NCBI GenBank assembly: GCA_964636885.1
Contig: CAZWVA010000003.1
Span: 11,678 to 75,677 of the forward strand
Direction of reading: 5' to 3'
DNA from: an uncultured Spirochaetia bacterium
GTDB lineage: Bacteria > Desulfobacterota_D > UBA1144 > Nemesobacterales > CSP1-2
DNA length: 64,000 bases
Part shown: one piece after another, positions 1 through 64,000 of the stretch
Layout: the number at the start of each line of letters is the position of its first letter
How positions within the stretch are numbered: the first letter of the stretch is position 1
Made by a program: the position numbers and the translations under genes
The notes under the pieces: generated by a model
Told to the model about the DNA's origin: nothing
The model's input: the letters and a program-made list of their open reading frames with translations, nothing else
The model's database searches: none

Positions 1-26
1 ATTTAACTCAAGGAGGTAAGGAAAAC

Positions 27-206
27 ATGATTGAGAGGAGCAATTATACTATCAACATAAACGAGATCCTATGGAAGATCAGGCATCTAAAAGAGGAAGC
101 GGAAAGGTCCTCATGGTTGCTCGGCGAGGAGCTTACACATAAGATAATCGAGGTCCTGGAGGAGAAGGAGAAGGATGTGATTGAGAATCTAATGTGGTTT
201 GCATAG
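27..206 (+). CDS. small hypothetical protein (59 aa), not in the ORF track
   Basis: ATG at 27 follows a strong RBS (AAGGAGG at 11-17). The open frame MIERSNYTINI...ENLMWFA runs to TAG at 204-206. It is Glu/Lys-rich and sits immediately upstream of htrA. No recognisable domain. Confidence 0.3.
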   Translation: MIERSNYTININEILWKIRHLKEEAERSSWLLGEELTHKIIEVLEEKEKDVIENLMWFA

Positions 207-255
207 AAATTTCATTTTGTGTTATGTTTGTACTAAACGATTCGAGGAGGTATTT

Positions 256-1740
256 ATGAAACGGTTTTTGTCTTTTGCGGTTTTGATTCCCCTCCTTCTC
301 TCGATTACGCTGACGGCCTGTGAGAGGGTAGACGAGAAGAGGTTAGAGGAGAAGGGCAAAGAAAACGTAGAAACACCTAAAGGGAAAAACGAAGAGGCGG
401 AAGTAAGCAGGATCGAAGGGCTTCCATCCTTCGCCGGATTGGTCGATAAACTGAAACCGTCTGTTGTGAACATAAGCACGACGAGCGTACTCAGGCAGAG
501 GGGTTTTTTCTCTTTCAGATCCCCTTTTGGACAGGATGATCCGTTTGAGGAGTTCTTTAAAAGGTTTTTTGGCGGTGATGTCCCACAGCGGGAGTTTAGA
601 CAGCATGGCCTCGGCTCAGGGTTTATCATAAGCGAAGACGGATACGTGGTGACAAACAACCACGTGGTTGATAGGGCTCAGGACATTCAGGTAATCCTTG
701 AGGGCGGGGAAAAGTACGAGGCAAAGGTCATAGGTAAGGATCCCAAAACCGACCTTGCCCTTTTAAAGATCGAGCCCAAGGGAAAGCTTCCGGCTATAGT
801 CTTTGGGGACTCCGATAAGTTAAGGATTGGAGATTGGGTCATCGCAATAGGAAACCCCTTTGGACTCGGCCACACAGTAACGGCTGGTATAGTGAGTGCG
901 AAGGGGAGGGTTCTTGGCTTTGGCAACTATGATGACTTCATCCAAACGGACGCACCCATAAACCCTGGAAACAGCGGTGGCCCCCTTTTCAACCTCCAAG
1001 GGGAGGTGGTAGGGGTAAACACAGCAATAGTCGCCGGGGGACAGGGGATAGGGTTTGCGATACCTATAAACATGGCAAGGAACGTGGTAGAGCAGATCAA
1101 GGATAAGGGTAGGGTTGTTCGTGGTTGGCTCGGGGTTTTGGTACAGCAGGTTACGCCGGAGATCGCAGAGGGGATGAATCTCAAAGAACCGAGGGGTGCC
1201 CTCGTCTCTGATGTCACCCCTGGTGGGCCGGCGGAGAAGGCCGGAATTAAAAGAGGGGATGTTATAGTTGGAATCAACGGACACGAGGTTAAAAGCGTAT
1301 CTGATCTCACAAGCGCGGTTGCACTAACCCCACCCGGAACGCAGTCGAAGTTACATGTGATAAGAGAAGGAGAGGAAAAGGAGATTACTGTAACGATAGG
1401 TGAACTCCCCGAAAGTACAGGAGGACAGGCAGAAGAGAGGGCCCAGGGAGAGAGGGAGGAAAGACTGGGACTCTCGGCTGGCGAGATAACCCCGGAGATC
1501 GCAAGCCGCTTTAATCTCGGGGAGGAGAAAGGGGTCGTCATCACTGATGTTGCCCCTGGCAGTATAGCGGCTGAATCTGGTTTTAGGCCCGGGGACGTGG
1601 TACTGGAGATAAACAGACAGCCCATTAGAAACATGGACGATTATGAAAAGGGACTCGAGAAGATAGAAAAGGGAAAGTCGGCACTATTCCTTATAAAGAG
1701 GGGTAAGAACACCATATACCTGGGTTTAAGAATCGACTAA
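256..1740 (+). CDS. htrA: HtrA/DegP/DegQ-family periplasmic serine endoprotease (trypsin-like domain plus two PDZ domains)
   Basis: The ORF track frame 199..1740 has a GAGGAGG RBS at 246-251 preceding an internal ATG at 256 (MKRFLSFAVLIPLLLS...), which gives a signal peptide. The trypsin catalytic-triad context is present (TNNHVV; DLALLKI; GNSGGPL), followed by two PDZ-like segments. Confidence 0.9.
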   Translation: MKRFLSFAVLIPLLLSITLTACERVDEKRLEEKGKENVETPKGKNEEAEVSRIEGLPSFAGLVDKLKPSVVNISTTSVLRQRGFFSFRSPFGQDDPFEEFFKRFFGGDVPQREFRQHGLGSGFIISEDGYVVTNNHVVDRAQDIQVILEGGEKYEAKVIGKDPKTDLALLKIEPKGKLPAIVFGDSDKLRIGDWVIAIGNPFGLGHTVTAGIVSAKGRVLGFGNYDDFIQTDAPINPGNSGGPLFNLQGEVVGVNTAIVAGGQGIGFAIPINMARNVVEQIKDKGRVVRGWLGVLVQQVTPEIAEGMNLKEPRGALVSDVTPGGPAEKAGIKRGDVIVGINGHEVKSVSDLTSAVALTPPGTQSKLHVIREGEEKEITVTIGELPESTGGQAEERAQGEREERLGLSAGEITPEIASRFNLGEEKGVVITDVAPGSIAAESGFRPGDVVLEINRQPIRNMDDYEKGLEKIEKGKSALFLIKRGKNTIYLGLRID

Positions 1741-1767
1741 CCTTGGGATCTTCCTATAGGGGTTTTT

Positions 1768-2451
1768 CTATCTCCACTGCTCTTTTTCTATGTGCTTTAC
1801 CTTGATTAGAGAGGCGGCGTCTGTTCCAATCCTTAGGGATTTTCCTCTGACCTTAAGAATGAATGAGCCTCCAAAGGGTTCCTTCTTTTGTACGGTGAAT
1901 GGGGTGTCAGGGATGAGGCCGAGATCATCGAGATACTGAAGGAGTTTCGGGTCCTCGTCCGGAACCTCAGACACTATACCGCTTTCCCCTTCTTTCATTT
2001 CGGATAGACAGATCAGTTCTTCATCCCTAAGCACAAGCTCGGGGCTGGGTATAGGGGAGCCATGCGGGTCGCGGGTAGGGTGATTCAGGAGCTCTGCCAT
2101 TCTCTTCTCCACCTCCTCGGATATAACGTGTTCCCATTTCTCGGCCTCATCGTGAACCTTGTCCCAGGGGAGTCCGAGTGCCTCGTGGAGGTACTGTTCT
2201 ATGAGGCGGTGATGCCTTATTACCTCGAGTGCTATCTTCTCTCCGGCCGGCGTTAGGACGGCGCCCCTATAGGGCTCGTGCTCTACCAGTTGGAGATCGA
2301 CAAGCCTTTTAACCATCTGCGTTACCGTGGGCGGGGATACCTTCATTATCTTGGCAAGATCGTTTGTATTGGCTTTTCCCTTTTTCCTAAGGAGGTTAAA
2401 GATCGTTTTTAAGTAATCTTCCATAACGGAGGAGAGTTGTGTTCGCACCAT
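1768..2451 (-). CDS. DtxR/IdeR-family metal-dependent transcriptional repressor with a C-terminal SH3-like/FeoA domain
   Basis: The MEDYLKTIF...TNDLAKIMKVSPPTVTQMVKRL segment matches the DtxR-family HTH. The metal-binding and dimerisation core and a C-terminal FeoA-like tail are present. The likely start is the ATG at 2451 with a GAGGT RBS; the track start at 2466 is a TTG. It lies adjacent to the mntH-like transporter. Confidence 0.8.
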   Translation of the reverse strand: MVRTQLSSVMEDYLKTIFNLLRKKGKANTNDLAKIMKVSPPTVTQMVKRLVDLQLVEHEPYRGAVLTPAGEKIALEVIRHHRLIEQYLHEALGLPWDKVHDEAEKWEHVISEEVEKRMAELLNHPTRDPHGSPIPSPELVLRDEELICLSEMKEGESGIVSEVPDEDPKLLQYLDDLGLIPDTPFTVQKKEPFGGSFILKVRGKSLRIGTDAASLIKVKHIEKEQWR

Positions 2452-2528
2452 CAAATTATACCTCAACGGGGGATCAAACTGTATACCCTTTCACTGTATT
2501 ATGCTCCCTCCTAGGCGGTCATTACCTT

Positions 2529-4436
2529 TCATTTTAGGGGCACAACAAGGACACTGGCCCGAACCCTGTGTCTTACCCTCTCTACGGTCGTGCCGTGTAG
2601 GATATCGGAGACCCCCGAGTGACCGTGGCCTCCTAGAATCACGAGGTCTATATCGAGCTCATTTATCATTCGAGCAAGCTCCGTAGCCGGGTTTCCGGTT
2701 CCCAATCGCCACTCGGCGTCGATACCTATCCTGCGGAGTTCAAGTGTGAGCTCTTCCAGCCGTTCCTTATCGCTTAGTGTCTCTCGATCGGCGGCCTCTT
2801 TCCCCATAACGAGTGCGGCGGGGCTTTCAACTACATGCAGGAGAACCACCTTGGCTCCGCTATCTTGTGCTATACGCCTTGCCTCTGCCAGAAGCTTCAT
2901 CACTCCATCCGAGAAATCGAGGGCCACGGCCACACGCCTGTATGGCCGCGGTGCCGGTAGCACCGCCTTATGGGTCGGTACAGGACCGTAAACCACTGCC
3001 CGTGGCATCCTGAGTTTCTTTATCCATGGGCGGAGGGTTATGTATACGAGCAGAAACCCGACGACTATGATTAGGGGTAAAACTATCATCCGAACCATCC
3101 AGGCCTTCTCCCCTGCGCTTAGGAGCCACCCTCCGACCTCGCCTATAACCAGTTTTACGTTGAGGGAAACGATTATGGATGTTGCTATCCAGGCGACTAC
3201 ACGGAGCCAGGGTGGGATGACGAATCCCCCCATACGGCGCTCATCGGATACGAAGTGTATGAGAGGGATAATGGCAAAGGGGAGCTGTAATGAAAGAACC
3301 ACCTGGCTCAGCACCAGTAGAGAACCTGTGGAGTTTTCGCCAAAATACCAGATCCCGATTACTGCTGGGAGTACGGCAAACATTCGCGTTATCAACCTGC
3401 GGATCCAGGGGCGGATTCGGAGGTTAAGGTATCCCTCCATGACGACCTGACCGGCCAGGGTTCCAGTAATAGTAGAGCTCTGCCCTGAGGCAAGAAGGGC
3501 GACTGCAAAGGCAAAGGGTGCTATGGATGCCCCGAGAAGCGGTTCGAGTAGACGATATGCGTCCTCGATCTCCGCCACGTTATAGTGACCGCTTCTATAG
3601 AAGACCGCGGCCGCCATGATTAGAATGGCCGAGTTTACAAAGAAGGCGGCGTTAAGTGCGAGGGCGGAGTCGATCGTATTCCATCTAATCGCCTGTCTTA
3701 TCTCCTTAGGGTCGTGTCCGACCTGGCGTGTCTGAACGAGGGAGGAGTGCAGGTAGAGGTTATGAGGCATCACCGTAGCCCCAAGAATACCCATGGCGAT
3801 ATAAAGTGCATCTCTACCCGGCAGTGAGGGAACGAATCCGCGTGCAATCCCTCCCCAATCGGGCTTGGCTAGTAGGATCTCTATAAGGAGACCCGCGCCA
3901 ATAGTGGCCACCAACGATAGGATCACGGCCTCTAGCTTCCTGATGCCAAACCGAGAGAGGGATAGGAGTAGGAGTACATCCAGGGTCGTTAGCAACACCC
4001 CGTATAGGAGCGGTAGACCGAAGAGCAGCTTTAGTGCAATGGCGGAACCGAGAACCTCCGCAAGGTCACATGCTATGATGGCGATTTCGGCGAGTACATA
4101 GAGAGGGATATTTATAAGACCTGGATACTCTTCACGGTTTGCCTGTGCTAGATCGCGACGGGCAACGACGCCAAGACGGGCCGAGAGGCTCTGGAGAAGA
4201 ACCGCCATCAGGTTGGACATGAGGAGCACCCATATGAGTTTATAGTTGTATCGGCTTCCTCCAGCCAGATCGGTAGCCCAGTTGCCGGGGTCCATGTATC
4301 CCACAGAGACCATGAGGGCTGGTCCGCTAAAGGTAAGCCAATGCCGCCACCAACTCGACCCGCCACTCGGTAGGGGTACCGACTCATTAACCTCCGCTAA
4401 GGATCTCTGTTGATAATGGGAAGGATCGGGTTTCAT
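2529..4436 (-). CDS. mntH: NRAMP-family Mn2+/Fe2+:H+ symporter (MntH) fused to a C-terminal universal stress protein (UspA) domain
   Basis: The N-terminal about 440 aa are multi-TM with the NRAMP signature region GYMDPGNWATDLAGGS. The C-terminal about 150 aa (VAVALDFSDG...LVILGGHGHSG...VLVVP) is a Usp fold. Confidence 0.85.
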   Translation of the reverse strand: MKPDPSHYQQRSLAEVNESVPLPSGGSSWWRHWLTFSGPALMVSVGYMDPGNWATDLAGGSRYNYKLIWVLLMSNLMAVLLQSLSARLGVVARRDLAQANREEYPGLINIPLYVLAEIAIIACDLAEVLGSAIALKLLFGLPLLYGVLLTTLDVLLLLSLSRFGIRKLEAVILSLVATIGAGLLIEILLAKPDWGGIARGFVPSLPGRDALYIAMGILGATVMPHNLYLHSSLVQTRQVGHDPKEIRQAIRWNTIDSALALNAAFFVNSAILIMAAAVFYRSGHYNVAEIEDAYRLLEPLLGASIAPFAFAVALLASGQSSTITGTLAGQVVMEGYLNLRIRPWIRRLITRMFAVLPAVIGIWYFGENSTGSLLVLSQVVLSLQLPFAIIPLIHFVSDERRMGGFVIPPWLRVVAWIATSIIVSLNVKLVIGEVGGWLLSAGEKAWMVRMIVLPLIIVVGFLLVYITLRPWIKKLRMPRAVVYGPVPTHKAVLPAPRPYRRVAVALDFSDGVMKLLAEARRIAQDSGAKVVLLHVVESPAALVMGKEAADRETLSDKERLEELTLELRRIGIDAEWRLGTGNPATELARMINELDIDLVILGGHGHSGVSDILHGTTVERVRHRVRASVLVVPLK

Positions 4437-4472
4437 AACGGTCTCTCTTGTTTAAATTCGCTAAAATTAAAA

Positions 4473-4486
4473 TTAGGTACTCCTAA
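4473..4486. promoter_or_regulatory. Inverted repeat TTAGG-N4-CCTAA, a candidate DtxR/MntR-type operator upstream of mntH
   Basis: TTAGGtactCCTAA lies about 35-50 nt upstream of the mntH start on the other strand. It resembles the half-sites of the DtxR-family consensus (TTAGGTTAGCCTAACCTAA) and sits in the divergent mntH/egtB intergenic region. Confidence 0.3.
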
Positions 4487-4766
4487 AATATATTCTTTAA
4501 ACGCCGTCTGTCAAATGAAATGCGTGGTCTAGAAATGGGATCTCTCATAAGACCGGTATTGGGGTACTGTTTCTCACTAAGCACTGCCTTCCTTACCTGT
4601 CATTGCGGACGAAACGATCCCTTTTTGGACGGATTTCATCCGTATTTTTATAAAACCCTTTTTGATAGAATCACGTATATTGTTATACTCTGATCTTAGA
4701 CATAGTTATAGGATAGCCTTTAGCAAAAAGCGTCGTTAGCCAAATCTATTTTAGAAAGGGAGGGTT

Positions 4767-6086
4767 ATGAATATGTCAGATAGAACAATGATCCCCAGGC
4801 AGGTCAAAGAAAAAGATCGAAGTGAATTAATCAGCCGTTCTCTCCTTAAAGACTACAGGTCGGTCCGCGGGTTTAGCGAGGATCTCTGCAGACCGCTTGT
4901 AACCGAGGATTACGTCATCCAGTCCATGCCAGATGTGAGCCCGACAAAATGGCACCTAGCCCATACGAGTTGGTTTTTTGAAACGTTTGTCCTCGAACAC
5001 GTAGACCCTGGGTATAGGCCTCTGGATCCCAGGTATAAGTACCTTTTTAATTCCTACTACGTTCAGGTTGGGGCAAGGCACGCCCGTCCACAGCGCGGGC
5101 TCCTATCGAGGCCCACGGTAGAGGAGGTCTATCTATATAGGCACCGTGTGGACGAGCACATGATCGGGTTTCTTGAAAGCGCCGACGAGTCGGAGGTAGA
5201 GAGGATCGCCCCTGTTATAGAGATAGGAATCCATCATGAACAACAGCACCAGGAACTCATGGTCACGGATATAAAGCACGTTTTTTCTGTGAACCCGCTC
5301 CGTCCGGTGTATATCACAAAACATGAAAACCCAAAATCCCGTTCCATACCTGGTATCAGATGGATTGTCTTCCCAGAGGGGGTGTATCTCATAGGGCACG
5401 AGGGGGAGGGTTTTGCCTATGATAACGAGTGCCCACGCCACAGGGAATTTGTGGGGGCTTTCCTTATAGCCTCACGTCTTGTGACCAATCGCGAGTATCT
5501 GGCTTTCATGGAAGACGGGGGTTATGAGAGGCCTGAGCTCTGGCTATCGGACGGCTGGTATGCGGTTGAGGCAAACGGCTGGAAGGCTCCCCTTTACTGG
5601 GAAGGGATCGACGGGGCCTGGTGGTACTTTACCCTTTCTGGCATGCGCGAGGTAGATCTGGACGAGCCCGTATGTCACGTAAGCTACTACGAGGCGGACG
5701 CCTACGCCCGCTGGGCTGGGGCGAGGCTCCCAACAGAAGCCGAATGGGAGATCGCCGCATCTAAACCATCTATAGAGGGAAACTTCATTGAAGATGGGAG
5801 GCACCATCCCGTGCCTTTAAGCGATGAGGGGGCCAGTGGTGACCTACTTCAGATGTTTGGGGATGTGTGGGAGTGGACGAGTAGTCCCTACACCCCGTAT
5901 CCGGGTTTTAAAACGCTCCCCGGAGCGCTTGGGGAATACAACGGAAAATTCATGTCCAATCAGATGGTGCTCCGCGGAGGCTCCTGTGCGACGCCTAGAT
6001 CCCATATAAGAAGGACCTATAGAAACTTCTTCCCTCCCAGTGCCAGGTGGCAGTTTATGGGGATAAGGCTTGCGAAAGATGCATGA
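4767..6086 (+). CDS. egtB: Ergothioneine biosynthesis sulfoxide synthase EgtB (DinB_2 domain plus FGE-sulfatase-like domain)
   Basis: The N-terminal DinB-like four-helix metal-binding region (HLAHTSWFFE...HHEQQHQEL) and the C-terminal FGE-sulfatase fold (VSYYEADAYARWAG...RGGS) match the characteristic EgtB architecture. An AGGGAGGG RBS precedes the ATG. Confidence 0.8.
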   Translation: MNMSDRTMIPRQVKEKDRSELISRSLLKDYRSVRGFSEDLCRPLVTEDYVIQSMPDVSPTKWHLAHTSWFFETFVLEHVDPGYRPLDPRYKYLFNSYYVQVGARHARPQRGLLSRPTVEEVYLYRHRVDEHMIGFLESADESEVERIAPVIEIGIHHEQQHQELMVTDIKHVFSVNPLRPVYITKHENPKSRSIPGIRWIVFPEGVYLIGHEGEGFAYDNECPRHREFVGAFLIASRLVTNREYLAFMEDGGYERPELWLSDGWYAVEANGWKAPLYWEGIDGAWWYFTLSGMREVDLDEPVCHVSYYEADAYARWAGARLPTEAEWEIAASKPSIEGNFIEDGRHHPVPLSDEGASGDLLQMFGDVWEWTSSPYTPYPGFKTLPGALGEYNGKFMSNQMVLRGGSCATPRSHIRRTYRNFFPPSARWQFMGIRLAKDA

Positions 6087-7041
6087 GAACATAAAGGCGG
6101 TAAAGGGATTCGAGGCCGAGTGGGATTACCTCATTGCCGAGGTGATGGAGGGGCTTAGAAAACCCCAAAAGGAACTCCCCTGCAAGCTCTTTTACGACGA
6201 GAGGGGCTCGCTTCTATTCGATGAGATATGCGGGCTTAAGGAGTACTACCTCACGAGAACGGAGATGGCCATCATGGATAAGTATATCTCCGAGATCTCA
6301 GATACACTCGGCAGCGGGTGTCTACTTATAGAGCTTGGAAGCGGTAGCAGTAAAAAGATAAGGCTGATACTGGATCATCTGGAAGAGCCTGCAGGATATA
6401 TGCCGATTGATATCTCGTTTAAGCACCTGATGAAGTCTGTGTCCGCACTTGCAAGGGACTATCCCCGACTCAGGATAGTCCCGGTATACGCCGATTACAC
6501 TCAACCCTTTTCCCTACCCCGCTTTTACATTCCCTACTCCCGGAAGGTCGTATATTTCCCTGGCTCGACTATAGGGAATTTTACGCGAGAATACGCGGGC
6601 CTTTTTCTCGAACGGATCGCTAGATTGACTGGTGGTGGAAGCGGGCTTCTAATAGGGGTCGATCTTAAAAAGGATAAAAGGACACTTGAGGCTGCTTATA
6701 ACGATGGTAAAGGGGTTACGGCCGCGTTTAATCTAAACATGCTTGAGAGGCTAAACCGTGAACTGGGTGCGGATTTCGATCTCAGTAGGTGGAGGCATCA
6801 CGCTTTCTATAATGACGGTGTGGGAAGGATAGAGATGCACCTTGTGAGTCTCGAAGATCAATACGTGCATATAGGTGACGGTGGGGTTTTCTTCGAGAAG
6901 GGAGAGACCATACTTACCGAGTATTCCTACAAGTACACGTTGGAGGAGTTTCGGGAACTGGTTTCCGACGCATTTCGGATTGAACGCGTCTGGACGGATG
7001 AGAAGCGTAGATTCAGCGTGCAGTACCTTTCCGTTCGTTGA
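6079..7041 (+). CDS. egtD: L-histidine N-alpha-methyltransferase EgtD
   Basis: The motifs LFYDERGSLLFDEICGLKEYYLTRTE and ELGSGSSKK (SAM-binding) are EgtD hallmarks. The ATG at 6079 overlaps the egtB stop (ATGCATGA), and the track start at 6070 is a TTG. It forms a two-gene egtBD unit. Confidence 0.8.
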   Translation: MHENIKAVKGFEAEWDYLIAEVMEGLRKPQKELPCKLFYDERGSLLFDEICGLKEYYLTRTEMAIMDKYISEISDTLGSGCLLIELGSGSSKKIRLILDHLEEPAGYMPIDISFKHLMKSVSALARDYPRLRIVPVYADYTQPFSLPRFYIPYSRKVVYFPGSTIGNFTREYAGLFLERIARLTGGGSGLLIGVDLKKDKRTLEAAYNDGKGVTAAFNLNMLERLNRELGADFDLSRWRHHAFYNDGVGRIEMHLVSLEDQYVHIGDGGVFFEKGETILTEYSYKYTLEEFRELVSDAFRIERVWTDEKRRFSVQYLSVR

Positions 7042-7346
7042 CAAGGGGTAAGGACCGTTGCCCACCCGGACGATTCCATAACGCCGTATTTTTGCCTCTC
7101 GTGCAGGTTTTTTCACCAGATGGGATACTTTGCCTAGGGGTGAGGATTGGAGAGGGTGTAGAGATTCACTATGGATTTAATAAAGGGAAAATACCTTCCG
7201 GGATCGTGACGTGTCACCTAGGGTTTTCTCAGGGAATATCGAAATAGAGAAGAAAGGTTGGCTAGACGGTTAATCTATTGTCCGGTTTTAGGGGTTAGAG
7301 TGTGCTTTTCTTTATCTCTAACTTATTTTAAAATTAGAAAACATAT

Positions 7347-8702
7347 ATGTCCGATACCGATATAAGAACCAAATTAAAAAGCGAACCAGATATATTTCTT
7401 AGACTGACCGAAAACTCTATGCTGGTTGCTGCAAGTTTAAGAGACAAATTTCTAGATCAGACGCTAGATATAGCAAGTAAGATAAGAAAAAGATTGGGGA
7501 TAGGAAGTCTTAAAGGTTTTGGAATTAAGAAAGTATCTCCAGATTATAAGACCGACTCTAGTAAAATAACAGTGGCTTTTATTGACGGTGGTATTGGTGA
7601 AGCAGAAATTTTCCTAAAAGTTCCTCTAATTGTAAGAGGAGGTATTTTCAAAATAAAAGAGGGCGAGAGAGACTTAGAGAAACGCGAGATCTTTGAGTTT
7701 TTTCCAATACTAATTGGTGATTTGGAAGGAGGTGAAAAGGGAAGCGGCGACTATGCATCGGTTGTGAGAATAATTATTGAGTTATCAGCTATTTTAAAAG
7801 TTCTTGATGATCCCAAATATTCAGACGTGAACTTAATAATGCTTCATGGACCTATTCTTTACAGACTATCAGCTTATTCAAGGCATTGGTTTTTTGAAAA
7901 CGATATACTTACTATGACTCAAGGCTCAAAATATTTAATCAACGACTTTAGAGAAAACATCAAAGAATGTCAGTTAGAAGAATGCGTATGTAGTTCTTGG
8001 AAGAGTGAGCAAAAGTTAGTTGCAAACTGCTTTATCGCATTTTTGTTGAATCAGATTATAGATAAATGTCTTAAAAAGTATATAGATTTTGTAGGAGTTG
8101 TAGAGAGACCTGACGCAACAGAGATAGGAACAATTCTTTTTGAGCATCTTCTTAAGGAAGAACCTGATTTAGCTAAAAACTATTTGGGTAGAACAGTAAA
8201 GAATTATAAAAATGATGCAAAAGAAATAATTAGGATCGGAAATTATAATGATCCATTGTTGTTCTCGATAATTTTAAGTCCTGGCGAATACTTAGATTTT
8301 TATGAAGCAGAAGAACGATATAGTGGGTTTGTTGGGAAATTTCAAGGGTTTGACCGTAAATTACCGAAAATATCCTATACCTATTTAAAGCCGGTAGAGA
8401 ATGCAATGGCAATAAGAGTTGAATTTCCGCAAAAACTCACTGATTCAAGAAAAGAAGCGGGTTTATATAAAACTTATGAATACTCTAGGTTGCTACCTAA
8501 CTATGCATTCCCGATAGGGCTTGACGTAGCTGATAAGTTTGCAAAAGTTCCTAAATGGATGGTTGAAGCTTATCGTAAATATATTCTTTTTAATTTTGGC
8601 AGATTAACTTTAGATAAGGAATTAGAAGAGCATGAATTACGTAAAATTTTAATGTTCTTCTATTTGCATAGAAGAGATTTTCAATCTAGACCTAAGATTT
8701 AG
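7347..8702 (+). CDS. nurA: NurA-family 5'-3' nuclease (RNase H-like fold)
   Basis: The N-terminal motif KITVAFIDGGIGEAE matches the NurA signature FVAIDGGSFG. The C-terminal YAFPIGLDVADKFAKV matches the NurA YPFPLLKAHMDVRF motif. It lies immediately upstream of HerA with a 2-nt gap. Confidence 0.7.
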   Translation: MSDTDIRTKLKSEPDIFLRLTENSMLVAASLRDKFLDQTLDIASKIRKRLGIGSLKGFGIKKVSPDYKTDSSKITVAFIDGGIGEAEIFLKVPLIVRGGIFKIKEGERDLEKREIFEFFPILIGDLEGGEKGSGDYASVVRIIIELSAILKVLDDPKYSDVNLIMLHGPILYRLSAYSRHWFFENDILTMTQGSKYLINDFRENIKECQLEECVCSSWKSEQKLVANCFIAFLLNQIIDKCLKKYIDFVGVVERPDATEIGTILFEHLLKEEPDLAKNYLGRTVKNYKNDAKEIIRIGNYNDPLLFSIILSPGEYLDFYEAEERYSGFVGKFQGFDRKLPKISYTYLKPVENAMAIRVEFPQKLTDSRKEAGLYKTYEYSRLLPNYAFPIGLDVADKFAKVPKWMVEAYRKYILFNFGRLTLDKELEEHELRKILMFFYLHRRDFQSRPKI

Positions 8703-8704
8703 GA

Positions 8705-10444
8705 GTGGAAAGTATGGGGAATAGTAAAAATATAATTGGTACTGTGGTGGGTGTTACAAATCCTAGGGAATTTTATTTTTCTATAGCTCCTGGAAAGGCT
8801 CAACTTCAGGAAATTGTTGCTGTTGATGCCTATGAATTAGATGAATCTGGAGAGAAAAAAGATAAGACAGTAAGAGTTTGGGCTAAGGTCGTCGAAATAG
8901 AGCGAATAAATCCGCTTTTTCCACAAGAAGTTGCTCAGGAACTCTCTTTTCAGCAAATGAGTGCTTTTGACACTGTTATTCCTCTTTCAAGAGAGATGAT
9001 AACAGCAAAGTGTGCTGTCCTCGGGTTAGAAAATAAAAAGGGAGAACTTCAACCTTTAACATACCCTCTTCAACCTGCATCTAGTGTATATATTCCGTCT
9101 AAAAAGGACGTAGAAAAATTAGTTATAGGAGACATCCCTGATTATAGAAAACTTCATATAGGGCATCTGCGCTCTAAGCCGGAGTTTAAGGTTTTCATAG
9201 ATGGACATGCCATAGTAGCAAGGCACTTAGCTGTTCTTGCCGCAACAGGGGCTGGTAAGACAGTTACAGTTAGACGAATTATTGAGGAACTATCGAGTCG
9301 AAAATACCCTATTCTAATATTTGATCCGCATGGAGATTATATTGGGTTAAAAGAATTACCAGAACTTAAAGGAAGTGTAGAGGTTTATCTTCCAGTATTT
9401 CGTGTATTGGAGGAGTCCTTTGACAACCTCATCCTTTTATTATCTGGCCTTTCTAGTGAAGATATAACTCCACCTCAAGAAACATTAATAGGTGGTTTAT
9501 TAGACTTATTTAATACCAAAGAAGGAAGAGAATTTATAGATAATTACATAAGACCTATAAGTGAATCTAGGAGAACTGAATATAGACTGAATATAGAGTC
9601 TCATCATTTTTATGCGATGAACGAAGTATTGGATATATTAGAAAGGCTTCAAACTGAGGAAAGTTGGGAAGAAGTGAGGAATGAATTAAATACTATTTCT
9701 AGAAGACTTGTAAGAGGAATGTCTACATCCATTAGACCTGTAAGCCGTATATTATCTAGGGCTGCTCTATCTTATTCGCAGATTAAAAAAATTAATAGAT
9801 TTAAGCGAGACTTCGGAGTAGAGCTACCTAGTCCTCAAGATATAAGTTCACTAATATCTCCTGGAAAGATAAGCATAATAAACCTAGAGGGATATAGTAA
9901 CCTAAGTAGCGTTGTGGCTAGCAATATACTAAGGCAACTTCTTAATTTAAGAGTCGAAGAAAAAGTACACCGTTTTTTAACTGTTATTGAGGAAGCACAT
10001 AATTTTATTCCTAGTTCGATTGAGAGTGCAGTGCAAAGTAGCGCTATATCAGTGATAAGACAGATTGCAACTGAAGGACGGAAATACGGTATGGGACTTA
10101 TTTTGATAAGCCAACGTCCATCTAGAGTGGATTCAACAATTGTTTCGCAATGCAATTCTTTTATAGTCTTAAAGATTATCAATCCTGGTGATCAGAAGTA
10201 TGTTAGGGATGTTGTTGAATCAATTGGTGAAGAAGATGCTAAGATTCTTCCAGATTTAGCTACCGGAGAAGCATTAATAACAGGGGAATGCGTTAGGTTT
10301 CCTATGTTGGCTAGAATCGAGAGACCTAGATCGGTTGGTAGGCACGAAGAAGAAGATTTTATAAAAGAAATACTTGATAAGGAAAGTAACGTTGTTTCTC
10401 AAAAATCTAAGACTAAGGAGTTGCCCCTTTTGAAAAAGCAATGA
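8705..10444 (+). CDS. herA: HerA-family (DUF87, FtsK/HerA superfamily) hexameric DNA translocase/helicase ATPase
   Basis: An N-terminal HAS-barrel-like region is followed by a Walker A (LAATGAGKTVTV), a Walker B (LTVIEEAHNF) and the QRPS segment typical of HerA. It is paired with NurA. Confidence 0.8.
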   Translation: MESMGNSKNIIGTVVGVTNPREFYFSIAPGKAQLQEIVAVDAYELDESGEKKDKTVRVWAKVVEIERINPLFPQEVAQELSFQQMSAFDTVIPLSREMITAKCAVLGLENKKGELQPLTYPLQPASSVYIPSKKDVEKLVIGDIPDYRKLHIGHLRSKPEFKVFIDGHAIVARHLAVLAATGAGKTVTVRRIIEELSSRKYPILIFDPHGDYIGLKELPELKGSVEVYLPVFRVLEESFDNLILLLSGLSSEDITPPQETLIGGLLDLFNTKEGREFIDNYIRPISESRRTEYRLNIESHHFYAMNEVLDILERLQTEESWEEVRNELNTISRRLVRGMSTSIRPVSRILSRAALSYSQIKKINRFKRDFGVELPSPQDISSLISPGKISIINLEGYSNLSSVVASNILRQLLNLRVEEKVHRFLTVIEEAHNFIPSSIESAVQSSAISVIRQIATEGRKYGMGLILISQRPSRVDSTIVSQCNSFIVLKIINPGDQKYVRDVVESIGEEDAKILPDLATGEALITGECVRFPMLARIERPRSVGRHEEEDFIKEILDKESNVVSQKSKTKELPLLKKQ

Positions 10445-11721
10445 AATATTTCATTCCCGACTGGGAAGACCGTTTAGACCCAAATTATGATTTTCAAACA
10501 GACACGTTTGGAAGAGAAAGGAATGAAGCCTATAAAACTGATATTTACGCACATCAAATTTTTTCTAAGCCCCCGTATGATGGGATATTAATCAGCCTAG
10601 CCCTTTTTAATAGTAGAAGTAAAATTACTTTAAAAGAGAGTAAGAATGGAGATAAAAATATAAGGGAACTGAGAACGATCAAAGATTATCTAAAAATTCC
10701 CGCTTCGAGCAATCTAGAGGTGATGGGAGATTGTGGGGCATTTAGCTATATTAATGAAGATACCCCTCCTGCTGAGTATGATACAAAATTGGTTGCTGAT
10801 GTTTACCATAATCTGGGTTTTGATTATGGTGTTTCAGTGGATCACATGATTCCTGATTTTATCTTGAAGGAAGATAGGAAAGGAAGAAAAAAGAAAATAA
10901 AGCTTACCAAGCAGCAAAAGGAAAAACGTAGACAACTAACCCTAGACAATGCTGAAGAGTTTTTGCGATATCATAGAGAGAGAAATTATGATTTTATTCC
11001 TATTGGTGTGGCGCAAGGATCGGATCCAATATTCTATGCTGATTCTGTGTACAATCTATTGGAGATGGGATACAGATACATAGGGTTAGGAAGTTTAGTC
11101 CCTAAGAGAGACGATGAAATCGTAGACATACTCAAAGCTGTAAAAAGAGTTATAGACCGGCATTCTAAAGAAGAGAATATAAGAATCCATCTTTTTGGAG
11201 TATTGCGGATTAAAAAGCTAGTCGAGTTTAGGTCATTAGGGGTAACCAGTTTTGATAGTGCTTCCTACCTCAGGAAAGCATGGCTACGCTCGGACCAAAA
11301 CTACCTTGCTCCAGATAAAAATTGGTTTTCAGCAATTAGGATTCCTTACTCTAATAATCCACGCCTTGTCAAAAATGCAAAGGAAGACGGTATCTCGGAA
11401 AGAGAACTAAAACAAAGAGAAGAGGAATGTTTAAAGTTGATAAGAGAATACGCTCAAAAACCAAAAAATTCAAACCTAGAAAGAGTATTAGACGCCATAA
11501 TGAACTATGATTCCTTGCTTCTTCGAGGCTTTGAGGGTAACCATCATCGGGAGAAGTATATGGCTACACTCTTGGCTAGACCCTGGGAGAAATGTAATTG
11601 CGAGGTCTGCAAATCTCTTGGTGTAGATGTTGTGATATTTCGTGGTGCGAATCGAAATAAAAGAAGAGGATTCCACAATACTAAAATCTTTTATGACCTC
11701 TACCTTAACTCAGAAGAATAA
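10441..11721 (+). CDS. tRNA-guanine-transglycosylase-fold protein, DpdA-like (predicted nucleobase-exchange enzyme, possibly acting on DNA)
   Basis: TGT catalytic-site equivalents are present: MGDCGAFSY (cf. TDSGGFQ), GVAQGS (cf. GIVQGG), YIGLGSL (cf. YAIGGL) and SFDSASYLR (cf. MFDCVLPTR, the nucleophile Asp). A C-terminal CxCxxC...H zinc site (CNCEVC...H) is present and there is no PUA domain. The ATGA overlaps the herA stop. Confidence 0.7.
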   Translation: MKYFIPDWEDRLDPNYDFQTDTFGRERNEAYKTDIYAHQIFSKPPYDGILISLALFNSRSKITLKESKNGDKNIRELRTIKDYLKIPASSNLEVMGDCGAFSYINEDTPPAEYDTKLVADVYHNLGFDYGVSVDHMIPDFILKEDRKGRKKKIKLTKQQKEKRRQLTLDNAEEFLRYHRERNYDFIPIGVAQGSDPIFYADSVYNLLEMGYRYIGLGSLVPKRDDEIVDILKAVKRVIDRHSKEENIRIHLFGVLRIKKLVEFRSLGVTSFDSASYLRKAWLRSDQNYLAPDKNWFSAIRIPYSNNPRLVKNAKEDGISERELKQREEECLKLIREYAQKPKNSNLERVLDAIMNYDSLLLRGFEGNHHREKYMATLLARPWEKCNCEVCKSLGVDVVIFRGANRNKRRGFHNTKIFYDLYLNSEE

Positions 11722-12169
11722 GATTCTAATCATTGTTCCCTGCGGAAAAAAGAAAATCTGGGATAAAATCCCAAATAAAGGTAGAGTTTATGCCAAAGAC
11801 GCATATATAAGCCCTTACTTTAAACTCTGTCGGAAGTATGCAGAAAAATTCGCTGATAAGTGGGTGATCCTTTCGGCAAAGTATGGGTTTATTGAACCAG
11901 ATTTTACTATTCCAAAAAATTATGACGTTTCATTTAACAACTCTAAAAATGAGGTTGTATCTTTTCAAAGACTCAAAGTTCAGGTAAAGAAGTTAAGATT
12001 TCAAGATTATCAATCGGTTATTATTTTAGGTGGAAAAGAATATATCGATATAGTTCAAAGGGTATTGAAAGGTTCCAGGAGACGAATAAAAGTCCCGCTT
12101 GAGGGTCTAGGAATTGGAAAAAGACAAGCCAAGATTAAAGAGGCACTGACCAAAAGGATTTCTTTCTGA
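11693..12169 (+). CDS. Small Rossmann-like hypothetical protein (158 aa) with an N-terminal ILIIVPCGKKK motif
   Basis: The ATG at 11693 is in frame with ORF 11642..12169 and overlaps the end of the TGT-like gene by about 29 nt. A β-strand-Gly/Lys loop pattern occurs twice (IVPCGKKK; VIILGGKEY). No family is recognised by eye. Confidence 0.45.
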   Translation: MTSTLTQKNKILIIVPCGKKKIWDKIPNKGRVYAKDAYISPYFKLCRKYAEKFADKWVILSAKYGFIEPDFTIPKNYDVSFNNSKNEVVSFQRLKVQVKKLRFQDYQSVIILGGKEYIDIVQRVLKGSRRRIKVPLEGLGIGKRQAKIKEALTKRISF

Positions 12170-12273
12170 CGGAGTATAGAAGTGGGATGGGAAATCCTAT
12201 ACGAGCTTCTAAGAGAAGGATTAAGATGATATCATACTGTCAACGGAGGTTGGAAGGTCGACAGGTTTATGGT

Positions 12274-13197
12274 TCACGACCCTCGTTTACCCTTTCCGAG
12301 TAGGTGTCTTAAAGCCCCTATGAGCTCAGGATACAGAAACCCATAATCGGTATCCAGCAGCTTCTTTGGAATAGCCCGGCAACTCGCAAGGAGCATTTCC
12401 TCGGCCATCTCTCCTATAAGAAGGCGAAGGACAAACCCGGGGATCGAAAGGAAAGACGGACGCCCAAGTACTCGTGAAAGCGTCCTTGTAAACTCACGGT
12501 TTGTAACCGGATTGGGCGATACCGCGTTTACGGGTCCATTGAGATCTTTTTTATTGATGGCATGATAAATAGCACCTACTACATCGTCAATAGAGATCCA
12601 GCTAATATACTGGTTTCCGCTTCCAATAGTCGCTCCTAATCCCAAGCGGAAGGGGGTAAGCATGGCCTTTAAGACCCCGCCTTTTGGACTTAGGACGAGG
12701 CCGATCCTAAGGTTGACGACACGGATCCCTTTCTCTATAGCGGGTTTACACGCCCCCTCCCACTCACGGCATACATCCGCTAGGAATCCCCTACCGGACC
12801 CGCTTTCCTCTGTTAGTATCTCGTCTCCACGATCGCCGTAATAACCTGTTGCCGATGCGCACACAAACACATCTGGTGGCTCCTTGAGTGTGGCTAGGGA
12901 TCTTGAGAGGAGCCACGTCCCATCGACTCGGCTCTTACGGATCCTCCTCTTTTTCTCTTCAGTCCATATTCCGGCCACGTTTTCCCCTGCGAGGTGCACA
13001 ACGGCGTTATGCCCCTCGAAAACCGAAGGGTCGATCTCTTTGGCATCGGGATTCCAGTAAGAAACCGACTCTCCGATCTTAGCCTCGGAGAAAGACCTCG
13101 AGCGGGTAAGACGAGTGACACTATGGCCGTTTGTGGTAAGAAATGGAACCAGAGCCGACCCTATGAGTCCTGTGGATCCGGTAACCAGGATTTTCAT
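12274..13197 (-). CDS. NAD-dependent epimerase/dehydratase-family protein (YfcH-like, DUF1731 C-terminus)
   Basis: N-terminal Rossmann motif ILVTGSTGLIGSAL and overall YfcH/TIGR01777-like architecture. Confidence 0.75.
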   Translation of the reverse strand: MKILVTGSTGLIGSALVPFLTTNGHSVTRLTRSRSFSEAKIGESVSYWNPDAKEIDPSVFEGHNAVVHLAGENVAGIWTEEKKRRIRKSRVDGTWLLSRSLATLKEPPDVFVCASATGYYGDRGDEILTEESGSGRGFLADVCREWEGACKPAIEKGIRVVNLRIGLVLSPKGGVLKAMLTPFRLGLGATIGSGNQYISWISIDDVVGAIYHAINKKDLNGPVNAVSPNPVTNREFTRTLSRVLGRPSFLSIPGFVLRLLIGEMAEEMLLASCRAIPKKLLDTDYGFLYPELIGALRHLLGKGKRGS

Positions 13198-13378
13198 TTG
13201 TGAACTCCTTTAGCCCTTACTATAACGCCTCGATGCCAGTGTAGGTGTGACCCGCTTCCAATAGCTTACCTAATGCTCCAAACGGTCGCGCAACTACTCG
13301 TTTTGACGGCTTAGAACAACCGACTACAATAAAAGTCATCACTACACATAAAGTTGGATTTCTTATTCTCATGCTCCT

Positions 13379-15118
13379 TTACGGACCCTTATTAGAAAGG
13401 GCTCTATTATAAGCCGCAATCACATCCTTTCTTGAAAGCACCCCTACAATCTTCTTCGAATCATTCGATTCAACCACTGGAAGAATCTCAACCGGTTTCT
13501 TCTCCCATTTCTTAAAAACGGTATAGAGCGTGTCCTCTGGGGTTACGGTTACAACATCCAATGTAGCGAGCTCTTTTACTACGACCAGATCCTTAATCGA
13601 TTCCTCGAATATCCACTTTCTAAAATCCTGGATCGAGATTATTCCTGTAAGATTCCCCCTTTCGTCCACTAGTGGAAAAGTCGTGTAGTGGCTTTGAGGG
13701 ATGTACTCTACCAGCTCCCGGAGGGTCATACCCTCTGGGATCGTCTCCACATCACGTTTCATTATATCCTTAGCCTGAATCAGATGTATGATTCGTCCCC
13801 CGATCTCTTCCTCGATGTTTATCCCAGCTTTACCCAGCTCTAGGCTTTCAAGTGAGCCTCCTACAAGGAGCCGTGTTGCCAGACTTCCAAGGACAGAGCT
13901 TATCATTATGGGGATCACAACCTGATAGCTTTGGGTCATTTCGAATACCAGGAATATAGAGGTGAGAGGGGCCTGGGTCATAGCCGCAAGAAAGGTGCCC
14001 ATTCCAACGGTTGCATAAGCACCGCTCAGCGCTACCGGACTGGAGAGAATAAACCCAACGAGTTTTCCAAATGCGTTTCCCATAGCGGCCCCTATGAAGA
14101 TAGAGGGGGCAAACATCCCTCCCGGCCATCCCGAACCAATGGTTATAGAGGTTGCAAGGGGCTTTAGAAAAATCAGCCCTAATACCACTAAAAGCGGAAG
14201 CTCACCCATTAGTGCCTTCTCAACGTGCTCGTAACCGTTTCCCAGTACGTAGGGGAAAAATACCCCGATAACACCAATGATAAAACCTCCCAGAAGGGGC
14301 TTTAACCGAGAGGGGATTTTTGCTTTAGAGAAAACGTCCTTAACAATGAAAAAGAGCTTAATGAACCCCGATGCGAAGACCCCTAAAATCAATCCGAATG
14401 CCGTATAAAAGAGGAGTTCCTTTATACTTACGAATTCATAAGGCGGTACCTTGAATATCGGTTCATTCCCTCTTAGGGCACGAGATACAACGGTGCCGAC
14501 CGCCGCCGAAGTCACTATGGGGAGGAAACTGCCGATCCTGAAATCCCTTAGAAGCGCGATTTCTTCGGCAAAAAGAACGCCCGCAACCGGGGCGTTAAAT
14601 GTCGCTGCAATACCTGAGGAGACTCCACAGGCCACAAACACTGGTATTTTGCTCCTCGAGACCTTAAAAGTCTGCCCTATAAGGCTTCCGATTGCCCCGC
14701 CTAGCTGTGCAATCGGTCCCTCCTGTCCCGCAGAGCCCCCGAATCCAAGGGTCACGCAAGAGCCAAGGGTTTTTGCGATCGTTTCCTTAGGTTTTAGTAT
14801 ACCGCCCCTTAGAGTTATCTTTTCTAGAAACTTCGGAAATCCGTAGCCCAGGACATCGTTTGGAAAAATAAAAGAGAGTAGGAATAAGACCAGTCCTCCA
14901 CAGAAAACCGGTATTATTACAAGGGGTGAACCCCAATACGGTATAACGACATTAAAGTAGAGAAACCCGTATGCCTCTACAAAGGCGAAGTTTGCAACCC
15001 CTGCGATAAGTCCAATAAGGATCCCAGCGAAAATAAAAAACGTGTACTCGTTTGAGTAAAGGGAGTAGATGCGGCTTGTAACTGAAGTGGAGTGGGTCTT
15101 TCTCTGTGACTCATCCAT
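13379..15118 (-). CDS. ClC-family chloride channel / H+-Cl- antiporter with C-terminal tandem CBS domains
   Basis: The ClC selectivity motifs are present: GYGFP (GSGIP-like), GQEGP (GKEGP-like) and GMFAP (GxFxP). It has about 10 TM helices and two C-terminal CBS domains. The probable start is the ATG at 15118 (AGGA RBS); the track start at 15160 is a TTG. Confidence 0.85.
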   Translation of the reverse strand: MDESQRKTHSTSVTSRIYSLYSNEYTFFIFAGILIGLIAGVANFAFVEAYGFLYFNVVIPYWGSPLVIIPVFCGGLVLFLLSFIFPNDVLGYGFPKFLEKITLRGGILKPKETIAKTLGSCVTLGFGGSAGQEGPIAQLGGAIGSLIGQTFKVSRSKIPVFVACGVSSGIAATFNAPVAGVLFAEEIALLRDFRIGSFLPIVTSAAVGTVVSRALRGNEPIFKVPPYEFVSIKELLFYTAFGLILGVFASGFIKLFFIVKDVFSKAKIPSRLKPLLGGFIIGVIGVFFPYVLGNGYEHVEKALMGELPLLVVLGLIFLKPLATSITIGSGWPGGMFAPSIFIGAAMGNAFGKLVGFILSSPVALSGAYATVGMGTFLAAMTQAPLTSIFLVFEMTQSYQVVIPIMISSVLGSLATRLLVGGSLESLELGKAGINIEEEIGGRIIHLIQAKDIMKRDVETIPEGMTLRELVEYIPQSHYTTFPLVDERGNLTGIISIQDFRKWIFEESIKDLVVVKELATLDVVTVTPEDTLYTVFKKWEKKPVEILPVVESNDSKKIVGVLSRKDVIAAYNRALSNKGP

Positions 15119-15293
15119 GTTGATCCTGATCGTTAGACTATGAGGGTTCCGTTTCGTCAATATCCCTTGCAGGAGAACAAAACCGAGAGATCAATGGAAA
15201 TCTATCTCTCGGTATTATAGACGACCCGTCTCACAACTCAAATACCTGGGAATAGCGATCCGCTCAATAAAAGGAACAGTCATTTGACAATCC

Positions 15294-15322
15294 TTGTAAC
15301 TTGTGCTAATTATTAAAGTTTA
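15294..15322 (+). promoter_or_regulatory. Candidate sigma70-type promoter for the ffh operon (TTGACA-N17-TAATTA)
   Basis: A perfect -35 hexamer is followed by a 17-nt spacer and a weak -10, about 30 nt upstream of the ffh RBS. Confidence 0.3.
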
Positions 15323-15352
15323 CTTTTAGGAGAGGTCTTATTTCTGGCGGAT

Positions 15353-16687
15353 ATGTTTGAGGGGATTTCTGAAAAACTCGGCTCGACATTAAAAAGGATA
15401 AGTGGCTACGGAAAGCTAAGCGAAAGCAATATTCAGGAGGCCCTCCGTGAGGTGCGCCTCAGCCTGCTTGAGGCGGATGTGAACTTTAAGGTGGTAAGGG
15501 ATTTTATAGAATCCGTAAAGGGGCGCGCTTTGGGAGAGGAGGTAATACAGAGCCTCACCCCCGGACAACAGTTTATAAAGATCGTTTATGAGGAGCTTGT
15601 GAGGGTTCTTGGGGAGAAGAGCTCCGAGCTTGACCTACGTGCGACCCCTCCTGTTGTCTTGATGCTCGTAGGACTCCAGGGCTCTGGAAAAACCACAACG
15701 GCCGCAAAGCTCGCAAAGTCGATCAAGGAGAAATACAAGAGGAAGCCCTATCTCGTTCCTGCTGACGTCTACAGACCGGCCGCTATAGAACAGCTTAAGG
15801 TGCTTGGAGGGCAGATCGGTGTGGGGGTCTACGATACCAAGCCGGGCACAGATCCTGTTGTTATTTCTAAAGATGCTAGATCTACCGCCCTTTACGGCGG
15901 CTACGACGTTGTGATAATAGACACGGCGGGAAGACTCCACATAGATGAAGAGCTTATGGATGAACTGAGGAGAATAAAGGCCGAGGTGGCCCCTCACGAG
16001 ATACTCCTCGTTGCGGATGCGATGACCGGTCAGGATGCCGTTAACGTATCTACCAGATTTAATGAGGTTCTAGATATTGACGGGGTAATACTCACGAAGA
16101 TGGATGGGGATGCAAGGGGCGGAGCCGCCCTCTCTATCAAGGCCGTAACCGGGAAACCCATAAAGTTTTTCGGAATCGGAGAGAAATTGGATGCCCTTGA
16201 GGTGTTTCATCCGGAAAGGATCGCCTCTCGGATTCTGGGTATGGGTGATGTTCTTACGTTAATAGAGAAGGCCCAATCCGCTTTTGAAGAGAAAAAGGCC
16301 GAGGAGATGGCAAGTAGGCTCCTTAAGAACGAGTTCTCCCTTGAGGATTTTAGAGAGGCCATGGTTGCCATGCGTAAACTCGGCTCCCTTGAGAGTATGT
16401 CGGAGATGATACCAGGAATGAAGCAACTCGCTAAAAACCCAAAGGCCTTGGATATGGCCGAAAGGGAGATTAAGAAGACTATAGCCATAATAGATTCCAT
16501 GACCCTAAAGGAGAGGAGAAACCACACTATACTAAACGGAAGCAGACGTAAGAGGATAGCGAAGGGAAGCGGTACAAGGGTTGAGGATGTAAATCGGGTG
16601 ATTAAGAACTACGTTCAGATGCGTGATATGATGAAGAACATGGGTAAGATGGGAAAACTAGCAAGAAAAATGATGAGGTTTATTTAG
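15353..16687 (+). CDS. ffh: Signal recognition particle protein Ffh (SRP54)
   Basis: N domain, SRP GTPase motifs ([21 protein letters not shown]) and a C-terminal Met-rich M domain. Confidence 0.95.
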
Positions 16688-16721
16688 GCAGTCTGATAAA
16701 ATCCAAGGAGGTAAGAACGGG

Positions 16722-16955
16722 TTGGTTAAAATAAGACTCACGAGAGCGGGATCGAAAAAGAAGCCCTTTTACAGGATAGTGGCCGCCGATTCACGTGCAC
16801 CACGTGACGGTAAGTTTCTAGAGATTCTGGGTTACTATGACCCGCGTAAGAAACCACACGTACTGGAGGTGAAGACCGAAAGGGTAAGCGACTGGATCAA
16901 GAATGGTGCACAACTTACTGAAAGGGTAGAGAAGCTGATTTCAAAGCTCACCTAA
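16722..16955 (+). CDS. rpsP: 30S ribosomal protein S16
   Basis: [25 protein letters not shown]..., the canonical S16 sequence, at its operon position after ffh. Confidence 0.95.
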
Positions 16956-17006
16956 CGGTTGATGTAGAGACGAATATGAAGCTGGTTGAAGATTTCAGAT
17001 TAAACT

Positions 17007-17264
17007 TTGGAGGAGGTAAGTGATATGGAGAAGCTGAAGGAGCTTGTGAGCTATATTGCGAAATCTCTTGTGGATAATCCCGACAAGGTGGAGGTACGTG
17101 AGGTCACCGGTGAACAGACGGCGGTGCTTGAGCTCAGGGTTGCTCCCGAAGACCTAGGGAAGATAATAGGAAAACAGGGGAAGACCGCCAAGGCCATAAG
17201 GACGATACTCGGTGCTGCAGCCGCCAAGGCGAGGAGAAGGGCGGTTCTTGAAATCCTTGAATAG
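17007..17264 (+). CDS. KH-domain RNA-binding protein (YlqC/UPF0109 family)
   Basis: A small protein with the [17 protein letters not shown] motif, at the conserved position between rpsP and rimM. Confidence 0.8.
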
Positions 17265-17288
17265 AAAGTCCTTACATAAAAACCGGAA

Positions 17289-17798
17289 ATGGGGATCATT
17301 CCATTTGGAAGGGTTTTAAAGGTGCATGGGCTTTCAGGGGAAGTGAGGATATTTCCCTTTAGCCGTGAATTCCATAACCTCTCTAGGCTTAAGAGGGTCT
17401 TTATACAGAGAAAACAGGACGAGAGGCCGAGTGAGTTTAAAATCATAAGAAGGGGATCTTGTAAGGGATCTGCTATAGTGAAACTCCAGGGTATCGACTC
17501 TATCGATGCTGCCGAGGGGCTTAGGGGATGCCTCGTTATGGTTGATACATCCGATCTCCTGGAACCGGAAGAGGGTGAGTATTACTGGTTTCAGCTTATA
17601 GGGCTTGAGGTTTATACGACCGATGGGTTATACGTGGGAAGGGTGGAGAGCCTAATGGACAGGATCCCGCAAAGCCTGCTCGTGGTTAAAAAGGGGAAAA
17701 AGGAATCTCTTATCCCTATGGTTGATTCAATCGTAAAAGAGATAAGCCTTAAAGACTCACGGATAGTGGTTTCCCCTATAAAGGGACTTACCGATTGA
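17289..17798 (+). CDS. rimM: 16S rRNA processing protein RimM
   Basis: RimM N-terminal β-barrel (GRVLKVHGLSGEVRI) plus a PRC barrel, at the conserved operon position. Confidence 0.85.
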   Translation: MGIIPFGRVLKVHGLSGEVRIFPFSREFHNLSRLKRVFIQRKQDERPSEFKIIRRGSCKGSAIVKLQGIDSIDAAEGLRGCLVMVDTSDLLEPEEGEYYWFQLIGLEVYTTDGLYVGRVESLMDRIPQSLLVVKKGKKESLIPMVDSIVKEISLKDSRIVVSPIKGLTD

Positions 17799-17840
17799 AT
17801 TCTTAGAGAAACCGAAGGGTTTCCTTCCTAACGATTAATT

Positions 17841-19139
17841 ATGAGATACGATGTTCTTACCATTTTCCCACAGTTTTTTGAATCGCCTTTCTCCTTTGGA
17901 ATCCTCAAGAAGGCACAGGAAAGGGGATTAATAGAGATAAACACACACGATATAAGGGCCTTTGCAGAGGATAAACACAGAACCGTGGACGACAAACCCT
18001 ATGGTGGTGGGAGCGGAATGGTGATGAAACCAGGGCCACTTGGAAGAGCAATAGAATCTGTAAGAATCGAGGGGGCAAGATCCCTCGTTATACTCACCAC
18101 TCCTCAGGGAGAGGTTTTTTCGGATGGTATCGCAAGGGAGTTTTCCGAGTACGAACAACTCGTCATAATCTGCGGAAGGTACGAGGGCATAGACGAGAGG
18201 ATTAGAGAGATCTATGTGGATAGGGAGATCTCGATAGGGGATTACGTGCTCTCTGGCGGCGAATACGCCGCTTCTGTAATCATAGATGCGGTATCTAGGT
18301 TTATCCCCGGTGTACTCGGAAACGAGGAGTCCCCATACGACGATTCCTTTAAAGAGGGCCTCCTTGAGTATCCTCAATACACAAGACCAGAGGTCTACAG
18401 GGGAAAAGGGGTTCCTGAGGTCATACTCTCCGGAAATCACAGGGAGGTAGAGAGGTGGAGGAGAAGGGAGAGTATTAGAAGGACATTTTTACGAAGACCC
18501 GATTTGCTTGACAAGACGGTTCTTACGGCCGATGACCTAGGATTCATAGACGAGTTAAAAAAACAAAACCCCCCTTCTTTTAGGGCTTATGTTGCATTGG
18601 TTCATTATCCGGTTTACAATAAAAAATTTAAAGTCGTTACAACTGCCTTTGTAAACCTCGATGTTCATGACCTGGCAAGGGCGGCTAGAACTTACGGGAT
18701 AAAGGGGTTCTTTCTAGTGCAGCCGGTTATGGAGCAACAGGCGTTGGTAAAAAGGGTGCTTTGGCACTGGACGGAGGGGCCGGGTGCCTCTTTTAACCCG
18801 ACAAGGGCAGATGCGCTTAGGCTCGTTCGTATAAAGAACTCCCTCGACGAGGTTGTTAAAGAGATTGAAAGAGCGGAGGGGGTAAGACCCAAGGTGGTCG
18901 TAACCGATGCTAGACCCAGGGAGAATATGATAGGCTACTCGGAGCTTAGAGAAAGGGTATCGTCTGGAAAGGAACCCTACCTGATACTCTTTGGTACGGG
19001 GTGGGGGATAACCAGAGAGGTTATGGAGTGTGCCGATTATGTACTAAAGCCCATTCGAGGATTTACCGATTATAACCATCTTTCCGTAAGGAGTGCGGCG
19101 TCTATAATTCTAGATAGGTTGTTTTCGAGTAAAATATGA
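17841..19139 (+). CDS. trmD: tRNA (guanine37-N1)-methyltransferase TrmD fused to a C-terminal SpoU/TrmH-like SPOUT methyltransferase domain
   Basis: The N-terminal about 245 aa are canonical TrmD (MRYDVLTIFPQFF...GGGSGMVM...ICGRYEGIDER...). The C-terminal about 185 aa carry SpoU motifs (NLDVHDLARAARTYG...; GTGWGI...; NHLSVRSAASIILDRL). Confidence 0.85.
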   Translation: MRYDVLTIFPQFFESPFSFGILKKAQERGLIEINTHDIRAFAEDKHRTVDDKPYGGGSGMVMKPGPLGRAIESVRIEGARSLVILTTPQGEVFSDGIAREFSEYEQLVIICGRYEGIDERIREIYVDREISIGDYVLSGGEYAASVIIDAVSRFIPGVLGNEESPYDDSFKEGLLEYPQYTRPEVYRGKGVPEVILSGNHREVERWRRRESIRRTFLRRPDLLDKTVLTADDLGFIDELKKQNPPSFRAYVALVHYPVYNKKFKVVTTAFVNLDVHDLARAARTYGIKGFFLVQPVMEQQALVKRVLWHWTEGPGASFNPTRADALRLVRIKNSLDEVVKEIERAEGVRPKVVVTDARPRENMIGYSELRERVSSGKEPYLILFGTGWGITREVMECADYVLKPIRGFTDYNHLSVRSAASIILDRLFSSKI

Positions 19140-19154
19140 GAAAGGAGAAAAGAG

Positions 19155-19538
19155 ATGAATATCGTAGATGAGATCGAGAAGGAATCGATGAGGACGGACC
19201 TCCCCGAGTTTCGTCCTGGTGACACCGTTGCGGTTCACTACAGAATCAAAGAGGGAGACAGGGAAAGGATACAGGTTTTTGAAGGTGTCGTGATTGCAAA
19301 AAAAGGGGGAGGCATCAGAGAGACCTTCATAGTGAGGAAGGTTTCCTATGGAGTGGGGGTAGAAAGGATCTTCCCTCTCCATTCACCGCTTATACAAACG
19401 ATAGAGGTTAAAAAGCAGGGAAGGGTGAGAAGGGCAAAGCTCTACTACATAAGGGGACGTTCAAAGAAGGCCAGTAGGATAAAGGAAAGGGCAGGTTTCG
19501 ATAAGAAGGCAAAGGAACTAAACGAGTCCCATGAATAA
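19155..19538 (+). CDS. rplS: 50S ribosomal protein L19
   Basis: Canonical L19 sequence ([30 protein letters not shown]...). Confidence 0.95.
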
Positions 19539-19604
19539 AGCCGTTAAAACCGAGAGGGAATCGCTGAATTATTCCTTCATTTGGCTGTTACCGTTTAAGT
19601 GGAT

Positions 19605-20315
19605 TTAGGAGATGATTTTCCCTCCCGATTCCCTTTCCCTCAGCCTCTTCATCACGTGAACCATTCTGTGGATAGCCGTATATGTGGAGAATAAGAGGAT
19701 CACGAGGAGTGCGAATTTAACCGGATAATCCGCCGTCCCGAATCCAAGCCCGGAGGTTATGATGTTCCCCAAGAAGTTGAATATGGAAAGCACACCGAGG
19801 TATACTACCCTCTCCGTTCTCTGCATTATCCCCACTTCGCAGTCAACTCCCAAACCCTCTGCCCTTGCCCTCGTATAACTCACCATCATAGTTGAGCTGA
19901 GTATGAGGAATACGACGTAAGAGAACAGGCTTTCATGAAAGTAACTGAGAAGCCCGAGGTAGATAAACGCCTCGGAAAACCTGTCAAGACAGGAATCGAA
20001 AAACGCCCCGTGTTGACTGCTTAATCCCTGCGCCCTTGCTACACGTCCATCGAATATATCGAATGTCGACCCGGCAAGGAGAAGGATACCCGCGAGGAAA
20101 ATCCATCCCATATGGAATAGGAATCCCGTTATAATGGAGACTATCAGTGTCGTAATAGTGAGGATATTAGGATGGATCCTCTGTTCTATCAGATAGTCCT
20201 CTATCGGGCGTATCATAACCAACCACCACGTTTTGATCCCTACCCCTAAAAGCTTTGACGAAGGCGGCTCTTTCCTCCCCTTGGCCCTATCTACTACTTC
20301 CTCAGGAACGGACAT
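19605..20315 (-). CDS. CDP-alcohol phosphatidyltransferase family protein
   Basis: The D-x2-D-G-x2-A-R...G...D-x3-D motif (FDIFDGRVARAQG...FFDSCLDRFSEA) is present, with about 6 TM helices. Confidence 0.8.
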   Translation of the reverse strand: MSVPEEVVDRAKGRKEPPSSKLLGVGIKTWWLVMIRPIEDYLIEQRIHPNILTITTLIVSIITGFLFHMGWIFLAGILLLAGSTFDIFDGRVARAQGLSSQHGAFFDSCLDRFSEAFIYLGLLSYFHESLFSYVVFLILSSTMMVSYTRARAEGLGVDCEVGIMQRTERVVYLGVLSIFNFLGNIITSGLGFGTADYPVKFALLVILLFSTYTAIHRMVHVMKRLRERESGGKIIS

Positions 20316-20556
20316 GTAAGGCTCCTCGCTATGCGTTTATTACGAACCCACTTAAATCACGAAAGTAACCGTAGAAGACCCATCTGATTTATAGGTAATG
20401 GATACTTCCCCAATCACCAAATTCAACCACAGTCCCAAGATCGGTATAACTCGCTTTTATAGTGACTTGTACGTTTAGACATAATTTTAGCCGTAAAAAT
20501 GGGAAATTTAAATATCGAGGCGTACTGAAAAACCGCTTGTGTCTATACGTGCCCTT

Positions 20557-21888
20557 TCAATCATTCGGAGTGATGAGAAACGACTGTATTCCCCTTTCCC
20601 GTTTCCTTAGATCGTGTCCAAAGAGCCTAGCTTCCCCTATCGTCCGAAAGGCTCCGATCCTTACCCGGTGCCAGGTTCCCATTCTCGGAATCTCGGCCCG
20701 TTTTACAAAGGCCGGATACCCCCTTGATTTCAGCCCCTCCGCAAGATCCCTGGCATCGCTTTCACTCTTAAAAGAGGCCACTTGAACTGTATAGATTCCA
20801 TACGCCTCAACCGTAGTTGCAGGCGCCGTATCTGTTGGTGCGTTTTCTTCATTCTCGGCCTTCACATCTATTGGTTCCTTTTGAGTGGGTGAAGATGGGG
20901 CCTCGATTTTTAGGGACTTTGGTTCCGTCTTCTCCTCTTGATTCTTGAAGACGTTAGGGGTTTGGGTGGGCAGCGGTTCTTTCTCTTCCGTTTCGGTAGG
21001 GGTCGGTATCTGTATGTATTTGGAGACCAGGGAGAAATTCATCTGACTGGCTTCTACCCTCCTCCTATGAGAGGGGGCTGGGATCTGTTCTTCTGTCTTA
21101 ACCTCTTCTTGCTCTGGCGGAGTGGGCGTTTTCTTGACGGGGGTTTTTTCGTCGGCCTTTGTCTTTATCGTCTTCTCTTTAGGGATTGAATCGATCTTTA
21201 TGACTCTGAGATTCTTAAACCCCCGCCTTAATACCGACTTTCCCTCCCTAAGCTCCATCTGTGTTTGTCCTATAACCTCTCTCGGACTCTTAAATACGAG
21301 CCTTCTTGGCGACTCGGCAATCAGGTTTACCTCCTTACCCCCTATCTTTAGATTCGTGGTATCGAAGTCTCCATCGAATGGTCCCTTAATCTGAGCCGCT
21401 TCACCAGCCTGCCCTATAATCGGAAACTCGTACTCAAATGCGTTAGGATTGGGGACTTGCTCCATGGATGTTGGTGCAGTCCGGACGGGAACAGCGGCTC
21501 TTACGAGTTCATTCCCTTTATCATCCCTTAGAACGATATAGGTCACCCCACCTGTTATTCCGGGTGGAATAGTCCATTTAACGTTTCTCCCGGAGGTTGG
21601 CCTTTTCTCTCTTTCCAGCTCAAGGGAGTACTCACTTAGCTCTTTCTCATTCCTCCTCTTTTCGTCTTCGGTCTTACCCTCCGGCTCTAAGACCACGGTG
21701 GCCGAGATCCTGTCTCCTGAGGCGAGACCATCAGGTATATAGACCTTGACGTCTCCCTTCTCGGTCTCCAGTATGGCGATATAGAGCCCTGAGGCGGCAT
21801 CGATTTTAACCTCCTGGCCAAGGGTATAAAAGGGAAATAGGACAGCCAATATAAAAGGAACCGCTAAACCCCGACTTGCGAGTTTCAT
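20557..21888 (-). CDS. Secreted SPOR-domain (peptidoglycan-binding) protein with a long Pro/Thr/Glu/Lys-rich linker
   Basis: Signal peptide plus a C-terminal SPOR domain (YTVQVASFKSESDARDLAEGLKSRGYPAFV...WHRVRIGAF). Confidence 0.75.
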   Translation of the reverse strand: MKLASRGLAVPFILAVLFPFYTLGQEVKIDAASGLYIAILETEKGDVKVYIPDGLASGDRISATVVLEPEGKTEDEKRRNEKELSEYSLELEREKRPTSGRNVKWTIPPGITGGVTYIVLRDDKGNELVRAAVPVRTAPTSMEQVPNPNAFEYEFPIIGQAGEAAQIKGPFDGDFDTTNLKIGGKEVNLIAESPRRLVFKSPREVIGQTQMELREGKSVLRRGFKNLRVIKIDSIPKEKTIKTKADEKTPVKKTPTPPEQEEVKTEEQIPAPSHRRRVEASQMNFSLVSKYIQIPTPTETEEKEPLPTQTPNVFKNQEEKTEPKSLKIEAPSSPTQKEPIDVKAENEENAPTDTAPATTVEAYGIYTVQVASFKSESDARDLAEGLKSRGYPAFVKRAEIPRMGTWHRVRIGAFRTIGEARLFGHDLRKRERGIQSFLITPND

Positions 21889-21913
21889 GTAGACTTCTGC
21901 TATTCTCTACCTT

Positions 21914-22675
21914 TCAATCGTTTACCGTTATGAATACCAGTTTTACGACGTCTGGCTCCCGGTTCTTTAGGTTATCCCCGTATGTTTTTGCGTCCTGCCT
22001 GGTCTTAAACGTCCCTACGCGTGCCCTATACCAGGTTCCTTGCCCCGGTATATCCACCCGTCTTATAAAAACCGGATACCCTCTTGATATAAGGGGTTCT
22101 ACGAGTCTTTTGGCCTTCTCCTCGTCTTGAAAGGCCCCTATCTGAACCGTGTATTTCCCCCCGGGCTGGATTGCGGGCAGGACCGCTATACGCTTATTTG
22201 CCGTCTCCCCTTTCTCGCCTTCGGCCTTCGCCGCCCCTTCATTTTCATTGTAAGGCGGAGTGGGAGTCGGTGTCTTCTCAACCTCCGCTACCTCCGGTTC
22301 TGTTTTCTTCTCCGACTGTACTCCGGTTGGAAGCGGTGTATTCTCGGCTATCTCTCCATTTGTGGTGGGGGTTTCTGAGGTCACGGGTTTTTCAATACCC
22401 ATTTCCGTTTCGGATTCCGCTTCTCCTCTAACGGGGGCAGGGATTTTTTCGACTATCCCTTCTCCCTCCTCGTTTACCAGCGGGCTCTTCTCTAGCTCGG
22501 CGACCCTCTGGCTCGGAGGCTCTATATAGCCCTTTTCCCTAACCGTCTCCATCCTTTCATGATTCCCGAGTTCCCTCCCCACGATTACACCAAGGCTAAA
22601 AGAAAGAACGAATAGAATCAGGAATCCCAAAAACAGGTAAAGCGTCTTACGGGTATCCGGTCTTCTATTACCCAT
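21914..22675 (-). CDS. Membrane-anchored SPOR-domain protein (DedD/FtsN-like), a paralog of the downstream gene
   Basis: N-terminal TM helix, a Pro/Thr/Glu linker and a C-terminal SPOR domain (YTVQIGAFQDEEKAKRLVEPLISRGYPVFI...WYRARVGTF). Confidence 0.75.
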   Translation of the reverse strand: MGNRRPDTRKTLYLFLGFLILFVLSFSLGVIVGRELGNHERMETVREKGYIEPPSQRVAELEKSPLVNEEGEGIVEKIPAPVRGEAESETEMGIEKPVTSETPTTNGEIAENTPLPTGVQSEKKTEPEVAEVEKTPTPTPPYNENEGAAKAEGEKGETANKRIAVLPAIQPGGKYTVQIGAFQDEEKAKRLVEPLISRGYPVFIRRVDIPGQGTWYRARVGTFKTRQDAKTYGDNLKNREPDVVKLVFITVND

Positions 22676-22678
22676 GAA

Positions 22679-24364
22679 TCACATCCTTTCCGGTGCGGAG
22701 ACACCGAGTAGCCTGAGTCCGTTTTTTATAACCGTCTTAACACAACCGACGAGGTATAACCTGGCACTGGTTAACCTAGCATCGTCACCTATGATTCTAT
22801 TCCTATTATAATAGATGTGAAATTGAGATGCCATCTCCTGAAGATAGAAGGCTATCTTGTGGGGTGAAAGGGATAGAGCGCTTTCAACTACCGTATCGGG
22901 AAAGAGGAGAAGCTTTTTTATGATTTCTATCTCTTCGGGAAGGGTAAGCAGGTTTAAGAACCCCTTTGAAGGAGACAGTCCCTTCTCTCCTGCCTTTTCA
23001 AACACGCTCCCGATTCTTGCGTGTGCGTACTGGATGTAGTAGACCGGATTTTCACTCGACTCCTTCTTTGCCAGATCGAGGTCGAAGTCCAGATGGGCGT
23101 CTGAGCTTCGCATAAGGAGGAAAAAACGCATCACGTCTGGTCCCACTTCTCTTATAACCTCTCGCATCGTGACGTAGCTTCCCGCACGCTTTGACATAGA
23201 GACCTCCTGTCCTTCTCTCACTAGCCTTACGAATTGGATTAGAACCACCCGAAGGCAGGAGTCGTCAAAACCCAGTGCCCTTAGGGCCGCTTTTAAACGT
23301 GCAACGTGGCTAAAGTGGTCTGCCCCCCATACGTTTATGAGCCTTTTAAATCCCCTCTCGATTTTATCGTAGTGGTAGGCGATGTCGGAGAGGAAGTATG
23401 TAGGGCTACCGTCTCTCTTTACAAGAACCCAGTCCTGTGAATCTCCGAAATGGGAGGCCTTAAACCAGAGGGCGCCCTCCCTTTCCTCCAGGGCTCCGCG
23501 CTCTCTCAATCTGTCTTTTACAATACCGAGTTTGTTTTTACCACCCGGCTCCAGTGGATGCCCGTGAAGCTCTTCTTTCTCGCTGTACCAGTTATCGAAA
23601 CCCACTCCGAGTGCAGCTAGGTCCCTCCTTATCTCTTCTAGGAGCCTGTTCTTTGCGTATTCCCTGCAGTAATCTATGGATTCCTGCTCCTGGTTTTCTT
23701 CTACGATGAGGTCTCTTCCCCTTTTGTCTCTGATCTCAGAGGCGATTTCCCTTATATAATCCCCGTAGTAGCCGTCTTCTGGCATACCCCTCTCTATTCC
23801 GAAGAGCCCCTGGTATCTTCTATAGACGGATAGCCCAAGGAGATCCATCTGTCTTCCAGCATCATTTATATAGAACTCCCTCGTAACATGAAAGCCAGAC
23901 GCCTCCAGGATATTTGAAATCGTATCTCCGACGACGGCGTTTCTTGCGTGTCCCATATGGAGGTATCCCGTAGGGTTTGCACTCACGAATTCTACTATCA
24001 CACTTTCTCCCCTTCCTAGGTCGGATTTCCCAAAGTTTTCTCCTAGTTCTTCGATCTCCGTGAGCCTGTTTATTATTGCGACTTCCCTTATGAAGAAGTT
24101 TATGAATCCGGCTCCTGCAACCTCGACCCTCTCGAATATATCCGTTCCCTCTTCGGGCAGATTCTGAACGATGAGTTCAGCGACCTCCCTTGGCTTCTTC
24201 CCAAGCCTTTTAGAGAGGATGAGAGCGATATTCGTCGAGAAATCCCCAAACTCCCTCTTCCTGGGGGTTTCGATCTCTATCTCTACTGGAAGATCCACGG
24301 AACCACCCGCTCTTCTAATGGTCTCTATAGACCCGCTTATCAGTCTTTTAATATCCTCTTTCAT
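22679..24364 (-). CDS. argS: Arginine--tRNA ligase
   Basis: Class I HIGH motif (PTGYLHMGHARN), the ArgS anticodon-binding C-terminus and a length typical of ArgS. Confidence 0.95.
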   Translation of the reverse strand: MKEDIKRLISGSIETIRRAGGSVDLPVEIEIETPRKREFGDFSTNIALILSKRLGKKPREVAELIVQNLPEEGTDIFERVEVAGAGFINFFIREVAIINRLTEIEELGENFGKSDLGRGESVIVEFVSANPTGYLHMGHARNAVVGDTISNILEASGFHVTREFYINDAGRQMDLLGLSVYRRYQGLFGIERGMPEDGYYGDYIREIASEIRDKRGRDLIVEENQEQESIDYCREYAKNRLLEEIRRDLAALGVGFDNWYSEKEELHGHPLEPGGKNKLGIVKDRLRERGALEEREGALWFKASHFGDSQDWVLVKRDGSPTYFLSDIAYHYDKIERGFKRLINVWGADHFSHVARLKAALRALGFDDSCLRVVLIQFVRLVREGQEVSMSKRAGSYVTMREVIREVGPDVMRFFLLMRSSDAHLDFDLDLAKKESSENPVYYIQYAHARIGSVFEKAGEKGLSPSKGFLNLLTLPEEIEIIKKLLLFPDTVVESALSLSPHKIAFYLQEMASQFHIYYNRNRIIGDDARLTSARLYLVGCVKTVIKNGLRLLGVSAPERM

Positions 24365-24431
24365 TTCAGCTTAAAAATTACACAATAAGCTTAGGAGTTA
24401 CAACAAACACGGAGAGGGATTAAGGGTTATA

Positions 24432-25055
24432 TTATCCCTGCGTAACCAGTTCGCGAGATAGATGCGTTACGTCGTTTATGACGTCCACTATAAAACGCCC
24501 GTTTCTAAAGAGTACGAGGTTCTTTGACGCGGCTTGAAGCTTAAACCTTGGGAATTCATTAAGGCCGACGTCAGTAAACTTGCAGAGAAGCGTTATAATG
24601 GTGAGGTTATGGCTCACCGTGACGACTGTCTCTTCCGGGTGTCTATACCTTATCCTTTCTATAACCCTCCAGGCCCTATCTTGAACCTCTTTTAGGGATT
24701 CTCCTCCAGGGAGCCTGACCGATTCTGCGTTTTCCTTCCATTCCCTTAGGAGGTCGGCGTATCTCTCCCTTATCTCGACGAATGTGAGCCCTTCAAAATC
24801 GCCCTGATACATCTCCCTAAGGCCCGGCTCGATTTGGACGGGAAGGTTATGGTACTTTGCTATCGCCTTTGCCGTATCGGACGCCCTTTTTAAGTCGCTT
24901 GAGTAGATGGCGGAGATCCTCTCGTTCCTGAGGGATAGAGCCAGTTCCACTATCTGTCTCCTTCCGTTTTCGTTTAATTCAACATCTGAGAACCCCTGGC
25001 ATCTACCCTCTCGATTCCATTCGGTTTCTCCGTGACGGACAAGTATGAGATTCAC
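24432..25055 (-). CDS. Histidine phosphatase family protein (phosphoglycerate mutase / alpha-ribazole phosphatase-like)
   Basis: The LVRHGETEWN RHG motif at the N-terminus. Confidence 0.8.
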   Translation of the reverse strand: MNLILVRHGETEWNREGRCQGFSDVELNENGRRQIVELALSLRNERISAIYSSDLKRASDTAKAIAKYHNLPVQIEPGLREMYQGDFEGLTFVEIRERYADLLREWKENAESVRLPGGESLKEVQDRAWRVIERIRYRHPEETVVTVSHNLTIITLLCKFTDVGLNEFPRFKLQAASKNLVLFRNGRFIVDVINDVTHLSRELVTQG

Positions 25056-25144
25056 GGGTTTGCCTCCTTGATCTCGGTATTGTAGTAGAGAAGCAACCGA
25101 GGAGTCTGGTCGAGTTTGAAATATGAACCTCTTCCGATTTCATA

Positions 25145-26164
25145 TTAAGGGGAAAACGTAACCTCCACGCCTTCGGTCTTTGCCATTTCTAGGAGCTCAG
25201 GCGGGGGAGGGGTTAGGGGAGCCGCCTTGTAAATAGCCTTAACGCAGAAATCATCAAAGGCGGGGTTTCCCGACGGTTCCTCCACCCTGACATCATAGAC
25301 CTTCCCACTTTCGTCTATCCTAAAAACCACAACCGTCTTAAGGTCCGCATCTGTGTTTATGGTCTGAGGGATCTTCCACTTGCTCTTTATCTCCTCACGT
25401 ATCCTCTGTATAAAGAGACTTGTGACCATCCCGCTTGAGGCCCCGCTTCCCGATCGTCCGATCTGACCTCTATTCTGCTGTGTTCCCGCTTCCCCGTATG
25501 AATCGGATTCGGCAACCCGCTTCTCTTCCTCGACGCTTTTCTCTATGTCCTCAATAACGCTCCTCCTCCTCTTATCCGCCACGCTTTTTTCCATATCCTC
25601 AAGTACGCTTCGTCTTATATCCTCAAAGCTGGCTTCCTTTTTCTTCTGGGTCTCTTTCTGTGAGGCGGTCTTGGGGGATTCTGTTGGCTTTGGTTTTTCG
25701 AAGACCCTCTTTTCCTTCTGTTTTTCCTTTGAATCGAGTACCACTACGTTCTTTTTGGGTTCTTCCTTTATTTTTGGAGGCTCCTCCTTCTTGATTTCCT
25801 TTGGCGGTTCCTTCCTTTCCGGTTTAGAGACCTCTGTCTTTTCCTCCTTGGGTTTCTCCTCCTTTACTACCTTTGGCGGTTCTTCCTTTTTCACTTCGGT
25901 TTTTTGCGGCTCTTCCCTCTTGGACCCGGAAGGGGGTTCCTTCTTCTCCATTTGGGATGGTCTTACTTCGCTTCCGCCCGAGCCTTCCAGTTCTGAGATG
26001 GACACCAACCTTCCTTCTATCGACTGTGGTTCTCCTGAGTACTTGGGTGTTCCAAGCCCCCAGAAAAGGGCCAGGATCAATATGGCTCCGTGGAGGGAAA
26101 GAGAAAGGACTATTCCCCAAAACCAATAAGACTTCCCTGAGCTTTCGAGCCTTGAAGAACCCAT
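25145..26164 (-). CDS. tonB: TonB-family energy transducer (TolA-like)
   Basis: N-terminal TM anchor, a Pro/Glu/Lys-rich repeat region (KEEPPK repeats) and a TonB-type C-terminal domain. It lies immediately downstream of exbB-exbD. Confidence 0.7.
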   Translation of the reverse strand: MGSSRLESSGKSYWFWGIVLSLSLHGAILILALFWGLGTPKYSGEPQSIEGRLVSISELEGSGGSEVRPSQMEKKEPPSGSKREEPQKTEVKKEEPPKVVKEEKPKEEKTEVSKPERKEPPKEIKKEEPPKIKEEPKKNVVVLDSKEKQKEKRVFEKPKPTESPKTASQKETQKKKEASFEDIRRSVLEDMEKSVADKRRRSVIEDIEKSVEEEKRVAESDSYGEAGTQQNRGQIGRSGSGASSGMVTSLFIQRIREEIKSKWKIPQTINTDADLKTVVVFRIDESGKVYDVRVEEPSGNPAFDDFCVKAIYKAAPLTPPPPELLEMAKTEGVEVTFSP

Positions 26165-26166
26165 CT

Positions 26167-26616
26167 CTACTTTAAAGAACCGTTCGTCGACGGGGGTTCC
26201 GTGACGAGACCCAGCTTATTCACCCCTGCCTTTTTTATCTCTGCCATAACCTCCATCACGGTGCCATAGGGGACATTGGAGTCGGCCCTAAGAAATACGT
26301 CTTCCTCTTCTACGTTCTTCCCATGGCTCCTCATAAGTGTGCGGATCTCCCCTTTGAGTTCCGAAAGGAGGTACTTTTTCTTTTCTATAAATATCTCCCC
26401 TTTTTCGTTTAACGTTATAACGATCTTTTTTTCCCTCTCGGCCGCAGGCATGGGTTTCGATTCTATCTTCGGTAGATTGACGTCAACCCCCTGATATAGG
26501 ATCGGGGCAGTAACCATAAAGATAACGAGAAGCACGAGCATAACGTCAACAAGAGGTGTGACGTTTATCTCCGAAAGTACGGTACGCCCTTCATTGTTAT
26601 TGCCCTTCATGCCCAT
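26167..26616 (-). CDS. exbD: Biopolymer transport protein ExbD/TolR
   Basis: A single TM helix with the EINVTPLVDVMLVLLVIFMV motif typical of ExbD/TolR. Confidence 0.85.
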   Translation of the reverse strand: MGMKGNNNEGRTVLSEINVTPLVDVMLVLLVIFMVTAPILYQGVDVNLPKIESKPMPAAEREKKIVITLNEKGEIFIEKKKYLLSELKGEIRTLMRSHGKNVEEEDVFLRADSNVPYGTVMEVMAEIKKAGVNKLGLVTEPPSTNGSLK

Positions 26617-26628
26617 GTTAGACCTCTA

Positions 26629-27393
26629 CTACATCTTTGCAATGTATCTCTCTACTATGTTTAGAAACTCGGCGGAGAAATTCTCCATCTCCACGGCTAT
26701 CCTTTTTACCCTGTTTACGAAGTAGTTATATGCGACAACCGCTGGAATCGCCGCTGCAAGCCCAACGGCTGTAGCGATTAGGGCCTCGGCGATTCCAGGA
26801 GCGACAGCCTGGAGCGTGGGTACTCCCTGACGGCTTGCGAGTCCGATAAAGGACGTCATTATTCCCCAGACCGTGCCAAAGAGGCCGATAAATGGAGCAG
26901 TGCTTCCCGTTGTAGCGAGGAAGATGAGAGAACTCTCAAGCCTAGATATCTCTGAGGACATCGCCTTTTTCATGGCCCTTTCCACAAGCTCTACGACACC
27001 GAGTTCGGCGGGAACCATCTCTGGATTGGCCTTGACCTCAGGGTTTTGGGTTACCCCACCCGTTCTTGGCTTCCTGATCTTTAGGAGCTCTCCGTATCCA
27101 GCTCTAAAAAGCTCTGCTATAGGTCCCCTCAAATGCCTCGTTGACGAGAACAGGTTACCAAAGTTGCCACTGACCTGATAGGAGTCCAAGAACCTCTCAG
27201 ACTCCCTTGCTGCCCTTCTGAGGATGAAGAGCTTGGAGAATATGATCATCCATGAGATTACGGACATGAGGATGAGGAGAAAAAGGACGGCTTTAACCAC
27301 CGGCCCTGCCGTCGTGATAAGGTTGATCACCTTAATCTGCTCTACCTGTGGAGCTTCGGCAACCTGTAAGACAAAATATATCCAGTTTATCAT
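26629..27393 (-). CDS. exbB: MotA/TolQ/ExbB proton-channel family protein
   Basis: Three TM helices and the conserved C-terminal TM2-TM3 region (GLFGTVWGI...AEALIATAVGL). Confidence 0.85.
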   Translation of the reverse strand: MINWIYFVLQVAEAPQVEQIKVINLITTAGPVVKAVLFLLILMSVISWMIIFSKLFILRRAARESERFLDSYQVSGNFGNLFSSTRHLRGPIAELFRAGYGELLKIRKPRTGGVTQNPEVKANPEMVPAELGVVELVERAMKKAMSSEISRLESSLIFLATTGSTAPFIGLFGTVWGIMTSFIGLASRQGVPTLQAVAPGIAEALIATAVGLAAAIPAVVAYNYFVNRVKRIAVEMENFSAEFLNIVERYIAKM

Positions 27394-27648
27394 TTTCGTT
27401 TAACCTTTCTGATTTATGGAATTGGGATAAATCAAATTGAGATCGGCGGTCTTAAACCAATCGAACCTTTCATTAAACATAAATTCTTCCATATATGGAA
27501 CCCAAAATCAAATACCTCCTTGAAGAGTAGAGAATAGAGAGGCCATTATAGAACCCTTCTACACGATAACCCTGAGTGTTTAAAGGGGTCTTATTGCCTC
27601 TTATTCAAGACCCACGGTATTATACGGTGAAAAACAGGGAGGTGCTGG

Positions 27649-28098
27649 ATGAAACGGGTAATGCCTGCGGTTCTTTTTCTCTTTCTATACCGGGCGTTAT
27701 TCTCCCCTATAGACCACTCACAGGCTGAGGAGGGCAGGTACCAGTTGGTTATAGAGGAGAGCTACTATGCCGTAAGGTCGGAGGACGAGGACGGGTTTCT
27801 TGAGATTTATAGGACTAGGGTTTTTCCCTTCTGGAGGGAGATAAAGAAGATGGGTTTAATTGAGGGAGATATAGAGATGTATTCAGAGAGGATACACTCT
27901 CTGAAGCCCCGCTGGACGTTTAAGACGGTCGTCAGGTTTAAGAATTATGCGGCAATAGATAAGTGGCTAGAGAAAAGAGACGAGGTCTTTAACAGGCTAT
28001 TTCCGGGCGAGGGAGGGTATAAGGGGCTTAGCAGACGGATTAAAGCGATAACGGAGGAGCACTGGGACGAATTCATAAGGGAGGTTCCTCTTGAGTAG
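27649..28098 (+). CDS. Secreted hypothetical protein
   Basis: N-terminal signal peptide (MKRVMPAVLFLFLY...) with no recognisable domain. Confidence 0.45.
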   Translation: MKRVMPAVLFLFLYRALFSPIDHSQAEEGRYQLVIEESYYAVRSEDEDGFLEIYRTRVFPFWREIKKMGLIEGDIEMYSERIHSLKPRWTFKTVVRFKNYAAIDKWLEKRDEVFNRLFPGEGGYKGLSRRIKAITEEHWDEFIREVPLE

Positions 28099-28295
28099 CC
28101 GTCTAATCCCCTTACATTGACATAAGGTCGGTATTGGCCAGCGCCAAGCCACTTAAAAACCGTGGGAATGGCATTCGTGCGATATCCTGAATGAATCAAG
28201 GTCGAATGTCAGACTCTAGTAGTTCCAGACACTCGGTGAAAGACGTTTTAAAAATCCATTTTCAGATGCCCTCGTTATCTCGTTTTGGGATACCC

Positions 28296-29240
28296 CTACG
28301 GTACCTTTATCCCAGGAACGTTTACACGAATCCTGTAAATCGATGTATGGGCGGTGATGTAGAGACTCTTCCAATCGTCATCTCCCCAGGCGCAGTTGGC
28401 CGGCTTTTCAGGCGTAACTATGGTTCCCAGATGGTTGCCCTCTGGATCGAAGACCCAGATGCCTCTTGCTCCTGTGCAGTAAAGGTTCCCATTCGTATCC
28501 ACCTTCATGCCATCTGGCACGCCGGGTTCCTTGACGTTCATGTCGTGAAAGATCCTGCCATTTGAAAGTGAACCATCGGATTTCACGTCAAAGACACGTA
28601 TGTGACGGAGTTCGGAAGAATCTCCTATATAGAGCCTCTTTTCGTCGGGGGAGAATGCCAGGCCATTTGGTCTCTTAAAGTCTGTAGCGACAACTGTAAG
28701 TTCGCCTCCATCGGGCGAGAGTCGGTAGACCCCTTGGATGGGCTGTTCCTGACTTTCAGCCTTGATGCCATAGGGTGGGTCTGTGAAGTATATTGAGCCA
28801 TCGGACTTAACGACCGCATCGTTTGGACTATTAAGCCTCCTGCCCCGAAACCCATCGGCTAAAACGGTAATAGAGCCGTCCCTCTCAGTTCTGGTGATTC
28901 GGCGATTGCCCTGTTCACAGGCGATTAGTCGGCCTTCCTTGTCCCTGGTCAGGCCGTTTGAGTTGCCACTTGGCTCTCTCAATGTCTCTACTCGACCGCT
29001 CGGTGTTAGCTTAAGTATCCGATTTTCTGGTATATCGCTAAAGAGGAGGAACCTTTCCTCGGCAAACCATACCGGACCTTCTGTAAAACGAAATCCCGTA
29101 GCAATGCGCTCTGGCCTTGCGTCTTCGGGAAAGAGTCTTAGAAATGAGTGGAACTTTGGCTCTAGGCGACCCTTAGAGAGTGCTTTTCTCCTAATCCATC
29201 TTATGCCTCTAAGAATCCCTATCTTCACGGTAAGAACCAA
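28296..29240 (-). CDS. SMP-30/gluconolactonase/LRE-family β-propeller hydrolase
   Basis: Repeated propeller blades with the GLAFSPDEKRLYIGDS and PDGMKVDTNGNLY motifs characteristic of gluconolactonases. Confidence 0.8.
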   Translation of the reverse strand: MVLTVKIGILRGIRWIRRKALSKGRLEPKFHSFLRLFPEDARPERIATGFRFTEGPVWFAEERFLLFSDIPENRILKLTPSGRVETLREPSGNSNGLTRDKEGRLIACEQGNRRITRTERDGSITVLADGFRGRRLNSPNDAVVKSDGSIYFTDPPYGIKAESQEQPIQGVYRLSPDGGELTVVATDFKRPNGLAFSPDEKRLYIGDSSELRHIRVFDVKSDGSLSNGRIFHDMNVKEPGVPDGMKVDTNGNLYCTGARGIWVFDPEGNHLGTIVTPEKPANCAWGDDDWKSLYITAHTSIYRIRVNVPGIKVP

Positions 29241-29258
29241 GAATGGTTTATAGATCTG

Positions 29259-30449
29259 TTAGCCCAACCTCGGTACCTTTAATCTGCCGCTACTCAGCTC
29301 CTCAAAGAGCCCGTCGTATTCTCCACGATCAAGCGGAAGGTCAACTGTCTTTTTTCTAATCGCAGAGAGTACGATTGCGTTCATGAGTTCTAGGGTCTGC
29401 AACGTGTCTTCACCGCTTACCAGGGGTTCCCCTCCGTTAAGTATGGCGTCAATAAAGCTATCCATAAGTACGAAGAGCCCGTGGGGCCTTTTTATCCTGA
29501 GTAGACCGAGGCGCTCCATGAGCTTTTTCCATTTGGGCGGATCGCCAATGAGTTTAACAGGCATCCAAACGGTTTTGGGTTGATAGTGGTCGTCTTTTGG
29601 TTCCTTTACGATCGTAGAGAGAGGGGCTTCGTACCTGCCAAGGAGGATCCGGTCTTTACGGTCGAATGTCAGACTCTTCACATCCGGCATGACTATTATC
29701 CCCTTATCCCCGGCAATCTGGCGGATGCTATAGCCACTTGGTTGGTTAATGGTCGCTTGGACTGAGGCAAGGGCGCCCTGTTCAAACGCTATATTGGCGC
29801 AAAAGACGTCCTCTGTTTCTACCCCATGGAGTTGATTTCCCATGAGTGCGGTGACTCGAACGGGTTTGCCAATCATCCAGCAGATTAGGTCCAGATCGTG
29901 GCTTACATTATGAATCAGGATGCCGCCTCCGGCGTATCTCCAGGTTCCGCGCCAGGTATCGCGCTCATAGTAATCCCCTGGACGAAACTCGGCCCAGGAC
30001 CACAAAACGCGCTTAACCTTTCCAATGACCCCGGTGTCAATAATGTGCTTCATCGTACGGGATGAACGAAAGGTGCGGTATTGATGCCCGACTGAGAGTT
30101 TGAGGTTCTTCGCCTTTGCCAACCGAGCTATCTTTTCGGCCTCCGAGATGCAGATAGCAAGAGGCTTCTCGACAAAAACGTGAACCCCGGCGTTAAGGCA
30201 GTCCAAAACCATAGGGGCGTGAAGGTAGTGTGGTGTCGCAATTGAAACGGCATCAACGATCCTGGCTTCAAGCATCTTGCGATAATCGGTAAACCCTGGT
30301 ACCCCGAGTTCTTCTGTTCTCTTCTTTAAAATCCCCTCATCCAGGTCGGCTAGGGCGGTTAGCTCCGCCTTCTCGTTTTCTTGGGCAAAACAGGCATGCA
30401 GGTTGCCTATGCCTTTAATCCCGATTACTCCGTATCTTACCTTTCTCAT
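29259..30449 (-). CDS. Gfo/Idh/MocA-family NAD(P)-dependent oxidoreductase
   Basis: N-terminal Rossmann region (VRYGVIGIKGIGNLH), the EKP motif (VFVEKPLA) and a C-terminal α/β domain. Confidence 0.85.
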   Translation of the reverse strand: MRKVRYGVIGIKGIGNLHACFAQENEKAELTALADLDEGILKKRTEELGVPGFTDYRKMLEARIVDAVSIATPHYLHAPMVLDCLNAGVHVFVEKPLAICISEAEKIARLAKAKNLKLSVGHQYRTFRSSRTMKHIIDTGVIGKVKRVLWSWAEFRPGDYYERDTWRGTWRYAGGGILIHNVSHDLDLICWMIGKPVRVTALMGNQLHGVETEDVFCANIAFEQGALASVQATINQPSGYSIRQIAGDKGIIVMPDVKSLTFDRKDRILLGRYEAPLSTIVKEPKDDHYQPKTVWMPVKLIGDPPKWKKLMERLGLLRIKRPHGLFVLMDSFIDAILNGGEPLVSGEDTLQTLELMNAIVLSAIRKKTVDLPLDRGEYDGLFEELSSGRLKVPRLG

Positions 30450-30455
30450 GTTTTT

Positions 30456-31226
30456 CTATTCGGGTGGAATCTGGTCAACGAGATGGTTATATAGTGATAG
30501 CCCCGCATCTATCTTAAGCACCGTTCCTGTGGTGAATCTCGAAAAGTAGTCGGATGATAGATAAACTGCCGCCCTTCCTATATAACAGGGGTTTATCGAG
30601 CTCTTGTACAGAGGGGTGTATTTATGGCTTATGGGTTTTCCCCTCTTATCCTCTTCCACATAACCGGGGGCTATTCCATTCACCCTTATGTTATAAGGGG
30701 CCAGCTCTAGAGCGAGTTCTTTTATGATCATCCCCAGTGCGGCTTTTGAAGCGCTGTAGCTAGGAAAGCGTCTAACGGTCCATTGATGGATGGAGGTGAT
30801 AAACACTATGGAGCCGCTGATACTGTTATCTATCATGGTTTTTGAGATACGTTTTGTTAGGTATATAGGACCAAATACGTTCGTATCAAAGACCCTATTC
30901 CATTCTTTTAAATCGAGGTCTTTTATCGTTCTTGCCCCGAGATGGATACCCACGTTGTTTACCAGTATATCGATCTCAATCCGGTCTTGTAGTAGAGAGT
31001 CATACAAAGAATCAACGTCTTCTACCCTCGATGCGTCTGAGATAAATCCTTTTGATACAACCCGATAATCGCCTAGTTCTCGCTTTAATTGGTCACATCT
31101 CTCTCTATCTATGTCTGTAAAGAATACGTTTGCCCCCTCTCTTGCCATTTCAACGGCAATGGCTTTGCCTATGTTTCTCCCGGCTCCGGTTATAAGGGCG
31201 TTTTTCCCCGACAGTAGATTCCCCAT
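30456..31226 (-). CDS. Short-chain dehydrogenase/reductase (SDR)
   Basis: TGAGRNIGKAIA glycine motif, the NNVG motif and a YSASK catalytic Tyr-Lys. Confidence 0.85.
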   Translation of the reverse strand: MGNLLSGKNALITGAGRNIGKAIAVEMAREGANVFFTDIDRERCDQLKRELGDYRVVSKGFISDASRVEDVDSLYDSLLQDRIEIDILVNNVGIHLGARTIKDLDLKEWNRVFDTNVFGPIYLTKRISKTMIDNSISGSIVFITSIHQWTVRRFPSYSASKAALGMIIKELALELAPYNIRVNGIAPGYVEEDKRGKPISHKYTPLYKSSINPCYIGRAAVYLSSDYFSRFTTGTVLKIDAGLSLYNHLVDQIPPE

Positions 31227-31304
31227 ATCTAAATCCCTCCTGCGGTCTTATCGATCTCGGTTTTCTTTCCGTATATCCATAAATGTTAAGGTGGATCACA
31301 AGCG

Positions 31305-32093
31305 TTAGCCCCTGGTTTTTATTCCACCAATTGATGCCAGGAAGCGGAGCATCCTCTTCAACTTTATGACGGAGCGTAAGCGGTAAAATCCTTCAACTAG
31401 TGATACAGATAGCCGTTTGGAATAAGACATGGGTGGTATGACAAATGCCTCGCCGAGTTTAGGGGAAAATCTCACCGGGATTTCAGCTTGAATGGTTTCT
31501 TTATATGCCTGTTTAATTTCATCTGCTAATCGAGGAAAGCCAAGCCTTTCAGCGAGTTCCACTATTACGGGGTTGTTTGTTAAGTACCGCCGTCGCCCGA
31601 TGTCATCGTAGTAAAGGACATCGAGATCCAGTAGGTGTTCCAGGTGGTCTGCTAAACGTATTAGAACCGTATTACGGTCAATCGGGTTTAGTTTATTAAT
31701 TCCGTCACAGATGGCCTTGATCGTCTGCGGGTTCCATCTGAGTGTCGCGAATCTGGCGACGTGCTCTTCGACTGTCTTACCAACAGAGTGCTCTACGTAT
31801 CTACGCTTGGCTTTAGAGATTCCTCTACCCCCAAACCCAAAGTCACCATTTTGGTAAACGTTATGGATAAGACCTGCCGCCACCACTTGGGCTGGTAGTC
31901 CTAGTGAGGCGAGTATGCTGGCAGTGCCTACGCAATGGGATAAGAAGTCCTTTCCAGAAGGTTGAAAGCGACAGGAAAAGAGTGACATCGCAAGCTCATA
32001 TGTATTTCGGATAAGGATCATTTCGGTATTTGAGTAGCCGCTTTGCTGGAGCTGGCTGTAAAGCCGTACGATCGTTTGTGCGTAAGGGTGCAT
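31305..32093 (-). CDS. Hypothetical protein, tandem paralog A (possible degenerate HD-like fold)
   Basis: About 40% identical to the adjacent ORF 32135..32905. Both share the MHPYAQT...L..QL...GYS and SH.VGTASILASL...AGL(I/L)H..Y..GDFG motifs. No family is recognised. Confidence 0.45.
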   Translation of the reverse strand: MHPYAQTIVRLYSQLQQSGYSNTEMILIRNTYELAMSLFSCRFQPSGKDFLSHCVGTASILASLGLPAQVVAAGLIHNVYQNGDFGFGGRGISKAKRRYVEHSVGKTVEEHVARFATLRWNPQTIKAICDGINKLNPIDRNTVLIRLADHLEHLLDLDVLYYDDIGRRRYLTNNPVIVELAERLGFPRLADEIKQAYKETIQAEIPVRFSPKLGEAFVIPPMSYSKRLSVSLVEGFYRLRSVIKLKRMLRFLASIGGIKTRG

Positions 32094-32134
32094 ATTTCAC
32101 CTTCCTAATTAGTAGCCGGATGGTTGTAAGGCGT

Positions 32135-32905
32135 TTATCTCATCTTATAAAATGACTTGCGTAATCGGCTAAGCCCCTTAAGAAATATGCCGTTTAGGTA
32201 CATAGGCAGCCTTTTTTGATATGACTTTGGTGGAATCAGGTGTGCACGATCGGGTCGGTTTATACTACGGAGTTCCTCGGTAATCTCGGCTGAAGCGGTC
32301 TCTCCTAGTACCCGTGTCAGTTCGGAGGCCAGAATGGGGAAGCCCAATTTTTCTGCCATATCCACCATGATGGGGCCACAACGTTCCAGATAGGGTTTCC
32401 GCCTCTCGGCGTTTGAGCAGTAGAGGGCACCTAGGTTCAGGTTGTCCTCTAACTCATTTGCGAGGCGTATTAAAAGGACATCCCGGTCAATCGGAGAGAG
32501 CCTATCTAGTCTATCCCGAATGGCGGGGATCTCCTTTAAGCTCCATTTGAGCCCTGTGTACCTGGCGATGTATTCTTCCACCTCTTCACCAGCGGTGTCT
32601 CTTATCACTTTCCGTTTTATGTTGGAGAGGGGGCTTATGGTTATGATGCCAAAATCGCCATGAATATAGGCGGCATGGAGTAGGCCAGCAGTTACCAGAT
32701 TTATCGGTACGCGAAGGGAGGCTAGTATGCTGGCTGTTCCTACCAGGTGAGATACGAACGTATTGCCGGAGGGACGGTAGAGTCCTGTAAAGAGGCGTAT
32801 CGCAAGGCTATAGGCATTAAAGACCAAGCCGATTTCCTCTTTTGAGTAGCCCTCACGGAGGAGCTGGTTATAGAGCTGGATGTTTGTCTGGGCGTAAGGA
32901 TACAA
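32135..32905 (-). CDS. Hypothetical protein, tandem paralog B
   Basis: Paralog of 31305..32093 with the same conserved motifs. Confidence 0.45.
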   Translation of the reverse strand: MYPYAQTNIQLYNQLLREGYSKEEIGLVFNAYSLAIRLFTGLYRPSGNTFVSHLVGTASILASLRVPINLVTAGLLHAAYIHGDFGIITISPLSNIKRKVIRDTAGEEVEEYIARYTGLKWSLKEIPAIRDRLDRLSPIDRDVLLIRLANELEDNLNLGALYCSNAERRKPYLERCGPIMVDMAEKLGFPILASELTRVLGETASAEITEELRSINRPDRAHLIPPKSYQKRLPMYLNGIFLKGLSRLRKSFYKMR

Positions 32906-33068
32906 GATTCCCTCCTGTGTCTTGTCCTAACTTGAGTTTAAAGGCATTCTGGAATCGTAGTATTAGAATCTTTCAGGTAGGATTTAGTATAAAACCCATC
33001 CATCGTTTTCCTCTCCCCAGCTTATTCGGCGTAACATGGGGCATTTGAATTCAGATTCCCAAGAATCG

Positions 33069-34724
33069 CTAGTTTGGGCCTAAATTATTCCCTTTCCGCT
33101 TAAAGATCGAGACCTCAGAGCCATCGGGTTCGTAAAACGTTTTTAAGAGCTTGAAACGATCTATATGCGAATAGAAGAACCCATTCATGTCGTCTACGGA
33201 TTTCTGGAAGGGGGTTATCACTATATTTGATGGGTTCTTGGTCAATATGTAGTCGTATATGCCGAATCTCTCAACAAACTCCTTAAGGGCTGTGCCCTTG
33301 TAATTCTCTAGCTTTATGACGTTTAACGAAAGCCCTCTCAGAGCGGCATAGTAACGGATCGTCTGGCCGTTTATGTATTGATGATCTGGTATAACGCCCA
33401 GGTACATAGGGATTCGAGTGGAATCGTGGGCACCCTCTTTCATATCCCTTTCAAGAACGGAAACCATTTCATTAATCTGCCAGTTCCCTCTTGAACTACC
33501 GAGTATGGAGTCTCTTAACCTCAAATCCTCCCTGAAAAAGAATAAGGCAAATAGAATCGAGAAAATAGAGATGGCATATCTGTTGGGTCTTATGGATCCA
33601 TCAGAAACCCTGATTGTTGCGATTCCAATGACGCAAAAAGATATGATGAGAGAGATCGGGACCAACCACGGCATCATGTATCTAGGCTGTTTATTCTGGA
33701 TAACGAATGTAAAGATGATATAGGGAACGATCGTCCACACGAGAAGAAAGGTCTTGTATCTATTCCTGGAAAAGACGAGCATCACCGATCCTATGGTAAA
33801 AACGATAAAACCGAAAGGGGTTATCATATCCCTCCATAAGGCAACAGGATAGAACGAAGCGGAGTCGAAAGAGAAAGGGGAGTCTGGACCATGCGCCAGG
33901 GCTCCTTGGGAAAATCTCATGGTTTCTCCTATAAGGTCTGGTAGAATCGGGAGGTAGTAGGGGCCAAAAGTGGCGATTGAGGTAAAGGTGAAAAGAGCCA
34001 TGTTCATGAGTGTTTTCCTTAGGTAAAACGGTTCCTTGGGATCCTTTTCTTTAGTGCCTTCCAGATTAAAAGCCGTAAGTGCCGAGCAAACTATCGGCCC
34101 CAAAACGAAGAAGAGAAGTGTCCACTTTGTGAGCATTCCGAGACCGAAGGAGAGGCCGGAAATAATGGAGAGGGTTCTATTCCTGAAATAGTCGGATCTT
34201 AGAATAATAAAAACGCAAAGAGCGACCATGGCAGTCAGGGGGAGATCAAGGTAATAGATCACGCTGTGCTCAAGGACTATTGGAGATAACAGGATTATGA
34301 AAGAGGCGAGTAGCCCGGTGTTTCTATTAAATACCAGTGTTCCTATTTCGTATGTGGAAAATACAAGGATGGGAAGAAAAACCGTGTTTGACATAGTTGC
34401 TACCCTTTGGGATGTTCCGAATATGGAGTAAAGAGGGGATGTTAATACCGCTACCAACGGGGGATAGTATCCCGAAGGGCGAAGGAGTGGATACCTTTCG
34501 GACTTATTCATAATGTCTTTAATGATTTCAAGGTTTATTTGAGAGGGATTAGTGAGTATATTGTAAAACACAAGGCTGTCCCTCAGGTGAACCGCCTCAT
34601 CCCACTTCGGCGGTTCGGAGTCCAAACCGGTTAGGTGATACATGTTGATTCCATAGAGAGAGAGGGTGAATAAGAGAAGTGTGTAATCTATAAGCCACCT
34701 TCTAGAGGTGGTTTTATCCTTCAT
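33069..34724 (-). CDS. GT-C fold glycosyltransferase, ArnT/PMT-like (GT39/GT83-type)
   Basis: More than 10 TM helices and an N-terminal first-loop DEAVH acidic motif typical of ArnT/PMT-family enzymes. Confidence 0.7.
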   Translation of the reverse strand: MKDKTTSRRWLIDYTLLLFTLSLYGINMYHLTGLDSEPPKWDEAVHLRDSLVFYNILTNPSQINLEIIKDIMNKSERYPLLRPSGYYPPLVAVLTSPLYSIFGTSQRVATMSNTVFLPILVFSTYEIGTLVFNRNTGLLASFIILLSPIVLEHSVIYYLDLPLTAMVALCVFIILRSDYFRNRTLSIISGLSFGLGMLTKWTLLFFVLGPIVCSALTAFNLEGTKEKDPKEPFYLRKTLMNMALFTFTSIATFGPYYLPILPDLIGETMRFSQGALAHGPDSPFSFDSASFYPVALWRDMITPFGFIVFTIGSVMLVFSRNRYKTFLLVWTIVPYIIFTFVIQNKQPRYMMPWLVPISLIISFCVIGIATIRVSDGSIRPNRYAISIFSILFALFFFREDLRLRDSILGSSRGNWQINEMVSVLERDMKEGAHDSTRIPMYLGVIPDHQYINGQTIRYYAALRGLSLNVIKLENYKGTALKEFVERFGIYDYILTKNPSNIVITPFQKSVDDMNGFFYSHIDRFKLLKTFYEPDGSEVSIFKRKGNNLGPN

Positions 34725-35428
34725 GATCGTTTCCGAGTCCGGGTTGCCTCAAGATATATCATTCCCTCTTTAATGCCTCCTAGGAACCCACCCAAGACGT
34801 ATGCGCCGTCGGCGATATAACGGATTCCTGAAAATAGAATCGATTTAAAGGGCTTCCTGGGATCGAATCTAATCCCGAAGTACCAGATAGAGGCTAGGAT
34901 AGATATCAAAAGGGTTAGAATAGCGGGTTTATAGAGTGTGAGTAAGAAGGCGATAACGGCGATTAGGAGGCTAAGATGCATGAGATGATAGCTGCTTAAG
35001 AAGATCATTCCATAAACCGGAAAAGGTATATCCAGAACACGTGCAATCCCAAAGGGGTTTTTATTACTCGGAGATAGGTCATAGCGGTATAACTGGAGCC
35101 GGCGTCTCTTCATGTGTTTCTTAAAGAGATAAGCATGGCCGTAGCCATAGTTAAACCACTGCTTAAGGAGTCCCCCCAGGGTGTAACGGTGAAAATGCGT
35201 GATCTTGGCGGAGGGTTCAAACCAGAGTTCGTATCCTGCCTTTGCGACCCGTATTGAGAGGTCTATGTCCTCTCCGGTACTGCATTTGGGATCGAATCCT
35301 CCCGTCTTTAGAAGGGCCTCCCTTCGGAATGCGGCGTTGGCGGTTGCAAAAAAGGGATGAAAAACCCCTATACCCTCCTTCGGAAGGTATCCCTTCTGAT
35401 AGCCACTCTTTGTTATATCGATTATCAA
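34721..35428 (-). CDS. Glycosyltransferase family 2, C-terminal portion (acceptor/QxxRW-like region plus TM tail)
   Basis: Contains GGFDPKCSTGEDIDLSIRVAKAGYE, the GT2 post-DxD region, and C-terminal TM helices. Its ATG overlaps the stop of the upstream GT2 fragment (ATGA). Confidence 0.55.
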   Translation of the reverse strand: MIIDITKSGYQKGYLPKEGIGVFHPFFATANAAFRREALLKTGGFDPKCSTGEDIDLSIRVAKAGYELWFEPSAKITHFHRYTLGGLLKQWFNYGYGHAYLFKKHMKRRRLQLYRYDLSPSNKNPFGIARVLDIPFPVYGMIFLSSYHLMHLSLLIAVIAFLLTLYKPAILTLLISILASIWYFGIRFDPRKPFKSILFSGIRYIADGAYVLGGFLGGIKEGMIYLEATRTRKRS

Positions 35429-35886
35429 TTGTTCTCCTCCTCAAGGCGTCCCATTCGCATGAGTGTTTCGGAGACGCAGAATTCCTCGACCAGGCTTCCG
35501 GTTCTTTCCGATGAAAGGATCTCACCACCTACGGCCCCTATATGGGGATTATAATAAAAGGGATTTACCATGTTTTCCACCCAGCGGGGGTCTGCTTCGC
35601 AGTCATCGTCTGTAAAGAGGATTATATCTCCACTTGCCTCTTGAATCCCACGGTTACGCGCTGCGGGGATACCGGGGGTCGTTTCCACGACAGTCCTAAG
35701 AGGTAGGAGTTTCCTGAATTCATCGAAAACGGGTTCATAGCTCTTTGTCGAATTGTTATTAACAACGATCACCTCATCGGGCATGAGTGACTGTACGGTC
35801 AAAGAACGAAGCATGGTTCTAAGGTTCTCAGGACGATCCTTGGTAACAATGACTACGGATGTCTTTAGTCGCTTTGTGCCACTCAT
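35425..35886 (-). CDS. Glycosyltransferase family 2, N-terminal nucleotide-binding portion (DxD)
   Basis: SVVIVTKDRPENL...ARNRG...ILFTDDDC is the canonical GT2 N-terminal half including the DDD motif. It terminates after about 150 aa and the remainder is encoded by the next ORF. Confidence 0.6.
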   Translation of the reverse strand: MSGTKRLKTSVVIVTKDRPENLRTMLRSLTVQSLMPDEVIVVNNNSTKSYEPVFDEFRKLLPLRTVVETTPGIPAARNRGIQEASGDIILFTDDDCEADPRWVENMVNPFYYNPHIGAVGGEILSSERTGSLVEEFCVSETLMRMGRLEEENN

Positions 35887-37493
35887 AAGTTAATCCCTTT
35901 TAGATATTGGATTGCAGGTGGTATGAGTCTGGCAATCTCCATCCTTTTCCCTTCGAGTTCGTTCCTATAGGCGTCGCTCAGGTTCTTCAGTTGATCGGGA
36001 AGGGGAATACCCCAATTGACCAACGCCCGCTTAACGGCCTGCAGGGTAAGGGGGTAGAAGATCTCGCCCCTTTCTACGGAACGGTTCATGAGAACGAGTT
36101 GTACCGTCTTCCAGAAGACCCGAAGAAAATCTAGGCTATTCAGTTTGTAGATCGATGGGTTTTCAAGCAGTTCATAAAAGAGCGTCCTTTCCTCCCGGAA
36201 GAAATGCTTGACAAGGGGCGTCCAGACTGAGGCGACGCTCGGCTTATAGTCTCCTCCGTCAAGGGTAAATTCGGGTCTACCGAGCAGTTCGAATAGATCC
36301 GGGTTGCAGGGTGGAGAGAGTATCGACTGCCAGCTTTTCTTTAGATCATCCGGGTGAGTCTCAAAGGCGGCGTTTTGGAGTAGAAGGAATAGTCTGATTC
36401 GGGATCTCAGGCCGGCATGGGCGTTTAGGTGAAAGAGGTTAAGCGCGGTAATCTCATGGACGGTTGGGACCCTTTTGGGGTCTATCTCTATCATAAGCAA
36501 GAGTTCGTCAAGGTTAAAGTAGGAACTCGAAACCAGATAAGCTCCCCTGTAGGAGTGTGTCCACCTCTCTTTCACGTAGCCGACTAACCGCTTGATATGC
36601 GTGTTTTCTTCCTCGCCTAAGAGGAGCTCTTCTTTTGGACAGTCAACCATCTGGGTTATGTTCTTAAGTGGTCTAGAGTAGGGGTGGTCCTGGAATTCCC
36701 CGTAAAAGCGGTCTAGGAAGAGGATGATAAAATCCTTAGTCTCATCTACGATGCCTACGTCGTCAATACGGAAGCGTTTCTCTTCCATGTTCTCTAGCTT
36801 CTCTAGAAATTCCCTATCTTTTCCGCTAAATAGCGCCTTGGATCTTTCGATGGTCTCTCTTCTATCGAATGTGAGAGTGCTTTGGTTCAGGGCCAGGTTC
36901 ATTTTTAGGATTTCACTAACGGCCTTGTAGCAGATATTATTTCTAGTTAAGGCTTCTTCTCCGTATTTTCTAGCTTGGAATAGCCTCCAGGCAAAGAGCG
37001 ACCACCATACCTTGATCTCGGTGTAAAAACCTCCATACATCTTCTCAACAGGAAGCGCCGGGAGCTCTTTTAGGTAGTCTTTTCCGTAAAGGAGCTTCCA
37101 GGTCTCTTTTCCCTCCATAAAGCGGTACTGAAAATAATCGTTGGTTTCGTAGTGCTTATAAAGCGTCTCTTCATCATAGACTTCGAGTGTTTGATCAAGA
37201 AGGGTCGTAATCTTTGCGAGTGTGTTATAGTCGCGAAACAGTTCTTTCTTATCTTCTTCGTTTGTTTTTTCTCCAATCACAGCAAAGTCTATATCGCTTA
37301 TAAGGGGCAATATCTCTCCTTTTGCACCTCCCCGTCTCAGGTAAACCGATTTAATAAACGGATACCTCTTAAATACACGAAGCGTCATATGGATCACTAT
37401 TCCATAAAAAAGCCGGTATATCTGAAGAAAAGGTGGAAACGAGGTTGCCAAAACGAATCTCCTTATAAGTAGCTTGAGGGAGACCATTTTCAT
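35883..37493 (-). CDS. Hypothetical protein with an N-terminal Pol-beta-like nucleotidyltransferase domain
   Basis: RRGGAKGEILPLISDIDFAVI is the minimal NTase GS...DhD motif. The large C-terminal region is uncharacterised. It is translationally coupled to the GT4 gene. Confidence 0.45.
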   Translation of the reverse strand: MKMVSLKLLIRRFVLATSFPPFLQIYRLFYGIVIHMTLRVFKRYPFIKSVYLRRGGAKGEILPLISDIDFAVIGEKTNEEDKKELFRDYNTLAKITTLLDQTLEVYDEETLYKHYETNDYFQYRFMEGKETWKLLYGKDYLKELPALPVEKMYGGFYTEIKVWWSLFAWRLFQARKYGEEALTRNNICYKAVSEILKMNLALNQSTLTFDRRETIERSKALFSGKDREFLEKLENMEEKRFRIDDVGIVDETKDFIILFLDRFYGEFQDHPYSRPLKNITQMVDCPKEELLLGEEENTHIKRLVGYVKERWTHSYRGAYLVSSSYFNLDELLLMIEIDPKRVPTVHEITALNLFHLNAHAGLRSRIRLFLLLQNAAFETHPDDLKKSWQSILSPPCNPDLFELLGRPEFTLDGGDYKPSVASVWTPLVKHFFREERTLFYELLENPSIYKLNSLDFLRVFWKTVQLVLMNRSVERGEIFYPLTLQAVKRALVNWGIPLPDQLKNLSDAYRNELEGKRMEIARLIPPAIQYLKGINL

Positions 37494-38674
37494 CTCGGTT
37501 TTCCTCTAAGCGTGTATTCATAGACCGATTCCACCTTCTCTGCCGTCTTTTCCCATGTGTATTCCGAGGCGACGTAATCCCTAGCATTGGCACCTATTCT
37601 CTGGGCGAGTATAGGATCATTAAGGAGTTGGAGTATGGCTTTTGCAAAAGCGGAGATGTTCCCGTTCTCAACCACCAATCCGGTCTTTCCGTGTTTTATA
37701 TTCTTTGCGGATCCCTCAAAGGAGACGATCGGCTTTCTAGCCGCCATGTAGTTGAGGAGTTTCTGAGGAATCCCATCGCAGTCTGTACGTGGATTCAGGG
37801 CAACATCGGCACGGGCTAGGTGTTTGGGAATGTCATTAAACTCGGACTTTACTACATCGATGTATTCCCTGATCTTGAGGGCACTTGCCAGTGGTTCGTA
37901 GGGACTAAAAGGGGAATCCGAAACGATGAGAAGTCGAACGTCCCCTCTCTCGCTCAGGACTCGGCCGAAGGCTTGAAGAAGCAGGTCTATTCTCTGATAG
38001 GGAGCCAGGTTGCCGGTAAATACGAGTATCTTCTCCGCTTTTTTATACGTCTCGTGGTTTTCGGGTTTAATATCAAAGTGCTCGGATTCAACGCCATTTG
38101 TTACAACCGTGGTGTTCTCTGGCGTAACACCGGCATTCTTGATCAGTTTATTCCTTATCCTCTCGGTCACGGTTATAATGTGATCCGCCAGCCTTGGGAG
38201 CCAGAGGTCAAGACGCTGACTGATTCCTTTTTTTATCCTCTCCGGCAGTCCGAGTTCGTCATAGAAAGGGAGTTCTGACTCAAGGAGCGTATGCGCATCA
38301 TAAACGATGGGGTGTCTTGTCAATCTTCGCACGCAGAGGGAGACGAAGAGCCCTTCGTAGTTATGGGCATGGATGACGTCGATCTCGTACGCCTTTAGGA
38401 CTTTAAAAAGCTTGATTGCCAAAAGCGGATCCAGAACCATAAGCTTTTGATACGTTGGACCCGGAGAGCACTTTCTATAGGTCTTTACGTCTGGTATTCG
38501 GTGAATTCTGAAACCGGGTTCTTTCACCTCGTTTCCCAGATGGTAGGTTATGACGTGGACATCATGTCCCCTGCGTGAGAGGGCTTCTGTCATTCTGAAT
38601 ATCCTTATAGGGGTTCCCCTCGGATAGGGAAAGGGACAGGCCGCTACCATCGCGATTCTAAAGTGTCTCTTCAT
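37490..38674 (-). CDS. Glycosyltransferase family 4 (GT-B)
   Basis: N-terminal IAMVAACPFPYPRGT and a C-terminal EX7E-like region (FEGSAKNI...GLVVE). Confidence 0.85.
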   Translation of the reverse strand: MKRHFRIAMVAACPFPYPRGTPIRIFRMTEALSRRGHDVHVITYHLGNEVKEPGFRIHRIPDVKTYRKCSPGPTYQKLMVLDPLLAIKLFKVLKAYEIDVIHAHNYEGLFVSLCVRRLTRHPIVYDAHTLLESELPFYDELGLPERIKKGISQRLDLWLPRLADHIITVTERIRNKLIKNAGVTPENTTVVTNGVESEHFDIKPENHETYKKAEKILVFTGNLAPYQRIDLLLQAFGRVLSERGDVRLLIVSDSPFSPYEPLASALKIREYIDVVKSEFNDIPKHLARADVALNPRTDCDGIPQKLLNYMAARKPIVSFEGSAKNIKHGKTGLVVENGNISAFAKAILQLLNDPILAQRIGANARDYVASEYTWEKTAEKVESVYEYTLRGKPR

Positions 38675-39722
38675 CTCTACGGCTTAGGGCTGAATCCGTG
38701 TTTTTAATCTTTTTTGAAATAAAATCGGCTATGAGTGCCGCATTAGCCGCACGGTCATAGCCCAAGTGGAGTTCGTAGGTTTCGCTTTGCTGGATCAGGG
38801 TTAAGGACGCACGGAGCCTTGAAAAAAGGATCGGGATCTGCCTTACTATGTCAAAAAGATCGAAGCGTAAGAGGTATTCCAGGAGTTGGGGCACGCCGAT
38901 TCCCAATACACAGAGGCGAAAAAGGGCCAAGAAGGCCTTAATGGATGAGGTCTTTATAATCCGGGGTTGCCTCGAATGGATCCGCTTCCCTACAAACACA
39001 AAGCCCGGCTCGGCGACACCGGAGATCTGATCCTTAAAGTATTGGACATCGATAAGGGTCTTGGATTGATAGTGCGTTCGCTTAAACGGCTTTAGGAATT
39101 CTCCTGGTATTTCGAGGGGAGTTCCCTCTGCAACCCCCATTCGAATGGGAAACGGATAGAGAAGCCCCTTTGAGGAGACGAGCGGAACCTCCTCCGAAAG
39201 GAGTGAAAAGGCCTTATTCTCAAGAAGAGAGAGGGTTAGGGTCGTTTTTCCCCCTCCCATGGGGAGTAGACAAAGAACGGCTTTCTTCCCATAGACAACT
39301 CCCATTGCATGGATCCTGTGGAGCCTTTTCCGATCGAGAAGTTCGCCCATACGGCTCATGATCATTAGATAACTCTTTTCGTATAAAAGGTCGCGATCTG
39401 TACTGTAGATCTCCGCTGAATCATTACTGTGATTGTAAATCACAAGGGCCTTTCCGAAGGAATCGAAATACCTTGTATCCCCGTTCTTATATACCACGGC
39501 GTCTTTTGTGTGATAGATTGCGGGAGTGCCCTCCGGGATCCTTTCATAAGGTGGCTCTCTCAAAAAAACAGAGACATTAACCTGTGGCTTTCCCTTTTCT
39601 TGAGAGGGGTGAACACGAAAGTAAGAGAAATCGCTTTCTATAAATGAAGCGCTCTTTTTATCGTTCGATACGACTCTTAGAAGGATCCCATGAAAATCGA
39701 AGTAGAGAACCTCATCCGACAT
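38658..39722 (-). CDS. HPr kinase C-terminal-domain-like P-loop protein (HprK-related kinase)
   Basis: LLPMGGGKTTLTLSLLENKAFSLLSEEVPLV matches the HprK C-domain P-loop pattern G-x-G-K-[ST]...AL-L...ADD-like. Confidence 0.5.
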   Translation of the reverse strand: MSDEVLYFDFHGILLRVVSNDKKSASFIESDFSYFRVHPSQEKGKPQVNVSVFLREPPYERIPEGTPAIYHTKDAVVYKNGDTRYFDSFGKALVIYNHSNDSAEIYSTDRDLLYEKSYLMIMSRMGELLDRKRLHRIHAMGVVYGKKAVLCLLPMGGGKTTLTLSLLENKAFSLLSEEVPLVSSKGLLYPFPIRMGVAEGTPLEIPGEFLKPFKRTHYQSKTLIDVQYFKDQISGVAEPGFVFVGKRIHSRQPRIIKTSSIKAFLALFRLCVLGIGVPQLLEYLLRFDLFDIVRQIPILFSRLRASLTLIQQSETYELHLGYDRAANAALIADFISKKIKNTDSALSRRDEETL

Positions 39723-41046
39723 GATCCAACCCCTTACTTAATACGCTTACCGGCTCCTTTGAGCCGAGAATCCGAAGCTCCTGAAAGTTTAATCTCATTA
39801 ACCAAAATGCCAGAATCACCTCGGAGATCACAGTTGCACAAGCCGCTCCCGAAGCACTCCAAATCGGGATAACCATGAGGTTTAAGGCGATGTTTGTAAT
39901 CGCGCATATAAGCATGATCTTTATGGTCTTTCTCTCTAGAAAGATCGACCTGGCGAGTAGACCGCCTACGGTTGATACGTAAAGCAGTGGGACGCTCAGG
40001 TAAAGGATCCTAAGAACGGTTATGGAATCGTTGTATTTTGGACCGAATACGGTTGGTATGATAAAGCCTGCCGTCGTAACGACGAGTAGAGTCATACCCC
40101 CACCCATCGCTCCTATGACGAGTAGCATCTTTCTTAATAGCGTTTGGATACCAGACCAGTCTTGACGGGCTGCCATCTCGGAGCAGATGGGGAAAAAGAC
40201 CATTGTCATCGGTCTTACTATGAACCGCGAGGCCTCGAGCAGTTTGTAAGCGGCTTCGTAAGTGGCCACAACAGAATAGGGTTTCATAAAGCCAAGCATA
40301 ACCGAATCGACCTTGTAGTAAACAAGTCCAATGAGCGTTAGTATAAAAAAGGGGAGCGATACACGGAGTATATTGCGGGCAGAATCCGTATCCCAAGTGA
40401 ACTTTAGACTCCCTATCTTTCGCCGGAATATGGCAAAGGCGATAACGACTAAGAGGGCATTGGCCAGGATGTAACAGGCCAGTACTTCGGTCAGGCCCTT
40501 CTTTAATGTGACAGTAATAAAAATCAATCCGACTAATATGAGCCTTGTGCTAACGCCTGCGGTTACGTTGTATGCGACCCGCTTAAGTCCTAGGAATAGA
40601 GCTCCAAAGCCCTGGTAGAGTTCATCGAAAAAGACGTAGAGGGATGTGAGGAAGATGACGAGGAGGAGATCGGGTTTAAAGATGAGTGCAAATCCGTTTA
40701 GGGCGAGGAAATAAAGACCAAAGAGTGGGATGCGCAGTGAGATTACCTCTGAAAAGCACCGGCGTGCCCTTTCGGGGTTTCCTGCTACTTCTCTTATAAC
40801 GTGGCTGTCTGTGCCAAGCTCGGTAAACAAGACGAAAAAATTGGCAAGAGCGGCCGCAAAAAAGAACCCTCCCATCTCCTCTTTTGTCAGGTAGCGGGTT
40901 AGTATCATGAGGACGAGGTACCCAACGACCTTGTAGAAGAAATGAGAAGAGAAGGCCATAACCAAATCCCTTTTTACCTTTTGCCAGTCCATTAACCTGG
41001 GTTTATCCTCCTTTAAACCGCATGACGGTGTCACCATGTGTTTCAC
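39712..41046 (-). CDS. MOP-superfamily oligosaccharide flippase (Wzx-like polysaccharide biosynthesis protein)
   Basis: About 12 predicted TM helices, a length and hydropathy pattern typical of Wzx/PST-family flippases, and its position in a glycan cluster. Confidence 0.7.
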   Translation of the reverse strand: MKHMVTPSCGLKEDKPRLMDWQKVKRDLVMAFSSHFFYKVVGYLVLMILTRYLTKEEMGGFFFAAALANFFVLFTELGTDSHVIREVAGNPERARRCFSEVISLRIPLFGLYFLALNGFALIFKPDLLLVIFLTSLYVFFDELYQGFGALFLGLKRVAYNVTAGVSTRLILVGLIFITVTLKKGLTEVLACYILANALLVVIAFAIFRRKIGSLKFTWDTDSARNILRVSLPFFILTLIGLVYYKVDSVMLGFMKPYSVVATYEAAYKLLEASRFIVRPMTMVFFPICSEMAARQDWSGIQTLLRKMLLVIGAMGGGMTLLVVTTAGFIIPTVFGPKYNDSITVLRILYLSVPLLYVSTVGGLLARSIFLERKTIKIMLICAITNIALNLMVIPIWSASGAACATVISEVILAFWLMRLNFQELRILGSKEPVSVLSKGLDHVG

Positions 41047-41094
41047 CGCTTTTCTTTTCCCGTTTGGGCTTGGACGAAGAGGGCTAAAAACGCA

Positions 41095-42174
41095 TCAAAT
41101 AAACCTTTCGATTCGCCTCCAATAGGTTGTCACAAGAAAATCCAAACAGCCCTTCCCGATCCTTTCCAAGGGACCCTTTGTGAGGTCACCGGTAAAGGGA
41201 ATAGGGCCATCGCTTAGAATCTCACGATCCCGGATCCTTCTCTCCTTCTGTACGATTCGGCGCTTTTGGAGTATGAGAAGAGGATTCCGTATTATCCATA
41301 AGAGGGCTCTTAGCCATTCGCGAAACCATCCCTTCTCTATAACACCGATGAGCTGAAAGACCTCGTAAATAAAAAAAGCGGGAGAAAGGAGAAGGAGGGT
41401 TTTAAACTCGTAGTTTTTTAAAATAAGCTGCCATCTGTTTCGGATCAGGCAGAAGACACGAACCCTTGAGCGATCTCCCCCCTCTCTCAGGGAAAGCCCT
41501 TCTGTTCCCTCCCTGTGGTAGCAAATAGCAGAGGGTACGGATAGGATCTCATGCCCTAGGGTCCTGGTTCTTAAACCAAAGTCGTGATCCTCATAGTTGA
41601 AAAAGAACGTCTCGTCGAAGGGATCCCCTCTTCCCCATCTCTTCCTGTCTATGAGAAAACAGGCCGTAACCAGGGAGCCTATTTTTCTAATCTCCCCCGT
41701 TGACGTGCTTAGGGGCCGGTTTACGTTGTGCAGGGTCATGAGTCCGAGGAAATGGCTATCTGCCCCGTCGTACTGGATTATATCTCTGTTCTTGGTGTAT
41801 AGGACACGCGGCATGGCAACAGCCGCCCTGGGATTACCGTTTAGCGCCTCTATGAGTCTATCGGGGCAATCCGGGGCTAGACTGATATCGTTATCCATAA
41901 AGAGAATGAGGTCGCAGGATGAGGCTTTAAATCCCGCATTCCTTGCCGCCGCGGGTCCCAGGTTCTTACTTAGTTGAATCACCTTAACGGTGGGAAATCG
42001 GTTCCTAACGATTTCAAGACCCCTGTCATTAGAGGCGTTATCGATTAGAAGGATCTCCTCAAACCTTTCCTTTTGAGTAAAAACGGATCCAAGTGATTCC
42101 TCGAGATAGCGTTCCCCATTATAATTCACCATACAGAGCGTAAGGCGGTAAGGCGGGTGTCTCTCCACGCTCAT
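41095..42174 (-). CDS. Glycosyltransferase family 2
   Basis: LTLCMVNYNGERYLEESL...IDNASND...FMDNDI is the GT2 DxD fold. Confidence 0.85.
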   Translation of the reverse strand: MSVERHPPYRLTLCMVNYNGERYLEESLGSVFTQKERFEEILLIDNASNDRGLEIVRNRFPTVKVIQLSKNLGPAAARNAGFKASSCDLILFMDNDISLAPDCPDRLIEALNGNPRAAVAMPRVLYTKNRDIIQYDGADSHFLGLMTLHNVNRPLSTSTGEIRKIGSLVTACFLIDRKRWGRGDPFDETFFFNYEDHDFGLRTRTLGHEILSVPSAICYHREGTEGLSLREGGDRSRVRVFCLIRNRWQLILKNYEFKTLLLLSPAFFIYEVFQLIGVIEKGWFREWLRALLWIIRNPLLILQKRRIVQKERRIRDREILSDGPIPFTGDLTKGPLERIGKGCLDFLVTTYWRRIERFI

Positions 42175-42525
42175 AGTCTAATCCTAACGGCTTTTTCTGT
42201 ATTTAGGTGGAATTTCCGAACCCTCAGGGCCTAAAGGGTCTATGGTTTTCTGTAACTCGCTTTTGGATTTTCTTAGTCCGATTAGGTGGGTGATTTGGGG
42301 ACCCTTACCGAAACGTCACATTAAAGCTTCCGCACCTCATTTACAGGATGATAAGTGATAAGAGGGTATCAGTTCTTTAAACTAGGATACTATACCTCAA
42401 AAATCAATACGACTTATGTCTTATATTTAGGTAAGAAAAGTATTAACCTGGAAAAACGTATTAAAACTTTAGACCTAAAACTAAAACAAAGCCGCCCCTT
42501 TGACTTAAGGGACTTACGTTCGGAT

Positions 42526-44286
42526 CTAAGCCGGGAGGGTGATTATAAAGCGGCTTCCCTTTCCGACCTCGCTTTCAACCTCTATTTTCCCGCCGTGCAT
42601 TATTACGACGTGTTTTACTATACTAAGACCCAGTCCTGTGCCGCCGATCTTCCTTGAGCGTGTTTTATCCACCCTGTAGAACCTTTCAAAGATCCTGGGC
42701 AGGTGCTCCTTTGGAATCCCGATCCCCGTATCAAAGACCTCAATCCTGAGGTGTGAATCGGCATGGGTGATATGAATTCCTATGGCGCCTTCTTCCGGAG
42801 TGTATTTAACGGCGTTATCTACGAGATTTATAAACATCTGTTCCAAGAGAAAACCGTCTCCCTTAAAAGGAGGCAGATTCTCATTTATATCTATAGAGAC
42901 CCGGAGGTCCTTTTCTTCTATCCTGCTCCTTAATGGTTCAAGGGACGAGTATACGATTTCCTTAAGGTCGACCTCTTCGAAGACGGTTTTAGCATCTTCT
43001 CCCCTTTGTGTGCTTTTTCTTTCGATCTCGGATAATAAAAGGAGGTCTGACACTATGTTTATGAGTCTATCGGTGTGCCTTCTTATTATACTGAGAAAAT
43101 GCCTTCTTTCCTCCGGGTTTTCATACGCTCCTTCTTCCAGCGTTTCAACATAGCCCTTTACCGCCGTAAGCGGGGTTCTTAGCTCATGTGAAACGTTTGC
43201 AACTATATCGGCCTTTATCTGTTCCAGTCTTTTAAACTCTGTGATGTCAAACATCACGAGTATCGTCTCTTTGGAATCCAGCGGGATGCCGCTTACAAGG
43301 TAGCGTTTCTCGGTAGGATAGAAGAGGGAAACCTCCCTTTTCTCGGCTACCCGGTTTTTCGTCACTCTTTCTATTAACCCTATTATCTCTCTATTTCTTA
43401 AGACCTCCCAATACGGTCTTCCGACGTGGGAACCCTTTATCCCAATCATGTCTTTTAGGGCGTGGTTCATGAGGATGACATTGCCATCATCTGCTACGAC
43501 CATTACCCCTTCGCTCATAGCTATTAGAACGGCTTCAAGCTGGCTCTTCTCAATAGAAACCCGCTTGAATAGCTCCCCCAGTCTCTCGACCATCTTGCTT
43601 AGGGCGAGATTTAGCTTTCCGATCTCCCCCTTCTTATCCGAGATTGGGATACTTACATTGAAATTCCCACTTGCGATCTCTTCGGATAGGCGGATGGCCT
43701 TTTCAAGCGATCTTGTAAACGTCTTAGAGGAAACAAGGGAGAGGAGAAGCGCAAAAAGCATAAGGATTAAACCGAGGTATATCACTTGTAACCTTATTGA
43801 AAGGAGTTCCTCTTCGACCGAACTAAGCGGAAGGGCCGTGCGAACTACGGCTTTGGTTTCTCCTCTTTCGTCTCTTATGGGAACCGCAACGTAAAGCATA
43901 TCCCTTTTAAGAGTCGTGCTATAGCGCGTGCTTTCTCCGATTCCTTTAGAAACCGCGTCTTTTACCTCAGGTCTACCTGCATGGTTCTCCATTTCCTCGG
44001 GGTCTTTTTCCGAGTCACCAACTACGGTTCCCTTCCTGTCAATTACCGTAATCCTCACACCTGCCTTTTTACCGAATCGAGAGGTTAGTGAGGCGATTTC
44101 TTCCCTTCTATCCCATGAAACGGTTTTAAGGACCTCTTGTAACAGATTGGCCGTGGTAAGTAGCCTCTCTTTTGTGAGTGATCTATCGTGGTTTTTTAGT
44201 TCGACGATTGTGAACGTAATGAATAGGATTAGAACGAAGGATACAATTAAAAAACCGGAAAGAAACTGTCTCCAGAATACTCTCAA
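42526..44286 (-). CDS. Sensor histidine kinase (PhoR-like: TM, periplasmic domain, HAMP, PAS, HisKA, HATPase_c)
   Basis: H-box (NVSHELRTPLT), N, G1 (DTGIGI) and G2 (GGTGLGL) boxes, with an N-terminal TM helix and sensor region. Confidence 0.85.
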   Translation of the reverse strand: MRVFWRQFLSGFLIVSFVLILFITFTIVELKNHDRSLTKERLLTTANLLQEVLKTVSWDRREEIASLTSRFGKKAGVRITVIDRKGTVVGDSEKDPEEMENHAGRPEVKDAVSKGIGESTRYSTTLKRDMLYVAVPIRDERGETKAVVRTALPLSSVEEELLSIRLQVIYLGLILMLFALLLSLVSSKTFTRSLEKAIRLSEEIASGNFNVSIPISDKKGEIGKLNLALSKMVERLGELFKRVSIEKSQLEAVLIAMSEGVMVVADDGNVILMNHALKDMIGIKGSHVGRPYWEVLRNREIIGLIERVTKNRVAEKREVSLFYPTEKRYLVSGIPLDSKETILVMFDITEFKRLEQIKADIVANVSHELRTPLTAVKGYVETLEEGAYENPEERRHFLSIIRRHTDRLINIVSDLLLLSEIERKSTQRGEDAKTVFEEVDLKEIVYSSLEPLRSRIEEKDLRVSIDINENLPPFKGDGFLLEQMFINLVDNAVKYTPEEGAIGIHITHADSHLRIEVFDTGIGIPKEHLPRIFERFYRVDKTRSRKIGGTGLGLSIVKHVVIMHGGKIEVESEVGKGSRFIITLPA

Positions 44287-44972
44287 ATCTCTAACTTGTA
44301 ACCTATTCCCCGTATCGTTTTTATCAGGTCCCCGGCCTTGCCGAGTTTCTCCCTTAGGTTTTTTATATGGACGTCAATGGTTCTATCATAAACCAGCTTG
44401 TCATCTCCCCAGAGCCTTTTCTTCTTAAGGAGTTGGTCCCTTGTAAATACCCTTCCCCTTCCCTCTGCAAGCACCTCGAGTATCTTGAATTCCGTTGTTG
44501 TAAGCTCTACCTTCTTCCCGTCAACCGAGGCCTCGAATTTCTCGGTGTCAATTGAAAGGGGGCCGAGCTTTAAGGGCCTTTTTTCGTCTTCTCTTGTGGC
44601 TACCCTTCTCAGGATGGTTTTTACCCTAGCTACGAGTTCCCTAGGACTAAAGGGCTTTACCATGTAGTCGTCTGCCCCGAGTTCGAGTCCGACCACGACG
44701 TCCGCTTCTGTAGCCTTTGCGGTAAGCATGATTATCGGCATCGATGCCGTACGACTTCTGCTTTTTAGGATCCTGCATATCTCGAGCCCGTCTATTCCGG
44801 GAAGCATTATGTCAAGAATGGTAAGGTCGGGCGTTACGGATTCTATATACGAGAGAAAGTCCCTGCCGTTATAAAACTCTTTTACCTTAAAACCCTCCCT
44901 CTTTAAGTGGTGGCTTACGAGTTCCACTATGTCTTCTTCATCGTCCACTACGGCTATTACACTATCAATCAT
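44283..44972 (-). CDS. OmpR/PhoB-family response regulator
   Basis: A receiver domain (VVDDEEDI...LDIMLPGIDG) plus a winged-helix DNA-binding domain. Its stop overlaps the kinase start. Confidence 0.85.
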   Translation of the reverse strand: MIDSVIAVVDDEEDIVELVSHHLKREGFKVKEFYNGRDFLSYIESVTPDLTILDIMLPGIDGLEICRILKSRSRTASMPIIMLTAKATEADVVVGLELGADDYMVKPFSPRELVARVKTILRRVATREDEKRPLKLGPLSIDTEKFEASVDGKKVELTTTEFKILEVLAEGRGRVFTRDQLLKKKRLWGDDKLVYDRTIDVHIKNLREKLGKAGDLIKTIRGIGYKLEI

Positions 44973-45132
44973 ACCGTACCCGCTATGTTTGGTTTTAGAA
45001 TATATTATAGATTCTGGCTATTTTGTTGCAATAGAACCCCTATATCCTTAATTAAACCTTAACATTTCTTTCATACGGAATTAATTTCCCCCCTATATCA
45101 TTTCCTCCAAATCCAAAATTAAGGAGGGTGAA

Positions 45133-46506
45133 GTGATGAAACCCATTATACGAGCGGTGATTGTCGGACTGCTCATCCCACCTCTTCTGGGAGTGAACTC
45201 TCAGGCACAATCCCGGAGCACTCAGATAGAAGCCCTAAAAAGACAGATGGAGGAAATCCAGAAGCAGAACCAGTGGCAAATAGAGGAGCTCCGTAAGAAG
45301 ATCGAGGAGTTGGAGGCCCAAAAGGACGCTGACCAGAAGAGGATAGAGGAGCTAGCCGCCAAGAAGGAGGAGGAAGAAAAGGATGCCTGGTGGAAGAAGG
45401 TCGAGATAGGGTATAAGAAACCCGGAGACGGTTTCACTATTAAGTCCAAGGATGGACTCTTTTCACTAAGGACTAGGCTGCGAACCCAGGTCCAGTTCTC
45501 TATTAGTGACGCCGATGAGGAAAATACGGAAACCGATTTTAACATAAGGAGGTTTAGGCTTTATTTTGACGGTAACGTCTTTACACCCTGGTTACTCTAT
45601 TACATTCAAGCGAGTGCAGACAACGATGGGAGTTTTACGCTAAGGGATGCCTATTTTGACTTTGCGTACAATACCATGTTCGTTCCAAGACCGGGTCAAT
45701 TTAAGGTTCCCTTCAATAGGGAGGAGTTAACCTCGTCCTCTGAACTACAGCTTGTGGAGAGGTCGATCGTAAACGAGGAGTTTAGTTTCGCCCGTGATAG
45801 GGGAGCCGCGATTTACGGGGTACTGGGGAATTACATCACCTATGGTGCGGGGGTATTTAACGGTGATGGAAGAAACGGTAGGAGCGTTGATTCTAATCTG
45901 CTGTATGCGGGCAGGATAATGTTCACCCCCTGTTGTGGGGAGTTGAAATACGCTAATTCCTCTTTCCCCGCGGGTGGGGATTACAAGATCGAGCCCAATT
46001 TTGGTGAGGACAAACCGCTCATCGCTATCGGTGTTTCTGCATTAGGGATCCCCGGGCTCCGTATCGATAGAAAAACCCCGGACAACAATATAGATGACAG
46101 ATTCGCTGAGATTGGAACAGTGGATGCGGATGTTTTTTCGGCCTCTGCCGATATTAATTTCAAGTACTCTGTTTTTAGCATGGAGGGGGAATTCGATTAT
46201 AGACGTATATCTCCAGATGAGTCGGGCCTTCCTAAGGCCAATGACTATGGTGTAAGGGCACAGGCCGGTGTTTTTCTTCTTCCCCAATTCATCGAGGTCG
46301 CTGCCAGATACGCCCAGATCTGGTACGATACCGATGTGGAAGGAAGGGATACCAAATGGGAGCTCACACCCGGACTCAACTTCTACCTGTCAAAAAACCA
46401 TAAGTATAAGATACAACTAAGCTATTCATTCATACGAAACGAATTTACGGATAGCCAGGATATAGATGAAAACGTATTGAGAACCCAGTTCCAGGTCTAT
46501 TTCTGA
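45133..46506 (+). CDS. Phosphate-selective porin O/P (OprO/OprP-like) outer-membrane protein
   Basis: Signal peptide, an N-terminal coiled-coil segment, a β-barrel body ending in a C-terminal Phe, and overall similarity to the Porin_O_P family. It is divergent from the PhoR/PhoB-like pair. Confidence 0.6.
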   Translation: MMKPIIRAVIVGLLIPPLLGVNSQAQSRSTQIEALKRQMEEIQKQNQWQIEELRKKIEELEAQKDADQKRIEELAAKKEEEEKDAWWKKVEIGYKKPGDGFTIKSKDGLFSLRTRLRTQVQFSISDADEENTETDFNIRRFRLYFDGNVFTPWLLYYIQASADNDGSFTLRDAYFDFAYNTMFVPRPGQFKVPFNREELTSSSELQLVERSIVNEEFSFARDRGAAIYGVLGNYITYGAGVFNGDGRNGRSVDSNLLYAGRIMFTPCCGELKYANSSFPAGGDYKIEPNFGEDKPLIAIGVSALGIPGLRIDRKTPDNNIDDRFAEIGTVDADVFSASADINFKYSVFSMEGEFDYRRISPDESGLPKANDYGVRAQAGVFLLPQFIEVAARYAQIWYDTDVEGRDTKWELTPGLNFYLSKNHKYKIQLSYSFIRNEFTDSQDIDENVLRTQFQVYF

Positions 46507-46533
46507 CCTTCTCATCCCTTCTCCTTGGCCTCA

Positions 46534-46571
46534 GGCCCGGCATAGACCCAACTATGCCGGGCCTTTTATTT
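46534..46571 (+). terminator. Rho-independent terminator after the porin gene
   Basis: A perfect 12-bp stem (GGCCCGGCATAG ... CTATGCCGGGCC) is followed by TTTTATTT. Confidence 0.65.
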
Positions 46572-46697
46572 AAGACTGACCTAGGGGAGAGGGTATAAAG
46601 GGATCCTACCTTTAAGCTTACTATTGTGGAGAGGACGGCTCTTTGGCTTAGAGGGATTTGGTCTTTTTGGTTTGACTTAAGGTGAGTAAAAGGGCTA

Positions 46698-47435
46698 TCA
46701 GTTCGTCTTATGGGGTTGTCTTCCGTCCATTACTCCACCCACTACCAGTATGGATACGAGCCTTCCTATAACGTCTTTCGGTAATGTGCTTTTTTCTAAA
46801 CCCTTAACCGTCTTTTCGATATCGTATTTAACCCTCTTTATAGTCGCCACCCCGTCTTCAATCACGGCATAAGAAGCCCTCGGATTAAAATCCCTCGGTT
46901 GTCCAACCGAACCCGGGTTTAGGGCGGTTGTTCTACCCAGGTATCTTATGAAGGGTTTATGGGAGTGGCCAACCAGTATAAAGTCGTATTTGTTCTCGAA
47001 CTCGAATCCCGCTGTATCATCCAGGCTTAAATATCCGTACGTATGTCCCTGTGATCCGTGTGCCAAGTGGAAGGTTAGGCCATCAAGGGTGAAGCTATTA
47101 TCAAGGGGAAGCCGTCTAAGAAAACCAACCTCTTCGCTTCCAAGGAGACCCTCTCCCCATTCTCTGGTGATTATTGAGAGCCTGCTTAGTTCGCTGGAAC
47201 ACTGACATCCGATACCATAGGCCATCGCATGGTCATGGTCTCCCCTAACCCCCCAGAACCTACCTTTATAGGACCTCATAAGGAACCTGATGCATTCCCT
47301 GGGATTGGGGCCGAAGTCCACCGCATCGCCAAGGAATATAAGGGAATCGTAGGTTTCTTTTGCCAAAATCGCCTCTAGTGCATACCAGTTTGCATGTATG
47401 TCTGAAAGTATCAGGATCTTCATTCTGTATGACAT
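46698..47435 (-). CDS. Calcineurin-like metallophosphoesterase
   Basis: MKILILSDIHAN...FLGDAVDFG...GHSHK are the phosphoesterase motifs I-IV. Confidence 0.8.
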   Translation of the reverse strand: MSYRMKILILSDIHANWYALEAILAKETYDSLIFLGDAVDFGPNPRECIRFLMRSYKGRFWGVRGDHDHAMAYGIGCQCSSELSRLSIITREWGEGLLGSEEVGFLRRLPLDNSFTLDGLTFHLAHGSQGHTYGYLSLDDTAGFEFENKYDFILVGHSHKPFIRYLGRTTALNPGSVGQPRDFNPRASYAVIEDGVATIKRVKYDIEKTVKGLEKSTLPKDVIGRLVSILVVGGVMDGRQPHKTN

Positions 47436-47637
47436 TCTAAGGCGGGTTTATTAAGCGGGTATTAAGAAAGGGTTAAGATTGCGTTAGAAAGTGGTAAGGG
47501 TTAAAAATCCTTTAATCGGGAAACCGGATTTTGCCGTCTTAATCCATGGGCAATACTCAAAAACGGTTTAGAATACTGGCCGATTTTATGCGGCTTAAGA
47601 GCTATACCTGCAGAGAAAAAAGTTACAAAAAAACCCC

Positions 47638-47664
47638 TTGACAAAGATTTATAATTTATATAAA
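47638..47664 (+). promoter_or_regulatory. Candidate promoter (TTGACA-N15-TATAAA) upstream of the 47705 outer-membrane protein gene
   Basis: A perfect -35 hexamer and an A/T-rich -10 region lie about 40 nt upstream of a strong AAGGAGG RBS and the ATG at 47705. Spacing is suboptimal. Confidence 0.3.
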
Positions 47665-47704
47665 GTAAGGTCAGACCTTAAAAATCAAAAGGAGGTAAGG
47701 AGAG

Positions 47705-49258
47705 ATGAGTAAGGCCAAATGGCTTTTGCTATTCCTAGTGGCTATCTTCATGGCCATTCCGTCTTATGCAGTAGAGCTTTCTCTGGGTGGCTTTCCAAGC
47801 TATATGCGTACCCGAGCCCGTTTTATTAAGGATGCGACCTTTATCAGCTCTATAAGCGACGACCAGGCTAGGCTACTGGGGTTTAATGATGCGGATGACA
47901 ATATCTTTTTTGTTGATACGAGGCTTCGTTTAACCCCTCAGTTGGTCCTTAGCGACGCCGTAACGATTAGGGCGCAGGTAGACGTTGTTGACAACATGAT
48001 TTGGGGTGGCGCGACCTCCGCCCTTTTAGGGGGCCGTAGCACACTGGTAAATTCCTCTTTAACCACCGGTGACAGGTTCCGTGGGGCACTCCTTATAGGA
48101 GCGAATGCGATTGACAGGGGTATAGGTGAATCCTTCGGAGTAGACGACGAGGTCCAGTTCTTTAATGTCCGTATGCTCCATGCCGACATCGTTCTCCCGG
48201 CTAATTTGGGATTTGTAAGAATAGGGCGCCAGCCATTTGACTGGGGTCTTGGAATCCTGGCAAACGGCGGTTGGGACCCGCTATCCGATCTCGGTTTTGT
48301 TCTAGACAGGTTCCTTTATCTTAAATCCTGGCCTATTGGTGGTGGAACCTTCACATTCGTGTTTGTTACCGATAGGTTTACCCAAGGTAACACCCTAATA
48401 ACCGGAAACGGGGATGGATGGGATGGTGGCGCAGCCGCTATCGTTTATAACCATCCCAACGTGTTTGGTGGCAACCTAACTATAGGAGCCTATGACTTCC
48501 CGTATATCCATCAGACCAATTTCCTTGGTACTGACCTAAACGTAGACTGGTTTAACCTCTATGCGGGTCTCATTGACTGGAAGAGCGATATGCTGAGACT
48601 CGTCGGCGAGGTACAGGGAGGCGTTGGAAAGATAAGCGGAACTGGTGCCGGCGATTTAGATATCACCGCTCATAACCTTCTCTGGGCCGTCCGCGCCGAG
48701 TACTATCCTGGATTCCCAGTGAAGAACATCTCGGCCGAGTTTGGCTGGGCAGGTGGTGATGATGGCAATGATCCTGATTTTACAGGAAACGTCATAGTCT
48801 TTAACCCCGCCTATAACGCCGATAACCTTCTCTTTAAGCACATGATCCCGACTATATATCAGATAGAGGGTAGTGTAATAAACGCCTTCTATGCAAGGCT
48901 TTGGGGAACGGTAAAGCTTCTTGACAACCTTTCATTCACACCTCAGGTCCTGGTTGCTTGGAACGAGGAAACAAGCGCCCCACTTGGCCCGGGTACCCAG
49001 GATGTAGACAGGTACATGGGAACCGAGGTGGAAGGAACGTTTACGGTTAACGTCGTTCCCGGTGTCAATCTTGACCTTATAGGGAGCCTCGTGATCGCTG
49101 GCGACGGTTTAAAGGACCTTATAGAGCAGCAGGCTGCTACGAATGTCAACGCCGCGGTGCAAGGGGGTAACTTCGTACCGAGTGACTTTGATGCAGAGGA
49201 CGTGGCCTGGGGGGTTCAGGCAAGGCTTTTGATCTACATAGATCAGTTCTTTAAGTAA
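47705..49258 (+). CDS. Putative outer-membrane β-barrel protein (porin / alginate-export-like)
   Basis: Signal peptide (MSKAKWLLLFLVAIFMAIPSYA), alternating amphipathic β-strand pattern and a C-terminal aromatic residue. No confident family assignment. Confidence 0.45.
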   Translation: MSKAKWLLLFLVAIFMAIPSYAVELSLGGFPSYMRTRARFIKDATFISSISDDQARLLGFNDADDNIFFVDTRLRLTPQLVLSDAVTIRAQVDVVDNMIWGGATSALLGGRSTLVNSSLTTGDRFRGALLIGANAIDRGIGESFGVDDEVQFFNVRMLHADIVLPANLGFVRIGRQPFDWGLGILANGGWDPLSDLGFVLDRFLYLKSWPIGGGTFTFVFVTDRFTQGNTLITGNGDGWDGGAAAIVYNHPNVFGGNLTIGAYDFPYIHQTNFLGTDLNVDWFNLYAGLIDWKSDMLRLVGEVQGGVGKISGTGAGDLDITAHNLLWAVRAEYYPGFPVKNISAEFGWAGGDDGNDPDFTGNVIVFNPAYNADNLLFKHMIPTIYQIEGSVINAFYARLWGTVKLLDNLSFTPQVLVAWNEETSAPLGPGTQDVDRYMGTEVEGTFTVNVVPGVNLDLIGSLVIAGDGLKDLIEQQAATNVNAAVQGGNFVPSDFDAEDVAWGVQARLLIYIDQFFK

Positions 49259-49281
49259 GTAAATTATATAGATAAAAGAAT

Positions 49282-49325
49282 GAAGCGGGGATCTGGATGG
49301 GATTCCCCGCTTCTTTTATTTTTAT
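49282..49325 (+). terminator. Rho-independent terminator after the 47705 gene
   Basis: The stem GAAGCGGGGA...TCCCCGCTTC is followed by TTTTATTTTTA. Confidence 0.6.
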
Positions 49326-49707
49326 GACGGTTCCTTTACTGCCAGTTCCTTATGTTATACACGAATCAGGTAGTTATAATGGCTCGTTCGGAGAACAAGT
49401 CCATAGAAATAGAACACGTAGGGTGCGTTTCCCAAACGCACCAAATAACCGTAACACCAGTTAATTGTATAGTTTTTATCCATATAGTAGGTTAATCCTT
49501 GCGATTGCCCATTGTAGGGTGAACTAATTGGGCAACGACCTTAACTTCTCTTTAACACCCTGTCTATAATCCTTCTTAGCGATTCGAGCGATTGAACGCC
49601 ATGGATGGGAAAATCCTCAAAGATAAAGGTTGGAACTCCTGGGACGAGACCGTTATATTTTAACGATTCGATGACGAGCCTCTCTGTAATTCGTGTTGCC
49701 AAAAAAA

Positions 49708-51267
49708 TCAATGTCTAAAGTGTCTTACCCCTGTAAATATCATCGCCATACCGTGTTCATCCGCGGCGGCTATGGTTTCTTTGTCCCTTATGGAGCCGCC
49801 GGGTTGGACTATGGCGATGATTCCCGACTTTGCGGCTTCGTCAATGCCGTCGCGGAAAGGGAAGAAGGCATCTGATGCAAGGACGGCTCCCTTTGTCGGA
49901 ATCCTCGCTTTCATGGCGGCGATCTTAACCGAATCTACCCGACTCATCTGTCCCGCGCCGATTCCGATCGTCTGTCCCTTTCTTGCTATCACTATGGCGT
50001 TTGATTTTACGTTCTTGCAGACCTTCCATGCGAATTTAAGTGCCTCTATCTCTTCATCCGTGGGCTGGCGTTTGGTTACAACCCTAAGGTCGTTAAAGTC
50101 CTCGTCGGATCTAACGTCCCTATCCTGAATAAGGGCACCGCCCACTACCTTCTTGAGATCGAGTCCGCCCTTTTGTCTTGTTAGCGGCGGGGTTTTCATC
50201 ACCCTTAGGTTGGATTTGGTAGAGAGCAGGTAAATGGCCTTTTCCGTATAGGCAGGGGCAATCACCACTTCAAGAAACATTGCAGCGAGCTCCGAGGCTG
50301 TGCTTTCGTCTACCTCCCTGTTAAAGGCGACGATTCCTCCAAACGCGCTCTCAGGGTCACATTCCTTTGCTTTAAGGAAGGCCTCAAGAGGGGTTTCCCC
50401 GGTTGCAACCCCGCAGGGGTTATTATGCTTTACTATGACACAGGCGGTTTCCGAGAATTCCTTTACCGTTTCGAGTGCCGCATCCGCATCGTATATGTTG
50501 TTAAGGGAGAGTTCCTTTCCCTGAATCTGAATGGAGTTCGATATACAGGCCTCTTCCACCCCCGGCTGAACGTAAAAGGCCCCCTCTTGATGTGGGTTTT
50601 CACCGTATCTGAGCTTCATCTGTTTTTCAAAATGGAGGGTTAGGCTTGCCGGGAATTTCGTTTTTCGACCGTTCCCCTCTAAGGAGCCCAGGAAGTTCGA
50701 TATCGCTGCGTCGTAACGTGATACGTAGGAGAAGGCTTTTACGGCCAGATTGAAATTTACCTCAACCGGAATGGAACCGTTATTCCTCTTTAATTCGTTT
50801 ATCACCGTCTTATAGTCTTCTGGAAATGCCACAACCGTTATGTATCTATAGTTTTTGGCAGCGGCACGTAGAAGGGTAGGCCCACCGATATCTATATTTT
50901 CAATCACCTCCTCTAAATCCACCCCTTCCTTTTTGATCACCTCTTCAAAAGGGTAAAGGTTTACGACCACTATGTCTATGGGTTTAATCCCGTGATCTTC
51001 CATGTCTCTAAGATGGGCCTCGTTATCGCGTACCGCTAGGATTCCCGCATGGATCTTGGGATGCAGTGTTTTTACCCTGCCGCTTAAGAGTTCGGGAAGT
51101 TGGGTATAGTCTGAGATCTCAGTTACCGGAACCCCCGCATCTCTAATCAGCTTTGCAGTGCCACCGGTGGAGAGTATCTCGATGCCGAATTCTTTAAGCT
51201 CATTTGCAAGGTTGCCTATTCCGTCCTTTTTCGATACACTTATAAGAGCCCTTTCTGCTTTTCTCAT
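49708..51267 (-). CDS. purH: Bifunctional AICAR formyltransferase / IMP cyclohydrolase PurH
   Basis: N-terminal MGS-like IMPCH domain (ALISVSKK...STGGTAK) and a C-terminal AICARFT domain, with a canonical PurH length. Confidence 0.95.
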   Translation of the reverse strand: MRKAERALISVSKKDGIGNLANELKEFGIEILSTGGTAKLIRDAGVPVTEISDYTQLPELLSGRVKTLHPKIHAGILAVRDNEAHLRDMEDHGIKPIDIVVVNLYPFEEVIKKEGVDLEEVIENIDIGGPTLLRAAAKNYRYITVVAFPEDYKTVINELKRNNGSIPVEVNFNLAVKAFSYVSRYDAAISNFLGSLEGNGRKTKFPASLTLHFEKQMKLRYGENPHQEGAFYVQPGVEEACISNSIQIQGKELSLNNIYDADAALETVKEFSETACVIVKHNNPCGVATGETPLEAFLKAKECDPESAFGGIVAFNREVDESTASELAAMFLEVVIAPAYTEKAIYLLSTKSNLRVMKTPPLTRQKGGLDLKKVVGGALIQDRDVRSDEDFNDLRVVTKRQPTDEEIEALKFAWKVCKNVKSNAIVIARKGQTIGIGAGQMSRVDSVKIAAMKARIPTKGAVLASDAFFPFRDGIDEAAKSGIIAIVQPGGSIRDKETIAAADEHGMAMIFTGVRHFRH

Positions 51268-51312
51268 CTTAATCGCTCCTCGGATAGCTGATAATGAAAA
51301 TTAACATGGCTT

Positions 51313-51341
51313 TTGAGAAATTGTCAATTCTTACGTATAAT
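51313..51341 (+). promoter_or_regulatory. Candidate sigma70 promoter (TTGAGA-N17-TATAAT) for the MlaD-like gene
   Basis: A near-consensus -35, a 17-nt spacer and a perfect -10 lie about 80 nt upstream of the start at 51421. Confidence 0.45.
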
Positions 51342-51420
51342 CTTTGTGAATCGCCTATGTATTTCACCTTTATACATTGAATGGAAACCGTGTTAGGTCA
51401 AGGGCGTAAGTGGGTTTAAT

Positions 51421-52458
51421 ATGGGTGGGAGAGGATTAAATCTCAAGGTGGGACTATTCGTTTTAATCTCGCTTGCCGTCTTTATGGCCTTTGTTTTTGT
51501 CCTTGGGGGAGAGGGGTTTTTTTTGAGAAAGAGGTATGAGGTTCAGACCTCTTTTACAAACGTCGCTGGACTTGCCGAAGGGGCTCCTGTCAGGCTTTCG
51601 GGGTTGAATATAGGGAGTGTTAAAGAGATTCGATTTCCCGAAGATCCGAAGAAGGACTTCATAGTTGTGGTTATGGAGGTAAGCGCGGATGGTGTAAAAA
51701 GGATAGGACCCGATGCCGTGGCAACGATAAGAACCCAGGGGCTACTCGGTGATAAATACATAGAGATACTGAGAGGATCGAAGGAACCGCCTAAGGAGAT
51801 CCCCCGTGTCTTACAGATAAGCAGTTATACCCCTCCAGAGTTTGAAAAACTCCTTGGTCAATCCGAGGAACTTATAGACAACATAATAAGCATTTCAAAG
51901 AGCCTAGATGAAATCGTAAAGGCCTTTGGTAAGAAGGAAAACATCGAAAACATATCCAGAATTATCGCTTCGATAAGGAAAAGCTTAGAGGCTATCGAGA
52001 CTCAAAAAGGCGTTCTCCACGCCCTGATCTATGGAAGGGAGGATAAATCGGGAAGGGATTTTGAGGATACGCTTGGTGAATTTGATGAGGCTATTAATAA
52101 TTTGAACTCCCTGCTTAAGGATATAAAGAGAGAGAGGGGGATCATAAATGCTTTGATTTATGACGAAGGGTTGACCAAAAAATTGAGCGAGTTGGTCACC
52201 GATATAGATTCCTTAACCGAGGAGATCAGTAGGGAAGGGGGAATACTCCCCGAATTAAGGGAAACCGTATCGAACTTTAAAAGGATCTCCGAAAAACTAG
52301 AGGGTGGGGAGGGAACACTCGGAGCGCTTATAAATGATCCAACTGTCTACGATAATCTAAAGGGGGTTCTGGGAGAAGCGGAGAGGAGCAAGTTCGTACG
52401 CTCGGTTGTTAGGTACCTCATCGAGAATCAGAACAACAAACCCGATCAGAAAAAGTAG
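51421..52458 (+). CDS. MCE/MlaD-domain protein with a C-terminal coiled coil
   Basis: N-terminal TM anchor plus an MCE domain (YEVQTSFTNVAGLAEGAPVRLSGLNIGSVKEIRF) and a long helical C-terminus. Confidence 0.8.
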   Translation: MGGRGLNLKVGLFVLISLAVFMAFVFVLGGEGFFLRKRYEVQTSFTNVAGLAEGAPVRLSGLNIGSVKEIRFPEDPKKDFIVVVMEVSADGVKRIGPDAVATIRTQGLLGDKYIEILRGSKEPPKEIPRVLQISSYTPPEFEKLLGQSEELIDNIISISKSLDEIVKAFGKKENIENISRIIASIRKSLEAIETQKGVLHALIYGREDKSGRDFEDTLGEFDEAINNLNSLLKDIKRERGIINALIYDEGLTKKLSELVTDIDSLTEEISREGGILPELRETVSNFKRISEKLEGGEGTLGALINDPTVYDNLKGVLGEAERSKFVRSVVRYLIENQNNKPDQKK

Positions 52459-52477
52459 GACTAAGACCTCTATTCTA

Positions 52478-52553
52478 TGGAGCGGGCGACGGGACTCGAA
52501 CCCGCGACCTCAAGCTTGGGAAGCTTGCACTCTACCAACTGAGTTACGCCCGC
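52478..52553 (-). tRNA. tRNA-Gly (anticodon CCC)
   Basis: The reverse complement gives GCGGGCGTAACTCAGTTGGTAGAGTGCAAGCTTCCCAAGCTTGAGGTCGCGGGTTCGAGTCCCGTCGCCCGCTCCA. The cloverleaf has a 7-bp acceptor stem, a TTCCCAA anticodon loop (CCC), GTTCGAGTC in the T-arm and an encoded CCA. Confidence 0.9.
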
Positions 52554-52754
52554 ACCAAGTGAATAATTTAGTATGGCTCGATACAAAAGTCAAATATTCG
52601 CTTCTCTTGGCTATAATGATCCTGAACGGTTTAGACATAATAGGGTATGGACTTTAAAGAATATAAAAGCAGTGTGGAAAGAAAGTAGGAAGCGGTCTAA
52701 AATCAGGGTTAAAGGACGTAATATCTTTACTCAGATTAAAGACGAGGCTTCCTA

Positions 52755-53906
52755 CTATCTTCTAAGAGCGGGAATAACAAGAAGCGGACACCCGGCGCCT
52801 CGTAGAACCCGCTCTGTAGTACTTCCTCGAAGCGCATCCAGAAATCCTTCATGGCCATGTGTAGTCATAACTATGAGATCCGCGGAGCACTCCCTCTCCA
52901 GATTAAGGATCCCTTTTACCACATCGCCTTGGCGTACGATTCTCTCCCACCGCCAACCCTCCCTTTTGGGGGTATTAACCACAGGCATATGCTCAGGCTC
53001 TCCTATGTATATGAGAAAAAAGAGGCAGTTCCTACTGCCAAATGCACTGGCAATGGCGGAAGCCGCGTTAACCGCAAGCTGTGGGTTAGGATGGCTGTCA
53101 ATCGGTACCAACACCCTTCTCAAACTAACACCGCCATCCCGATATGATACGAATCCCTCGATCCCCTCTGGAATAAACAAAGTCATTTCCCCAGATCCTA
53201 TTGCAATGGGTATGGCTACCGATCTTTTGAGCCAGCCGATTGGTTCCCTGGACCTATGTGTAGCGAGCACGATAAGGTCGGTTGGATTCTGCTGGAGAAA
53301 ATGGAGGATGGAAGATACGGTGTCTTCTTCTACCTTAATTATCTTTTCGACTAAAATACCGGCCTTCTCTATGACATCCTCTCTTGAACTCCCCTTGGGC
53401 AATACTCGCCATCGTTCGAGCGTATGCCTCACCTCTGGGAATTCCAGGAAGCGGACGTCTTCTCTATTCTGGGTCACATGCAAAATGCTAAGCTTCGCTC
53501 CGGTAATAACCGAGAGTTTGAGCGCATGACAAAAGGCAACCTCGCTAGCCTTAGAGAAGTCTGTGGGGTGAAAGACGCTTAGAAGGGAGACGAAGGTCGA
53601 TCTATTCGTATGTATGGTGTTCTCGATAACCGGCCTCCGCTCCTTATGCTTATTATAAGCCTTACCCCCTATATGAGCCGGAGAGGTTCCTTCTGCCGAC
53701 ACGGTGCGTGATTCGGCAAGTGCCGTCAGTAGAATCTGGTAGGCGTTATTTATCTCCTTTAGCTTCTCCTCCGTCTTCTTCCGGAGCCTTGGATTGTACG
53801 AATATCTGTCTGGATGCCATACCTGCACCAAATCCCTATAGGCCTGCTCCAACTCTTCTTTAGTAAAATCCTTATCCAAGCCGAATAGCTCTAGTAACTT
53901 TTCCAT
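52755..53906 (-). CDS. J-domain (DnaJ-like) protein fused to tandem universal stress protein (Usp) domains
   Basis: The N-terminal J domain carries the HPD motif (YRDLVQVWHPDRY). It is followed by two Usp-like α/β domains (…ILHVTQ…VLATHRS…; …IYIGEP…VMTTHGHEG…LLVIP). Confidence 0.75.
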   Translation of the reverse strand: MEKLLELFGLDKDFTKEELEQAYRDLVQVWHPDRYSYNPRLRKKTEEKLKEINNAYQILLTALAESRTVSAEGTSPAHIGGKAYNKHKERRPVIENTIHTNRSTFVSLLSVFHPTDFSKASEVAFCHALKLSVITGAKLSILHVTQNREDVRFLEFPEVRHTLERWRVLPKGSSREDVIEKAGILVEKIIKVEEDTVSSILHFLQQNPTDLIVLATHRSREPIGWLKRSVAIPIAIGSGEMTLFIPEGIEGFVSYRDGGVSLRRVLVPIDSHPNPQLAVNAASAIASAFGSRNCLFFLIYIGEPEHMPVVNTPKREGWRWERIVRQGDVVKGILNLERECSADLIVMTTHGHEGFLDALRGSTTERVLRGAGCPLLVIPALRR

Positions 53907-54118
53907 GTTGATATTCTAGACCACATGATCGCCCAAATGGCTCATCATGCTGAGCTTTTGGAACACTCATTATAGATTCCTGGAAGCTCTCAGTAGAGCT
54001 TACGAGGAGGCTCACCAAGTGAGCTTCTTCAGCTGCTTTACTCCCTCGGAATGATGCTAGTTTATAGATTTAGAGCCAAAATCTGACTAGAGCTTCAAAC
54101 TCCTAAAATGTAACGGTC

Positions 54119-54283
54119 AGCATCGGTCATGCTTCTTGACCCTTATCCTCGCCCTTATCCTTGGACGATCCTTTGTCCTGACAAGCCACCGCATCCTTGG
54201 TTATTCCGTTCAAGGCAGAAAACGAAATTGTCCCAAAAGTCAATCCTAGAGCCACCGCTATGGCGATTATAAATTTACTCACG
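54119..54283 (-). CDS. Small predicted secreted/membrane peptide (54 aa, GTG start), not in the ORF track
   Basis: A GGGGAGG RBS sits 5 nt upstream of a GTG. The frame reads MSKFIIAIAVALGLTFGTISFSALNGITKDAVACQDKGSSKDKGEDKGQEA*, with a hydrophobic N-terminus and a charged Lys/Asp/Gly-rich tail. Confidence 0.3.
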
Positions 54284-54685
54284 AATTACCTCCCCGGTCA
54301 TAGAATCGTCTAAAGTTTACCGAACTTTTAGGAATTTGTCTTTCAATCACGATGTTAAGCCGTTACCCCGCCTATTCCCGAAGTTCCACCTGTAACCAGC
54401 GCCGCCTTTCCTTCGAATGAACCCATGATTCTTTCTCTCTTTATTTTGTGTTATACATTAAGATAGAAAACCATATAAATGGGTTCAACCAAAACGATCT
54501 TAATTCCCCGTTTAGGAAAAGAAGGGCATGGGCTTGAGCATTGCTCTATGGAATAGACCCCACCTAGCATTTTCTCCATGTTTACAGAGTGCGGAAATCT
54601 CAGCCGCTCTTGAGGTCACCCTTCCAGACCGCCGAGGCTTTTCATGGTCCCTCCTTAAATCCTTGGTTGAGCTACTCTTATTATA

Positions 54686-55696
54686 TCAGAGTCGTATGAC
54701 TACCTTGCCAAAGTGCGCGCCGCTTTCCATGTACCGGAATGCCTCCCGGGTCTCTTCAAACGGAAACACACGATCTATTACAGGGTGGAGTTGATGTAGG
54801 GAAATGGCACGGTTCATCGCTTCAAACATCTCACGAGAACCCACATAGATACCCTGTATACGTATGTTTTTCATAATAGCGGGTAATGGGTTTGCCTCTC
54901 CGGTACCGGAGAGCACGCCGATTAGGCTTATATGTCCTCCCATACGCACGGCGCGAAGGGACTTTGTAAGTGTGCCGGCGCCCCCTACTTCGACTACATG
55001 GTCTACACCCCTCCTGCCGGTTATCTCAAGTACCCTCTTATCCCAGTCCGGTACGGATTTGTAGTTTATACCGTCCGATGCTCCTAGTTGTTTTACTCGC
55101 TCTAGCTTTTCGTCGTTGCTAGAGGTCACGATCACCCTTGCTCCAGAAATCCTAGCAAACTGAAGTGCAAATATGGAGACCCCTCCCGTACCCATCACCA
55201 GCACAGTATCTCCGGTCTTCAGGCCACCAGATGTGATAAGCCCATTCCATGCGGTAACCGCTGCACAGGGCAATGTGGCCGCCTCCTCATGAGACAGGTG
55301 TTCGGGGACATTCACCAATCCATCCTGATTGAATAAAACATATTCTGCGAGTACCCCGTCAATCGCTCCGCCAAGAGCCGACCTTGCCTTGTTCTCATCC
55401 AGCTCCCCCGATATCCAGGTTTGGAAGAAGGTACCGGCAACCCGGTCTCCCGGCTTAACCCGTGTTACACCGTCTCCCACCTCGACGACCTCACCGGCCC
55501 CATCTGAACAAGGAATGAGAGGCAGAGGTAGATTACGACTATAGGCGCCTTTTACCACAAGCAAATCGCGGTAGTTTAGCGATACGGCCCTAATCTTCAC
55601 CAGCACCTGTCCATATCCGGGGCTTGGAATTGGTCGCTCTACCAGATCTAGGGCATCGATTCCCGATGGTTGTTTTATCTCAAAAGCCCTCATCAT
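54686..55696 (-). CDS. Zinc-type alcohol dehydrogenase-like / NADPH:quinone oxidoreductase (MDR superfamily)
   Basis: GroES-like N-terminal domain plus a Rossmann domain (VLVMGTGGVSIFALQFA). The probable start is the ATGATG after the AAGGAGGG RBS, eight to nine codons inside the track ORF. Confidence 0.85.
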   Translation of the reverse strand: MMRAFEIKQPSGIDALDLVERPIPSPGYGQVLVKIRAVSLNYRDLLVVKGAYSRNLPLPLIPCSDGAGEVVEVGDGVTRVKPGDRVAGTFFQTWISGELDENKARSALGGAIDGVLAEYVLFNQDGLVNVPEHLSHEEAATLPCAAVTAWNGLITSGGLKTGDTVLVMGTGGVSIFALQFARISGARVIVTSSNDEKLERVKQLGASDGINYKSVPDWDKRVLEITGRRGVDHVVEVGGAGTLTKSLRAVRMGGHISLIGVLSGTGEANPLPAIMKNIRIQGIYVGSREMFEAMNRAISLHQLHPVIDRVFPFEETREAFRYMESGAHFGKVVIRL

Positions 55697-55750
55697 TCTC
55701 TCCCTCCTTTCTTCATACATTCTTCATTGAAGATCTTTACCGTTAAACTT

Positions 55751-56653
55751 TTATCTTAAACCCGCATTTTCGGCAATAACCCTTGCAAGCCCAGCCCAGT
55801 CGATATCACCTCGACCACGGGCGATTGCCGATAAAAGGTGATCCCGAATGAGACTCGCAAGCGGCATAGGGGTAGCGGTATCCTCGGCGGCCTCAATAAC
55901 AAGGCGCATGTCCTTAAAACCAAGCTTGGTCTTGAATCCGGCTGGTTCGTAACGCTCCTCGACCATAATCGAGCCATAGTTTTTATAGACAGGCGACTGG
56001 AATAGTGCGTTTATAATCTCAAGAAACCGATTTGCATCCACGCCTGACTTGCGAACCAGTGTAAGAGCCTCACCAAGCGCCTCCAGCATCGAGGCAACGA
56101 TAAAGTTGCCAGCGAGCTTGACGACGTTAGCAAGCCAAGGCTCCTCACCTACGGTAAACACCCCCTGACCCATTGAATCCAGTAGTGGACGACACCTCCT
56201 TATCTCTTCCTGTGGCCCTGAGACCATCACCCATAGCTTCGCTGCCACTGCAGCTTCAGGACGGCCAAAGACAGGGGCTGCAATATAGGATTGCCCTGCC
56301 CTTAAGTGGGCATCCGCCAACCGCTTGGAGAGAGACACGCTTATCGTACTCATAGAGACATGCAAAGCACCTTGCCTTAGGCCATGGATAACACCCCGCA
56401 TCCCTTCACCTTGGGTTCCACCGCCTCCAAAGACGATCTCCTCAACCGCCTCGTCGTTTGCGAGCATGGTTATAACCACATCGGCATTGAGTGCGGTATC
56501 GTAAGGGGAATCGGCCACATGTGCGCCGTCCTGACGTAATTCCTCAGCGCGGCTTCGTGTGCGGTTATAAACCGTTAGCTCATGCCCCGCCCGAGCGATG
56601 TTACGCGCCATGGCTCGTCCCATGTTGCCGAGTCCTATGAATCCTACCTTCAT
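55751..56653 (-). CDS. NAD(P)-binding β-hydroxyacid dehydrogenase family (3-hydroxyisobutyrate / 6-phosphogluconate dehydrogenase-like)
   Basis: MKVGFIGLGNMGRAMARN Rossmann start after a GGAGGA RBS, an internal start relative to the track ORF. The C-terminal helical domain is conserved. Confidence 0.85.
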   Translation of the reverse strand: MKVGFIGLGNMGRAMARNIARAGHELTVYNRTRSRAEELRQDGAHVADSPYDTALNADVVITMLANDEAVEEIVFGGGGTQGEGMRGVIHGLRQGALHVSMSTISVSLSKRLADAHLRAGQSYIAAPVFGRPEAAVAAKLWVMVSGPQEEIRRCRPLLDSMGQGVFTVGEEPWLANVVKLAGNFIVASMLEALGEALTLVRKSGVDANRFLEIINALFQSPVYKNYGSIMVEERYEPAGFKTKLGFKDMRLVIEAAEDTATPMPLASLIRDHLLSAIARGRGDIDWAGLARVIAENAGLR

Positions 56654-56803
56654 TAGATCCTCCTCACTCGTTTCACTAACCCGCATCGGGTTCTTTGTCA
56701 GTCGGTCTTTAATCACCTTGTGGAAGCACCATACCGCACAGGAACGGTCATCCTCGTTGTATTTTACCTATCGAGGGGCCATTCACCCAATATTATATCT
56801 CAC

Positions 56804-58405
56804 TTACTCCGTTCTATCACTCAGTTCGTTTTCGTATCTATACCCTCCCTCTACCTCCCATCCTCCGCCAAGCGCTTTATAGACGGCAACGAGGGAGGTG
56901 GCCGTGGCAGTTTCGCCCTGTGCGAGTTGGTCCTGGGCCTGTAAAAGGGTCCGTTCAGCATCGAGCACCGTGAGAAAATCAGCTACCCCATACTGATATC
57001 GGAGTCGGGCCAGGTTTACGGCCTTCTCACTCGCCTGGGCAGAAACGCGGAGTGACTCAAAACGCCTCTGCTGGTTGCCGAAATCCACCAGCGCGTTCTC
57101 CACCTCTTCGAGTGCAGTCAAAACGATCTGCTCGTATTGGGCCAGAGCCGCCTCAGCACGTGCATCGGCGGCCTTTATCTGTGCCCGCACGCGCCCCAAG
57201 TCGAATGCCGCCCAGAAGATCCGTGGACCGAAGGAGAAGAAGGTAGCACTCCCGATATCGCCCAGGCCAGATAGGGAATCGGCCTCCAGTGCTATACTAC
57301 CGATAAATGTAATGCGTGGGAATAGATCTGCCGTAGCCACTCCAATGCGGGCCGTTGCGGCGGCAAGGTTCCGTTCTGCTACTCGGATGTCGGGACGGCG
57401 TCTTAGCAGATCCTCCGGCTTTCCTACCTTTATGAGCTTCGGTAGGCTGGGAAGAGGTAGAGGTTTTGACAATTCCGATTCCAGGGCGGTTGGTTGCTCT
57501 CCGATGAGAACACTTAACCTGTATATCGCCTGTTTAATAGCGGTCTCCAGAGGAGGAATCGTGGCGAGTGTGGAATTCAACTGAGCCTCGGCTCTAGAGG
57601 TGTCCAACTCGGTGCCCCGGCCACTTTCCAGTAGGGCAATAGTGAGTTTCAAGGTTTGACGCTGATTTTCGGCGTTTTGGCGCGCCACATAGAGCCGGTG
57701 TTGTGCCCCGCGGAGTTCAAAATAGTTCCTTGCGACCTCGGCCAGTAAGCTCACTATAACATCGCGACGGGCTGCCTCGGCGGCCCCTACTTCGGCTGAA
57801 AAGGCCTCTACGTTACGGCGTACACGCCCAAAGAAATCGAGTTCCCAAAAAGAGTCAAATCCGGCGTCGTAGAGATCAAAGTCGTTGTCACCGCTCATGG
57901 AGCCGGGCTGTACCTTCTCACTCAATCGCTCTCTCGTATATGAGGCCTGCGAGGTTACTGTAGGATACCGATCGAATCCGGCTTCCTTCCTTAGTGCGCG
58001 GGCCTCGCGGAGCCTAGCCGTTGCAATACGAAGATCGTAGTTTCCCAAAAGTGCAAGCCGTATTAAACGATCGAGATTCTCGTCATTAAAACCGGTCCAC
58101 CACGCGATCTCTATACCGTCTGCGGACAGATCCTGCTGGGCTTGATTGGCAAACGTATCCGGCACCTGAGTCTTCGGTTCTTTATAATCCGACCCAACCA
58201 TGCAGGCGGTTAGCACGATGAGTCCCAACAGCGGTAGGAAAGAGATAGCCGTCTTAATAAGGTCTAAACGGATTCCCTTCCCCAATGAGTGTAGAAAAGG
58301 CCCCTTTAGACGAGTGATAAGTACAGTTAACATACCACTATCGCCACCCAAATTAAGAGAAATCACCTTTTCCCCGACCCTTTGATTTTCAGATACCCTT
58401 ATCAT
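56804..58405 (-). CDS. RND efflux outer-membrane factor lipoprotein (TolC/NodT family)
   Basis: A lipobox (LIVLTAC), two tandem OEP repeats, and a start that overlaps the RND pump stop. Confidence 0.85.
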   Translation of the reverse strand: MIRVSENQRVGEKVISLNLGGDSGMLTVLITRLKGPFLHSLGKGIRLDLIKTAISFLPLLGLIVLTACMVGSDYKEPKTQVPDTFANQAQQDLSADGIEIAWWTGFNDENLDRLIRLALLGNYDLRIATARLREARALRKEAGFDRYPTVTSQASYTRERLSEKVQPGSMSGDNDFDLYDAGFDSFWELDFFGRVRRNVEAFSAEVGAAEAARRDVIVSLLAEVARNYFELRGAQHRLYVARQNAENQRQTLKLTIALLESGRGTELDTSRAEAQLNSTLATIPPLETAIKQAIYRLSVLIGEQPTALESELSKPLPLPSLPKLIKVGKPEDLLRRRPDIRVAERNLAAATARIGVATADLFPRITFIGSIALEADSLSGLGDIGSATFFSFGPRIFWAAFDLGRVRAQIKAADARAEAALAQYEQIVLTALEEVENALVDFGNQQRRFESLRVSAQASEKAVNLARLRYQYGVADFLTVLDAERTLLQAQDQLAQGETATATSLVAVYKALGGGWEVEGGYRYENELSDRTE

Positions 58406-61400
58406 AACCGTCTTCCTTTAATCCGTGATGAATGGGCTTTTTGCTCTTACGCCCGACAAGCCCACGAATGACAACATAGAATACGGGCGTTAAGAAAAGT
58501 CCAAAGAAAGTGACCCCAAGCATCCCGCTAAAGACCGCCGTGCCCAGGGCCTGACGCATCTCTGCACCCGCCCCTTCGGCAAGAACAAGGGGTATGACAC
58601 CAGAGATGAAGGCAAAGGACGTCATCAGGATGGGGCGGAGTCTGAGACGTGCCGCTTCCATAGCCGCTGCAAAGCGGTCTTTTCCAGCTTGCTCTTGGTC
58701 CTTTGCAAACTCCACTATTAAGATCGAATTCTTACAGGCTAAACCGACCAGCACCACGAAACCGATTTGGGTCAATATATTGTTATCCATACCGCTTATC
58801 CACAAGCCAGCTATTGAACAGAGGAGACACATAGGCACTATGAGTATGATGGCAAGGGGTAAAGACCAGCTTTCGTATAGAGAGGAAAGCACGAGGAATA
58901 CGAAAAGGACGCACAAGGGGAATATATAAATAGCCGTATTACCCGCCACCTTCTGCTGATAGGCAAGATCGGTCCACTCAAAACCCATCCCACTAGGAAG
59001 TATCTTCCGGGCCAGCTCCTCCATCATAGCGATCGCCTGGCCCGAGCTAAACCCAGGTGCAGCACTCCCATAGACCTCAGCCGAGGGGAACATATTATAG
59101 CGAACGACACGGTCTGGCCCTGTCGCCCAGCGCACATTGACGAGTGATCCCATGGGTACCATAGCCCCGGTTTCACTCCGAGTCTTAAGCCTCAGTATAT
59201 CCTCAGGTTCAGCACGAAAAGAACCCTCTGCCTGCGCCGTTACTTGGTAGGTGCGTCCGAAGATGTTAAAATCGTTTACATACAGAGACCCCAGATAAAC
59301 CTGAAGTGTATCAAAGATACTGCTGAGGGGTACATTGAGTTTCTTTGCCTTAGTTCGGTCTATATCGGCATAAAGCTGAGGAGTATTGGCACGGAATGTC
59401 GTGAAAACCCCCATAAGACCCGGCTGTTGGTTTGCAGCAGCGACCAACTGCTCGGTTGCCGATTGCAATGCTGAAAAACCCGCTCCAGAGCGGTCCTGAA
59501 CCTCCATGGTAAATCCACCAGACGTTCCGAGCCCCCGAACAGGGGGTGGGGGGATAGTCAAAATAATAGCCTCTTGTATTTCCGATAGCTTCATATGGAG
59601 ATTCATTGCGATCTCATTTGCACTTGGGCCGTGCTTTGCTCGCTCAGCGAAGGGCTTCAATATAACGAATATCGCGCCGGCGTTTGAGTTGTTTGATCTC
59701 GTCGCCGCAGAGAACCCGGTAATACCCACCGCGCCCTCTACTCCGGGCGATTGGAGAATGATATCGGTGGCCTTATGTATCACCAAGTCGGTCCGCTCAA
59801 AGGAAGCGGCATCGGGGAGCTGGACGTTTACGATTAGATACCCCTGATCCTGCTGTGGTATGAATCCCACTGGAACCCTTTTGAATCCCAGGTATGTGAG
59901 ACCAATAAGCCCACAGTAGACCAGAAGCGCTATTGTGCTCATACGGAGCAGAGAACCAACCGCCCGCCCGTACCTATTTGTAGTACGTTTGAAGAGCCAG
60001 TTAAATCCATGGAAGAAGACGCCTAGAAGCCGGTTGGTAGAGGGGCCAAGCAACCATCCTACAATACCACCTATGGCGAAGACGGTTATGCGGAGCGTCC
60101 AGATCGCCATAGGGCCAGAAGACCCTTCAGCGCCTCCATACGTACCATGCGCCTGAACGGATAGACCGAGGAGGGATGATAGGGGTAGAGTCAAAAACGA
60201 GTACGAAATGAACCCAAAGATCAGAGCGATCCCCAAACGGGGAAGCGCTTCGCGTCTCTCCAATTGGTGTTCCTCATTATGGGGTCTAACGATCTGTACG
60301 GCCCTAGCAGGGGCCATAGTAAGGGCATTAATGGCCGAAATGATAGTCGAGATAGCGATTGTGAGGGCGAACTGGCGGTAGAATTGACCGCTTATACCCG
60401 ATATAAAGGCGGTGGGGATGAAAACGACGCTGAGAACGATGGTTATAGCAAGAACCGGACCGGTTATCTCCTCCATGGCTTTCAGTGTGGCCTCGCGTGG
60501 CGGAAGCCCTTTGGACATCCAGCGCATGATGTTCTCGACCACGACAATGGCATCGTCTACCACTATTCCTATGGCAAGCACCAGACCGAAAAGAGACAGG
60601 TTATTTAGTGAAAACCCAAGTGCCGACATAACGGCGAACGTGCCGATTATAGACACCGGAACGTCTATCATTGGGAGTAGTGTGGCTCTCCAGTCCTGTA
60701 GAAAGACAAGAACCACTATGAATACCAAGATAAACGCCTCAAACAGCGTATGCATTACGGCATTAACCGATTCCTGTATAAAGACGGTGGGGTCGTAGAG
60801 TATTCTGTATTCCAAGCCAGGAGGAAACTCCTTGCTGAGCTCGGCCATGGTCTTGCGTATTTCCTGAGAAGTGGCAAGGGCATTGGAGCCGGGTAGTTGA
60901 AAGATTCCGATTGCCGTCGTTGGTTTTCCGTTGAGGTAACTAGTAGACGAGTAATCACGTGCTCCTAGTTCAACCCGCGCCACGTCCTTTAAACGCGTTA
61001 TCCGGCCATTTTCACCCGTTTTTACCACTATGTCCCCGAACTGCTCCGGATCCGTTAGGCGGCCCAGTGTATTGACATTAACCTGGAGGGCGTTTCCCCG
61101 CGGTATAGGCGGCTGACCGATTACACCTGAAGCAACCTGCACGTTTTGCTCCCTTAGAGCCCGTACCACGTCACCGGCAGTCATGTTGAGCGAGGAGAGG
61201 CTTTCGGGATCAAGCCAGATGCGCATGCTATATTCGCGCAGGCCAAATACTATAATATCCCCTACACCGTCCAGACGGGCAAGGACGTCTCTCACATTGA
61301 TAAGGGCATAATTGCCGATATAAAGCTGATCGTATCGGTTGTCAGGTGAAATCAGATTAATCACCATAAGCAGATCGGGAGAGCTTTTCCTGACCGTGAC

Positions 61401-61811
61401 CCCGAGACGCCTTACCTCTTCGGGCAATCTGGGTTCGGCAACGGCCACCCTGTTTTCAACCAAGACCTGAGCCTTATCGATATCCGTACCCAGCTTGAAT
61501 GTGATTGTGAGTTGCATCCTACCGTCTCTAGTGGATTGAGACGACATGTAGAGCATGTTTTCGACGCCGTTTATCTCTTGTTCGAGCGGTGTTGCCACGG
61601 TCTTGGCTATGACATCTGGAGTGGCACCAGGATAGCTGGCGCTTACCACAACGGTGGGAGGAACGACCTGCGGATACTGGGTTACAGGAAGTGTGAAATA
61701 GGCGATAAGACCCACTATCACGATTACCACAGAAATGACAGTTGCAAGTACGGGTCTATCGATGAAGAAAGGAGCGATTTTCATGTCCTCAGCCTTCCTT
61801 TCCACTTTCAA
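58389..61811 (-). CDS. RND multidrug efflux permease (AcrB/HAE1 family)
   Basis: The 1140-aa protein has 12 TM helices and two large periplasmic loops. Its N-terminus (MKIAPFFIDRPVLATVISVVIV…) is a canonical AcrB-family start. Confidence 0.95.
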   Translation of the reverse strand: MKVERKAEDMKIAPFFIDRPVLATVISVVIVIVGLIAYFTLPVTQYPQVVPPTVVVSASYPGATPDVIAKTVATPLEQEINGVENMLYMSSQSTRDGRMQLTITFKLGTDIDKAQVLVENRVAVAEPRLPEEVRRLGVTVRKSSPDLLMVINLISPDNRYDQLYIGNYALINVRDVLARLDGVGDIIVFGLREYSMRIWLDPESLSSLNMTAGDVVRALREQNVQVASGVIGQPPIPRGNALQVNVNTLGRLTDPEQFGDIVVKTGENGRITRLKDVARVELGARDYSSTSYLNGKPTTAIGIFQLPGSNALATSQEIRKTMAELSKEFPPGLEYRILYDPTVFIQESVNAVMHTLFEAFILVFIVVLVFLQDWRATLLPMIDVPVSIIGTFAVMSALGFSLNNLSLFGLVLAIGIVVDDAIVVVENIMRWMSKGLPPREATLKAMEEITGPVLAITIVLSVVFIPTAFISGISGQFYRQFALTIAISTIISAINALTMAPARAVQIVRPHNEEHQLERREALPRLGIALIFGFISYSFLTLPLSSLLGLSVQAHGTYGGAEGSSGPMAIWTLRITVFAIGGIVGWLLGPSTNRLLGVFFHGFNWLFKRTTNRYGRAVGSLLRMSTIALLVYCGLIGLTYLGFKRVPVGFIPQQDQGYLIVNVQLPDAASFERTDLVIHKATDIILQSPGVEGAVGITGFSAATRSNNSNAGAIFVILKPFAERAKHGPSANEIAMNLHMKLSEIQEAIILTIPPPPVRGLGTSGGFTMEVQDRSGAGFSALQSATEQLVAAANQQPGLMGVFTTFRANTPQLYADIDRTKAKKLNVPLSSIFDTLQVYLGSLYVNDFNIFGRTYQVTAQAEGSFRAEPEDILRLKTRSETGAMVPMGSLVNVRWATGPDRVVRYNMFPSAEVYGSAAPGFSSGQAIAMMEELARKILPSGMGFEWTDLAYQQKVAGNTAIYIFPLCVLFVFLVLSSLYESWSLPLAIILIVPMCLLCSIAGLWISGMDNNILTQIGFVVLVGLACKNSILIVEFAKDQEQAGKDRFAAAMEAARLRLRPILMTSFAFISGVIPLVLAEGAGAEMRQALGTAVFSGMLGVTFFGLFLTPVFYVVIRGLVGRKSKKPIHHGLKEDGYDKGI

Positions 61812-63018
61812 CCGATTGGGTTGGATCTGAGTATAAGGCCCTTGCTTCTGGACTAGTGAGATCCCGATTCATGGTTATTATCTTCTTCTGTGGATCAACT
61901 ATAGCCCCCTGCCTTGCCCTCTGCACTCCGCTCACTATCACCCAATCATCGGGCTTTATCCCTTCCCTTATGACCCTCAGGCCGCCTATATTCGGCCCCA
62001 ATTGAACACTCCGGTATTCCACGGTGTCATTGTCGTTTACCACAAAGACGTATTTTCGCGACTGATCACTTCCGATGGCCTCGTCGGGAAGGAGTATGGC
62101 GTTGTATTCGGCACTACCGGCCAGACGAACACGGGCAAATAGCCCGGGTGTAAGGGTAAGGTCGGGATTGGGAATGACAGCCCTTCCGGTCATCGTTCCG
62201 GTTTCAGGATCTAACTGGTTATCTATAAAATCTATATAACCCCTATGGGGAAACCCAGTTTCATCCGCCAGGGCGATGAATACGGGGCTCTGTACTACAG
62301 GTGAGCCGGGACGCTTCCCTTCATGTGCCAGCCGAACGTATTTAAGATAGGACCGCTCATCGGCCTCGAAATAACAGTAAATCGGATCAAGGGAGACGAT
62401 AGTGGTAAGAAGGGTCCCACCGGTTCCACCGTTAATGAGATTGCCCTCGGTAACCAATCTGCGGCTAATACGCCCGCTAACAGGTGCTGTGATCCGCGTA
62501 AATTCCACATTTAGCTTTGCCGTTTTAAGAGCGGCTTCTGCCTGTTCAACTGTCGCCAGAGCCACCCGCTCGTCGGAGGCTCTCGTGTCGGCTTCCTCCT
62601 CGGAAATGGCTCGAGCACTGAGGAGTTTCTTCGCCCTTGCTAGATTGTCTTGGGCCAGTTTAAGACGCGCCCTGGCCAGCTTGAGTTCCGCTTCAGCCCG
62701 ATCCAGTTCTGCCTGGTATGGCCTAGGATCGATCACAAAAAGCAAATCCCCTTTTTTCACGATTTGACCATCCTTAAAATGAATCGATTGCAGATAACCA
62801 CTTACTCGTGCCCTTACTTCCACTGACTCAACCGCTTCAAGACGCCCTGTGTATTCGTCCCACTCAACTACCTCTCGCACAACTGGCTGGCTTACCGTCA
62901 CTTTGGGTGGTGAGGGTGTTGCTGTTGCCTGCTGTCGATTACAGCTGACAGAGAGTAGAACCGAGTTAGTGATCGTAAGTAACAATAAACCCCTAAAGAG
63001 AGCTTTCATGTTTTTCAT
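61789..63018 (-). CDS. RND efflux periplasmic adaptor (membrane fusion protein, AcrA/MexA-like)
   Basis: A lipoprotein signal (LLSVSC), an α-hairpin coiled coil, lipoyl and β-barrel domains, and an overlap with the pump start. Confidence 0.9.
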   Translation of the reverse strand: MKNMKALFRGLLLLTITNSVLLSVSCNRQQATATPSPPKVTVSQPVVREVVEWDEYTGRLEAVESVEVRARVSGYLQSIHFKDGQIVKKGDLLFVIDPRPYQAELDRAEAELKLARARLKLAQDNLARAKKLLSARAISEEEADTRASDERVALATVEQAEAALKTAKLNVEFTRITAPVSGRISRRLVTEGNLINGGTGGTLLTTIVSLDPIYCYFEADERSYLKYVRLAHEGKRPGSPVVQSPVFIALADETGFPHRGYIDFIDNQLDPETGTMTGRAVIPNPDLTLTPGLFARVRLAGSAEYNAILLPDEAIGSDQSRKYVFVVNDNDTVEYRSVQLGPNIGGLRVIREGIKPDDWVIVSGVQRARQGAIVDPQKKIITMNRDLTSPEARALYSDPTQSVESGKEG

Positions 63019-63405
63019 ATGATTGGACCTCCTTAATGTTGATCTATACCGTTTAAATGGTTTTTCCTTATTAGACGTTTAGTTACTACTCATTTTGATA
63101 AAAAATCCATAAAAATGGATTCATGAAACCCTCGGATACCATCCTGTAATCAATGCGTTATAACCATTTGTTCTTTATAGAAAAAGAGGGTACGGTTACC
63201 AACTATCTAAAGACCTTATTAAGCACCTAAATCCCGTTGGTTGAACCTCCTTTAAATCCGGCTAAATCTGCGTCTAAGGATCCGTCCTCGCACCATCCAC
63301 TAGCATATCTACGAAACTCGTATTAATATATGCTGTACAATTGATTCTATCAAGTAGATACTTTTTTGTGATATAGTATCTCAAAAGAAACCACGGGGGA
63401 GAAAG

Positions 63406-63753
63406 ATGAGAAGCAAGAAATACACCTGTCCGGTAGAAGCAACGTTAGATGTGATCGGTGGTAAGTGGAAGGTACTGATCTTACATCACATAAAAGAAGA
63501 GGGGATAATCCGTTTCAGTGAGTTGAAAAGGCTGATTCCGGGAATAACACAGAAGATGTTGACAAAACAGCTAAGGGAACTGGAAGCGGATGGCCTGATA
63601 AATAGAAAAGTATATCCGCAGATACCCCCAAAGGTAGAATACTCACTTACCGAATACGGAAGGAGCCTTGAACCCGCATTAAAACTACTTTGCAACTGGG
63701 GAACAAAACACATGAGCCGTATTGAAGCAAAGCTGAGAAAGAAAGTCGGTTAG
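63406..63753 (+). CDS. HxlR-family transcriptional regulator
   Basis: CPVEATLDVIGGKWKVLIL...FSEL...GITQKMLTKQLRELE is the HxlR winged-helix signature. It is divergent from the efflux operon. Confidence 0.85.
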   Translation: MRSKKYTCPVEATLDVIGGKWKVLILHHIKEEGIIRFSELKRLIPGITQKMLTKQLRELEADGLINRKVYPQIPPKVEYSLTEYGRSLEPALKLLCNWGTKHMSRIEAKLRKKVG

Positions 63754-63845
63754 AACGTCTTAAGGCCGTATACCTATGTTCTAAAGCAGAAACCGAAATC
63801 CTAAAGTACAATAGGATTATACGCTAGAGGAGACCGCAATCAAAT

Positions 63846-63995
63846 TTATATAACGGCTTCCACTACTAACCAGCTATTGGGAAAATCGTCTTTAACAGCC
63901 CGCCTGTAATACTCCGTGGCTATTCTCTCAAGAGGGTTAATAGTAACACGACTGTAACCCAGGTGAATCAATTCCTCTTCCAAGAGATCCGGCAT
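63846..63995 (-). CDS. Small ORF (at least 49 aa) at the window edge, possibly the C-terminal part of a gene starting beyond 64000
   Basis: Open frame ...MPDLLEEELIHLGYSRVTINPLERIATEYYRRAVKDDFPNSWLVVEAVI*. No stop is visible upstream before the window end. No domain is recognised. Confidence 0.15.
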   Translation of the reverse strand: MPDLLEEELIHLGYSRVTINPLERIATEYYRRAVKDDFPNSWLVVEAVI

Positions 63996-64000
63996 AGTAG

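What the first reader, a model, noticed from the sequence alone, without database searches (positions are those of the whole stretch)
7250..12250. Sharp compositional island (about 35% GC in a roughly 50% GC chromosome) without mobility genes
The four-gene cassette differs markedly from its flanks in GC content and codon usage. It is wedged between egtD and a housekeeping epimerase on the opposite strand. No integrase, transposase, tRNA or obvious flanking direct repeats are visible, so the acquisition is either old or mediated in trans. A compact accessory cargo of this kind is typical of defence islands.
Basis: seen in the sequence. Interest (0 to 1): 0.55.

Follow-up and report, generated by a model that had tools for sequence, protein, structure and literature searches.

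The report
Compact DpdA–HerA–NurA DNA-modification island
The low-GC island is a foreign four-gene operon that most likely swaps guanines in the cell's own DNA for 7-deazaguanine bases and pairs this mark with a motor-plus-nuclease that would destroy unmarked DNA; this compact version of the Dpd defence system does not appear in any paper I could search.

Summary
Window 7250-12250 has 35.8% GC against 48.4% for the rest. No 5-kb window outside the island falls below 45.6%. Third-codon-position GC (GC3) is 0.24-0.33 in the island genes against 0.535±0.032 elsewhere. No tRNA, integrase or flanking repeat was found.

The cargo is one tightly packed operon:
- a NurA-fold nuclease (7347-8702)
- a HerA ATPase (8714-10444)
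- the DNA-guanine transglycosylase DpdA with an intact active site (10441-11721)
- a DUF6884 protein (11693-12169), a small relative of DpdC and of the ArcS catalytic core

The same four-gene unit recurs in unrelated bacteria and archaea. In relatives the HerA-NurA pair is usually replaced by a UvrD helicase plus a PD-(D/E)XK nuclease, DpdA and DUF6884 are often fused, and preQ0 synthesis or salvage genes often lie next door.

My best reading is a horizontally acquired, minimal Dpd-like 7-deazaguanine restriction-modification module. It lacks DpdB and DpdD-K, so it is not a canonical Dpd system. Function is inferred from homology and context, not shown. No empty site was found in relatives. 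I rate it a new variant of a known kind, of moderately high interest.

The parts
7250..12250 (.). Low-GC compositional island (35.8% GC in a 48.4% GC background)
   Evidence: more than 6 sd below all other 5-kb windows; GC3 0.24-0.33 against 0.535.
7042..7346 (+). Left border and presumed promoter region: a 305-nt spacer between the egtD stop and the first island gene. GC drops at about 7240-7290.
   Evidence: No repeat, tRNA or Rfam match. The promoter consensus scan found no more sites than in shuffled sequence.
7347..8702 (+). NurA-family nuclease, 451 aa, RNase H-like fold
   Evidence: Pfam NurA covers 75-401 at E 4e-4, 20.4 bits against a cut-off of 21. Of the 91 homologues listed, many carry PF09376 and some are named NurA by NCBI. 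The AF2 model has pLDDT 87.7. Foldseek top hits are S. solfataricus NurA 2YGK (E 2e-10), T. kodakarensis HerA-NurA 9X1N_G, P. furiosus NurA 3TAZ/3TAI and TdpB 8WFD_G. Invariant acidic and His residues are D80 (FIDGG), E114, E145, H167, E253, D302, E359 and D396.
8714..10444 (+). HerA-family hexameric ATPase/translocase, 576 aa. It starts 11 nt after the NurA stop.
   Evidence: Pfam DUF87/HerA central domain 1e-29 and HerA_C 1e-10. PADLOC HerA PDLC04105 2e-57. PDB sequence hits to HerA of HerA-NurA complexes 9X1L (2e-39) and 4D2I, and to TdpA 8WET. Walker A GAGKT at 179-183 and Walker B-like VIEEAH at 424-429.
10441..11721 (+). DpdA, DNA-guanine transglycosylase (7-deazaguanine inserting), 426 aa. 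Its start overlaps the HerA stop by 4 nt.
   Evidence: NCBIfam NF041059 DpdA, 422 bits against a cut-off of 200, E 2e-126. PADLOC DpdA 4e-118. A profile of the clade matches S. Montevideo DpdA 7UI4 over its full length at E 4e-110. Catalytic and substrate residues map as D95>D97, F99>F101, D130>D134, D256>D272, with Zn ligands C385/C387/C390/H412; His181 is replaced by Gln192.
11693..12169 (+). DUF6884 protein, 158 aa, a small relative of DpdC/YaaA and of the ArcS catalytic core. Its start overlaps the DpdA 3' end by 29 nt.
   Evidence: Pfam PF21818 6e-24. PADLOC PDC-M57A 2e-20 and weak DpdC hits at 3e-4. Family motifs PCGKKK (PC-X3-K, 16-21) and LSAKYG (60-65) are present (the motifs are defined in PMC11701544). 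The AF2 model has pLDDT 91. Top PDB folds are AF0587 2Q07 and E. coli YaaA 5CAJ. Of 39 DpdA-linked homologues, 35 also match PF03883 (the DpdC family) and 23 match PF17884 (the ArcS core). It is fused to the C-terminus of DpdA in P0011, P0016, P0061, P0062, P0087, P0097 and P0109.
12170..12273 (.). Right border: a 104-nt convergent spacer between the DUF6884 stop and the stop of the - strand epimerase-family gene
   Evidence: Nucleotide homology with the nearest cassette relative, L084, ends at 12165.
4767..7041 (+). Host flank: egtB (4767-6086) and egtD (6070-7041), ergothioneine synthesis
   Evidence: Pfam FGE-sulfatase + DinB_2 and Methyltransf_33. The egtB-egtD pair is conserved in most of the 80 loci checked, none of which carries the cassette.
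12274..13197 (-). Host flank: TIGR01777/DUF1731 NAD-dependent epimerase-family gene
   Evidence: Pfam Epimerase + DUF1731. Homologues at 79% identity or less lie in unrelated contexts.

Best explanation
The island is a horizontally acquired, self-contained four-gene operon encoding a minimal Dpd-like 7-deazaguanine DNA restriction-modification module. Proposed mechanism: (1) the host supplies free preQ0 by synthesis or salvage (inferred; no que genes lie in this window). (2) DpdA exchanges selected guanines in double-stranded DNA for preQ0, using Asp272 as nucleophile and Asp97 as general acid/base (inferred by homology with S. Montevideo DpdA). (3) The DUF6884 protein, a small relative of DpdC and of the ArcS catalytic core, acts on the nitrile of DNA-embedded preQ0 to give dADG or dG+ (inferred; which product is open). 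(4) The HerA hexameric motor loads DNA into the NurA nuclease, which degrades DNA that lacks the mark. This pair would take the place of DpdD-K, and the motor possibly also provides the ATP-driven DNA opening that DpdB gives canonical DpdA (inferred from context and from the TdpAB precedent). Shown here: the composition anomaly; the identity and intact motifs of the four proteins; and the conservation of the four-gene unit with an interchangeable motor-nuclease pair and frequent preQ0 genes nearby.
For: Foreign origin: GC and GC3 are extreme outliers. Cassette relatives lie in 31-40% GC contigs in unrelated contexts. The cassette is absent from 80 egtBD loci. Operon: gaps and overlaps between the genes are 11, -4 and -29 nt. 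DpdA: NF041059 at 422 bits against 200; 7UI4 at 4e-110 with catalytic Asp residues and the Zn site conserved. DUF6884 and its link to preQ0-nitrile enzymes: 35 of 39 homologues hit the DpdC family PF03883 and 23 of 39 hit the ArcS core PF17884; the YaaA fold is a top structural hit; Rosetta-stone DpdA-DUF6884 fusions exist; a phage ArcS-core protein plus DpdA2 makes dG+ in DNA (PMC10516641); DpdC converts dPreQ0-DNA to dADG (PMC10164549). Module conservation: of 26 non-redundant DpdA loci with enough flank, 24 have DUF6884 and all 26 have a motor. Five have HerA plus a NurA-like gene, 22 have UvrD plus PD-(D/E)XK, and 1 has both. 7-deazaguanine supply genes lie next to relatives: FolE2-QueE-QueC-QueD beside NurA-HerA-UvrD-PDDEXK-DUF6884-DpdA in L185; a Vut_1/YhhQ transporter in 16 of 81 loci; QueC/D/E in L090, L102, L113, L146, L148 and L173-175. 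Defence context in relatives: toxin-antitoxin pairs, an SNF2 helicase, type II R-M and HNH genes. PADLOC defence models are hit. A HerA-like/NurA-like pair is coupled to a DNA modification gene in the Tdp system, and the NurA model matches TdpB.
Against: There is no experimental evidence for modification or restriction by this or any related cassette. No preQ0 synthesis or salvage gene lies in the 64-kb window, and no preQ1 riboswitch, so substrate supply is unknown. DpdB, which S. Montevideo DpdA needs in vitro, is absent. HerA-NurA pairs are best known as DNA-end resection (repair) enzymes, and in Thermodesulfovibrio (L088) the cassette sits next to Mre11/Rad50-like genes. The NurA Pfam score is just under the gathering cut-off (20.4 against 21). 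No empty site was found, so the insertion event is inferred from composition and distribution only. The window's own DUF6884 protein matches the DpdC and ArcS models only weakly or indirectly.
Confidence: 0.6

Rival explanations
1. A modification-only (epigenetic or protective) module. DpdA and DUF6884 mark the DNA. The motor (HerA, or UvrD in relatives) only replaces DpdB as the ATPase that opens DNA for base exchange. The nuclease nicks or processes DNA for the exchange rather than restricting foreign DNA.
For: Canonical DpdA needs ATP hydrolysis by DpdB (PMC10164549), and no DpdB is present here. A motor is present in all 26 complete loci, as expected for an obligatory cofactor.
Against: A dedicated nuclease always accompanies the motor, in two unrelated folds (NurA-like or PD-(D/E)XK). 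That pattern fits an effector better than a cofactor. Phage DpdA enzymes insert preQ0 without such partners. Relatives sit among toxin-antitoxin and R-M genes.
Confidence: 0.15
2. A DNA-repair or damage-tolerance module. HerA-NurA resects DNA ends as in archaeal double-strand-break repair, while the transglycosylase and the YaaA-like protein replace or process damaged guanines.
For: NurA and HerA are named and structurally matched to double-strand-break repair enzymes. Mre11/Rad50-like genes follow the cassette in L088. YaaA is linked to peroxide stress, and the DUF6884 member YfjM binds DNA lesions (PMC11701544). Many carriers are thermophiles.
Against: The distribution is sporadic and here the cassette sits in a foreign-composition island. 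preQ0 synthesis and salvage genes are repeatedly adjacent, which points to 7-deazaguanine insertion rather than damage removal. The DpdA active site matches a preQ0-inserting enzyme. The HerA-NurA pair is freely exchanged for UvrD-PD-(D/E)XK.
Confidence: 0.15
3. A HerA-based abortive-infection or DNA-capture defence, like Sir2-HerA or DUF4297-HerA. In this reading HerA-NurA is the autonomous effector and DpdA/DUF6884 serve another role, for example altering tRNA or acting as sensors.
For: The HerA protein hits many PADLOC and NCBIfam anti-phage HerA models. PDB hits include defence HerA complexes.
Against: All those scores are far below the equivalog cut-offs (145 against 850 bits). DpdA and DUF6884 are the constant parts of the module while the motor-nuclease pair is the exchangeable part, which is the opposite of what a HerA-centred system predicts.
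Confidence: 0.07
4. Not an acquisition at all: native genes whose low GC reflects gene-specific constraints.
For: No mobility gene, repeat or empty site was found.
Against: GC3 is 0.24-0.33 against a minimum of 0.46 in 47 other genes. Homologous cassettes occur in unrelated lineages and contexts with matching low GC. The cassette is absent from all other egtBD loci.
Confidence: 0.03

Closest known systems
Dpd restriction-modification system (dpdA-K of Salmonella enterica serovar Montevideo and other bacteria)
   Same: It has a bDpdA-type DNA-guanine transglycosylase with a full-length match to 7UI4 and conserved catalytic Asp residues and Zn site. It has a second protein related to DpdC. It lies in a horizontally acquired island. 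Relatives are linked to preQ0 genes.
   Different: It has no DpdB (ParB/DGQHR ATPase) and no DpdD-K. The whole system is about 5 kb and 4 genes, against about 20 kb. The DpdC counterpart is a 158-aa DUF6884 protein rather than DUF328. The presumed restriction part is HerA-NurA, or UvrD-PD-(D/E)XK in relatives. DpdA His181 is Gln here. Canonical clusters seen on plasmids have DndB-like DpdB, a DEAD helicase, a PLD nuclease and DpdJ.
TdpABC phosphorothioate system of thermophiles (An et al., Nat Chem Biol 2025, as cited in PMC12914056)
   Same: A HerA-like ATPase (TdpA) and a NurA-like nuclease (TdpB) are coupled to a DNA-modification gene. The NurA model hits TdpB 8WFD_G and the HerA hits TdpA 8WET.
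   Different: The modification chemistry is backbone phosphorothioation by TdpC, not base exchange. There is no TGT-family or DUF6884 protein. Sequence similarity to TdpA and TdpB is low.
Archaeal/bacterial NurA-HerA DNA end-resection complex
   Same: It has adjacent nurA-herA genes, a NurA fold and a HerA ATPase with Walker motifs.
   Different: The window has no Mre11/Rad50 partners. The pair is embedded in an operon with DpdA and DUF6884, sits in a foreign-composition island, and is exchangeable with UvrD-PD-(D/E)XK in relatives.
Phage DpdA2 + ArcS2 pair (Vibrio phage nt-1), which makes dG+ in DNA
   Same: A DNA transglycosylase is paired with a small stand-alone domain carrying a PC-X3-K motif that acts on DNA-embedded preQ0 (PMC10516641). 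23 of 39 DpdA-linked DUF6884 proteins hit the ArcS-core model PF17884.
   Different: The phage pair protects phage DNA and has no motor or nuclease. The DpdA subfamily differs (bDpdA-like here). The window's own DUF6884 protein does not itself reach the PF17884 model.
BREX-related capture (BRC) system with HerA/FtsK and TGT (PMC12839542)
   Same: It combines a HerA-type translocase with a TGT-family enzyme and lacks DpdB and DpdC.
   Different: BRC has seven components built around PglZ, a BrxC-like ATPase, a STAND NTPase, DUF4007 and GNAT. None of these is present here, and BRC has no NurA or DUF6884.

Membership tests
Canonical Dpd system | DpdA DNA-guanine transglycosylase | tested here: met
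   NF041059 at 422 bits (cut-off 200). 7UI4 at E 4e-110 over the full length. D97, D134, D272 and the Zn site are conserved.
Canonical Dpd system | DpdB (ParB/DGQHR-type ATPase) next to dpdA (92% of dpdA genomes per PMC5699537) | tested here: not met
   All four island genes are assigned to other families. No DpdB hit appears in the PADLOC, NCBIfam or Pfam scans.
Canonical Dpd system | DpdC (DUF328/PF03883) converting dPreQ0 to dADG | tested here: inconclusive
   The window protein is DUF6884 (PF21818). It gives only weak PADLOC DpdC hits (3e-4, residues 47-107). Family members hit PF03883 in 35 of 39 cases, and YaaA is a top fold hit.
Canonical Dpd system | DpdD-DpdK restriction genes | tested here: not met
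   None is in the island.
Canonical Dpd system | dPreQ0/dADG present in genomic DNA | not testable with these tools
   This needs LC-MS/MS of DNA nucleosides.
NurA-HerA nuclease-ATPase pair | HerA (DUF87) ATPase with Walker A and B motifs | tested here: met
   PF01935 at 1e-29. GAGKT at 179 and VIEEAH at 424-429. PDB HerA hits.
NurA-HerA nuclease-ATPase pair | NurA RNase H-like nuclease encoded next to herA | tested here: met
   Foldseek hits to 2YGK (2e-10), 9X1N_G and 3TAZ. The Pfam NurA score of 20.4 bits is just under the cut-off of 21, but homologues pass it. The gap to herA is 11 nt.
NurA-HerA nuclease-ATPase pair | Operon partners Mre11 and Rad50 (archaeal repair operon) | tested here: not met
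   They are absent from the island and its flanks. They are present only next to the L088 relative.
DUF6884 (PF21818) | CxxxK and LSAxxG motifs on the YaaA-like 'cantaloupe' fold (PMC11701544) | tested here: met
   PCGKKK at 16-21 and LSAKYG at 60-65. PF21818 at 6e-24. Fold hits to 5CAJ YaaA and to phage DUF6884 proteins.
Horizontally acquired genomic island | Composition and codon use deviating from the host | tested here: met
Horizontally acquired genomic island | Integrase or transposase, tRNA target, flanking direct repeats | tested here: not met
Horizontally acquired genomic island | Empty site in close relatives | tested here: inconclusive
   The only syntenic relative (98% nucleotide identity) also has the island. 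More distant relatives have no synteny.
PADLOC candidate system PDC-M57 | Match to the PDC-M57A model | tested here: met
   E 1.9e-20. The other components of that candidate system are not known to me and no paper mentions it.
TdpABC system | TdpC phosphorothioation enzyme | tested here: not met
   No such gene is present. Only the HerA/NurA-like pair resembles TdpAB.

The most novel reading that the evidence does not exclude
The cassette is one instance of a widespread family of minimal 7-deazaguanine restriction-modification systems in bacteria and archaea that no paper I could search describes. A constant marking pair (DpdA plus a DUF6884 enzyme of the DpdC/ArcS-core type, often fused) works without DpdB. 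It is coupled to one of two interchangeable motor-nuclease effectors (HerA-NurA or UvrD-PD-(D/E)XK) that destroy unmarked DNA. This would also give DUF6884 its first function: chemistry on the nitrile of DNA-embedded preQ0.
Probability: 0.45. Interest if true: 0.75.

Novelty: new variant of a known kind. Interest (0 to 1): 0.6.

Why it matters
The known Dpd system is described as the largest and most complex restriction-modification system found so far (about 20 kb, 11 genes), and the reason for that complexity is not understood (PMC10164549). A four-gene version would help on several fronts:
- It would define the minimal parts needed for 7-deazaguanine self-marking and restriction.
- It would show that DpdA can work without DpdB.
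- It would assign a role to the uncharacterised DUF6884 family.
- It would add a second example, after Tdp, of a HerA-NurA pair used as a modification-sensitive restriction effector.

The unit is small enough to clone and test directly in E. coli.

Tried and rejected
1. Empty-site test. egtD relatives in 185,579 species genomes gave 80 loci, none with the epimerase-family gene, CLC channel, ffh or the cassette nearby. Epimerase homologues at 79% identity lie in unrelated contexts. The 97%-identical one (L091) has the island. The test therefore remains open.
2. Border signatures. No flanking direct or inverted repeats, no tRNA and no Rfam family, including preQ1 riboswitches. Promoter and terminator consensus matches were no more frequent than in shuffled sequence.
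3. Sequence-level PDB searches for the NurA-like protein and for DUF6884 found nothing meaningful. Structure prediction plus fold search was needed.
4. I asked whether the 611-627-aa proteins that take the NurA position in some relatives are NurA homologues. The evidence is only a weak Pfam hit (E 0.006) and an hhalign probability of 28%, so this is unresolved.
5. An iterated HMM for DUF6884 drifted into DpdA through the fusion proteins. I redid it with stand-alone sequences only.
6. Literature. No paper links DpdA to NurA, HerA or UvrD in a four-gene unit, and none mentions PDC-M57. Subscription-only papers were not searchable.
7. Viruses. Only 2 viral contigs and 1 phage record carry this DpdA clade, so a phage origin is not supported.
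8. Technical failures. The look-up for P0034 found nothing, the afdb50 library was unavailable, and two calls failed on wrong coordinates.

Full report
**1. Observation**

The sliding-window profile shows GC falling from about 0.49 to 0.31-0.39 between about 7250 and 12250, then returning to about 0.49-0.52. Over the stated coordinates GC is 0.358, against 0.484 for the rest of the window. Five-kb windows outside the island average 0.482 (sd 0.018, minimum 0.456), and the five lowest 5-kb windows all start at 7001-7401.

Codon use agrees. GC3 of the four island genes is 0.27, 0.24, 0.33 and 0.32, against 0.535 ± 0.032 (minimum 0.463) for the 47 other ORFs. The island genes also sit at the bottom of a CAI-like index trained on the rest of the window.

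The island holds four + strand genes. They lie between egtB/egtD (4767-7041) and a - strand TIGR01777/DUF1731 epimerase-family gene (12274-13197), followed by a CLC channel and ffh. The only tRNA in the window is at 52478. Repeat searches across the borders gave only short chance-level matches, and no Rfam family matches.

**2. What the four genes are**

- **7347-8702 (451 aa): a NurA-family nuclease.**
  - The Pfam NurA match spans residues 75-401 but scores 20.4 bits, just under the cut-off of 21.
  - Many of the 91 homologues in the large protein collection pass the Pfam model, and some are named NurA by NCBI.
  - An AlphaFold2 model built on 41 sequences (pLDDT 87.7) finds NurA structures as its best solved matches: 2YGK (E 2e-10), the NurA chain of the T. 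kodakarensis HerA-NurA complex, P. furiosus NurA, and TdpB.
  - Acidic and His residues D80, E114, E145, H167, E253, D302, E359 and D396 are invariant across the family.
- **8714-10444 (576 aa): HerA.**
  - It matches the DUF87 central domain (1e-29), PADLOC HerA (2e-57), and solved HerA chains from HerA-NurA and defence complexes.
  - Walker A is GAGKT at 179 and the Walker B-like motif is VIEEAH at 424-429.
- **10441-11721 (426 aa): DpdA.**
  - It scores 422 bits against NCBIfam NF041059, whose cut-off is 200.
  - A profile of its clade aligns end to end with the crystallised S. Montevideo DNA-guanine transglycosylase 7UI4 (E 4e-110).
  - I mapped the residues that Gedara et al. showed or proposed to be catalytic (PMC10164549). 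The general acid/base Asp95 corresponds to D97, Phe99 to F101, Asp130 to D134, and the nucleophile Asp256 to D272.
  - The CxCxxC...H zinc site is C385/C387/C390/H412.
  - His181 is Gln192 throughout this clade.
- **11693-12169 (158 aa): a DUF6884 protein.**
  - It matches PF21818 at 6e-24 and PADLOC candidate PDC-M57A at 2e-20.
  - It carries both motifs of the family, PC-X3-K (PCGKKK) and LSAxxG (PMC11701544).

The genes are packed with an 11-nt gap, a 4-nt overlap and a 29-nt overlap. They therefore form one operon.

**3. What DUF6884 is related to**

The Pfam authors describe DUF6884 as a distant relative of YaaA/DUF328, and DpdC is a DUF328 protein.

- The window protein gives weak PADLOC DpdC hits (3e-4).
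- Its model (pLDDT 91) has AF0587 (2Q07) and E. coli YaaA (5CAJ) as its two best solved folds, and phage DUF6884/YaaA proteins in BFVD.
- Of 39 DUF6884 proteins encoded next to DpdA genes, 35 also match PF03883 (best 2e-8) and 23 match PF17884/DUF5591 (best 3e-6).
- PF17884 is the catalytic core of archaeosine synthase, with motif PC-X3-KPY. A phage stand-alone copy (ArcS2), co-expressed with DpdA2, produces dG+ in DNA (PMC10516641).
- DpdC converts dPreQ0-DNA to dADG-DNA.

DUF6884 therefore sits between two enzyme families that both attack the nitrile of nucleic-acid-embedded preQ0. In several homologues DUF6884 is fused to the C-terminus of DpdA, in the same order as the two overlapping genes here.

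**4. The cassette elsewhere**

*The host.* The window comes from a metagenome-assembled contig (JGI 3300036768, 184,655 bp). The same locus is seen in two other assemblies. Host flank proteins are closest to Dadabacteria and Thermodesulfobacteriota MAGs.

*Direct look-ups of homologues.*

| Locus | Source and similarity | Gene order | Neighbours |
|---|---|---|---|
| L084/L085 | DpdA 84% identical | NurA-HerA-DpdA-DUF6884 | MNT/HepT toxin-antitoxin pair |
| L107 | DpdA 54% identical | same order as the window | not examined |
| L086 | not identified | DUF6884-(611-627 aa protein)-HerA-DpdA | toxin-antitoxin pairs and an SNF2 helicase |
| L088 | Thermodesulfovibrio | DUF6884-(611-627 aa protein)-HerA-DpdA | Mre11/Rad50-like genes |
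| L182 | Nitrosotenuis (archaeon) | DUF6884-(611-627 aa protein)-HerA-DpdA | nothing notable |
| L179 | Methanothermococcus (archaeon) | DUF6884-UvrD-PD-(D/E)XK-DpdA | nothing notable |

*Survey of loci.* I examined 89 loci from metagenomes, viruses and look-ups with my own ORF calls and HMMs. This gave 81 non-redundant DpdA loci. Of the 26 with at least 4 kb upstream and 3 kb downstream:
- 24 have DUF6884, and 12 of those are fused to DpdA.
- All 26 have a motor gene. Five have HerA with a NurA-like gene, 22 have a UvrD helicase with a PD-(D/E)XK nuclease, and one has both.

The constant part is thus DpdA plus DUF6884. The variable part is one of two motor-nuclease pairs.

*Links to 7-deazaguanine supply.*
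- A Vut_1/YhhQ-type transporter lies nearby in 16 of 81 loci.
- QueC, QueD or QueE lie nearby in eight loci.
- In L185, whose NurA is the closest long-contig homologue (61% identity), a FolE2-QueE-QueC-QueD operon lies divergently next to NurA-HerA-UvrD-PD-(D/E)XK-DUF6884-DpdA. A type II methyltransferase/HinfI pair follows it and an HNH gene lies nearby.

*Origin.* Relatives of the cassette lie in contigs of 31-40% GC, which matches the island rather than its 48% GC host. Only two viral contigs and one phage record carry this DpdA clade. Plasmid-borne DpdA genes (42% identity or less) belong to canonical clusters with DndB-like DpdB, a DEAD helicase, a PLD nuclease or DpdJ.

**5. Acquisition**

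- None of the 80 nearest egtD loci (75% identity or less) has the epimerase-family gene, CLC channel, ffh or the cassette nearby.
- Epimerase homologues at 79% identity lie in different neighbourhoods.
- The one syntenic relative (98% nucleotide identity) already has the island, with the same low GC.

Horizontal acquisition therefore rests on composition, on the patchy distribution of the cassette, and on its presence as a unit in unrelated contexts. The lack of amelioration argues against an old event. How it was inserted is unknown.

**6. Mechanism**

The best-supported reading is a minimal Dpd-like restriction-modification module.
1. DpdA inserts preQ0 into DNA.
2. DUF6884 converts the nitrile to an amide (dADG) or an amidine (dG+).
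3. HerA feeds DNA to NurA, which degrades DNA lacking the mark.

A HerA-like/NurA-like pair coupled to a DNA-modification gene has a precedent in the Tdp phosphorothioate system, and the NurA model matches TdpB. The motor may in addition replace DpdB as the ATPase needed for base exchange.

None of these steps is shown experimentally for this family. Substrate supply in this host is unknown, since no que genes lie in the window. Three rivals remain open: a modification-only system in which motor and nuclease are cofactors, a repair module, and a HerA-centred abortive-infection system. I weight them at 0.15, 0.15 and 0.07.

**7. Comparison and novelty**

The cassette is not a member of the canonical Dpd system, because DpdB and DpdD-K are absent and the DpdC counterpart belongs to a different, related family. 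It works like a Dpd system in its marking half and like Tdp in its presumed restriction half.

The searchable literature has no description of a DpdA/DUF6884/motor/nuclease unit. The nearest is the seven-gene BRC system, which combines HerA and TGT with BREX-like parts. PADLOC lists DUF6884 as defence candidate PDC-M57A, and NCBI already names the transglycosylase DpdA, so the parts are not unknown. What appears to be new is the architecture and its breadth across bacteria and archaea. I classify it as a new variant of a known kind, with interest 0.6.

Noticed in passing
L100/L101 (about 300-9230) and L185 (9001-17472): Some relatives carry both motor-nuclease pairs in one operon: HerA with a NurA or NurA-like gene, and UvrD with PD-(D/E)XK, together with DUF6884 and DpdA. 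These could be intermediates of module exchange or two-effector systems.
   Followed up: partly
L088 8672-11828 (Thermodesulfovibrio MAG): Mre11-like (Metallophos, 379 aa) and Rad50-like (SMC_N, 675 aa) genes directly follow the DUF6884-HerA-DpdA cassette. This recalls the archaeal herA-mre11-rad50-nurA repair operon.
   Followed up: no
L086 2465-4300, L088 3646-5529, L100 734-2599, L102 2330-4165, L182 1724-3559: A conserved 611-627-aa protein (74-75% identical across phyla) takes the NurA position upstream of HerA. It has FVAIDGTCS and GVVKDS motifs but only a weak NurA match (Pfam E 0.006; hhalign probability 28%). Its fold and role are unresolved.
   Followed up: partly
window 10441-11721, residue 192: Throughout this DpdA clade the base-contacting His181 of S. 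Montevideo DpdA is an invariant Gln. To my recollection canonical tRNA TGTs also have Gln here. This might change which 7-deazaguanine is accepted.
   Followed up: no
window 63001-64000: The last kilobase of the window drops to 39.8% GC. It holds an HxlR-type regulator gene (63406-63753) and non-coding sequence downstream of an RND efflux operon (HlyD 61789-63018, AcrB 58389-61811). The window ends here, so I cannot tell whether a second island begins.
   Followed up: no
window 47705-49258: A 517-aa ORF with host-like GC3 (0.53) has no Pfam match at E 1e-4.
   Followed up: no
window 2529-4436 and 17841-19139: Two fused housekeeping proteins: MntH/Nramp joined to a C-terminal universal stress protein domain (635 aa), and TrmD joined to a Methyltrn_RNA_4 domain (432 aa), according to the precomputed Pfam hits for the same contig.
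   Followed up: no
window 4251-5000: A smaller GC dip (0.44) lies in the mntH-egtB intergenic region. It lies mostly in non-coding sequence (the mntH-egtB spacer).
   Followed up: no

Follow-up and report, generated by a model that had tools for sequence, protein, structure and literature searches.

The window (the whole 64-kb stretch of DNA that was analyzed) carries four open reading frames, all in the same direction and at coordinates that agree with those of the first-pass annotation, preceded by an intergenic region. The features are as follows.

7042..7346, + strand: upstream intergenic region, a 305-nt gap after egtD in which the low-GC island begins; presumed promoter region
7347..8702, + strand: NurA-family RNase H-like nuclease, 451 aa
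8714..10444, + strand: HerA/FtsK-family hexameric ATPase-translocase, 576 aa (579 aa from an alternative GTG start at 8705)
10441..11721, + strand: DpdA, a DNA-guanine transglycosylase of the TGT superfamily, 426 aa, from a clade without a DpdB partner
11693..12169, + strand: DUF6884 protein with a YaaA-like fold, 158 aa (175 aa from an alternative GTG start at 11642)

The four genes form one operon. The egtD gene ends at position 7041, and AT-rich sequence continues from there to the NurA ATG. Since a consensus promoter scan of 7042 to 7346 gave no match on the + strand, the operon promoter is presumed, rather than mapped, to lie in this region. The genes had been described as coupled by start/stop overlaps, and this holds for HerA/DpdA, which overlap by 4 nt (ATGA), and for DpdA/DUF6884, which overlap by 29 nt (ATG 11693) or 80 nt (GTG 11642). 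It does not hold for NurA/HerA: the NurA stop is TAG at 8700-8702, and HerA starts 2 to 11 nt downstream. The likely HerA start is ATG 8714, with an AGGAG Shine-Dalgarno sequence upstream that overlaps the NurA stop codon, and the JGI gene caller likewise places the start at 8714. The cassette is a compositional island, with a GC content of 35.8% versus 51% and 48% in its flanks (48 to 51% for the genome), and the four-gene operon was acquired horizontally. Within the window, the cassette is directly bordered by housekeeping genes, encoding EgtB/EgtD, an epimerase, a ClC channel, and Ffh.

Identities of the four proteins

The NurA and HerA identities given in the first-pass annotation were upheld, and all of the quoted motifs are present. 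NurA carries FIDGG (aa 78 to 82) and GLDVADKF (aa 391 to 398), and its fold was confirmed, with PDB 8wet (TdpABC) among the matches. The catalytic acidic triad of S. solfataricus NurA consists of D58, E116, and D133; by alignment, the third catalytic position of the cassette protein would be HGP, with an invariant H167, whereas other NurA lineages have DGP. Encoded beside NurA is a HerA/FtsK-type ATPase with intact Walker A (GAGKT, aa 179 to 183) and Walker B (VIEEAH, aa 424 to 429) motifs. It matched DUF87 (1e-29), HerA_C (1e-10), the PADLOC HerA model PDLC04105 (2e-57), and solved HerA structures (1.6e-39), and it matched TdpA (PDB 8wet) at 1.7e-7.

The 426-aa protein had been annotated as a TGT-like enzyme with intact active and zinc sites. 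The superfamily and the residues stand, but "TGT-like" was too weak a description. The protein scored 422 bits against the NCBIfam DpdA equivalog model NF041059 (cutoff, 200), matched the PADLOC DpdA model at 4e-118, and matched the structure of S. Montevideo DpdA (PDB 7ui4) at 5e-74 over residues 1 to 419, its full length. By these matches, the protein is a genuine DpdA; DpdA proteins of its clade share only 33 to 37% identity with the canonical ones. It contains the motifs GDCGAF and FDSAS and the zinc motif CNCEVC...H. Residues D95, F99, and D130 correspond to D97, F101, and D134 of S. Montevideo DpdA, the nucleophile D256 is the counterpart of D272, and F265 that of W281; C385, C387, C390, and H412 serve as zinc ligands. 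Positions equivalent to S. Montevideo D97, D134, D272, and W281, together with the four zinc ligands, are conserved and invariant across the clade. Catalytic Asp95/Asp256 and the Zn site are accompanied by an Ins8 insertion bearing an aromatic wedge residue, as in Dpd systems. Two base-pocket positions differ from those of S. Montevideo DpdA (H181, Q192 there; G207, S218 there), and the substrate of the cassette enzyme could differ.

DpdA exchanges guanine via a covalent enzyme-DNA intermediate, and canonical DpdA requires the ParB-like ATPase DpdB and its ATP hydrolysis for preQ0 insertion, a helicase-like role having been proposed for DpdB (PMC10164549). A phmmer search with the DpdB of locus L050 found no DpdB among the open reading frames of the window at E <= 10, and DpdB was detected by phmmer at 0 of 34 loci of the cassette's DpdA clade versus 46 of 46 canonical loci.

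The earlier family call for the small protein was correct. It matched PF21818 (DUF6884) at 9e-24, with a Pfam score above gathering, and it has CxxxK and LSAxxG motifs and a YaaA-like fold. Alignment of DUF6884 with DpdC residues 15 to 183 by hhalign gave a probability of 96.9% (E 2e-10), with C-x3-K and SAxxG as common motifs, which makes the protein a distant relative of DpdC over the N-terminal half of the latter. Full-length DpdC (DUF328, ~320 aa) is absent from the cassette. The cassette thus probably has counterparts of two of the three Dpd modification proteins, in the bona fide DpdA and the DpdC-related DUF6884 protein. Elsewhere, DUF6884 is solitary in Bacillus, and in Petrotoga it is translationally coupled to a protein that faintly matches the AGOG 8-oxoG glycosylase family. 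The Pfam authors propose a DNA repair role for DUF6884 and report that its member YfjM interacts with abasic and RNA-base lesions (PMC11701544).

Recurrence and exchange of modules in other genomes

Dozens of unrelated bacteria and archaea carry the gene set, and the gene order is not due to chance. All four families were found together at no fewer than 13 further loci (i.e., at least 13), in several phyla and with three NurA-HerA lineages. The first-pass annotation had named co-occurrence of the four genes in unrelated genomes as a test of its proposal, which stands on this point because the four-family combination both recurs and covaries there. In 32 of the 34 species-representative genomes of the DpdA clade, DUF6884 adjoins or is fused to DpdA, and 7 of the best 120 DpdA homologues are DpdA-DUF6884 fusions. 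UvrD and a PD-(D/E)XK nuclease are encoded at 28 of the 34 clade loci (Pfam confirmed for L007 and L022). NurA-HerA is encoded at six, three with both helicase-nuclease pairs and three with NurA-HerA only. At two loci (L010 and L100), the helicase-nuclease position is taken by a third module, with a BrxC/D-like ATPase at its center. Between the window and locus L004, DpdA is 59% identical and HerA 25% identical, and similarity of the NurA proteins is not detectable by BLAST; Aquificota and Poribacteria loci carry a third NurA-HerA lineage. By these sequence comparisons, NurA-HerA was recruited independently, from at least three unrelated lineages.

Stand-alone NurA-HerA pairs of the same lineage also occur (L086, L087, and L090). 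Conversely, a phage contig (L093, with terminase and Mu-type portal genes) carries DUF6884-DpdA without a helicase-nuclease pair, with an SNF2 helicase upstream. This contig provides evidence that the DpdA-DUF6884 modification pair may be autonomous. The first-pass annotation had placed NurA-HerA in the position of the DpdB partner. That role is less likely than one as a restriction module that is interchangeable with, or additional to, UvrD and PD-(D/E)XK, and it is further weakened by the BrxC/D-like ATPase module in the same position and by the phage pair.

The association was also examined in metagenomes, where 54 NurA-HerA loci had sufficient flanking sequence to be informative. Both DUF6884 and a TGT-family gene were present at 42 loci, neither at 9, the TGT-family gene only at 3, and DUF6884 only at 0 (Fisher P = 4e-8, for loci that are not phylogenetically independent). 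The version found at 42 of these 54 loci is more divergent, with the arrangement DUF6884-NurA-HerA-short TGT.

Homologues of QueC, QueD, QueE, and FolE2 were sought in the 64-kb window, and none was found. Genes for preQ0 synthesis are adjacent at about 4 of 128 noncanonical loci versus 46 of 46 canonical Dpd loci. At L084, a divergent FolE2-QueE-QueC-QueD operon adjoins NurA-HerA-UvrD-PDDEXK-DUF6884-DpdA, and a DNA methyltransferase gene then follows. Another contig with the same cassette (DpdA 84% identical) has it beside an MNT/HepT toxin-antitoxin pair, L097 lies amid toxin-antitoxin modules inside a trp operon, and L028 adjoins Cas3; neighbors across the other loci include toxin-antitoxin modules, Cas3, methyltransferase, and transposase genes. 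The L004 locus runs on into Mre11-like and Rad50-like genes and is the only locus to have them; none lies beside the cassette in the window.

Relation to known systems

The canonical Dpd system (dpdA-K of S. enterica Montevideo; Thiaville 2016, Yuan 2018, Gedara 2023) resembles the cassette in having a DpdA with the same catalytic residues and a DpdC-related protein and in linking DNA modification, within a mobile island, to proteins of the helicase and nuclease types. The cassette differs in lacking DpdB and adjacent preQ0 genes, in having NurA-HerA in place of DpdD-K, and in size (4 genes versus about 11 or more). In addition, where the canonical system has the ~320-aa DpdC, the enzyme that turns dPreQ0 into dADG, the cassette has a 158-aa DUF6884 protein matching only the N-terminal half of DpdC. 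No PADLOC match to the DpdD-K restriction genes was found among the four cassette proteins.

In thermophiles, the phosphorothioate-based TdpABC system (PDB 8wet; PMC12914056) shares the overall layout of the cassette, one modification function with a HerA-like ATPase (TdpA) and a NurA-like nuclease (TdpB). However, TdpC makes a phosphorothioate backbone modification, whereas the cassette enzyme is a TGT-fold base exchanger, and the cassette NurA and HerA are not orthologous to TdpB and TdpA. Profile searches found no DndC- or TdpC-like domain in the four cassette proteins, and the likeness is confined to the NurA/HerA-like pair. BRC (BREX-related capture; PMC12839542, 2026) contains a HerA/FtsK translocase and a TGT homologue for which a role in marking self DNA has been proposed, and it too is without DpdB or DpdC. 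Unlike the cassette, it has seven components, including PglZ, DUF6079 (BrxC-like), a STAND NTPase, DUF4007, and GNAT, and it is without NurA and DUF6884. None of PglZ, DUF6079/BrxC-like, STAND NTPase, and DUF4007 was found in the cassette or its immediate flanks, and GNAT is likewise missing from the cassette. The BrxC/D-like module at L010 and L100 may bridge BRC and cassette-type systems.

The archaeal and Deinococcus NurA-HerA end resection complex shares with the cassette the NurA fold, the HerA Walker A/B motifs and family matches, and adjacency of the two genes; the solved complexes consist of a toroidal NurA dimer and a hexameric HerA ATPase. The cassette is set apart by the lack of Mre11/Rad50 linkage, by an operon shared with DNA modification genes in a low-GC island, and, as far as alignment indicates, by the putative HGP in place of DGP. 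Phage pairs of DpdA with ArcS2 or DpdC-type enzymes (PMC10516641, PMC6884629) combine a DpdB-independent DpdA with a small preQ0-converting enzyme, and the L093 phage contig has the same DpdA-DUF6884 pair as the cassette. Such pairs protect phage DNA and are usually accompanied by preQ0 synthesis genes, whereas the cassette is chromosomal and coupled to a nuclease-motor pair.

There are thus precedents for modification with HerA/NurA-like restriction, in TdpABC, and for HerA with a TGT homologue, in BRC. Full-text literature searches turned up no account in which DpdA is combined with NurA-HerA. As far as these searches go, the proposal of an undescribed system holds for the composition, but the cassette is better regarded as a variant of the known Dpd system than as a new kind.

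Proposed function and alternative explanations

The cassette is most likely a stripped-down variant of 7-deazaguanine (Dpd) restriction-modification defense. To its specific form, a compact, mobile, restriction-modification-like cassette related to Dpd in which DpdA and DUF6884 mark self and NurA-HerA serves as a swappable restriction module, we give about an even chance. In the modification step, DpdA would exchange guanines of the host's own DNA for 7-deazaguanine, without DpdB. It would follow the double-displacement mechanism known from the S. Montevideo enzyme, whose catalytic Asp pair, base-stacking residues, and zinc site it retains. Since preQ0 genes are missing from the window and rarely adjacent elsewhere, we infer the inserted base, which would most likely be preQ0 from the cell's queuosine pathway. 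DUF6884 would be a minimal DpdC-like protein working at the same DNA sites as DpdA; it may convert the nitrile of inserted preQ0, using DpdC-like chemistry via the conserved Cys and Lys, or it may be a DNA-binding, base-flipping accessory. In the restriction step, HerA, a hexameric double-stranded DNA translocase, and NurA, a dimeric nuclease, would load onto DNA and carry out processive degradation except where the modification is encountered, analogous to TdpA/TdpB of TdpABC. At sister loci, the restriction role would be filled by the UvrD-like helicase and PD-(D/E)XK nuclease or by the BrxC/D-like ATPase module. HerA may secondarily serve DpdA as an ATP-driven DNA opener. Several points weigh against the restriction-modification reading: the housekeeping genes flanking the cassette, the dependence of canonical DpdA on DpdB, the two altered base-pocket positions, the scarcity of adjacent preQ0 genes, the classical role of both helicase-nuclease pairs in resecting double-strand breaks, and the occurrence of DUF6884 alone or beside an AGOG-like match elsewhere.

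Several observations could instead point to DNA repair, with DpdA and DUF6884 processing or replacing damaged guanines or abasic sites and the helicase-nuclease pair resecting breaks. NurA-HerA and UvrD/PD-(D/E)XK are both canonical end resection machines (PMC3326311), Mre11-like/Rad50-like genes continue the L004 locus, YfjM is reported to interact with lesions as noted above (PMC11701544), Petrotoga DUF6884 is coupled to the faint AGOG match, and the cassette is seldom linked to preQ0 genes. Repair is nevertheless unlikely: the distribution is patchy, consistent with horizontal transfer, whereas vertical inheritance would be expected of a core repair pathway, and the cassette lies in a low-GC island. 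The toxin-antitoxin, Cas3, methyltransferase, and transposase neighbors of other loci, carriage of the DpdA-DUF6884 pair by phage, the complete preQ0 operon linked to L084, and swapping among three nonhomologous ATPase/nuclease sets, which is typical of defense systems, also argue against it. Fortuitous adjacency of an ordinary NurA-HerA repair pair and an unrelated DpdA-DUF6884 pair has in its favor the stand-alone pairs of the same lineage (L086, L087, L090, and nine metagenome loci). Given the 4-nt HerA/DpdA overlap and the joint occurrence of the four families at the further loci and in 42 metagenome loci, it is extremely improbable, and the co-occurrence data effectively refute it.

A further reading is immunity without self-marking, in which HerA threads invader DNA to the transglycosylase, guanines or phage 7-deazaguanines are excised or exchanged to give covalent or abasic lesions, and DUF6884 recognizes these lesions while NurA degrades the DNA. 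The covalent intermediate and guanine exchange of DpdA (PMC10164549), the binding of DNA or lesions by DUF6884 and YaaA family proteins, the lack of preQ0 genes at nearly all loci, and the strict co-inheritance of the four genes would fit, and a preprint reports antiviral defense as a conserved function of diverse DNA glycosylases (bioRxiv 10.1101/2025.10.29.685425). We consider this quite improbable, as a phage DpdA-DUF6884 pair on its own is more readily explained by protective modification than by an effector of the host, the L084 preQ0 operon implies that the base is supplied for insertion, and the DUF6884-DpdC homology points to chemistry on inserted preQ0. The requirement of canonical DpdA for DpdB ATP hydrolysis, with the proposed helicase-like role (PMC10164549), and the presence of some ATP-dependent motor at almost all of the 34 clade loci despite the lack of DpdB would suit modification only, with HerA replacing DpdB as the ATP-dependent DNA opener, NurA acting as an accessory or editing nuclease, and no restriction. 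Such a role is rather improbable: each motor has a cognate nuclease (NurA or PD-(D/E)XK), which modification alone does not require; some loci have two helicase-nuclease pairs; the phage DpdA-DUF6884 has neither pair, though an SNF2 helicase lies upstream; and the fusions suggest that DUF6884 is the accessory partner. It is likewise doubtful that the TGT-family enzyme and DUF6884, rather than marking self, form the effector part of a new way of targeting DNA, in which a motor-nuclease set (NurA-HerA, UvrD/PD-(D/E)XK, or BrxD-like) passes DNA to a transglycosylase that exchanges or excises bases, whether by guanine/7-deazaguanine exchange on invader DNA or by "base-exchange repair" of damaged guanine. 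The few linked preQ0 genes, the altered base pocket, and the pairing of DUF6884 with an AGOG-like protein leave some room for this.

The family is large and includes many methanogens, Thermoplasmata, and other archaea; we know of no published case of 7-deazaguanine modification in the genomic DNA of archaeal cells. The analysis gives DUF6884 a probable context and shows that helicase-nuclease modules are exchanged around a constant, putative modification core. Restriction by canonical Dpd is still not understood, and the four-gene version would be a far more tractable model for the writing and reading of the 7-deazaguanine DNA mark: its DpdA would act independently of DpdB, its DpdC-like protein is minimal, and the structure of the NurA-HerA motor-nuclease is well understood.

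The four-gene cassette and its surroundings

Four co-directional ORFs, encoding NurA, HerA, DpdA, and a DUF6884 protein, occupy window positions 7347-12169 (+). With a GC content of 35.8%, compared to 51% upstream and 48% downstream, the cassette forms a sharp compositional island. Its gene boundaries are as follows.

8700-8702 (+), NurA stop codon, TAG
8714 (+), most likely HerA start codon, ATG, preceded by AGGAG overlapping the NurA stop
HerA/DpdA junction (+), 4-nt overlap, ATGA
11693 (+), DUF6884 start codon, ATG, within the 3' end of dpdA (29-nt overlap)

The first-pass annotation had described start/stop overlaps across the operon; these were found at the HerA/DpdA and DpdA/DUF6884 junctions but not between NurA and HerA. 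Promoter and terminator scanning of the cassette gave sites no more numerous than in shuffled sequence. No tRNA, integrase, or att-like repeats were noticed at the island borders, and neither regex nor phmmer searches detected preQ0 genes in the window. The window sequence matches JGI metagenome contig Ga0373638_0000115 (184.7 kb). A piece of a Thermodesulfobacteriota MAG shares at least 90% identity with the NurA gene, a weak hint at the phylum of the host.

Directly 5' of the island are the ergothioneine biosynthesis genes egtB and egtD (4767-7041, +; EgtB-like with DinB_2 and FGE-sulfatase domains, EgtD-like with Methyltransf_33), which are placed outside it because their GC content is normal. 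Downstream are a convergent epimerase gene, a ClC channel gene, and ffh. Elsewhere in the window, a 432-aa protein (17841-19139, +) within an rpsP-rimM-trmD-rplS operon carries a TrmD tRNA m1G methyltransferase domain (PF01746) and Methyltrn_RNA_4 (PF09936), in what looks like an unusual fusion. An Nramp (MntH) transporter with a C-terminally fused universal stress protein domain (1768-4436, -) is adjoined by a DtxR/FeoA-type metal regulator.

Identity of the encoded proteins

The assignments of a NurA nuclease, a HerA hexameric ATPase, and a TGT-superfamily enzyme were each borne out. HerA clearly matches the DUF87/HerA family; its Walker A motif reads GAGKT and its Walker B motif VIEEAH. A fold search was needed for NurA, since its alignment, used as a sequence profile against PDB sequences, found no match; the fold search confirmed its identity. 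The 426-aa TGT-superfamily protein could be named more specifically as a full-length DpdA (NCBIfam DpdA model, 422 bits with a cutoff of 200; PADLOC DpdA model, 4e-118). Residues shown or proposed to be important in the Salmonella Montevideo enzyme (PDB 7ui4; PMC10164549) were mapped onto it.

Residues of S. Montevideo DpdA and their equivalents in the window protein
D95 (general acid/base): D97
F99 (stacking residue): F101
D130: D134
D256 (nucleophile): D272
F265 (wedge residue): W281
Zinc ligands in the window protein: C385, C387, C390, and H412

An alignment of 28 sequences from the clade shows no variation at any of these mapped residues. Two positions are changed relative to the S. Montevideo enzyme, H181 to Gln192 and G207 to Ser218; Gln at the former is the state in tRNA TGTs.

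The 158-aa small protein belongs to DUF6884 (PF21818). Its profile gave only chance-level matches to PDB sequences. Profile-profile comparison of DUF6884 (28 sequences) with canonical DpdC (41 sequences) gave a probability of 96.9% (E = 2e-10, 124 columns), and the two motifs conserved in DUF6884, C-x3-K and LSAxxG, line up with NCTxRK and vSAGLG, which are conserved in DpdC. This match and the aligned motifs indicate that DUF6884 and the N-terminal half of DpdC are related, DUF6884 being the minimal form.

DUF6884 also occurs in other settings. The PADLOC candidate PDC-M57 was considered as a name for the present system, but only DUF6884 matches it (PDC-M57A). No PDC-M57 model fits NurA or the TGT proteins, so the candidate probably represents DUF6884 in another partnership. 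In a Petrotoga sp. (L092, 6096-10678), the DUF6884 gene shows translational coupling to that of a 302-aa protein whose only match, a faint one, is to the AGOG 8-oxoguanine glycosylase family, and a Type ISP restriction-modification enzyme follows. Thus, DUF6884 also partners another enzyme, one that may cleave the N-glycosidic bond, and this pairing may be what PADLOC calls PDC-M57. A close homologue in Bacillus thuringiensis (L091, 7001-7450; 43% identical) stands alone among prophage-type lysins (Amidase_3, GH25) and transposase fragments, with no TGT gene or helicase-nuclease pair nearby; such partners are therefore not always needed by DUF6884.

A constant core with variable partners

Across the loci compared, the constant core is the TGT/DpdA enzyme plus DUF6884, sometimes fused; what varies is the ATP-driven motor and its cognate nuclease. 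Scanning one genome per species for DpdA gave 80 loci. Forty-six, all proteobacterial and 33 to 37% identical to the window DpdA, are canonical Dpd islands with DpdB (46/46), DpdC (43/46), and preQ0 genes (46/46); DpdD and DpdJ were confirmed in one of them (L050). The other 34 are closer (41 to 59% identity) and come from methanogens, Methanoperedens, Thermoplasmata, Theionarchaea, Dehalococcoidia, Bacillota, Bacteroidota, Ignavibacteria, Aquificota, Poribacteria, and Nitrospirota. None of these 34 loci has DpdB or DpdC, and in 32 DUF6884 is fused to DpdA or adjoins it. A UvrD-like helicase and a PD-(D/E)XK nuclease are present in 28, usually in the order DUF6884-UvrD-PDDEXK-DpdA. NurA-HerA takes the place of this pair in Thermodesulfovibrio (L004) and two Hydrogenothermaceae (L028 and L037) and accompanies it in two Poribacteria (L022 and L024) and one Desulfurobacteriaceae (L029).

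The NurA-HerA pairs linked to DpdA fall into at least three lineages. Between the window and L004, DpdA is 59% identical, but HerA is only 25% identical and NurA is without significant BLAST similarity, which implies that NurA-HerA was joined to DpdA repeatedly and independently. In L004 (8648-11825), from a Thermodesulfovibrio MAG, the order DUF6884-NurA-HerA-DpdA is directly followed by Mre11-like (Metallophos) and Rad50-like (SMC_N/AAA_27) genes, an arrangement that recalls the archaeal herA-mre11-rad50-nurA repair operon.

A third partner module, with a BrxC/D-like ATPase, was found at two loci.

L010, 1505-7355: third partner module of the DpdA-DUF6884 core
L100 (metagenome), 9322-19615: third partner module of the same core

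It has three parts: the BrxC/BrxD-like ATPase (~430 aa) and two unknown proteins, one of ~355 to 390 aa and the other of ~550 to 570 aa. In L100, the module co-occurs with NurA-HerA and a faint NucS-like protein.

The genes around the nearest homologues of NurA and of DpdA showed that the four families are co-localized elsewhere, as the neighborhood check proposed in the first-pass annotation had asked. L095 and L096 have the gene order of the window, a DpdA 84% identical, and an adjoining MNT/HepT pair; L088 and L089 contain the same gene families; and in an Ignavibacteriae MAG the cassette is divided between two contigs (L085 and L005). In L084 (4957-17359), QueD-QueC-QueE-FolE2 diverges from an adjoining NurA-HerA-UvrD-PDDEXK-DUF6884-DpdA array, and of the loci found this one alone has the whole preQ0 biosynthetic set; it is flanked by genes for an HNH protein (upstream) and an N6/N4 DNA methyltransferase (downstream). 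L097 lies within a trp operon, amid toxin-antitoxin modules, and reads DUF6884-611-aa protein-HerA-DpdA, the 611-aa protein having no Pfam match and occupying the place of NurA in L004.

A metagenome scan seeded with NurA (L098 to L177) and a search of viral contigs added the following arrangements.

L145, 9168-14296: DUF6884-NurA-HerA-short TGT cassette
L128, 8883-14342: DUF6884-NurA-HerA-short TGT cassette
L093 (IMG/VR UViG_3300002925_000073), 2617-4517: DUF6884-DpdA pair

The short-TGT cassette is frequent; its DUF6884 has a ~100-aa C-terminal extension, and its TGT-family protein is short (~345 aa) and divergent. The latter scores above the PF01702 gathering threshold, matches PADLOC DpdA weakly, aligns with the DpdA clade at an hhalign probability of 95.4%, and keeps the Asp residues of the DNGAF and DS.DS motifs. 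Among 54 metagenome loci with enough flank, 42 had both DUF6884 and a TGT-family protein, 9 had neither, 3 had TGT only, and none had DUF6884 only (Fisher P = 4e-8, for loci that are related to one another). Most of the 42 carry the short TGT form and a few (e.g., L098 to L100) the window-type DpdA. Only 2 among 2.9 million viral contigs carry this DpdA clade. One, L093, is a real phage fragment (large terminase, Mu-type portal) with neither NurA-HerA nor the UvrD/PDDEXK pair and no preQ0 genes within the available 12 kb; a SNF2 helicase lies upstream of DUF6884-DpdA.

Interpretation and relation to known systems

The most economical reading, to which we give an even chance, is a restriction-modification-like defense in which DpdA and DUF6884 would mark self DNA and NurA-HerA would destroy unmarked DNA. 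It is favored because in the phage the core pair occurs by itself, because the motor-nuclease part is swapped among nonhomologous alternatives, and because cassettes lie on low-GC islands or beside toxin-antitoxin, Cas3, methyltransferase, or transposase genes. Precedents are the canonical Dpd system and TdpABC, which combines phosphorothioate modification with HerA-like TdpA and NurA-like TdpB. We infer each step, namely, the base inserted, the role of DUF6884, and the block of NurA-HerA by the mark. Its chief weak point is the near-absence of preQ0 genes linked to such cassettes, which leaves the substrate assignment resting on homology and the single locus L084. Alternatively, the cassette may serve repair, the transglycosylase may itself be the effector acting on foreign DNA, or HerA may substitute for DpdB.

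DpdA, DpdC-like proteins, and NurA-HerA are already known separately, and HerA and TGT have been noted together in seven-component BREX-related capture (BRC) systems (PMC12839542), to which the BrxC/D-like module of L010 and L100 may link these cassettes. The composition had been put forward as undescribed, and in the searchable literature, which leaves out part of the subscription literature, we found no description of a DpdB-less DpdA-DUF6884 core. Nor did the searchable literature describe the UvrD/PD-(D/E)XK, NurA-HerA, or BrxD-like partners of this core or the abundant DUF6884-NurA-HerA-short TGT cassette. We view the cassette as a probable compact Dpd-type system in which NurA-HerA would be the alternative restriction module; its family is of interest mainly for its size, its archaeal members, and its tractability in experiments.

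What the first reader, a model, noticed from the sequence alone, without database searches (positions are those of the whole stretch)
10441..11721. Stand-alone TGT-fold enzyme with all catalytic and zinc residues but no tRNA-binding PUA domain, start-coupled to HerA
The motifs MGDCGAFSY, GVAQGS, YIGLGSL and SFDSASYLR align with the TGT catalytic Asp/Asp/Asp positions, and CNCEVC...H is the TGT CxCxxC...H zinc knuckle. It lacks the C-terminal tRNA-recognition extensions of bacterial and archaeal tRNA TGTs, and its ATGA overlaps the herA stop. That coupling implies stoichiometric co-expression with a DNA translocase, which favours a DNA-directed base-exchange or base-excision role over tRNA modification.
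Basis: partly seen in the sequence, partly recalled or inferred. Interest (0 to 1): 0.8.

Follow-up and report, generated by a model that had tools for sequence, protein, structure and literature searches.

The report
DpdA DNA-base swapper with HerA–NurA
The gene is a recognisable DpdA, the known enzyme that swaps guanine in DNA for a 7-deazaguanine base, but here it lacks its usual helper DpdB and sits in a small imported four-gene cassette with a DNA-pumping motor and a nuclease, which looks like an undescribed compact version of a known DNA-marking defence system.

Summary
ORF 10441-11721 (426 aa) is a TGT-fold protein with three catalytic Asp, a CxCxxC...H zinc site, no PUA domain, and an ATGA overlap with the herA stop.

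It is not an orphan. It scores 422 bits against NCBIfam DpdA (cutoff 200), matches the Salmonella DpdA crystal structure 7UI4 over its full length (E 5e-74), and its model superposes on 7UI4 at TM 0.82, against about 0.42 for tRNA TGTs.

The context appears undescribed in the papers I could search. A 5-kb AT-rich island (36% vs 48% GC) carries NurA, HerA, DpdA and a short DUF6884 protein resembling the N-terminal domain of DpdC. DpdB, DpdD-K and que genes are absent.

In 80 genomes, DpdA splits into two clades:
- DpdB-linked: 41 of 41 loci have DpdB.
- DpdB-less: 0 of 39 have DpdB. 34 of 39 carry HerA (NurA found beside it in most) and/or UvrD plus a PD-(D/E)XK nuclease, and nearly all carry DUF6884.

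Best reading (about 0.5): a compact Dpd-like restriction-modification cassette, built like TdpC/TdpAB. The mechanism is inferred, not shown.

The parts
7120..12200 (.). AT-rich island carrying the four-gene cassette, inserted between egtD (6070-7041) and a DUF1731 epimerase gene (12274-13197, minus strand)
   Evidence: GC is 0.36 in the island and 0.484 in the rest of the window. Each of the four genes is 0.34-0.37, against 0.49-0.53 for egtB, egtD and the epimerase. The limits are approximate. No flanking direct repeats, tRNA or integrase were found.
7347..8702 (+). NurA-family nuclease (451 aa), RNase-H-like fold; D80, E114, E253 and D302 are among the invariant columns
   Evidence: Pfam NurA scores 20.4 bits, just under the cutoff of 21. 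37 of 41 family members hit PF09376. A 57%-identical homologue is named NurA by NCBI. The AF2 model has pLDDT 86.3. Foldseek top hits are S. solfataricus NurA 2YGK (E 2e-9), NurA of the T. kodakarensis HerA-NurA complex (9X1N_G), P. furiosus NurA 3TAZ and chain G of TdpAB (8WFD). Invariant residues come from A3.
8705..10444 (+). HerA-family hexameric dsDNA translocase ATPase (579 aa from GTG 8705; JGI calls ATG 8714, 576 aa)
   Evidence: Pfam DUF87 1e-29 and HerA_C 1e-10. PADLOC HerA 2e-57. PDB hits: 9X1L 1.6e-39, 4D2I HerA 1e-31, TdpA 8WET 2e-7. It falls below the cutoffs of every NCBIfam HerA equivalog. It starts 3-12 nt after the NurA stop.
10441..11721 (+). DpdA, DNA-guanine transglycosylase (7-deazaguanine/preQ0 insertase), DpdB-less clade
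   Evidence: The ATG overlaps the herA stop (ATGA).
10729..11256 (+). Active-site codons of DpdA: D97 (10729-10731), D134 (10840-10842), Q192 (11014-11016), D272 (11254-11256)
   Evidence: Invariant in A1 and in all 79 DpdA domains compared. Their motifs pair with the matching motifs of 7UI4; roles are taken from PMC10164549.
11593..11676 (+). Zinc site codons C385, C387, C390 ... H412
   Evidence: Invariant in A1 and in all 79 DpdA domains.
11693..12169 (+). Short DUF6884 protein (158 aa) resembling the N-terminal domain of DpdC; has the CxxxK (CGKKK) and LSAxxG (LSAKYG) motifs; overlaps the DpdA 3' end by 29 nt
   Evidence: Pfam PF21818 8.8e-24. PADLOC PDC-M57A 2e-20 and weak DpdC 3e-4. Profile-profile comparison with DpdC: 96.4%, E 1e-9, over DpdC residues 4-172 of 314. 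Fused to the DpdA C-terminus in other organisms. The start follows the JGI gene call.

Best explanation
The four genes NurA, HerA, DpdA and DUF6884 form one horizontally acquired operon that works as a compact, DpdB-independent version of the Dpd 7-deazaguanine restriction-modification system.

DpdA exchanges guanine in double-stranded DNA for preQ0, which the host's own queuosine pathway would supply. It uses D272 as nucleophile, D97 as general acid/base, and D134 and Q192 to read the base.

The short DUF6884 protein, a minimal relative of the DpdC N-terminal domain, then acts on the inserted base, most likely hydrating the nitrile to the amide (dADG).

HerA (a hexameric ATP-driven dsDNA pump) and NurA (a nuclease) form the effector arm. 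They thread and destroy DNA that lacks the mark, as TdpAB does for DNA lacking phosphorothioate.

What is shown: the identity, fold and intact active sites of the proteins; operon packing; foreign base composition; and the conserved, modular gene association. What is inferred: the substrate (preQ0), the reaction of DUF6884, and the idea that the mark controls HerA-NurA.
For: (1) DpdA identity and intact catalytic and zinc residues.

(2) Operon structure. The gaps are 3-12 nt, -4 nt and -29 nt. The island is 36% GC against 48%.

(3) Two DpdA clades in 80 genomes. 41 of 41 loci in one clade have DpdB, and 0 of 39 in the other do. The window belongs to the DpdB-less clade.

(4) Partners in the DpdB-less clade. 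8 loci carry HerA (NurA detected in 6 of them), 3 of these also with UvrD plus PD-(D/E)XK. 26 carry UvrD plus PD-(D/E)XK only. The remaining five: L010 has a BrxC/D-like ATPase, L025 a DpdJ-like helicase, L039 and L040 have neither, and L041 is a 3.7-kb contig. A constant modification core with swappable motor-nuclease modules is the usual signature of restriction-modification and defence systems.

(5) Closest metagenomic relatives. 8 of 9 with upstream DNA have HerA abutting DpdA. L093 (84% identical) has the same four-gene order.

(6) DUF6884. It is present in nearly all DpdB-less loci and fused to DpdA in at least 7 proteins. It is homologous to the DpdC N-terminal domain and shares its motifs.

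(7) Link to preQ0. L084 has queD-queC-queE-folE2 divergent from NurA-HerA-UvrD-PDDEXK-DUF6884-DpdA. L023 and L098 have QueD, and L038 has QueC.

(8) Precedents. T. kodakarensis HerA-NurA degrades both strands of dsDNA, and its authors suggest a defence role (PMC12977600). TdpAB chains are among the sequence and fold hits. The tdp cluster pairs a single modification gene with tdpAB (PMC12914056).

(9) PADLOC lists DUF6884 as a defence candidate, PDC-M57A. The clade is almost absent from viral contigs, with 2 loci in 2.9 million.
Against: - No activity was measured for any of the four proteins.
- No que or folE genes lie in the 64-kb window. Only 4 of about 50 DpdB-less loci have one nearby, against 41 of 41 DpdB-linked loci. 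The base inserted could therefore differ from preQ0.
- Salmonella DpdA needs the DpdB ATPase (PMC10164549). HerA or UvrD might serve modification rather than restriction.
- Canonical HerA-NurA also belongs to DNA-repair operons. L004 has Mre11/Rad50-like genes right after DpdA, and L085 has endonuclease V just upstream.
- NurA-HerA pairs of this family also occur without DpdA (L087, L088).
- The short DUF6884 protein lacks the C-terminal half of DpdC.
- No mobility genes or insertion scars mark the island.
Confidence: 0.5

Rival explanations
1. The motor substitutes for DpdB. HerA (and UvrD in sister loci) supplies the ATP-driven DNA opening or tracking that DpdA needs for base exchange, so the cassette is mainly a modification machine. 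NurA would be accessory, or restriction would be done elsewhere. This can coexist with the main explanation if the motor is dual-use.
For: Salmonella DpdA is inactive without DpdB and ATP (PMC10164549). DpdB is absent from all 39 DpdB-less loci, and 34 of them have a motor. The HerA stop overlaps the DpdA start in several lineages and across two HerA subtypes, which suggests co-production.
Against: The motor nearly always comes with its cognate nuclease (NurA or PD-(D/E)XK), which modification alone does not require. Some loci carry two motor-nuclease pairs (L022, L024, L030, L084, L086). Five DpdB-containing loci also carry UvrD plus PD-(D/E)XK. From my own recollection of Hutinet et al. 2019 (PMC6884629), not checked in the text retrieved here, phage DpdA modifies DNA when expressed in E. 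coli without DpdB.
Confidence: 0.2
2. DNA-repair module. DpdA replaces damaged guanines by base exchange or acts as a glycosylase, DUF6884 binds the lesion or abasic site, and NurA-HerA resects.
For: HerA-NurA is classically described as an end-resection machine (papers listed). The DUF6884 member YfjM was found among proteins binding abasic and RNA-base lesions (PMC11701544). L004 has Mre11/Rad50-like genes next to DpdA, and L085 has endonuclease V upstream. Many carriers are thermophiles.
Against: The island has foreign composition and sits between unrelated housekeeping genes. Distribution is patchy across archaea and many bacterial phyla, and the motor modules are swapped repeatedly. L084 links the system to preQ0 synthesis and a DNA methyltransferase. 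PADLOC lists DUF6884 as a defence candidate.
Confidence: 0.1
3. Modification-dependent (type IV-like) defence. DpdA and/or DUF6884 recognise 7-deazaguanine in phage DNA and hand it to HerA-NurA, rather than marking self DNA.
For: Phages commonly carry 7-deazaguanines, and hosts have evolved glycosylases against them (10.1101/2025.10.29.685425). There is no dedicated preQ0 supply in most DpdB-less loci.
Against: All catalytic transglycosylase residues are invariant. As I recall from the TGT literature (not checked here), TGT-type enzymes do not remove 7-deazaguanines once inserted. L084, L023, L038 and L098 link the system to que genes.
Confidence: 0.08
4. An ordinary tRNA-guanine transglycosylase that happens to lie next to herA.
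For: Pfam assigns only the generic TGT domain (28.1 bits).
Against: It scores far below the cutoffs of the tRNA TGT and arcTGT models and far above the DpdA cutoff. The structural match is TM 0.82 to DpdA against about 0.42 to tRNA TGTs. There is no PUA domain. The linkage to DNA enzymes is conserved.
Confidence: 0.02

Closest known systems
Dpd system of Salmonella Montevideo and Comamonas testosteroni (DpdA-DpdB-DpdC modification, DpdD-K restriction)
   Same: The DpdA orthologue matches over its full length and aligns with 7UI4 at 33% identity in the structural alignment, with the same catalytic Asp motifs and zinc site. A DUF6884 domain like that of DpdC is present. The system is island-borne. 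Some relatives sit next to que genes.
   Different: There is no DpdB (0 of 39 loci in this clade, against 41 of 41 in the other). There is no full-length DpdC, only the N-terminal-like domain of 158 aa. DpdD-K are absent. No que genes are nearby. HerA-NurA (or UvrD plus PD-(D/E)XK) takes the place of the restriction genes. The whole cassette is 4 genes and 5 kb, against about 20 kb.
Tdp phosphorothioate system (TdpC modification plus TdpAB translocase-nuclease; PDB 8WET/8WFD)
   Same: The architecture is the same: one DNA-modifying enzyme coupled to a HerA-like hexameric motor and a NurA-like nuclease. TdpA and a TdpAB chain appear among the sequence and fold hits. It is found in thermophiles, as are many carriers of this cassette.
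   Different: The chemistry differs: backbone sulfur against base exchange. The window's HerA and NurA are closer to canonical archaeal HerA and NurA than to TdpA and TdpB (E 1e-39 against 2e-7; TM 0.47/0.63 against 0.35/0.42). That phosphorothioate DNA controls TdpAB is my recollection of An et al. 2025, which I could not read here.
Archaeal and bacterial HerA-NurA DNA-end processing complex
   Same: Same two families in the same gene order and adjacency. The best HerA structural relative is from the set of PDB entries that includes the T. kodakarensis HerA-NurA complex, which destroys both DNA strands (PMC12977600).
   Different: It is not linked to mre11/rad50 in the window. It falls below the NCBIfam HerA equivalog cutoffs (166 against 970 bits). 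It is embedded in a foreign island with DNA-modification genes.
UvrD-Cas4-like helicase-nuclease modules attached to DNA-modification systems (type III R-M, Dcm-Vsr; PMC5704561)
   Same: Sister loci of this DpdA clade use exactly such a UvrD plus PD-(D/E)XK pair, fused in L030. The logic is the same: an ancillary helicase-nuclease next to a modification enzyme.
   Different: The window itself has HerA-NurA, not UvrD-Cas4. In the text passages I retrieved, that paper does not mention a TGT or DpdA partner.
BREX-related capture (BRC) systems with HerA/FtsK, GNAT and TGT (PMC12839542)
   Same: A HerA/FtsK-type translocase co-occurs with a TGT homologue, without DpdB or DpdC, in a predicted defence system.
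   Different: BRC has seven components (PglZ, DUF6079, STAND NTPase, DUF4007, HerA/FtsK, GNAT, TGT). None of the BREX-like parts is present here, whereas NurA and DUF6884 are.
Phage DpdA1-4
   Same: They are DNA transglycosylases; per my recollection of the phage literature they act without DpdB.
   Different: This clade is cellular: only 2 of 2.9 million viral contigs carry it. By the NCBIfam DpdA model score it groups with bacterial DpdA.

Membership tests
DpdA (DNA-guanine transglycosylase, NCBIfam NF041059) | Score above the curated equivalog cutoff, over the full length | tested here: met
   422 bits against a cutoff of 200, residues 1-419 on profile positions 1-401 of 406. PADLOC DpdA 4e-118.
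DpdA (DNA-guanine transglycosylase, NCBIfam NF041059) | Catalytic Asp nucleophile, Asp general acid/base, base-reading Asp, and the CxCxxC...H zinc site | tested here: met
   D272, D97, D134, C385/C387/C390/H412 are invariant. Their motifs pair with the matching motifs of 7UI4; roles per PMC10164549.
DpdA (DNA-guanine transglycosylase, NCBIfam NF041059) | Fold closer to DpdA than to tRNA TGTs | tested here: met
   Foldseek: 7UI4 TM 0.82/0.84, E 1e-32. The best tRNA TGT has TM 0.44.
DpdA (DNA-guanine transglycosylase, NCBIfam NF041059) | Inserts preQ0 into DNA | not testable with these tools
   Needs a guanine or preQ0 exchange assay, or LC-MS of DNA.
Canonical Dpd restriction-modification system | DpdB (ParB/DndB-like ATPase) next to DpdA | tested here: not met
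   A DpdB HMM built from classical loci finds nothing in the 64-kb window or in any of the 39 loci of this clade, and finds 41 of 41 in the other clade.
Canonical Dpd restriction-modification system | Full-length DpdC (about 310 aa) | tested here: not met
   Only a 158-aa DUF6884 protein is present. It aligns to DpdC residues 4-172 of 314. PADLOC DpdC is only 3e-4.
Canonical Dpd restriction-modification system | DpdD-K restriction genes | tested here: not met
   PADLOC gives no DpdD-K hit for the island genes. The flanking genes are housekeeping.
Canonical Dpd restriction-modification system | Adjacent preQ0 synthesis genes (frequent, not obligatory) | tested here: not met
   None in the window. 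Present in all 41 DpdB-linked loci.
tRNA-guanine transglycosylase (bacterial TGT / arcTGT) | Score above the TIGR00449 / TIGR00432 cutoffs; PUA domain for arcTGT | tested here: not met
   21.6 against 47.6 bits and 20.9 against 350 bits. No PUA domain.
NurA nuclease (PF09376) | Pfam gathering score | tested here: inconclusive
   The window protein scores 20.4 bits against a cutoff of 21, but 37 of 41 family members match.
NurA nuclease (PF09376) | NurA fold | tested here: met
   Foldseek top hits are NurA structures 2YGK, 9X1N_G and 3TAZ (E 2e-9 to 3e-6).
HerA-NurA double-strand-break repair operon | Linkage to mre11/rad50 and the NCBIfam HerA equivalog score | tested here: not met
   No Mre11/Rad50 in the island. 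NF040819 scores 166 against 970 bits.
Tdp system | TdpC phosphorothioation enzyme together with TdpAB | not tested
   No TdpC model was available. The island holds only four genes, none of which resembles a sulfur-transfer enzyme by Pfam. Used as an analogy only.

The most novel reading that the evidence does not exclude
A widespread DpdB-independent lineage of DpdA in archaea and in bacteria of many phyla. Together with a minimal DpdC-like DUF6884 protein and an interchangeable motor-nuclease pair (HerA-NurA, UvrD plus PD-(D/E)XK, or others), it would form a four-gene 7-deazaguanine restriction-modification system. In it the same motor might both drive base exchange and destroy unmarked DNA. 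This predicts 7-deazaguanine in the chromosomes of archaea such as Methanocaldococcus and Methanothermococcus.
Probability: 0.35. Interest if true: 0.7.

Novelty: new variant of a known kind. Interest (0 to 1): 0.5.

Why it matters
DpdA itself is known. What matters is the context.

- If the DpdB-less clade is active, it would show how a DNA transglycosylase works without the ParB-like ATPase that Salmonella DpdA needs.
- It would extend 7-deazaguanine DNA marking to archaeal chromosomes and many thermophilic bacteria.
- It would give a 5-kb, four-gene system that is far easier to reconstitute than the 20-kb Dpd island.
- It would add a second case, after Tdp, of a HerA-NurA-type DNA shredder governed by a DNA modification. 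That bears on the open question of whether HerA-NurA is a repair machine or a defence machine.

Tried and rejected
- Sequence and profile searches of the PDB with the NurA-like protein found nothing. A structure model and fold search were needed.
- The PDB sequence search with DUF6884 found nothing.
- The promoter and terminator scan of the island found no more than shuffled sequence gives.
- There are no flanking direct or inverted repeats, tRNA or integrase to explain the insertion.
- Ten full-text searches found no paper linking DpdA with NurA-HerA, with UvrD/Cas4-like pairs, or with stand-alone DUF6884. The single 'HerA' hit in the DpdA structure paper is the author name Herath.
- The founding Dpd papers (Thiaville 2016, Yuan 2018) are not held, so an earlier mention of such contexts cannot be excluded.
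- The organism could not be named. The exact-match look-ups give only metagenome records.
- I considered and rejected the idea that Q192, where Salmonella has His (GVAHG), marks the DpdB-less clade. All 79 DpdA domains from both clades have Gln.


Full report
**1. What is there**

Window 7347-12169 holds four same-strand ORFs packed end to end.
- A 451-aa protein at 7347-8702.
- HerA at 8705-10444. JGI calls the start at 8714.
- The 426-aa TGT-like ORF at 10441-11721. Its ATG overlaps the herA TGA (ATGA).
- A 158-aa ORF at 11693-12169 that overlaps the previous gene by 29 nt.

The block is 36% GC against 48% for the rest of the window. It sits between ergothioneine genes (egtB, egtD) and a DUF1731 epimerase gene, then a chloride-channel gene and the ffh-rpsP-rimM-trmD-rplS cluster. 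No repeats, tRNA or integrase flank it.

**2. The TGT-like protein is DpdA**

Sequence evidence:
- NCBIfam DpdA (NF041059) scores 422 bits against a cutoff of 200, over the full length.
- The tRNA TGT and arcTGT models score about 21 bits, far under their cutoffs.
- PADLOC DpdA gives 4e-118.
- phmmer against the PDB finds one real hit, 7UI4, the S. Montevideo DNA-guanine transglycosylase. The match is E 5e-74 and covers residues 1-419.

Structural evidence: an AlphaFold2 model (pLDDT 87.8) matches 7UI4 with TM 0.82/0.84. The best tRNA TGT or arcTGT reaches 0.40-0.44.

Conserved residues: D97, D134, D272, Q192, C385, C387, C390 and H412 are invariant in 31 homologues and in 79 DpdA domains. The alignment to 7UI4 pairs the three Asp motifs with MGDCGAF, VSLDH and SIDSTT of the Salmonella enzyme. 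I take these to be the Asp95, Asp130 and Asp256 to which PMC10164549 assigns catalytic roles.

NCBI already names proteins 48-61% identical to this one 'tRNA-guanine transglycosylase DpdA'.

**3. The neighbours**

HerA is clear: Pfam DUF87 1e-29, PADLOC HerA 2e-57, and PDB HerA chains at 1e-31 to 1e-39. The best match, 9X1L, belongs to the set of entries that includes the T. kodakarensis HerA-NurA complex.

The upstream protein is a NurA:
- Its own Pfam score is 20.4 against a cutoff of 21.
- 37 of 41 family members match PF09376.
- NCBI names a 57%-identical homologue NurA.
- Its model (pLDDT 86.3) hits the NurA structures 2YGK, 9X1N_G and 3TAZ, and chain G of TdpAB.

The downstream protein is DUF6884 (PF21818, 8.8e-24) and matches the PADLOC defence candidate PDC-M57A. 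According to a preprint (10.1101/2025.02.24.639861), DpdC carries DUF6884. A profile-profile comparison of 30 short DUF6884 proteins with 36 DpdC sequences gives 96.4% probability and E 1e-9. It covers the N-terminal 170 residues of DpdC. The CxxxK and (L/V)SAxxG motifs that Pfam describes (PMC11701544) are shared.

**4. What is missing**

- A DpdB HMM finds nothing in the window.
- There is no full-length DpdC and no DpdD-K.
- There are no que or folE genes anywhere in the 64 kb.

Salmonella DpdA is inactive without the DpdB ATPase (PMC10164549), so the absence of DpdB is the main departure from the known system.

**5. Comparative survey**

A scan of one genome per species returned 80 DpdA loci. 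I searched their six-frame ORFs with iterated HMMs, and a neighbour-joining tree was built from the DpdA domains. Two clades appear.

Clade B (L043-L083, 33-37% identical to the window protein):
- DpdB is present in 41 of 41 loci, usually as DpdC-DpdB-DpdA-DpdB.
- que or folE genes lie next door in 41 of 41.

The DpdB-less clade (L004-L042, 41-59% identical; archaea, Chloroflexota, Bacillota, Bacteroidota, Aquificota, Nitrospirota, Poribacteria and others):
- DpdB is present in 0 of 39 loci.
- 8 loci have HerA. NurA was detected beside it in 6, and 3 of the 8 also have UvrD plus a PD-(D/E)XK nuclease.
- 26 loci have only UvrD plus PD-(D/E)XK.
- Of the other five, L010 has a BrxC/D-like ATPase, L025 a DpdJ-like helicase, L039 and L040 are DpdC-DpdA fusions, and L041 is a 3.7-kb contig.
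- DUF6884 is present in nearly all loci, and is fused to the DpdA C-terminus in several.
- HerA contexts occur at four or more separate places in the clade.

Closest metagenomic relatives: 8 of 9 with upstream DNA have HerA abutting DpdA. L093 (84% identical) repeats the window's order exactly. The stop-start overlap recurs in five further loci.

Contexts of NurA homologues:
- L084 has queD-queC-queE-folE2 divergent from NurA-HerA-UvrD-PDDEXK-DUF6884-DpdA.
- L086 has both motor-nuclease pairs next to DpdA.
- More distant NurA-HerA pairs stand alone in defence-like neighbourhoods.

Only 2 of 2.9 million viral contigs carry this clade.

**6. Interpretation**

The core is constant: DpdA plus a DpdC-like domain. 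It joins interchangeable motor-nuclease modules, is spread patchily across two domains of life, and here lies in a compositionally foreign island. That is the pattern of a restriction-modification or defence system.

The nearest architectural precedent is Tdp, which pairs one modification enzyme (TdpC) with TdpAB (PMC12914056). TdpA and a TdpAB chain appear among the sequence and fold hits for the window's HerA and NurA. T. kodakarensis HerA-NurA degrades both DNA strands, and its authors favour a defence role (PMC12977600).

My model is as follows. DpdA marks self DNA with a 7-deazaguanine made from host preQ0. DUF6884 processes the mark. HerA-NurA destroys unmarked DNA.

Rival readings:
- HerA may instead, or also, be the ATPase that replaces DpdB.
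- A repair role cannot be excluded. L004 has Mre11/Rad50-like genes next to DpdA, L085 has endonuclease V upstream, and the DUF6884 member YfjM was found among proteins binding DNA lesions (PMC11701544).
- A modification-dependent defence role is also possible.

**7. Novelty and limits**

DpdA is known and routinely annotated. The NurA-HerA-DpdA-DUF6884 cassette, and the wider DpdB-less clade with helicase-nuclease partners, did not appear in any of ten full-text searches. The closest report is a seven-gene BREX-related system with HerA/FtsK, GNAT and TGT (PMC12839542), which shares none of the other parts.

Limits:
- The founding Dpd papers could not be read. A review states only that DpdB occurs in 92% of dpdA genomes (PMC5699537).
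- The tree is neighbour-joining with a midpoint root.
- Gene calls in the loci are ORF-based.
- No biochemical claim here rests on anything but homology and context.

Noticed in passing
L084:4957-16472: A metagenome locus where a complete preQ0 pathway (queD, queC, queE, folE2-type GTP cyclohydrolase) lies divergent from NurA-HerA-UvrD-PDDEXK-DUF6884-DpdA, followed by an N6/N4 DNA methyltransferase. It carries two motor-nuclease pairs in one operon.
   Followed up: partly
L004:8672-11828: In a Thermodesulfovibrio MAG, DpdA is followed directly by a calcineurin-like phosphoesterase and an SMC_N/AAA_27 ATPase (Mre11/Rad50- or SbcCD-like). This gives a NurA-like, HerA, DpdA, Mre11, Rad50 order that recalls the archaeal repair operon. 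The HerA and the 627-aa NurA-like protein there belong to a different subtype from the window's.
   Followed up: partly
L010:1994-6009 and L100:2807-7973: A third partner module for DpdA and DUF6884: a BrxC/BrxD-like (KAP-type) ATPase flanked by two proteins of about 350 and 550 aa with no Pfam match. L100 also has a weak NucS-like nuclease.
   Followed up: partly
L039:9065-11206 and L040 (Chloroflexia, Ktedonobacteraceae): DpdC/DUF6884-DpdA fusion proteins of about 710 aa, each with a second, divergent TGT-like paralogue about 4 kb away on the opposite strand. No motor or nuclease was detected.
   Followed up: no
L045, L049, L064, L071, L078: Five classical DpdC-DpdB-DpdA-DpdB loci also carry the UvrD plus PD-(D/E)XK pair. 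In four it lies immediately upstream of DpdC; in L064 it lies several kb downstream on the opposite strand. So this helicase-nuclease module also travels with DpdB-containing systems.
   Followed up: no
L028:10001-11239: The DpdA of an uncultured Sphingobacterium is split over three reading frames, and its PD-(D/E)XK gene is also fragmented. This is an apparently decaying copy of the system.
   Followed up: no
window 17841-19139 (+): trmD encodes a 432-aa protein that combines the tRNA m1G methyltransferase domain with a second RNA methyltransferase-like domain (PF09936), according to the precomputed Pfam hits.
   Followed up: no
window 31305-32905 (-): Two tandem paralogues of an HD_4/DUF6817 protein (262 and 256 aa), next to a large polysaccharide-synthesis cluster at about 33-42 kb.
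   Followed up: no
window 1768-4436 (-): An Nramp transporter fused to a universal stress protein domain, next to a DtxR/MntR-type regulator with a FeoA domain. This is a probable manganese-uptake unit just upstream of egtB and egtD.
   Followed up: no
window 8291-8309 and 10393-10411: A 19-nt inverted repeat (84% complementary) with one arm inside nurA and the other at the 3' end of herA, about 30 nt before the DpdA start. It is probably chance in AT-rich sequence.
   Followed up: no
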